From: Psammoneis japonica | Taxonomy: Eukaryota | Assembly: GCA_008632985.1 (NCBI GenBank) | Contig: QPGO01000048.1 | Span: forward strand, 491,839 to 511,838 | Direction: 5' to 3' | DNA length: 20,000 nt | Shown here: piece by piece, positions 1 to 20,000 of the stretch | How positions within the stretch are numbered: the first letter of the stretch is position 1 | Layout of the letters: the number at the start of each line of letters is the position of its first letter | Translations under genes and position numbers: made by a program | The notes under the pieces: model-generated | The model's input: only the letters and a program-made list of their open reading frames with translations | Databases searched by the model: none | What the model was told of the DNA's origin: nothing

Positions 1-1750
1 GTGTGTCTTGTGGCACACAACTCCTGAACAAAGCATCTGCTGAACTGGCATCAAGTGATGTTTGAACAGTGCCTTTAATGATGCCACCCACCACTGACCA
101 CTGGAACAAAAAGTGCTTCTTTGTGACTGGGGTGGCTGCCAAGAAATCTCCTGTGCAGCTCTTTGATTTTGTGCCTGCTTTTCAACACCAGCTGCTCTTG
201 TTCTCAGCTCACCCTGCAGTGCCAACACTGACCTTCTCAGATGGTGTTTTGTGCTGGGTGTGTGACAAGCTAATGTTGGCCATTTCTGCAGTGCAAGAAC
301 CACATCACAGGATGACAAGCAATGTTGTCTGGCAGAAAACTGCAAGCATTGATGCCTTGTGAGCTGCAAGCTTGCTGCCCTTTGTCATGATTTTCTGCTG
401 ATTCAGCAAACGTTCCATGCAGGCTCCAGCAGCACAAATCCTGTGTGCTTCAGAAATGACCTCCAATGATTGCTTCATCAAATCTCTAAACTTCTGTCCA
501 TGCCCATCAGTGATTGTCAATGATCTTGTTTTCTTCTGTTGGCTTGTCAAGTTCTTCACTCCAAGTTGTGAAAGTGCCATTTCTGTGGTTGTGGCACTCA
601 TGACTGTCAGCTTCAGTCAACGTTTGGCATCACTTGGCTGCCATTGTCCATTTCTGTGCAAGATCCAGTGCTGTCTCTATGTGCAACACATCAACGCATT
701 TCACTTCATGACTCCCAGTCCTGAACAAACTCTCTCTTAATTGCTGGCACATCAAGCTTGCTGCTCTGTGTGGCAAACTTTCTGCTGTTGCCACAGCACC
801 CAAAAGTGTGAAGTTGAGTCTCTCCTTGCCAAAAGCAAGCTGGTGCTGTGGAAGCCACACTTCTGTCTTAGAACTCATGCTGCTCTTAAACCAAGTTCTG
901 AGTGTGACTTTTCTTTGCCATTTGGGCATGGCTGCCATGGTTTCAGTCCCAAAGAAAGCAACAACTCCTGCTTTGTGCCATTTTGTTGTTGCCATCAGGT
1001 GCTGCCACAAGGTGGCATCAACCTTGGCCAGCCCTTGCATCCTTCTGCTGCACACTCCTGTGTGCTGGAAGTGCAGGTCAACCATGTCAGCCTTGCTGGC
1101 AAATGGCACAATGACAGCACTCAAAGCTGGATTTGAGGTTGTCAAGTTTGTGCCTCCAGCTTGGCCAGATTGTGGCCTTCTCAAATGGTCTGACAAACAG
1201 CTCCACCTTGGTGTGCATGGCTGCTTGGTTGCTCTCTTCGTAGAAGGCTTGTGTGCAGGTGGGGATTGAAGTCTTGCACTCACAAGAATGGTTGCTTTTT
1301 TGTTTTGGCACCTTTGCAGATGCTGACAACTTGCACCTTGATGACAGGCCATGGACCTTTCAGATGGGGTGGTCTTTGCTTGGAATGCCTTGCCAGCTTT
1401 ACACTGCTCATTTGTGTTGCCAAGGCATCTTTGTTCATGCTCTTGAAGATCTCAACTTAAATTGGCTGATTGGCAGCACACTGGCCCAGTGGTGCCTTGT
1501 CACACTGGTTGGAATTTGTTGCCACGGCACAGTGTGGCACCAACTTGGTCTGTCCTTGGTGTTTGATGCAGGTGGGGCTGAGAGCACTTGGTGGTGCAGC
1601 CATGTGCTTTTCTCAGCAGCCCATGGGTGCAGGCCAGCCAGTTGAATCTTGATGATCTTGTTCTCAAAACTGTGAGCACTCATCCACATGGGACTCATGT
1701 CTGGCCACTTCCAACATTTGTTGGTGTACTCTGCAACTCTCTCCTGCAAG
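1..1750. other. Degenerate block depleted of both CpG and TpA; probable hypermutated repeat/TE remnant, family not identifiable
   Basis: By-eye count in 1-600: about 3 TA and 1 CG. TG/CA is very abundant. Overlapping ORFs are Cys/His/Gln/Trp-rich, nearly Tyr-free and have no recognisable domain. Composition returns to normal between ~1750 and 2060. Confidence 0.6.
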
Positions 1751-2146
1751 CTTGCTTCGCGTCGTTTGGAGCCACTTTGTTCAATCATGCACACATCATT
1801 GCCGTCGTCGACTTTTCGCATGCGTCGAGCCACCAGGGCGCTCACCAAGCTTGTGTGGCTGTGCCCTCTCTCTACGGTATACTTAAGAGCAGGAGAGAGT
1901 CAATCCAGCTGCGACAGATTCTGGTGTCTATCCTGCTGCAGAGAGAAGAAGGAGCGAGCATATGGTGTTCAATACAGTATAGCGACACACAATCGACCTT
2001 CACTGAGCTTTCTATGGACCTTAGAGCTCTACTTGTTCAGTGTTTCCCGCTGCCATTGTTTTAAAATTGAAGGAGGCTTTGCCGTCACACATTTGACATG
2101 TAGCCAAGTGCATAAGGTCTATTCAGCACCGCGTGTTGCGCAAGTC

Positions 2147-2814
2147 TTAGAGGGGCTCATTAGACGCGACCCACATGCGTTCCTTTGTCGTTGTTGTGTC
2201 CTGTTGCTCGCCGAGCTCAACGGCTTTGACAATGTCGTTCTTAATTGCTTCAATTAGTTTGTCGATGCCTTCGAAAGGGAGCTCTGGACGGAGATAACCC
2301 ACCACCGACAAGCGAATCGGCTCGCCATAAAACTCCCGCAACACAGTCTCACCGCAGCTTGACAAGTGCCGTCTGCTATCTTGGTCAGAAGCGATCAAAT
2401 GAGGCTCAACAGTTTTTTCCTTGTTGCCATATGTAGGGTTATATCCAATCGAAATCGCCGCCTTGAACACTCGACAGGCATCCTCGTCTTCTTTGCTGCT
2501 ACTTGGGTCGCCGATCCGAGCAAACCCCCAATAGATGCCGCACGGTAGCTCACCAAAGTTCACGCCGTGATATGAACCAGAATCACGAGAAAGGTTCGCT
2601 GTTGGAACTGTGCAGTTCAAAAGTCATCAGAATTTTACGTTACATTACAGTTGGGGGTAGAGAGACGCCAACGAATATGTGACTTACTGCCTAAATCGGA
2701 GCTTCCCCTTCCGAATCCTCGTACAACAGTGCTTGTCATTCTTATGGGCAACTGCGAGTTTGCGATCCCATCTCCGTTGATGGCGCCATTTTCTCGGGTC
2801 ATTTCGCTCTTCAT
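2147..2814 (-). CDS. RFK: Riboflavin kinase (2 exons: 2814-2688, 2607-2147; ~195 aa)
   Basis: Splicing the GT-AG intron 2687-2608 gives VVRGFGRGSSDLGIPTANL. Also present are AAISIGYNPTYGN, TVEPHLI and GYLRPELPF, all hallmark flavokinase motifs. Confidence 0.93.
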
Positions 2815-3186
2815 AGTCGTCTTTCTTGGCAACCAACAGCAACCGGTTGGGCAACCGTGATGGCTTACTGTACCTACTTCTCTCGAAGCTGTTGCAACAC
2901 GAAACGCGATCTTGAAGCAGGGCGCAGTTGGCAGATGGCATGATAATGGATGATGGCAGCGCAACCTGCGCGCGCACCGAAACCACTCATAGCACACGAC
3001 ACAACACCCAACACACCATCTACTCTCTCTAGAGAGCTACAGTAGCTACCGTACTAGATATCACTACTTCTATCACTCGACAAGCTTGCAGTTTATTCAG
3101 TTATCGCTTTGAGTTTGCGGGGGATCACCATCTTTAATCTATAGCGTGAACCTACCGTATTCACACAGAGAAATTCCCCTAGTAAA

Positions 3187-4365
3187 ATGGAATTGAATCC
3201 TTGTCGAACTGTTGTTACGAATTTCGCGTCTCGTTCCTCACCTCATACAGCTTCCGCTTTAACGAATGAGGACAGTGATGTGTATGAAAAGGGTGTGTGG
3301 GTGCTCTTTGTCGCTGCCAACTCTTTCAGCCAAAGTAGAAAATGGATAAGTGCCGCTTTAAGTAGTGGTGACATTTGTACGTACGATCAGGAGCGGCTGC
3401 AGCAGATCCATTCAAAAGCGTGCGCACATGGTGACGCCAGTGTCACCGATTTAACAGTCGGCGGCGAAAATTTGCTAGCGAGTTCTGGAAAAGATGGAAG
3501 TGTATGCCTATTTGACATTCGGCAGCCATCAGTTGCCCTCCAGTTTCATCTGACCCGTTCTGAGGAAGCTCTGTCTGTCAGTATCGGATATGATGGTGCA
3601 TTGGCAGCTGTGGGAGGGAGTAGGGCGAAGATCCATTTCTTTGATCTACGACAAGGGGGGAGTCTATTGGGTTCCTACGTAGATTGCCACACTGAAGAAG
3701 TAACGAGGGTTAGATTTCAACCGAATCCTGAAAATGAATGCACCACTACGCCAACGCTGGTTTCCGCATCAGAAGATGGATTGGCGTGCGTTTTCGACAC
3801 CAGTCAGCCGTCAGAGGATGCTGCATTGACGTCTGTTTTGAATATTCAAACGCCTCTACGTGACATTGGTTTCTTTGGCCCTTCGTATGAAGGATTGTAT
3901 TGCTTAACCGGCAGCGAAACAATGAGCATATGGCACCACAACTCAGCACAGCGCATATGCGATTTTGGAATGGACTTGCGGTCGAAGCTTTCGCGGGCTG
4001 CTGGAGGCTTAAACATTGACTACCTCGTTGGCTGCAGTTGGGACTCCAAGTTGAGCAGACTATCACTATTGTCAGGTAACTCCAATGGTGGGGCCGCTCT
4101 TTTCATGGTGGATGCCAAATCCATCACGTTGGACCATTTACTTTGTGGTGGACACAAAGGCTGTGTCCGAAGTTGGTGCGCCCTTTCACAGACGTCATTT
4201 GTAACAGGTGGAGAAGACGCGCGTCTGTGTGAATGGAATCGATCAAACAGCGGAGACTCGTCTTCAACTATGGCGGTTACCAGGAACTGTGTGAAAACGC
4301 CAGCTGTGACAAGAGGTATCCCCAGTCGACGAGAGAGGAAGAAACAGACAATGGCACCTTATTAG
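3187..4365 (+). CDS. WDR89: WD40-repeat protein, WDR89-like (392 aa, intronless)
   Basis: WD repeats (LASSGKDGSVCLFD, HTEEVTRVRF, LVSASEDGLACVFD, GHKGCVRS, FVTGGEDARLCEW) and a basic C-terminal tail ending in APY, as in WDR89 orthologues. Confidence 0.8.
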   Translation: MELNPCRTVVTNFASRSSPHTASALTNEDSDVYEKGVWVLFVAANSFSQSRKWISAALSSGDICTYDQERLQQIHSKACAHGDASVTDLTVGGENLLASSGKDGSVCLFDIRQPSVALQFHLTRSEEALSVSIGYDGALAAVGGSRAKIHFFDLRQGGSLLGSYVDCHTEEVTRVRFQPNPENECTTTPTLVSASEDGLACVFDTSQPSEDAALTSVLNIQTPLRDIGFFGPSYEGLYCLTGSETMSIWHHNSAQRICDFGMDLRSKLSRAAGGLNIDYLVGCSWDSKLSRLSLLSGNSNGGAALFMVDAKSITLDHLLCGGHKGCVRSWCALSQTSFVTGGEDARLCEWNRSNSGDSSSTMAVTRNCVKTPAVTRGIPSRRERKKQTMAPY

Positions 4366-4959
4366 GTCTCCGACAGGTCATTGCTATTGCAGTAGAAGCG
4401 AGACGTTTCTTCGTCACTCTTTATTTCCTTCATTGTCTTTCAGCATACCTTGAGCAAAAGATAGACAAGGAACATGGTGGAATTCGAAGTTCGGGGTGCA
4501 GAAAGAACTGGGAAAACACCGCCTACAGATTATGCGTGATTTAGTCATCGGTGTTTTGACACGACCTTCATGCGAAAAGTCCTAGGGCCCTACTTTAGCT
4601 TTAACCCAAGCTCCAAATAGCCGTAACCAGCCTTACACTAGTTCATCACCGTTTGCTGGCAAGTAAAGAAGAAGAGACAGAAGTTGCTCTGGCGCTCACT
4701 TGGAAGGAAGCACCCAGAGCCTCATGCCTTTTTGGTTTTGTCGACGGCACAGGGGAAAAAGTAAGGATGCGGAACACGATAACTTTTGAATTTCTCATTC
4801 CGAGTTTTTGCGGCCTTACCTGAAGCAGCCGCTAATCACATCGCAAAGACCAGATGCAGTCCCCAGGAAGGACACGTCTGGAACCATCCCATTTAGGCGC
4901 ATTGTATGAAATATCAGGTTGATCTGTCGTAGAATTGACAGATGGCTTTTTGCGAGGGC

Positions 4960-5349
4960 GGCTTTGTTGATTGCACTTGTGCTTCCATTTGAGCACACAT
5001 GCCTTGAACAGGGAAGGTGTCGGGAACACAGTCACCACAGCAAAAGCACCCTCCTCCAAAATGCCTGCTTTGCTGAAGAAAAGATGAGGAAACAATGTTG
5101 AGAGCACAAGAAATGACACTTTCGGCCCCATTGCTCAAGAAAAGCATGCCCAATGCAGCCATTGACAACATTGCACCATCCACCAGAGTTGGGGTGCACA
5201 TTAAAAAAACCACTCGCAACTCTGAAGGCAAGGGCACTGGTGGAAATTTTTTCACAAGTGCCGTGGACTTCAGCCTTGGCTCCACCAGGAAACAACTCTG
5301 ACAAGCAACACAGTGGCAATTGTCTTGTCAACATCCTGTCAAGCATGAC

Positions 5350-5382
<33 letters not shown>

Positions 5383-7860
5383 TCAAAGCATTGCTCAAGC
5401 ACAGGAAGGAGTTGGCTTGGGGTCAATTGCTTGTCACTCCAGCACAGCACATTGTTGCATCTGTCCACACATTGCCAGAGACGAGCTGTCTGCTTTTCCA
5501 CTGGCATCTTGCCAAAAATCTTCTGGCTTGGCCATCTTCTTTTTGGGGCAGCTCAAAAGTGACAAAGCTCAGTGCCATCCAAGCCAACATTTCCTGAGCT
5601 GCCAGTGACAGAAAGCTGCTGGGGTGCCCCTTTGACAGCCAGCACAGGGGATGCACAGTGTTTTTTTTTTCCTGGCTTTTCCATTTTCTCAGCTTGCAAT
5701 GGGGAAAGCAGCTCACAATCTAGATGGTCACTTGCCTTTCCTCATGCTGCTCCACTTGTTTGGGAAGTCTTGCCCCAAGTTTGTGCAGTGTTGTCAGATG
5801 TGTGCTCGCAGGGTCAGCTGTGGCATGTGCTGTGTCACAGCAGCAGTGGAGCAGCATTGCTGATGATGAGACTGTTGTCCAGGCTCATGGGAGCTTTGCT
5901 GTGCATTTTCACAGGGGCGCGCCAATCAACCATGGCAAAGTGTTGTGCTTTCTTCAGGGTTTTTGTTGTCAAGTGATGCAATGCCAGTGAAGCTCCATCT
6001 AGAGCCATGAGCCATTTGGCAAACATTGACCAAGTCATGATCTTGTTGACTTGCATGTCTCATGCAGTGCACCTCATCACATGCCTCAAATTTTAGTTGG
6101 ATTTTTAATTGCAGTTGCTGCACTCAAAGTCTGTGCCACCAGGAAAATGAATGAAGGGCACCTGCTTTGCATGGAGGCATGCACATGAGAGAATCCACAC
6201 AGCCAAAGCAGGGCTGCATGGGGCTGATGACAACCACACTGTCCAGAGGCTTGAGATGGAAAAGACATGGTGGGGAGCACAGCACTTTCTAAAAAGGGAG
6301 CCAGCATGTTTGCACCACAGAAACAAGTGCAATTGTTTGCTGTGCTGCTCTGATGTTGTCACACAACAGCACCCAAATTGCAGCAGAGCCCACCACTCAA
6401 CACAGCATGCAGACATCATCCTGGAGCACAAGCACATGAGTGTGATCATGCTCATGACCAGTTGAAATTCAGCAAAAATTTGGGTGTCACAAAAGGCGCA
6501 AAAGATGCAAATGAGGCAGTGACCATGGCATGGTAAATGTTTTCTCTTTCTCAAAAGCTGTGAACCAAGGTGGAGTTCTGCCAGGCATCATGTTGCTCTT
6601 GAGCAACAACAAGGGCCACGTGAAGGTGCAGCACTTTGCTGTGGTTGACCGACACTCTGTGAAAATGTGCAGCAAAAAGCTGCCAGTGGTTGCCAGTGAT
6701 TTTTACATCCACAGAGTCAAACTAGCACCCCACCTCTTTTCCTTGTTGTTCAAACACACTGGGCAGCCATGTGTGCACACATGCAGCCACCTGCATGATG
6801 CGCACACATGCGCGCAGCACACATGCTGCATGAGAAGGGGGCAGGGCACAGAGCACACACCTCTCCTCTTGGACTCATCAATTTCATGGACTGCCAGTGT
6901 CCAAGTTTGCCAGAGAGACAACATGATTGCCAGGGCTCCCACAGGTGTGGGAACTCACACAGCTGGGGTGTGGTGACCATGTCTCTTGTGTGCACAATGC
7001 GCTGCACAAACCCACAAACCAGGGCTCCCTTTTTCAGGCTGCAGGTGCTTTGGCTGTCATTGTGGTTGGCTGATGTTTGCCCAATCCAGTTGTTTTGATC
7101 TTTGAGTGCACACTTTCATGTGGTGCCACAATGTGTAATGATCAAGAATGAGTTTGGATGTTTCCATTTCTTCTCCCCCCCCCCCAGGTTGCTTGTTCCC
7201 TTTGTTGCTGGTTGTTCATTGTCCACAACCCAGCCAAAATGCTGTGGAGCTTGTTTGCAAAACTTTGTGGCCCATTGTCACATGGATTCTCACCCCACCC
7301 CTCAGAGCTGGAGCATGCAGAGATCACCACTTGAAGTGCTGCTGTGTGTGAGACATCACATGATGTTGCTGGTTGGTGAGAGCAGCAGAGTGATCCCTGT
7401 TGTTTGGCGCCATTCTGACAGAAAGCAAAAGTGGTTGTGACAAGCTCTGCCTGCCAATTTGTGTCCATGTTCCCAATCTTGTTGGATCTTGCATCATCAA
7501 CAAAGAGGGCAGGGCATTGTTGCAAAGTTGTGTGCTCACAGATTCAGGCAAAAAGATGGCGGGTCAGTCGGGGCAGCTCTGTTCTTGCTGCATCAGGAAG
7601 AAAGAGATTCTCAGCTTCCTGCACCCACCTTTCTTGTGCTGTGGGCTCTCTCTGCTCCACTGCCTTGCTGTTTGTAACACACTCCAGTGCGGGCAGTTTT
7701 GCGCCAGCAGAGAGTGAGCATTGGCCAGCTCCTTGGCTGTTCATTTGGCTGTCCGCAGGCGCTTCTTTTGAAAAGCTGAAACCTTCTTCCCACCCATTTG
7801 ACTTGGATGGCAGCAAGTTGCCAATTGGACAAGGGACACTTTGTTGGCTGGCTGTGTGGG
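4960..7860. other. Second degenerate block depleted of CpG and TpA; probable hypermutated repeat/TE remnant(s)
   Basis: Same TG/CA-rich, TA- and CG-poor composition as 1-1750. Many short overlapping ORFs with no credible protein. No terminal repeats could be found by eye; boundaries are approximate. Confidence 0.6.
5354..5379 (+). repeat. (AG)13 microsatellite
   Basis: Perfect dinucleotide run read directly from the sequence. Confidence 0.95.
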
Positions 7861-8027
7861 AATGTACTTCTACGCAAGAGGCTCTCAGGGCAGATCACCG
7901 GACCGCTTGACCGCAGTGCGTGGGCCCCGTGGCCACAAAATGTCTACTACCGTACAGCCACCCATCATTCCTGTCCGTCCAACAGCGCTGACACAGACAG
8001 ATGGACAGACTTCCAGTGTCCTTGCGT

Positions 8028-8040
8028 GCGCGCGCGCGCG
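8028..8040. repeat. (GC)6G alternating tract upstream of the kinase gene
   Basis: gcgcgcgcgcgcg, about 110 bp upstream of the ATG at 8150. Confidence 0.85.
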
Positions 8041-8149
8041 TCCTCTCCATTGCCACTTCGAAGCGCCAAAGCCGCAGTCATGGCAATGGCAAGCGACCGG
8101 CTCCCGGCATTAACCGCTGACAACTGAGATCTCATTGGCGGTCATTTCA

Positions 8150-9600
8150 ATGAACGAAGCAGTAGATTATGAGGAAGAGAGCATTGTCCGTACGGTTTCT
8201 CCATCTGTTCTGCGGGAAACTGCAGCTGAAGTATTTGAAGAAGCTGCGGCACACAACTCAGTCTTCAACATCGATGCGGAAGAGAGATTGCCGCGCTTTG
8301 AGAAATCCGAAATAAAATGCGGACGTGTTCTTGGTGAGGGTGGTTTCTGCGAAGTTCGAGAAATAAAAGCCTTTGATCTAGAGTTTGCGCCTCATAAGAT
8401 GGCTTCTCGTCGTCAGAACTCGTTGAAGTCCAGTCAGAAGACTGAGGAAGCATCAACGATTTCGTCACCAGATTCTCGAGAGAAATTGTTTTGGAGCAAG
8501 AACGGAAAGGGTAAATCTCATTATTGCGTGAAGATGCTATCGGCTTATGCGGGTGAAAGCCGGAAGAGAAGCGCGGAAATTGTCAAAGCAATCGTTGATC
8601 TAGCGTTGGAGGCAAAGTTTCTGGCAGCACTGGACCATCCCCACATTATTAAGTTGGCTGGAACGTCTCGTGTTTCTCCTTTCGAGACTGGATACTTCTT
8701 GGTGTTGGAAATGTTGCCTGAAACGCTCGACACAAGAAGAAGAAAATGGGTCGTGATCGACGGACAATGTAAAGGCGTGACTGGAGCCCTGACGGGTGGC
8801 AAACGAAAGAAGTTTGCTTTTTACCGTGAGCGCTTACAGGTCGCTCATGACATTGCTAACGCAATGGGATACATGCATGGAATGAATATAGTTTATCGTG
8901 ATTTGGTGAGTGAGCCACGTATTCGCGGGCTTGTCCATTATCTTATCTGCACTAACGGTTGTCATTTCAATCGTCACTTTTCACGATGAAGAAACCAAGC
9001 AATATTGGTTTTGATAGACATCGTGTTGTAAAGCTGTTTGACCTAGGTAAGCACTCTGTGACTGCATTGACTGGGTCTGTTTGCTTCGTGACTCCAGAAA
9101 TGGAGGACCTATGGATAATGGTACTCTTGTACGCTACAACCTGTCTGTTGATACTGTATTTCCATTTTCGATGTGCTTGTGGTGACCTAGGTTTGGCAAA
9201 GCAACTTCGCGAGGACGAGAAAGAAGACGATGGCACTTACAGAATGACCGCAATGACTGGGTCCATTCGCTACATGGCTCCAGAGGTTGGAAGACCTGTC
9301 AACAAGGGTACTCTTGCGAACTACAACCTGTCGGTTGATGTATATTCATTTTCTATGTGCTTGTGGTTCATTATGTCGTTGGAGCCGCCATTTAGTCTTT
9401 GGAGCAGTCACACCATTGTCACCAAAGTGTTTCAAGAGGGAAAACGCCCTGTGACGCTCGCGATATGGTCAGATGGGTTGAAAAATTTGATGAGAAAATG
9501 CTGGAAGGAAAAGCCAACAAGTAGACCTAGTTTTGAGCGCGTCCAAGAAATGATCCTCGATGAAATTAGCATCGTTGAGTCAACAACAAAGGCAAAATGA
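8150..9600 (+). CDS. Protein kinase, probably TKL-like family common in diatoms (3 exons: 8150-8905, 8992-9046, 9191-9600; ~406 aa)
   Basis: Motifs LGEGGFCEV, YCVK, EAKFLAALDHPHIIK, YRDL|KPSNIGFD, KLFDL|GLAK, TGSIRYMAPE and DVYSF. Two GT-AG introns restore the frame (1221 nt spliced). Confidence 0.9.
9047..9190 (+). other. Kinase intron 2 (144 bp), a decayed duplicate of downstream exon sequence 9244-9367
   Basis: gtaagc...cctag boundaries. TGACCTAG|GT occurs at both junctions. Roughly 75-80% identity by eye to exon 3. Confidence 0.85.
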
Positions 9601-9680
9601 AGCACAGGCTTAGTAGACATATATTATAGAGACGAAGATTTTTCTACTCCATGGATTGCCAGATCTTCAATTTGTCGCAA

Positions 9681-10825
9681 TCAAGAACTTCGAATCGTAA
9701 GAGACGAAGCTCCACCCGACTGCCCGCCACGGCCCTGACCGACCCGCGGTACGTACTTTGTATCTGCAATCTCGCATCGATAGAACGAGACGGTGCTCGT
9801 TGAGTTAACGTCTGCCACCTGAAAGAGTTGAGATAAAGAAAAAAAATGAAAAGACGGATTCAAAATTCCCCGAAACTTCCACGTCGACAGCATGTGTTGC
9901 TACTTGTAGGAATAAAATGACGTACCGCTCCGATTTTTCCATTTCCAACATTTCCAGTCCAGAAGATGTCTTCAAATGAAGCTTCGGCACCGTCGTGGTA
10001 GAAGGTCAGAGATGCGGTGTGCGCCCCTTTGAACGTAATACCGCGTACCAGAACATTCTTGGCGTGGGGACCAAACGCAAGATGTGTCCCCCGTACATCC
10101 ACAACACAGTACTCGCATTCGATAAGAATGTTTTCTGCGTTGACATAAATAGGCCCCTTGCCCTTCAGTGTGGCTCCAGAGCATATCGTTAGCACCACAT
10201 CTTCTTCATAATAGAAAGAGCTATCCGAGAGGGCTCCATTCTGGCCTACGGCAAATGAAGAATAGTGCTCATTCCATCGCAAAAACCTTTCGGCACTCAA
10301 AGCATTTGCCTCTTGCACGGCTGCCTTTAGCGTGGCCCAGTCAGAGAACCCCATGGTAACACCGTCTTTGCACAACGTCGGATGAACAGTACGTTTCCTA
10401 AGCTCGACGTCCACGTTTTTTGGCGCATTCTCACTTTCTTGAATTACAGGCAAAGTTTCATGGTCAGATCCCTGTAGAAGCACATTTCCAGACATTATAT
10501 CATCGTCTAAAGTAGTGACACGGCGGGCGTTGACAACGAGGTCATCATTCGAGACCTGAAGATTCTTTTTCAGTGAAATGAAAGAATGCCTGGCGAACAT
10601 AGCACCAAATGCAACCACACCAATCGTGAAAATACCAAGTATCATCTTTGAACTTCTCAATATTGTCAGAATGCTTTGACTCTCTTTCATATCGTTTGGG
10701 CTCGCGGCATGCGCCTGCGCGTCCATCTTGAGCTTCGGGTGTTGTTGTTTGTGCGCAGGTTGCTGCTGGCTCTTGCGGCTTGACGACTGAGACTGCTGCC
10801 CTTTATGCTTCTTGTGACCACCCAT
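9681..10825 (-). CDS. Hypothetical type-II membrane protein with a possible beta-helix-like C-terminal domain (2 exons: 10825-9926, 9818-9681; ~345 aa)
   Basis: Long ORF with a basic/Gln-rich N-terminus, one hydrophobic segment (MILGIFTIGVVAFGAMFA) and a beta-rich C-terminal region. GT-AG intron 9925-9819 has a strong pyrimidine tract and keeps the frame. The fold assignment is a guess. Confidence 0.7.
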
Positions 10826-11307
10826 CTTGAAAGTGTTCCTTGATTTTGAAAGAGAGGAGTGCTACGTAACGTTCGTTTCAACTTTCAACCCGTCCCAAGA
10901 GTAAGTTGTAAGATAGTTACCGGTGCGTGCATGCAAAAAACAAAAACAACACTCGACACTCGAGCCTCGAACGTGTTGTTTCACGGACGGTAAGGCAGAC
11001 GCACCACTGACAAAGGTCTTATCTAGCTAGAAGTATCTTACCGTACTTGCTTGGTTATGCCTACGGTATCTTGCCTTTTGCTGCTACTCATACATTTTAG
11101 CTACTAAGTAGAGGTACCGGTAGAATAAAAGTCTCTCTAGAGCGAGTATGTAGGCCTTTCTAGCTATGTAGCTAGAGGCTCTCTAAAGAGAGCTAGTAGG
11201 CCTAGACTGACAGCTGGATGGCTAGTTCTACAATTGGTGTGGTTTGGGGACACGTAGAATGCGTCGAAATGCTCAGCAGTCCAAAGAACAGAGAAAGAGC
11301 GCTTAAA

Positions 11308-12844
11308 CTACGCGTCATTGAAAACAAAGTTTGGCATTTGTCTCTCTACGCCCTCTCGGAAATACGCATGATTCAGTGCTTCCTCGGCAGATATACGCTC
11401 TGCTGGGTTCAATGTTAACAACTTTGACAACAGGTCGAATCCATTGCTGTCCAAAAATGATTGCCCTCCTGACGGGGAGTTGACAGGAAACTTAACGGGC
11501 AACAAAGGCTTTTCTTTAGTACTTTTCCATCGGAAAATTCCTGCATTTGGTAAGTTCGAATAGCCTGGCCAATTCTCTTCTGTGGGAGCTCCCATAAATC
11601 GAAATATTTTGTCGATTTGGTCGAGCTCACCTTGTCCTTGAATCATAGCTTCTTTGGTGATGAGCTCGCCAAAGATGCAACCAATACTATATTCGACGTG
11701 AAAAACAAACGAACAAAGAAATTAACGGAGTCGTCAACAGCTGCTGTACCGTAACCACATCTAACGTGTGCTTCAACGCTTATCCGTGCTTACCTCCACA
11801 TATCAACTTCGGGTCCATAAACGCGCTCGCCGAACAGAAGCTCCGGTGGACGGTACCACAGAGTAATCACCATTTGCGTAAGTGCCTTCAAAGGACGTTG
11901 GTATTTACGTGCCAGACCAAAGTCACAAAGTGCGATGCGGCCACTCTACAGTAGTGACGGTAGTGGAAAGCAAAAGAGAAACAAACTCCACGTAAGGAAC
12001 AATCAATGTGCAGCATTCAGCGATTCTTCCCATTTCAAAGCTCCATCGAACTTACACTGTGAACAAGAATGTTTGATGTCTTTTGATCTCTATGTATATA
12101 CCATCTGGAATGTATATGGTTGGTCGCTGAAAGAATCTGGTGCAACATGCTTTTCAATTCCGACTGTGGAAAAGGACCATCGGTTCGCTTCATCGCCTCT
12201 TGCAAATCCATTTCCATGAACTGGAAGAGAAATACCAAAATCGCAATACAAGAACGAGCAATGAATTTCGAGTCATGAGAATTTCCATCATCGATTCGAA
12301 ACCACTGAGTTGGAAGAAAAGCTTCGCCTCACCTCCATGACCATGAATACTTTATCAACGCTTTTTCCGACAACCATTTCCCGCACGGTTACGATACACT
12401 CGTGACTTAGAGCTAATAGTACACTGATTTCTCTCAACGCAGTAACCGGAAAGCCTTCTTTCGTCATTTCTGAATCAAACTTGATTTGTTTTAGCGCAAC
12501 GATCTCATTTGTTGCTACGGCACAGTATGGGATTGTTTTGTAAGAAAATGAATGATCAGGCAGATTAAGAAGCAATCGACCAAACGGGCTGGTGACTCAC
12601 CTAGATCACGAGCTTTCCACACGATGCCATAGGTACCCTCATCTAACCGTGCTAAGCGTTCATAACAGTCATACACCGATCGACATCCCTGAATTAAAGG
12701 ATTATGCTTCGGCAAGTGCACCGACGTTGAAATTTCCGTGGTAGCGTTTGGTTTTTTCTGAGTAGCACTTTTCAACACAATGGACGCTTTGTTTCTCTTT
12801 TTGTCCTCTTCGTCTGAGGAAGATTCCCATCGATCTCGCTTCAT
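11308..12844 (-). CDS. CDK11: Cyclin-dependent kinase, CDK10/11 (PITSLRE)/plant CDKG type (5 exons: 12844-12601, 12514-12333, 12220-12056, 11945-11794, 11686-11308; ~373 aa)
   Basis: Motifs GCRSV, LDEGTYGIVWKARD, VALKQIK, EGFPVTALRE, HRDQKTSN, CDFGLAR, VITLWYRPPELLFG and DMWSIGCIFGE. Four GT-AG introns give an intact 1122-nt CDS. Confidence 0.9.
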
Positions 12845-13212
12845 TGTCAATTGCCATTGCAAGGGGTACAAAGAGTACAAAGATGTAAAAGAATAGTGTG
12901 CGACGCGACGAGTAGTGACGATGGACGCAGACAGACTAACTGGCTCATCGAACGCGCGAGCGAGCGACGAGCGACACGCTAGGTCTAGCACGCCCAATTC
13001 GATCGCACTTCGCACTCGTCACTCGTCAAACTTACACTTCTCGCAAGAATCGGCACAAGAGGAGGAGCAAAAGGACTAACGTGGTTTACTCGATTGCTTC
13101 TAGTAGTTACAACCCAAGCTTTCAAGAGCCACAACAAAGGAAGGCAAGAGGAGGGACAGAAAAGGTGTCAAGTAGCAGAGACAGAGTGGCAAAGAAAGAC
13201 ACTTCTTTCAGC

Positions 13213-14238
13213 ATGGACGCCTCGTTCCTACCGTATCGCCGTGCATCTTCGTACCTTGTGGAAAAACTGAGCGCGAAAGGCATCGAACACCCGTCAATCG
13301 GAATAATTTGTGGGTCGGGGTTGTCTGGCTTGTCAGAGGCTCTCGAGGGCGAAACTCTTTCTGTGAAGTACAGCGAGTTACCAGGATTCCCTGCTTCTTG
13401 CACGGTGGCTGGGCATCGTGGAGAGGTCGTTTTTGGGTTGCTAAGCGGTGTTCATACAATGTGCTTTCGTGGCAGGTTTCATTCCTATGAGGGACACGAT
13501 ATGTCGACGGTTGCGCTGCCAGTGCGGGTGATGAGGTGTTTGGGAGTGAAAGTGGTTATCGTGACAAACGCTGCGGGTGGGCTCAACCCTGAATATCGTG
13601 TTGGAGATGTCATAACAGTTACTGATCATATGGGATTACCTCTATTGGCGGGGAAGAATCCATTGCTTGGGCCCAATGATGACGAGTTAGGTCCTCGCTT
13701 TCCTCCTACAAGCAATGCCTATCCGATCATCCTTCGGGAGATAACCGCCCAGGCGGCAAAGCAACTAGACATGGACTTTGTTAGGCCAGAAGGAACGTAT
13801 TGCTTTGTTTCAGGGCCAAATTACGAAAGCAAGGCTGAATGTCGCTTTCTGAGAAATGTGGGAGGAGATGCTGTTGGCATGTCAACCGTACCAGAAATAG
13901 TTGCTGCCCATCATGCGGGGATGAAGGTTTTGTGTCTGTCTCTTATTACCAACAAAGTGATCATTTCAGGCGACGAGGGTCCCGATGCAAGTCATGCAGA
14001 AGTTTTAGAAGCTGTGCAAAAACGATCTGTTCAGATGCAGTCACTTGTTAAAAGCATTGTATCGCTTCTTCATCACGACGTTCTTGCATCGCTGCCAGAA
14101 CTTCCGCCTGTAAGCCTCAGCACCAAACCTGCTCAAGGATCGGGGGCGAAGTCGATATGTTACGCTTTGTCAGCGAGTGCGTTGCTTGCGGTAGGCTTGT
14201 TAATTGGTACACGAGGTGTGCGAAGATCAAAAAAGTAA
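13213..14238 (+). CDS. PNP: Purine nucleoside phosphorylase (trimeric inosine/guanosine type) with a C-terminal hydrophobic tail (~341 aa)
   Basis: Motifs IGIICGSGL, GRFHSYEG, VTNAAGGLN, GPNYE, DAVGMSTVPE, LITNK and SHAEV. First in-frame ATG is at 13213. Confidence 0.95.
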   Translation: MDASFLPYRRASSYLVEKLSAKGIEHPSIGIICGSGLSGLSEALEGETLSVKYSELPGFPASCTVAGHRGEVVFGLLSGVHTMCFRGRFHSYEGHDMSTVALPVRVMRCLGVKVVIVTNAAGGLNPEYRVGDVITVTDHMGLPLLAGKNPLLGPNDDELGPRFPPTSNAYPIILREITAQAAKQLDMDFVRPEGTYCFVSGPNYESKAECRFLRNVGGDAVGMSTVPEIVAAHHAGMKVLCLSLITNKVIISGDEGPDASHAEVLEAVQKRSVQMQSLVKSIVSLLHHDVLASLPELPPVSLSTKPAQGSGAKSICYALSASALLAVGLLIGTRGVRRSKK

Positions 14239-14314
14239 AGCAAAAATCACAGTACTTTGAGACAATTAGAAGTACCCAAGCAACTTGTTGCGTTCTTTGT
14301 CATGGATACTTATA

Positions 14315-15553
14315 TTATGCGCGTATTTCACTATGGATACCCCGTTTCTCTTTGACTTCGGTAGCTGCTTGTCGTATTCTCTTCATCGTATCTGCATTCC
14401 AGGGAGGCAAGTGTTCGTGTTCGCAAACGACAGCCCCAATAGCAGAAGCGATGCAACCAGCATCGACGAGAGGGACTCCTGCGCCAATGCAGGTCGTCAT
14501 GGCTGCAGAGTAGGCGTTCCCAGCCCCCGTAGGATTCACGGGACTACCATCGCAAGTATGAAGCTCGGCAGCTGGGATGAGGGATTTGGTTTCTGAGCCC
14601 CGTTCCCTAATAAAGCTACCTCTCGGACCATCTCTCACCGCTACATCCCATTTTCTCCAATAGGTTTTATCAAACGCCCTGTAAAGGTGCATATCCGGTG
14701 AAATGACGTCAAACACGGTACTTATTCCATCTAGGCGAGAAGAGCATGATTCTGAATCTCTTTCAGACATGTTACCAGTTGCGGCGTCCGGAAAAGCAAT
14801 CGGTTCTATTCCTATAACCTTCGCCTTCTCTGTCAAAGATCCATCTCTAAGTAGCATGCTGTCCTGCCCAGCACCTGGTGAGTCCGCGCCAACCTCTATG
14901 ATCAAATGCAAGGTAGAGAGAGTTTCCTCTTCTCGTAAACATTTTAAAACATCCGCAGCAGATGGACGATTCCTCCACAACCCCCCAGCGCCTTCTGGTC
15001 CAAAACTATCGTTCAGGGGCATCCACTGGACATTTTGGTCTGAATCATGCCACAATTGGATGCGAGGTGTACGATATGCTGGTCCTTCAAGGACTTGTAA
15101 CGAATCAACCATAGGGTCCAACAGCTCATGCAGCGCATTGTTTTCACGTTCAGACCAATCAAGTTTTCCGACTGGGCCAAGAAATGTAACTGGCTGGGGC
15201 AGAGGATCATCTTTTGAGTCGTTATCAAGTACCGCCAGCGCAGCTGCAGCTCCAAACGCTGCCTGAGGCCCACCACCTCCAATCGATAGTCTTCCGTCAG
15301 ACGGGCTTTCTAGCTCCTTTCGGTAGTCATCAATTATAATTTTTCCTGCATAACGACGAAGGTGAAGCGTCTTATGATGAAGCAGAAGAAAGCGTACAAC
15401 TTAAAATGGACAACGGAAGATCAACAGTCTCTCCTTACCGATAACAACTACCCGTTGCTTTGAGATTGCCCTGTTTGGGATAGAAAGCGATTTGGCATAC
15501 TGAAGTGCGACAAGGACCAGCGACACAAAGAGCCACTTGCATCTTGCATTCAT
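14315..15553 (-). CDS. PfkB/ribokinase-family protein with GAGN motif (Mak32-like) and a probable signal peptide (2 exons: 15553-15439, 15345-14315; ~381 aa)
   Basis: Splicing intron 15438-15346 gives RVVVIGKIIIDD...IGGGGPQAA. Also DVISPD, VRDGPRGS and VNPTGAGNAYSAA. Confidence 0.85.
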
Positions 15554-15775
15554 TTTTATTTCCGACTGCGGCAATGCAGGAAAACACGGTGATGGACGAC
15601 ACTTTAACAACAATAGTCCACCACAAATTATGCGAAAAACAGACTCGATATCGCCCATACAAATCGGAAAGCAACCGCAACTCAAAGTCGCTCTTCGTCC
15701 TGTTTCTTATTGTCGTCATCGCACATCGGCACGCACTTGATTAATAAGAATTAGATATTTATGGGGTCGGTAGTT

Positions 15776-15930
15776 GCGGCTATCGCCGCTTTTCTCGTTT
15801 ATCCTCGGCGGCGATCTTCAAGCTAGTGTAAATCTAAAGGCCAGTGATCCAAGGTAGGAGTGGAGTGGGCTTTACTAGCACACGAACTTTCCTTCTCCAA
15901 ACAAAAAACCCAGGTTGGACGGCAAGGGCC
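15776..15930 (-). repeat. Split direct repeat B2 (155 bp), the 3' terminus of the element
   Basis: Matches 16098-16252 with 2 mismatches. Confidence 0.95.
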
Positions 15931-16097
15931 AGAGGGCGGGAGAGGTGGGAGCGTTTTAATCTATCTACGGGCCGGCTTGCTGTTGTTGTTTCCAAAAGAA
16001 TGAGAGGAAACAAAGCAGCCGGTGAGAGAGGCGGCCAGGAAGTTCGGGAACTTTCAAATGGAACGGGGAATCTCGCCTTGCGGATTGCTCGAGGACA
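15931..16097 (-). repeat. Putative A2 segment between B1 and B2
   Basis: Assigned from its position in the known A1-ORFs-B1-A2-B2 Ngaro layout. The A1 partner is not in the window. Confidence 0.6.
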
Positions 16098-16252
16098 GCG
16101 GCTATCACCGCTTTTCTCGTTTATCCTCGGCGGCGATCTTCAAGCTAGTGTAAATCTAAAGGCCAGTGATCCAAGGTAGGAGTGGAGTGGGCTTTACTAG
16201 CACACGAACTTTCCTTCTCCAAACAAAAAACCCAGGCTGGACGGCAAGGGCC
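16098..16252 (-). repeat. Split direct repeat B1 (155 bp)
   Basis: Matches 15776-15930 with 2 mismatches. Confidence 0.95.
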
Positions 16253-16352
16253 TCCAGCCACCTCCAAATGCATTGCATGAGCTGCGCAGGGCGCAGTGGA
16301 GGCTGTGATAAATTGGGTGGGAGAGGTGGGATCGTCTGGCGGGCTGTGGCGG

Positions 16353-17524
16353 TCAAGGCATGGCAGGAGCAATGGGAACGTCGGCATTCGGATGGAGGAC
16401 GAAGTGGCCACCGGCGAGCATGCGTTGGGCGAAATTGCGCATGACAGGCTCCGCTTGTAGATGGAGGTGTCGGAGCATTTCGTCGGACCGCCATCGGCCC
16501 AAGAGACGAATTGTGTCCGTGTCGACTTGGGCACACAGCAATCCCATGGCACCCGTGGCTCGAAGGCAGCGCGCGGAGACATCGGAGGGAAGGAATCCGA
16601 GATTCTGTGGACCAAGTGCAGTGACGGCAGTGCGGAGGATGGACGTGATGTCAGTGGGCTGACTCGGTGCCAGCGTCCGTTGCAGAAGTAGACTGACAAA
16701 GGTGTGTCAGGCAAAGCGCCAAAGGCGCGCAAGTGAAGCATTCGGCGTACGGCAGCTTTGACGGGGCAGAGTTGCGGGTGGCCGGAGAGGCCAAGGCCGA
16801 CAACTTCGCCACGAACTCCATTCTTTTGCGCAGTGAAGGTGAGCGTGGTGAAGGTTGCAGCGGCGAGCTGCGCGTCTGGGGCATGGAAGACATCCAAACA
16901 GATGCCACCAGTGGAGAGGCGTGCGTCGGCGAGCCAAAAAGGAGCAGTCTCCGAAGGGGTGGCTGTGCATTCACCAGGACGCAAGAGAAAGAAAAAGGCA
17001 AGGGCGATCATGTCAGCGACAGCATGGGTGCCGGGGTGCTGACTGGTGGCAGCAGCAGCCAAGATCCAATGGAGTGCGGCCACGGGGACAGGTTTTACAC
17101 GGTCGGTGGGTGGATCCTGCTTCTTGCAGTGACGGATCTGGCGGGTGAGACGGAAATCCAAGCCGCCTTGGAGGGTGAGCCGTGGGTCCGGGGCCCCCAT
17201 TGCAGCGAACGTTTGGCCAACCGACCGCAGGGCATCTTCAGCGGTGCGTGCACGGACGGGATTGCCACGTGGGGCGAGGACTCCGACTCAACATCGGTGG
17301 AGGAAGACTTGGAGGAATAAGATGGGGTCTTCGACTTCGACAAGGAGTGGATCGACGGCCAGTGTGTGGCAGAAATTGGCCCAGAGGTTCCAATGGGTGT
17401 CGGCGGCGGAGGCTCGTGAAGGGGCAACTGCAAGGGCAATGGCTCTCTGCGCAGCACCGAGGTCACGAAGGAAATCAGCTTTCGTGGCGGGGTCCACAAG
17501 CGCCAAGGTTTGGTCTGCGGGCAA
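16353..17524 (-). pseudogene. Tyrosine recombinase ORF of the retroelement, disrupted
   Basis: Motifs AFFFLLRPGE, QKNGVRGE, LCPVKA, SARCLRATGA and IRLLGRWRSDEMLRHLH. Lesions: in-frame TGA at 17288-17290, a frameshift near 16657, and the catalytic Tyr position reads CAC (16467-16469). Confidence 0.9.
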
Positions 17525-20000
17525 TGGGCATTAAAATGGTGCAAAAATTCCGTGTTAGTCAGGGATTGTAAACGGGAAGCATTGTCAGCGGCGGTGTTGA
17601 GGGTGCCTTGTAGGAAGTCGTGAATGGTGACGTGACGATGGAATCGTTGATGGCAAGCTTGGCAGCGATGGAACTCGGCACGAAGCTTGGAGGCAGTGGA
17701 GGAACCTTTGCGTTGCCAGAACAAAGTGCCCAAACTGTCAGTGCGCTGAAGGTTGGTGTGCTCCCGCAGGTCGAAACATTCGGATGCAGCGTGTGTGTGG
17801 ACGATGCTGCCCACGAGTTCAAGGTCGGTGTTGGTGATCGGGCCGTGAGGATTCTCGCAGGTGGCGAGGTCCTGGGTGACCTGGTTTGGGAAAGGCATGC
17901 GCCAAACAACGGGACCGGGGTTGGTTTGAATGCGGCGGCATCCGTGTGGACTAAATTTTAGTTTGGTGGCGCGTGGGACGGAGGCTGCGGTGGGTAAGAT
18001 GATGCTGCCGGCGCCATGACCGGCCGCATCATGGCAACCATGGACACTCGGGTCCAAGGGGACAAGTTCTTGAATGCGCACCGGGCGTTGTTCGACGCAT
18101 GCGTGTAGATCTCTGAAGTCGTCCATGATGGAATGGAAGGCCGGGCCGNNNNNNNNNNNNNNNNNNNNNNNNNNNNNNNNNNNNNNNNNNNNNNNNNNNN
18201 NNNNNNNNNNNNNNNNNNNNNNNNNNNNNNNNNNNNNNNNNNNNNNNNNNNNNNNNNNNNNNNNNNNNNNNNNNNNNNNNNNNNNNNNNNNNNNNNNNNN
18301 NNNNNNNNNNNNNNNNNNNNNNNNNNNNNNNNNNNNNNNNNNNNNNNNNNNNNNNNNNNNNNNNNNNNNNNNNNNNNNNNNNNNNNNNNNNNNNNNNNNN
18401 NNNNNNNNNNNNNNNNNNNNNNNNNNNNNNNNNNNNNNNNNNNNNNNNNNNNNNNNNNNNNNNNNNNNNNNNNNNNNNNNNNNNNNNNNNNNNNNNNNNN
18501 NNNNNNNNNNNNNNNNNNNNNNNNNNNNNNNNNNNNNNNNNNNNNNNNNNNNNNNNNNNNNNNNNNNNNNNNNNNNNNNNNNNNNNNNNNNNNNNNNNNN
18601 NNNNNNNNNNNNNNNNNNNNNNNNNNNNNNNNNNNNNNNNNNNNNNNNNNNNNNNNNNNNNNNNNNNNNNNNNNNNNNNNNNNNNNNNNNNNNNNNNNNN
18701 NNNNNNNNNNNNNNNNNNNNNNNNNNNNNNNNNNNNNNNNNNNNNNNNNNNNNNNNNNNNNNNNNNNNNNNNNNNNNNNNNNNNNNNNNNNNNNNNNNNN
18801 NNNNNNNNNNNNNNNNNNNNNNNNNNNNNNNNNNNNNNNNNNNNNNNNNNNNNNNNNNNNNNNNNNNNNNNNNNNNNNNNNNNNNNNNNNNNNNNNNNNN
18901 NNNNNNNNNNNNNNNNNNNNNNNNNNNNNNGAACCCATCGGACATGTCTATTTTCATGAGGTAGACCCGTCCTTTGGCGGGATTGGCAAGGAGAATGCGA
19001 CGCAAGAGTCGATCGAGCGCGCGTCCAAATTGCACAGCCTCGACCGGTGCGTCAGGCTGTGTGGCGTCGTTGGTGCCAAAATGCGTGTGGTCGACAATTG
19101 GCCGAGGCCGTCGACTGTGTTGTGGGACCACGCCAATGGGGCTAATGCGGAGGCCCGACAGTTGTCGGACTTCCTCGTACGGGACCACGACCCAGAAACC
19201 CTTGTCCACACAGTCGGACACATCTTCTCGTAAAAACTCGATGTGTTCGTAGGCGGACTTGTGGGGGCCCCTGTCGACACTAGCGTCGAGTTCCTCAGAG
19301 CTCCATGGTGCGTCGGCAACGGTGATGGGGACTCCGTGATGCTGGCAGTGGCGAAGGATCCGGCGTGCCGGATGATTCTGAATGCGGCGCATCGGGCCCA
19401 AGTCACCTCGTCCACGACGTTGACGCAACAAATGGCTGAGACCGTGCTGACGCAAAATTTTAGCATCGCGTGTGATGCTCTTGCCCAATTTGTCAGTTTC
19501 AACTGATGCAGCAATCGCCTGTCCACGGAGCGTGGGGCGGCGTTGCTGTTGACTAAACTGTGCCGCCTGCGGGGGTGGCGGAGGAATTGGCACCAGGTTC
19601 ACAGTCCCCGAACTGGAACCATTGCCGACGACCCATTCGGTCGTCCAATGCTCGGCCGCCCATTCGTAGAGGGTGTTTTGCTCTTCCTTGGAGTGGCCGG
19701 TCCGATGGTCATGACTGCTGCCACAATTCGTGTTGCATTGGCCTTTAATGTGGCAGGGCAGGCAACGTACCCGGCCTTGAGCATCGAGGGGGAGAGCAAT
19801 GTTGTTTTCGTTGCACCGGAGCTTAACGTCACGCGATCGTACATTGGGGCGAGCACGGATCTCGTCGAAGTGGGCATCGTACTCTGGGTTACGCTGGAGG
19901 GTGTTTGCGCCCGGTGTCTCTCTGGATTGCGCTGCGGGTGCTGAGGCTGGAGCTGGTGCTGGCGTGTTTGTATTCGCGGGCCGATGAGAAGCGGGACGAA
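17095..20000 (-). pseudogene. gag C-terminus plus RT/RNase H reading frame of the retroelement, interrupted by an assembly gap
   Basis: CLPCHIKGQCNTNCGSSHDH zinc finger (19705-19764). RT motifs LRISPIGVVPQ..RRPRPIVD, QFGRAL and KIDMSDGF. RNase H acidic motifs HDAAG, TDLEL, TDS and ADNASR. The 3' end overlaps the YR ORF by ~430 nt. Confidence 0.85.
18149..18930. other. Assembly gap (782 N) covering the RT catalytic core
   Basis: Run of N. Confidence 1.

Follow-up and report, generated by a model that had tools for sequence, protein, structure and literature searches.

In the Rogers model of intron gain, a segment of an exon is duplicated in tandem, the first AGGT serves as the donor and the second as the acceptor, and the protein is left unchanged. 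A 2012 review, in the part that was available, tabulates 188 events for this mechanism, many of them imprecise (PMC3443670), so the preliminary description of the present DNA, which had called clear examples scarce, was right for precise, sequence-traceable cases and not for the mechanism overall. The intron considered here, intron 2 of a kinase gene, would share each of these features, and it differs from the model in that it is not of unit length (144 versus 184 nt), its donor has been remodeled, and its unit held two AGGT sites.

The published cases below are cited from the accessible portions of the respective papers. Intron 8 of vertebrate ATP2A1 dates back more than 420 My, and the origin inferred for it was re-enacted in cells, with 6 to 16% splicing (Hellsten et al. 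2011, PMC3265369). As at our locus, it was gained precisely at an AG|GT between the first and second bases of a Gly codon, and its paralogs are intronless. Only in our gene, however, is the source still 78% identical, and while in the ancestral ATP2A1 exon the pyrimidine tract and branch point preceded the AG, those of intron 2 would derive from the unit's downstream end. The tandem-duplication introns of Drosophila were proposed from proto-splice scores, their footprint has possibly been lost, and 18 of 18 sequences have premature stops (PMC2891723). They too involve an AG|GY proto-splice site duplicated in coding sequence, with later improvement of the splice signals proposed, whereas intron 2 is free of stops and retains a 125-nt footprint. 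Duplication of AG|GY in coding sequence also underlies the 24-bp AGGT arrays of fission yeast and the teleost cases, as cited in PMC4974935 and PMC3265369.

The intron of a potato RdRp gene (Ma, Lan and Niu 2016, PMC4974935) is likewise a recent gain by local duplication with a traceable source. There, the duplication crossed an existing intron-exon boundary and inherited 3' signals, whereas the traceable part of intron 2 is purely exonic; a search of the window at E 1e-3 found no preexisting intron sequence inside intron 2, the 12-nt head being too short for it. The neointrons of Daphnia, attributed to double-strand-break repair (PMC4202315), resemble intron 2 in having a short direct repeat at the exon end and at the far end of the intron, but their body is usually of unknown origin, while 125 of the 144 nt here come from the adjacent exon. 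For most reported intron gains, according to the portion of PMC4974935 at hand, the source sequence is not identifiable. The literature searched, which left most subscription journals outside its coverage, yielded no diatom example of an exon-duplication intron, and the available portions of PMC13685798 and PMC12130899 contained no comparable case.

The mechanism is already published, and intron 2 is a well-supported and unusually well documented natural example of it: its source can be traced, its junction is precise in a transcript-like contig, phylogeny gives the gain a direction, and the gene holds an internal marker of time. With roughly 0.2 substitutions per site accumulated, the passage from exon copy to ordinary intron is visible in a donor change, the loss of an AGGT, and a 40-nt cut. 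Its sequence at birth can be inferred base by base, and therefore a minigene can test the splicing of the raw duplication and the effect of each later change, a test so far made only for the re-enacted vertebrate case. Its value is that of a clean, intermediate-age, experimentally tractable example rather than that of a surprise.

Gene model and splicing of intron 2

The window, meaning the whole 20-kb stretch of DNA that was analyzed, carries a protein kinase gene with the following parts.

8150..8905, plus strand: exon 1, coding part, 252 codons, the last motif being the catalytic-loop YRDL (open frame, Pfam)
8906..8991, plus strand: intron 1, 86 nt, GT..AG, phase 0 (skipped in contig X2)
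8992..9046, plus strand: exon 2, 55 nt, its last base being the first base of the Gly codon in the DLG motif
9047..9190, plus strand: intron 2, 144 nt, GT..AG, phase 1 (skipped in contig X2, present in contig X1)
9191..9600, plus strand: exon 3, with the activation segment, the C-lobe, and the stop codon

The spliced protein has 406 residues, and exons 1 and 3 each score above the Pfam cutoffs for Pkinase and PK_Tyr_Ser-Thr. The locus is single copy in its own genome. Only one of the top homolog clusters carries a species name, that of the diatom Cylindrotheca closterium, and "diatom-type" is a description of the kinase family. Intron 2 starts with the donor GTAAGC at 9047 and ends with the acceptor TAG at 9190; its length is a multiple of three and it has no in-frame stop, which leaves an open read-through, and the preliminary description had overlooked both properties. 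Intron 1 has a CTAAC branch-like motif 36 nt from its 3' end.

Splicing was assessed by comparing contigs over 7800 to 10200 from three runs of one sample, none of which is on record as RNA, X2 being labelled "DNA?". X2 is represented by one contig that starts at 8067, 83 nt ahead of the ATG, and skips 86 nt (intron 1), 144 nt (intron 2), and 107 nt (in a convergent minus-strand gene), with no letter differences otherwise; the two unrelated introns are GT-AG. With three clean intron removals on two strands, we infer that X2 is cDNA or a transcript assembly. It joins 9038 to 9183 with 10 ambiguous letters, a range that includes the cut 9046/9191, so that the junction for which the preliminary description had proposed to look in RNA reads is spanned by a transcript-like contig, of one sample and from a run not on record as RNA. 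Intron 2 is spliced out exactly at present in this one contig from one sample; contigs give neither splicing efficiency nor exclusion of minor retention. The spliced protein has no indel relative to the paralogs at the D-x-G motif. X1 contains the whole stretch unspliced in one contig at 99% identity or more, with two small indels elsewhere, and may be the source of the assembly. The third run, X3, contributed no contig over the stretch.

The contigs differ from the window at a few further places. At 8431, X1 has a 3-nt in-frame insertion relative to both the window and X2, with intron 2 still present, perhaps a second allele, and it is one base short at 9659. At 9659 to 9663, X2 has 56 other letters and continues into the convergent minus-strand gene; possibly two 3' ends were fused by the assembly.

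Intron 2 aligns to exon 3

Self-blastn of the 20-kb window aligned 9059-9183 with 9245-9367 at 77.8% over 126 columns (E 2.8e-21), matching the 75 to 80% previously judged by eye. Only two repeats were found in the window at E 1e-3, this pair included, and self-comparison of the locus, proposed earlier as a dot-plot, gave one direct repeat. The pair reaches a local score of 112, whereas 500 shuffles averaged 17 and never exceeded 25, and 125 of the 144 nt of intron 2 align to exon 3. The features of the repeat are as follows.

9039..9048, plus strand: junction repeat TGACCTAGGT, first copy, whose AG|GT is the donor
9183..9192, plus strand: junction repeat TGACCTAGGT, second copy, whose AG|GT is the acceptor
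9183..9366, plus strand: putative ancestral duplicated unit, 184 nt (3n+1)
9059..9183, plus strand: decayed exon copy, template 9245-9367, with 24 of 122 aligned bases substituted, plus one 1-nt deletion and one 3-nt insertion
9047..9058, plus strand: intron head with the consensus donor GTAAGC, 12 nt in place of 54 nt of exon template
9096..9100, plus strand: destroyed second AGGT in the intron copy, counterpart of the exon AGGT at 9284-9287 (alignment, AGGT scan)
9148..9152, plus strand: TTGAT, candidate branch point derived from the Val-Asp codons of the exon, 39 nt short of the intron's 3' end (motif scan)

The 10-mer reported at both junctions is thus present at each, and the exon-like copy stops precisely where its second occurrence starts, which puts the breakpoint of the duplication at 9182/9183, where the microhomology amounts to 1 nt. 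The intron-side unit (9039-9182) has 144 nt and the exon-side unit 184 nt, a net loss of 40 nt that agrees with the earlier account of a first copy about 40 bp short with a gtaag donor. The preliminary description had overlooked that the duplicated unit held a second AGGT (9284-9287); of the two pairs a single one is in use, and in the other the upstream AGGT was ruined by two substitutions and a 1-nt deletion. The description had also traced the AGGT to the DLG motif. This is borne out at the focal site, where the sister paralog L003 reads TTT GGT, but DLG alone is insufficient: L015, L019, and L021 have DLG without AGGT, and the focal unit had its second AGGT besides.

Pyrimidines make up 62% of the last 40 nt of intron 2, as against 60% in both the template and intron 1, and no AG occurs in the final 83 nt ahead of the acceptor. 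A derivation of the GTAAG donor from the template by two small deletions was considered and is not claimed, because random heads fit equally well (41% of random 12-nt heads, and 57% of GTAAG-led ones, score equally). A 14-nt imperfect inverted repeat, 9041-9054 and 9179-9192, spans both splice sites and consists mostly of the palindromic core ACCTAGGT; RNA pairing of the intron ends could result. The palindrome ACCTAGGT also lets the joint in X2 read CT..AC at an alternative cut.

Absence of intron 2 from paralogs and homologs

In a protein search of the own genome, 0 of 19 paralog loci had an intron at the site of intron 2, the D-x-G motif being read through uninterrupted, and none of 29 metagenome loci had one either. 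The metagenome scan was built from exon-1 sequences only and is therefore unbiased at this site; it gave 30 loci, of which 29 reach the motif and two (L023 and L024) look like one sequence. At the site of intron 1, 11 of the 29 loci have a GT donor exactly there, so the loci are genomic and the test was able to detect introns. Of 150 representative proteins, many being unprocessed reading frames from genomic DNA, 51 are interrupted at the site of intron 1. That site is old and common to homologs, and it acts as an internal positive control. The motif is reached by 68 representative proteins: 65 are uninterrupted, 2 (P0068 and P0112) break one base upstream of the focal site, and 1 (P0154) ends at DFG. 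An intron five bases downstream is found in L012 and P0034. Given these introns in distant homologs, offset by one base upstream or by five downstream, the motif region seems to have gained introns several times; the phase-1 break of the focal gene was found in none of the paralog, metagenome, and representative-protein sets.

Trees were built first with FastTree and then with IQ-TREE on 47 of 96 query-anchored rows; 121 of 217 sequences had been left out, L001, L002, and L024 as self or duplicate and the others for coverage below 75%. The focal gene and L003 form a sister pair (UFBoot 99) nested in a clade of 37 members (UFBoot 100); intron 2 is absent from every other member of the clade for which there is DNA. 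Word-based homolog searches gave 3 and 14 matches only. The best homolog has 52% amino-acid identity, no close ortholog was found, and fourfold sites relative to L003 are saturated (5 of 21 identical), so that absence of the intron is established for distant relatives. The expectation that orthologs and paralogs lack the intron accordingly held in all 19 paralogs and 29 metagenome homologs, its ortholog part extending to distant relatives.

Age and decay of the copy

The segment from APE to DxYS has 17 residues in the focal protein and 11 in 95 of 95 homolog rows, L003 included, the difference being a gene-specific 6-codon insertion after APE in exon 3. The insertion is covered by the alignment of the intron copy, in one frame of which a recognizable form of it can still be read. 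Because the intron copies an insertion that is absent from all 95 rows, the duplication is younger than the insertion and falls on the focal gene's own branch.

The copy and exon 3 differ by substitution at 24 of 122 aligned bases (Jukes-Cantor 0.23). Of these substitutions, 7 fall in 28 synonymous and 17 in 92 nonsynonymous sites, and by these counts no residual coding constraint on the intron copy is seen. The exon keeps the family state at the strongly conserved R297, Y298, M299, A300, V303, Y322, and S323, which identifies the intron as the diverging copy; the latter has lost conserved activation-segment residues and shifts frame. CpG positions changed in 5 of 8 cases and other C/G positions in 7 of 49 (Fisher p 0.007, a small and post hoc comparison), and none of the four CpG in the exon template is preserved in the intron copy, which hints at decay driven by methylation. 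Hypermutation at TpA was rejected as the source of the divergence, since 3 of 12 TpA positions changed, without excess, and the TA counts are 6 and 7. At the laboratory diatom mutation rate of 4.77e-10 per site per generation, given in the available text of PMC12130899, the 0.21 corrected nonsynonymous differences would correspond by hand estimate to about 4e8 generations, or roughly a million years if cells always divided as fast as they can, and longer under natural conditions.

Proposed origin of intron 2

We consider it likely that intron 2 arose by a 184-nt exon duplication across AG|GT that was rescued by splicing, in keeping with the Rogers model, and was later shortened and fitted with a consensus donor. 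Birth by tandem duplication across AG|GT, as first suggested in the preliminary description, is supported by the junction contig, the repeat, and the intronless paralogs and homologs; a qualification is that the 12-nt intron head, donor included, is untraceable to the exon.

The gene would at first have been continuous from exon 2 into exon 3. After its split from the nearest paralog it would have gained the private 6-codon insertion, and the duplication would have followed. A 184-nt coding piece, beginning 8 nt ahead of the AG|GT in the DLG codons, would then have been duplicated head to tail. A length of 184 nt, not being divisible by three, would have shifted the frame of the unspliced message, and read unspliced, the duplication has an early stop. 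Splicing from the first AG|GT to the second would have removed one unit length and restored the protein. Splicing at either matching AGGT pair of the 184-nt duplication restores the frame, and the first pair is the one used. With only 8 nt upstream of the AG|GT copied, the sequence ahead of the acceptor is the downstream end of the unit; the T-rich unit end and TTGAT ahead of the new acceptor may thus have supplied the 3' signals. The 39 nt from TTGAT to the acceptor are near the 36 nt of the CTAAC of intron 1. The upstream copy, free of protein constraint, would afterwards have decayed with a net loss of 40 nt; at some stage, presumably under selection, the donor would have changed from GTTTGG to GTAAGC and the competing second AGGT would have been lost.

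Several points weigh against this duplication model. The comparison reaches distant relatives only, some of these have introns close to the focal site, and the splicing evidence comes from a single sample, with X2 not on record as RNA. The presumed birth donor GTTTGG looks weak: it has the +5 G and is otherwise poor, and the 51 homologous breaks at intron 1 comprise 0 Val-Trp, 35 Val-Ser, and 16 Val-Arg. The intron also falls 40 nt short of the unit length, and its head of 12 nt cannot be derived from the template.

We screened 861 kb (98 stretches, about 1% of the genome) and found 111 pairs of tandem-like short repeats, among which the focal one alone has an in-register AGGT pair and a GTAAG donor; this screen was made without RNA support, and its open-frame filter misses short exons, the focal case included. 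One GTGAG pair, at L106, lies outside any open frame. Raw duplications thus appear to be common here and an intron outcome of this kind does not. Tandem pairs were also noted near four paralogous kinase genes (L006:1888-2086, L008:2918-3124, L015:373-563, and L017:2768-2906); they are 83 to 87% identical over 60 to 98 nt and have no in-register AGGT pairs.

Alternative explanations

One-step templated repair insertion would draw on the same source, the adjacent exon, and reach the same outcome as duplication by a different route, the intron being born near its present length and perhaps with its present donor. The perfect 10-nt direct repeat at both ends lies inside the 4- to 12-bp range given for Daphnia in the accessible part of PMC4202315, the head cannot be traced to the template, and no weak GTTTGG donor is needed at birth. 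We nevertheless regard this route as unlikely: the copy ends at the start of the second 10-mer, as plain tandem duplication predicts; the fillers of Daphnia are described in the available portion of PMC3265369 as dissimilar to flanking sequence; and a filler unrelated to the flanking exon, the expectation for repair insertion, is not what is seen when 125 of 144 nt align to exon 3. The later 40-nt loss assumed by tandem duplication is no special plea, because the copy took at least two further indels. Highly improbable, in our judgment, is an older intron at the site that supplied the GTAAG donor and had most of its body replaced by a spliced (cDNA) fragment or a boundary-crossing duplication. 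It would account for the consensus donor and the untraceable head, and a few distant homologs do have introns one to five bases away. The exact site is intronless, however, in all paralog and metagenome loci (19/19 and 29/29), the Phe codons (TTY) leave no AG ahead of Gly, intron 2 matches neither intron 1 nor, its exon template aside, other DNA of the window at E 1e-3 (the 12-nt head being too short), and two or more extra events would be required.

That the segment is no intron at all, being instead a retained, translated 48-residue insertion, an assembly artifact, or an allele difference with X2 as DNA lacking the duplication, is extremely improbable. The segment is 3n and stop-free, as are about 4% of shuffles (11% without the 3n condition), and X2 is labelled "DNA?"; yet X2 also skips the 86-nt plus-strand and 107-nt minus-strand GT-AG introns and starts upstream of the ATG, X1 has the entire unspliced stretch at 99% or better, and the copy has shifted frame and lost conserved activation-segment residues. 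Assembly collapse cannot yield the skip, because no identical run of anywhere near 31 nt is common to the two copies. An introner or transposon origin was rejected, the own-genome search, in which one candidate region was scored and distant copies could escape, having returned the intron and its exon template only. If tandem duplication is taken as the origin, a further proposal is that the intron was trimmed to a 3n, stop-free 144 nt so that regulated retention adds 48 residues after DLG as a switch between active and inactive kinase, with intron gain from local copies ongoing genome-wide. A retained insertion would begin with a degenerate activation-segment copy. We rate this proposal as improbable, because part of the intron is still in the ancestral open frame and the 3n/stop-free test was post hoc.

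Other features of the window

The convergent neighbor gene (9819-10825, minus strand) has the 107-nt GT-AG intron that is removed in X2, and the 300-residue first part of its product gave no Pfam match. Judging by motifs, we take the other genes to encode a riboflavin kinase-like protein (2147-3036, minus strand), a WD40 protein (3145-4365, plus strand), a CDK-like kinase (11308-13018, minus strand), a purine nucleoside phosphorylase (12940-14238, plus strand), and a sugar-kinase-like protein (14315-15400, minus strand). A run of N occupies 18149-18930 (782 nt). A 155-nt direct repeat at 99% (15776-15930 and 16098-16252) lies beside an open reading frame at 16145-17287 on the minus strand, which presumably encodes a retrotransposon tyrosine recombinase.

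Follow-up and report, generated by a model that had tools for sequence, protein, structure and literature searches.

TpA loss from a Ngaro-type retrotransposon and neighbouring single-copy DNA as a probable footprint of TpA-directed hypermutation

One end of the window (the whole stretch of 20,000 nucleotides analysed here) holds a retrotransposon that is poor in the dinucleotide TpA and appears to read His or Cys at sites where Tyr would be expected. The question is whether such a composition is native to the element or was produced by mutation, the original prediction having been a repeat-targeted hypermutation that converts TpA to TpG or CpA.

The element is a multi-copy Ngaro-type tyrosine-recombinase (YR) retrotransposon on the minus strand, running from 15776 to past 20000 (Table 1); a start at 16253 had been proposed, and mapping of the terminal repeats places the true end at 15776. 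Judged by its sequence this copy is dead, with the putative catalytic Tyr lost and a TGA in frame. Defining features of the Ngaro superfamily (YR retrotransposons of the DIRS order) were taken from the available portions of PMC8547959 and PMC3783388. Scans of eight close relatives detected reverse transcriptase (RVT_1) in every one of them (E 1.6e-7 to 4e-4, one above the Pfam cut-off), and a Pfam scan of the pieces flanking the N gap, inside which the RT core itself lies, gave no match. A tyrosine recombinase as opposed to a DDE integrase is supported by the structure model of the family (pLDDT 84), which matches Cre, Xer and integrases, its fold search returning 32 chains at E<=1e-3 with Cre recombinase as the top match (3.2e-6). 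PF00589 matched weakly in 11 of 38 YR family members, and the family sequence profile had 0 matches in the PDB. The YR gene, for which 375 relatives were found with top identities of 73-74%, directly follows the pol ORF, and an X1 contig has one additional base behind 16658, near its frame change. From the split direct repeat arrangement A1-[ORFs]-B1A2B2 the B1-A2-B2 part is present between 16252 and 15776, with two 155-nt direct repeats of 99% identity at a spacing of 322 nt, while A1 falls outside the window; three of eight relatives examined have the same layout behind the YR gene. At E<=0.01 the Dam-like methyltransferase domain, a DIRS marker, was absent from eight relatives and an RNase H domain had no Pfam match among eight. 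Summed depth of the independent run X1 over 15731-16335 is 707 versus ~59 for single-copy DNA, and the single-copy X1 contig stops at 15805.

Table 1 Features of the window with their coordinates, strand and basis
Feature	Position	Strand	Basis or detail
Block A, non-coding-looking, almost TA- and CG-free, extends past window start	1..1757	.	dinucleotide counts
Block B, single-copy, almost TA- and CG-free, edges approximate	~4960..7860	.	dinucleotide counts, depth
Terminal split direct repeat B1-A2-B2	15776..16252	-	B2 15776-15930, A2 15931-16097, B1 16098-16252
3' untranslated stretch and YR stop codon, inner edge of TA-poor zone	16253..16355	-	ORF end 16353-16355
Tyrosine-recombinase gene remnant	16356..17530	-	in-frame TGA 17288-17290, Arg in relatives; frame change near 16658
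C-terminal half of pol-like ORF, past RT core	17098..18149	-	aligned with 35 relatives
Assembly gap, 782 N, covering RT core	18150..18931	.	N run
N-terminal part of long ORF, Cys/His knuckle region and RT start, leaves window	18932..20000	-	ORF, alignment

The deficit itself is readily confirmed. Only 4 TA occur in 16321-17100, where 29.2 are expected from base composition and 33.5 from the rate in the host-like DNA of the window (Poisson P=1.7e-10), and CpG is still abundant there, as had been claimed (63 CG versus 42.7 expected). Over 16253-18149 the observed/expected ratio (o/e) is 0.18 for TA, 0.93 for CG, 1.35 for TG and 1.45 for CA, and over 18932-20000 it is 0.38 for TA and 1.08 for CG. 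Host-like DNA (1800-4990 and 7800-16200) is normal, again in line with the original prediction, with a TA o/e of 0.63 and CG of 0.91-0.98, TA making up 4.2-4.3% and CA+TG 13.9% of its dinucleotides. As to the host, 14 kinase relatives bore no taxon name, and a WDR89-like match in a protein atlas pointed to Eukaryota and no finer. The terminal repeats are spared, with a TA o/e of 0.71 overall and 0.88 in each B copy, and at the inner edge the last regular TA stands at 16198 and the next at 16309 and 16458. An assembly artefact can be set aside, since X1 confirms the bases, with no more than 3 letters and 1 gap separating the window from the X1 contig over 16223-16695. The interior appears to have lost roughly 60-85% of its TpA by transition to TpG or CpA on either strand, and 31 TAs are left in this copy beside the 19 of the terminal repeats.

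The direction of change was polarised by protein relatives from metagenomes, 50-74% identical, and not by a consensus of copies from the same genome. Intact relatives are not natively this poor in TpA: the loci of 80 relatives have a TA o/e of 0.38-0.88 (median 0.64) and the element 0.25, with TG+CA at 1.33 versus 1.13 and CG at 0.98 versus 0.93. For the YR gene the TA o/e is 0.11, where the ORFs of 50 intact relatives have a median of 0.56 and do not fall below 0.31, and TA per 100 codons across the three phases is 0, 1.3 and 0, versus medians of 2.1, 2.9 and 3.3 in relatives. Of 11 columns with Tyr in 60% or more of the relatives, 2 still have it in the window, the rest being 5 Cys, 3 His and 1 Phe, versus 397 of 467 non-Tyr columns kept (Fisher p=2.5e-6). 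The deficit is therefore mutational and specific to TA, with TpA turned into both TpG and CpA on each of the two strands and in every codon phase. One relative, P0077 (73% identical), has the same Tyr sites changed with another outcome, the window reading -CCYH and P0077 HCHYC, and is the sole carrier of this Tyr loss among the 120 relatives listed. The most TA- and CG-poor relative locus, L012, was considered as a hypermutated copy and rejected, its Tyr residues being kept.

Nine Tyr to His or Cys replacements had originally been cited, and alignment bears out six of them. Relatives have Tyr at MLR[H]LH (16467-16469, CAC), where a near-invariant Tyr of the recombinase, the putative catalytic one, is His in the window, and likewise at LRPGE[C]T (16967-16969, TGC) and HR[C] (17291-17293, TGT); they read YY at R[HC]KKQDPP (17126-17131) and have Tyr in 32 of 35 cases at IVD[H]T and in 31 of 35 at FNAH[C]PQ. 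The cysteine of G[C]HDA appears to be native, with Cys in 5 and Tyr in 1 of the best 10 relatives listed, and RFHR[H]V is ambiguous, since 23 of 35 relatives have Tyr but the nearest have His. At CLP[C]H, which resembles a Cys-rich knuckle, no relative aligns. In total five Tyr are replaced in the YR gene remnant. Further losses lie in the C-terminal half of the pol-like ORF (17632-17634 His, 17614-17616 Phe, 17521-17523 Cys and 17227-17229 Cys) and in the N-terminal part of the long ORF (19345-19347 Cys and 19087-19089 His).

Between copies, the window and the contigs differ at 283 positions, and among the 40 that are listed all 9 inside the element fall in YpR steps, comprising three TG<->CA doublets, one TG (window) versus TA and two CG versus CA/TG. 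At 17689 the window has TG where another copy still has TA. Counted overall, the changes that separate the window from the contigs are balanced in direction (A>G 45, T>C 49, G>A 58, C>T 40), which gives no sign that the window copy is mutated beyond its sister copies.

Two further stretches of the window, blocks A and B, are at least as depleted. Block A has 11 TA versus 75.6 expected and 6 CG versus 96.3, with an o/e of 0.10 for TA, 1.90 for TG and 1.94 for CA, and block B has 11 TA versus 119.9 and 22 CG versus 152.6, with an o/e of 0.06 for TA and of ~1.8-2.0 for TG+CA; CpG o/e across the two is 0.06-0.13. The TA at 4930 and the CG at 4959 are the last ones ahead of block B, CG returning from 7690 and TA from 7865. 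Searched at 80% likeness or higher, both blocks occur as a single copy, and block B has an X1 depth of 57-82 (single-copy DNA ~59) and an X2 depth of 0. Run X2, labelled 'DNA?', is probably RNA-like, its contigs omitting an 80-nt GT..AG segment, and it leaves 1-1815, 4841-7865 and 16336-18149 uncovered, which is a hint of silence at most. Pfam scans of 21 ORFs from the two blocks gave nothing under E=0.005 and nothing near the cut-off, a 273-aa ORF of block A had 0 relatives among 1.84 billion representatives, and an ordinary repeat search of the blocks found nothing longer than 25 nt. BLAST in purine/pyrimidine coding of the blocks against the element and the 80 loci likewise gave nothing above shuffled controls, the element itself aligning over 1.7 kb as a positive control. 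An inverted pair in block B (5894-6010 and 6558-6677) is detectable solely in purine/pyrimidine coding. The equal or stronger depletion of two single-copy blocks and the sparing of the element's own multi-copy terminal repeats run counter to the proposal that repeats are targeted, and the process is thus not repeat-induced in the sense of fungal repeat-induced point mutation (RIP). Surviving TAs in the blocks favour the context Y-TA-R (14 of 22 versus 20% background). Two one-sided flank rules, A followed by a pyrimidine and T after a purine, were tried and both fail at the Tyr codons, where four Y-TA-Y codons have turned into Cys and two into His.

TpA-directed hypermutation of foreign DNA has been described experimentally by Mettrop et al. 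2026 (bioRxiv 10.64898/2026.01.13.699255, cited throughout from its available portion) in mutation-accumulation lines of Bigelowiella natans, where two integrated regions of viral origin had acquired 231 mutations, 230 of them A>G or T>C changes that without exception lay at TpA, and an ADAT2/TadA-like enzyme is the candidate by homology only. The loss of TA from the window is real, but with the same spectrum reported in that portion of the preprint the system is no longer undescribed, as it had first been taken to be. Literature searches found nothing further on TpA-directed hypermutation and nothing on host 5mC in B. natans. Thresholds given there for hypermutated domains are a Rho_TpA of 0.43 or less and a CpA+TpG Rho of at least 1.52 (10.64898/2026.01.13.699255). 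All the depleted regions lie under the former (0.18 and 0.38 in the element, 0.10 and 0.06 in blocks A and B), and the blocks, at ~1.8-2.0, also pass the latter; the element, at 1.27-1.40, stays below it and exceeds 78 of the 80 relatives' loci. The Tyr losses, the drop of TA but not TT below the relatives' level and the lack of strand runs indirectly agree with the restriction of A:T->G:C transitions to TpA, whichever the strand, that is described in that portion. Our reading, to which we give a probability of roughly 0.8, is that the TA loss of the interior is the long-term footprint of a hypermutation of the B. natans kind, specific to TpA and acting on silenced foreign DNA. The spared multi-copy terminal repeats are a point that counts against it.

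Comparison with relatives and copies supports TA-specific transitions over native composition, context-free drift from AT to GC or decay of the CpG type. A lineage that is intrinsically TA-poor and uses His or Cys where others have Tyr might be suspected from the family being GC-rich (loci with a median of 0.55, up to 0.62) and moderately TA-poor, as the TA o/e of 0.31-0.32 in two of its intact YR ORFs shows, and from the two of nine cited sites that proved native or ambiguous. Such an origin is highly improbable, however, as the window lies below 80 of 80 loci and 50 of 50 ORFs, the copy is dead, P0077 has opposite outcomes at the same sites and another copy keeps the TA at 17689. An AT-to-GC pressure independent of context, whether GC-biased gene conversion or a general mutational bias in repeats, would fit a GC content of 0.59 in the element versus 0.48 in the host, AT and AA 22-32% below relatives and the survival of Met in no more than 6 of 10 conserved columns. 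It is scarcely credible when TA stands at 0.15 of the relatives' level and TT, AT and AA at 0.97, 0.78 and 0.68, when Phe, Lys and Asn are kept at 19 of 20, 10 of 11 and 7 of 8 conserved columns (36 of 39 together, versus 2 of 11 for Tyr) and when a GC of 0.59 is inside the family range.

Two other possibilities concern how and when TpA was changed. Editing before integration, by ADAR-like A-to-I conversion of RNA or deamination of single-stranded cDNA and fixed by reverse transcription, would suit a retroelement as target and the preference of ADAR-type enzymes for U before the edited A (10.64898/2026.01.13.699255, available portion), and might spare the terminal repeats if the intermediate were only partly exposed. 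Acting on one strand it predicts outcomes of Cys only or His only, yet both are seen (5 and 3) and are intermixed even in neighbouring codons (17126-17131), and TG and CA are interspersed in the window without strand runs (z -0.5 to 0.2). The same footprint is present in single-copy blocks without an RT signal, and in B. natans the mutations are described as arising in integrated DNA-virus sequence (10.64898/2026.01.13.699255), all of which makes editing before integration very unlikely. A different chemistry is also conceivable, in which a modified thymine (5-hydroxymethyluracil, J-like) or N6-methyladenine at TpA is mispaired or mis-repaired, turning T:A into C:G with no adenine deaminase involved. 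A site-specific DNA-modifying enzyme would be expected to act at a self-complementary step such as TpA, the outcome is symmetric on both strands and the Y-TA-R survivors suggest a recognition site of more than two bases; with the strict one-sided rules failing at the Tyr codons, and with the preprint's ADAT2-like candidate, proposed by homology only, pointing to deamination (10.64898/2026.01.13.699255), we consider this chemistry rather improbable.

Under TpA-specific hypermutation the most likely chemistry would be enzymatic deamination of adenine, to inosine that is read as G, at chromosomal TpA. Blocks A and B would then be saturated and probably older targets whose CpG was also lost, most simply via deamination of 5-methylcytosine, both self-complementary YpR steps having ended as TG/CA; the absence of CG from the blocks means that a second process is needed beside TpA hypermutation. 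We infer the enzyme, the role in defence, the methylation, the ages and a source in B. natans or a relative of it. One tentative and somewhat unlikely extension is a domain-guided defence with two arms, in which TpA adenine and CpG methyl-cytosine are both converted in silenced foreign chromatin, with targeting by chromatin or transcription state and not by homology and with the Y-TA-R bias as the recognition rule of the enzyme. Such targeting would explain why transcribed terminal repeats are spared to the base (16252/16253) and single-copy DNA is saturated. Should this be true and the window come from an organism other than B. natans, the system would reach beyond one species. As a change from TA to TG or CA never makes a stop codon, ORFs stay open while every Tyr codon, catalytic ones included, is at risk of becoming His or Cys, which explains the still recognisable look of the element and means that gene callers may report dead elements as intact genes.

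A GC-ward, TpA-specific mutator acting on foreign DNA would be a eukaryotic defence distinct from RIP, from decay of methylated CpG and from APOBEC/ADAR editing. Fungal RIP is likewise a hypermutation by transitions at a particular dinucleotide, through which mobile DNA is inactivated and blocks of odd composition with sharp limits are left behind. However, its signature is C->T at CpA in duplicated DNA with an excess of TpA, turning CpA into TpA, whereas here TpA is destroyed and depleted and CpA/TpG enriched; it requires duplicated sequence, whereas here single-copy blocks are affected and repeated termini spared; and it generates stop codons, which TA to TG/CA cannot. In animals APOBEC3 and ADAR edit a single strand, of RNA or cDNA, ahead of integration, which leaves strand-asymmetric G>A or A>G. 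They share with the process in the window a deaminase-type hypermutation of retroelements with a nearest-neighbour preference, but here both strands are affected equally and DNA that is not a retroelement is in the same state. Deamination of 5-methylcytosine at CpG resembles the low CpG and excess TG/CA of blocks A and B but cannot remove TpA, and the retrotransposon keeps its CpG at an o/e of 0.98.

The closest likeness is with B. natans as described in the available portion of the preprint (10.64898/2026.01.13.699255). There too only TpA is changed to TpG or CpA, GC-ward and on both strands, in domains of foreign or silent DNA, leaving TpA-poor, CpA+TpG-rich clusters with RT-bearing CDS enriched among TpA-poor genes, and the TA of 0.041 and CA+TG of 0.137 reported for its CDS are close to the 4.2-4.3% and 13.9% of the host-like DNA here. 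The described targets are giant-virus and virophage inserts, whereas here mobile DNA of another type, a multi-copy Ngaro-type retrotransposon, is affected. In the window the footprint stops where the terminal repeats of the element itself begin, CpG too is missing from two neighbouring blocks, whereas the described process gives no CpG loss and the portion makes no mention of CpG, and a flank bias is present in the Y-TA-R survivors. The base-sharp limit between spared, transcribed terminal repeats and mutated interior, the coupled CpG loss in saturated blocks and the flank bias of surviving TAs offer mechanistic handles. To a TpA-mutator concept based so far on one preprint (10.64898/2026.01.13.699255, available portion) the window adds independent support, drawn from sequence, and may widen the target range to a tyrosine-recombinase retrotransposon.

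The interior of the minus-strand Ngaro-type tyrosine-recombinase (YR) retrotransposon copy is depleted in TA dinucleotides, with the count of 4 in 16321-17100 in the original prediction proving exact, against 29 predicted from base composition and 33.5 from how often TA occurs in host-like DNA of the same window (Poisson P=1.7e-10). CpG is also as abundant there as had been stated (63 observed vs 42.7 expected). Across the interior CG observed/expected (o/e) is 0.93-1.08 and TG and CA o/e 1.2-1.45 each, with host-like DNA at 0.63 for TA and 0.91-0.98 for CG. The assembled bases were seen again in an independent sequencing run, X1, a contig of which agrees with the assembly over 16223-16695 except at 3 letters and 1 gap.

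Features of the window and their coordinates
Feature	Coordinates	Observation
Block A	1-1757	TA 11 vs 76 expected; CG 6 vs 96 expected
Intron of riboflavin-kinase gene (Flavokinase, E 1.4e-20)	2608-2687	Minus strand; 80 nt, GT..AG ends, skipped by contig of run X2
Block B	~4960-7860	TA 11 vs 120 expected; CG 22 vs 153 expected
Inverted pair in block B	5894-6010 / 6558-6677	Visible in purine/pyrimidine code only
GCGC clusters in block B	e.g. 5917-5924, 6799-6818	10 GCGC among the 22 surviving CG
TG>CA doublet	6437/6438	Assembly vs X1, single-copy DNA
TA-rich segment between host genes	11001-11200	28 TA/200 nt; many CTAG/TAGCTA words
Suggested short repeated segment or insertion polymorphism	12706-13310	Depth 215 vs 60; X1 loose ends at 13059 and 13091
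Suggested inversion variant or hairpin-forming segment (~400 nt)	14472-14877	14472/14473 joined to 14876/14877 on opposite strands in X1 and X2 contigs
Terminal repeats of element	15776-16252	TA o/e 0.71; next 478 nt 0.16
Element interior	16253-18149	TA o/e 0.18
Frame change in recombinase ORF	near 16658	One more base in X1 contig
In-frame TGA	17288-17290	Arg in relatives
Assembly gap	18150-18931	782 N; RT core hidden
Element interior	18932-20000	TA o/e 0.38

For the long ORF on the minus strand 62 relatives were found (top identity 59%), and in the eight that were scanned RVT_1 was always detected and a Dam-like domain always absent. The downstream recombinase ORF has 375 relatives (top identity 73-74%) in which the Pfam Phage_integrase signal is weak (11/38 members), and the fold predicted for the family (pLDDT 84) has 32 chain matches at E<=1e-3 among Cre, Xer and integrases. 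Immediately downstream of the recombinase gene are two 155-nt direct repeats, 99% identical and 167 nt apart, with an equivalent layout in 3 of the 8 relatives inspected. A split direct repeat is described as the defining trait of Ngaro elements (PMC8547959, PMC3783388) and these repeats are its B1-A2-B2 half; the element therefore ends at 15776 and not at the originally predicted 16253. The element is multi-copy (summed contig depth 310-858 vs ~59 in single-copy DNA; 297 contig pieces), and the window's copy is dead, carrying the TGA, the frame change and a His where GRWRSDEMLR-Y-LH has its near-invariant Tyr. The extra base in the X1 contig (depth 179 of 214) would undo the frame change, which is a peculiarity of this copy or else an error of the assembly.

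The reading of the TA deficit as mutational rather than native is supported by the relatives' DNA, conserved residues, codon phase and independent outcomes. TA o/e in 80 relatives' loci is 0.38-0.88 (median 0.64) and the element, at 0.25, is lower than every one, while the recombinase gene alone reaches 0.11 vs a minimum of 0.31 among 50 intact ORFs. High GC, in contrast, belongs to the family's native state, the relatives' loci having a median of 0.55 and reaching 0.62. Taking alignment columns with Tyr in at least 60% of relatives (n=11), only 2 are kept in the window, the remainder reading 5 Cys, 3 His and 1 Phe, compared with 397/467 columns for all non-Tyr conserved residues (p=2.5e-6). 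A context-free AT->GC change would also have eroded Phe, Lys and Asn, which are encoded by A/T-rich codons free of TA, yet these columns are kept in 36/39 cases and the change is thus not of that kind. Over 390 codons TA occurs 0, 5 and 0 times in the three codon phases (relatives' medians 2.1, 2.9 and 3.3 per 100 codons), with TT, AT and AA reaching 0.97, 0.78 and 0.68 times their frequency in relatives. Six of the nine Tyr replacements originally proposed stand; at G[C]HDA close relatives natively carry Cys, RFHR[H]V reads Tyr in 23/35 relatives but His in the closest and is ambiguous, and no relative aligned at CLP[C]H. By the genetic code TA->TG/CA cannot turn a sense codon into a stop, so the frames remained open while Tyr was erased, leaving the element still recognisable, and the sole stop belongs to the CGA->TGA type.

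In P0077, a recombinase relative, the same Tyr sites are changed with the opposite outcome. This protein is 73% identical (Tyr 0.5%, His 4.1%, Cys 2.3%), the sole Tyr-poor, His/Cys-rich case among the 120 relatives listed, and probably comes from a further hypermutated copy, in the same host or one related to it. Among the 40 of 283 differences listed between the window and other copies, 9/9 element-internal ones fall in YpR steps, with 3 adjacent TG<->CA doublets and one site at which another copy retains TA.

Two sharp-edged blocks, A and B, are depleted in TA and in CG and have a TG+CA o/e of about 2.0, the value expected if every CG and TA had become TG or CA. They are essentially single-copy (depth 57-117), have zero cover in a second run, X2, and yielded no protein-family remnant, relative or ordinary repeat. 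As transitions leave a two-letter purine/pyrimidine code unchanged we used this for comparison, and neither block found a match although the element, as positive control, aligned with its relatives over 1.7 kb. The arms of the inverted pair in block B differ by 37 transitions (including 7 TG<->CA doublets) and 5 transversions under scoring that favoured transitions, which makes this observation no more than supportive. The CpG loss may reflect 5mC decay in older targets. Over 1-7676 and 7797-15805, assembly and X1 disagree more often in the TA-poor blocks (5 differences in 1803 nt and 10 in 2288 nt) than in most host DNA (0/5292, 0/1368 and 0/550 nt, but 8/3363 nt over 1805-5167).

The process had been predicted to be repeat-targeted; however, it is not repeat-induced, as single-copy blocks are saturated and the repeated termini untouched. 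TA in the terminal repeats is family-normal (o/e 0.88 in each B copy), and in intact relatives repeats and interior differ at most 1.8-fold. These spared repeats are the sole part of the element covered in X2, a run labelled 'DNA?' but RNA-like since its contigs skip the 80-nt GT..AG segment; this intron makes the host an intron-bearing eukaryote. Both strands are affected, with TG/CA order free of strand runs, and of two neighbouring Tyr codons one became His and the other Cys, which speaks against an intermediate of single-stranded RNA or cDNA having been edited. The footprint is consistent with a process that acts on double-stranded DNA in the chromosome, for which a silent-chromatin or RNA-guided domain as the basis of targeting would be the simplest reading and adenine deamination the likely chemistry.

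Surviving TAs show a statistical flank bias. In blocks A and B 14/22 lie in Y-TA-R (TTAA, CTAG, CTAA/TTAG) vs a host background of 20% (p=8e-6) and only 1/22 in R-TA-Y vs a 26% background, and in the element Y-TA-R accounts for 10/31 vs 19% in relatives (p=0.05). Strict rules on one flank alone did not hold at the Tyr codons. Elsewhere in the window, the TA-rich segment lies at the other end of the TA range from the depleted blocks, and no inverted repeat of at least 30 nt was found in 14472-14877.

Such a system had been thought undescribed, but TpA hypermutation is reported in Bigelowiella natans (bioRxiv 10.64898/2026.01.13.699255), the only description that our literature search found. According to this preprint, 231/302 new substitutions in mutation-accumulation lines fell in two integrated viral regions, 230 of the 231 being A>G or T>C and all at TpA (~6e-7 per site per generation, in 11/15 lines only). 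The genome is reported to hold 324 TpA-poor CDS enriched in RT and DDE domains and 124 TpA-poor, CpA+TpG-rich clusters, as which blocks A and B would be classed by its criteria, and its authors propose an ADAT2-like adenine deaminase. TA and CA+TG in our host-like DNA (4.2-4.3% and 13.9%) match those given for B. natans CDS (0.041 and 0.137), which is suggestive at most. CpG, retrotransposons, tyrosine and flank context go unmentioned in the preprint's main text. Our results add a new target class and several new details to a type of process that has only very recently been described.
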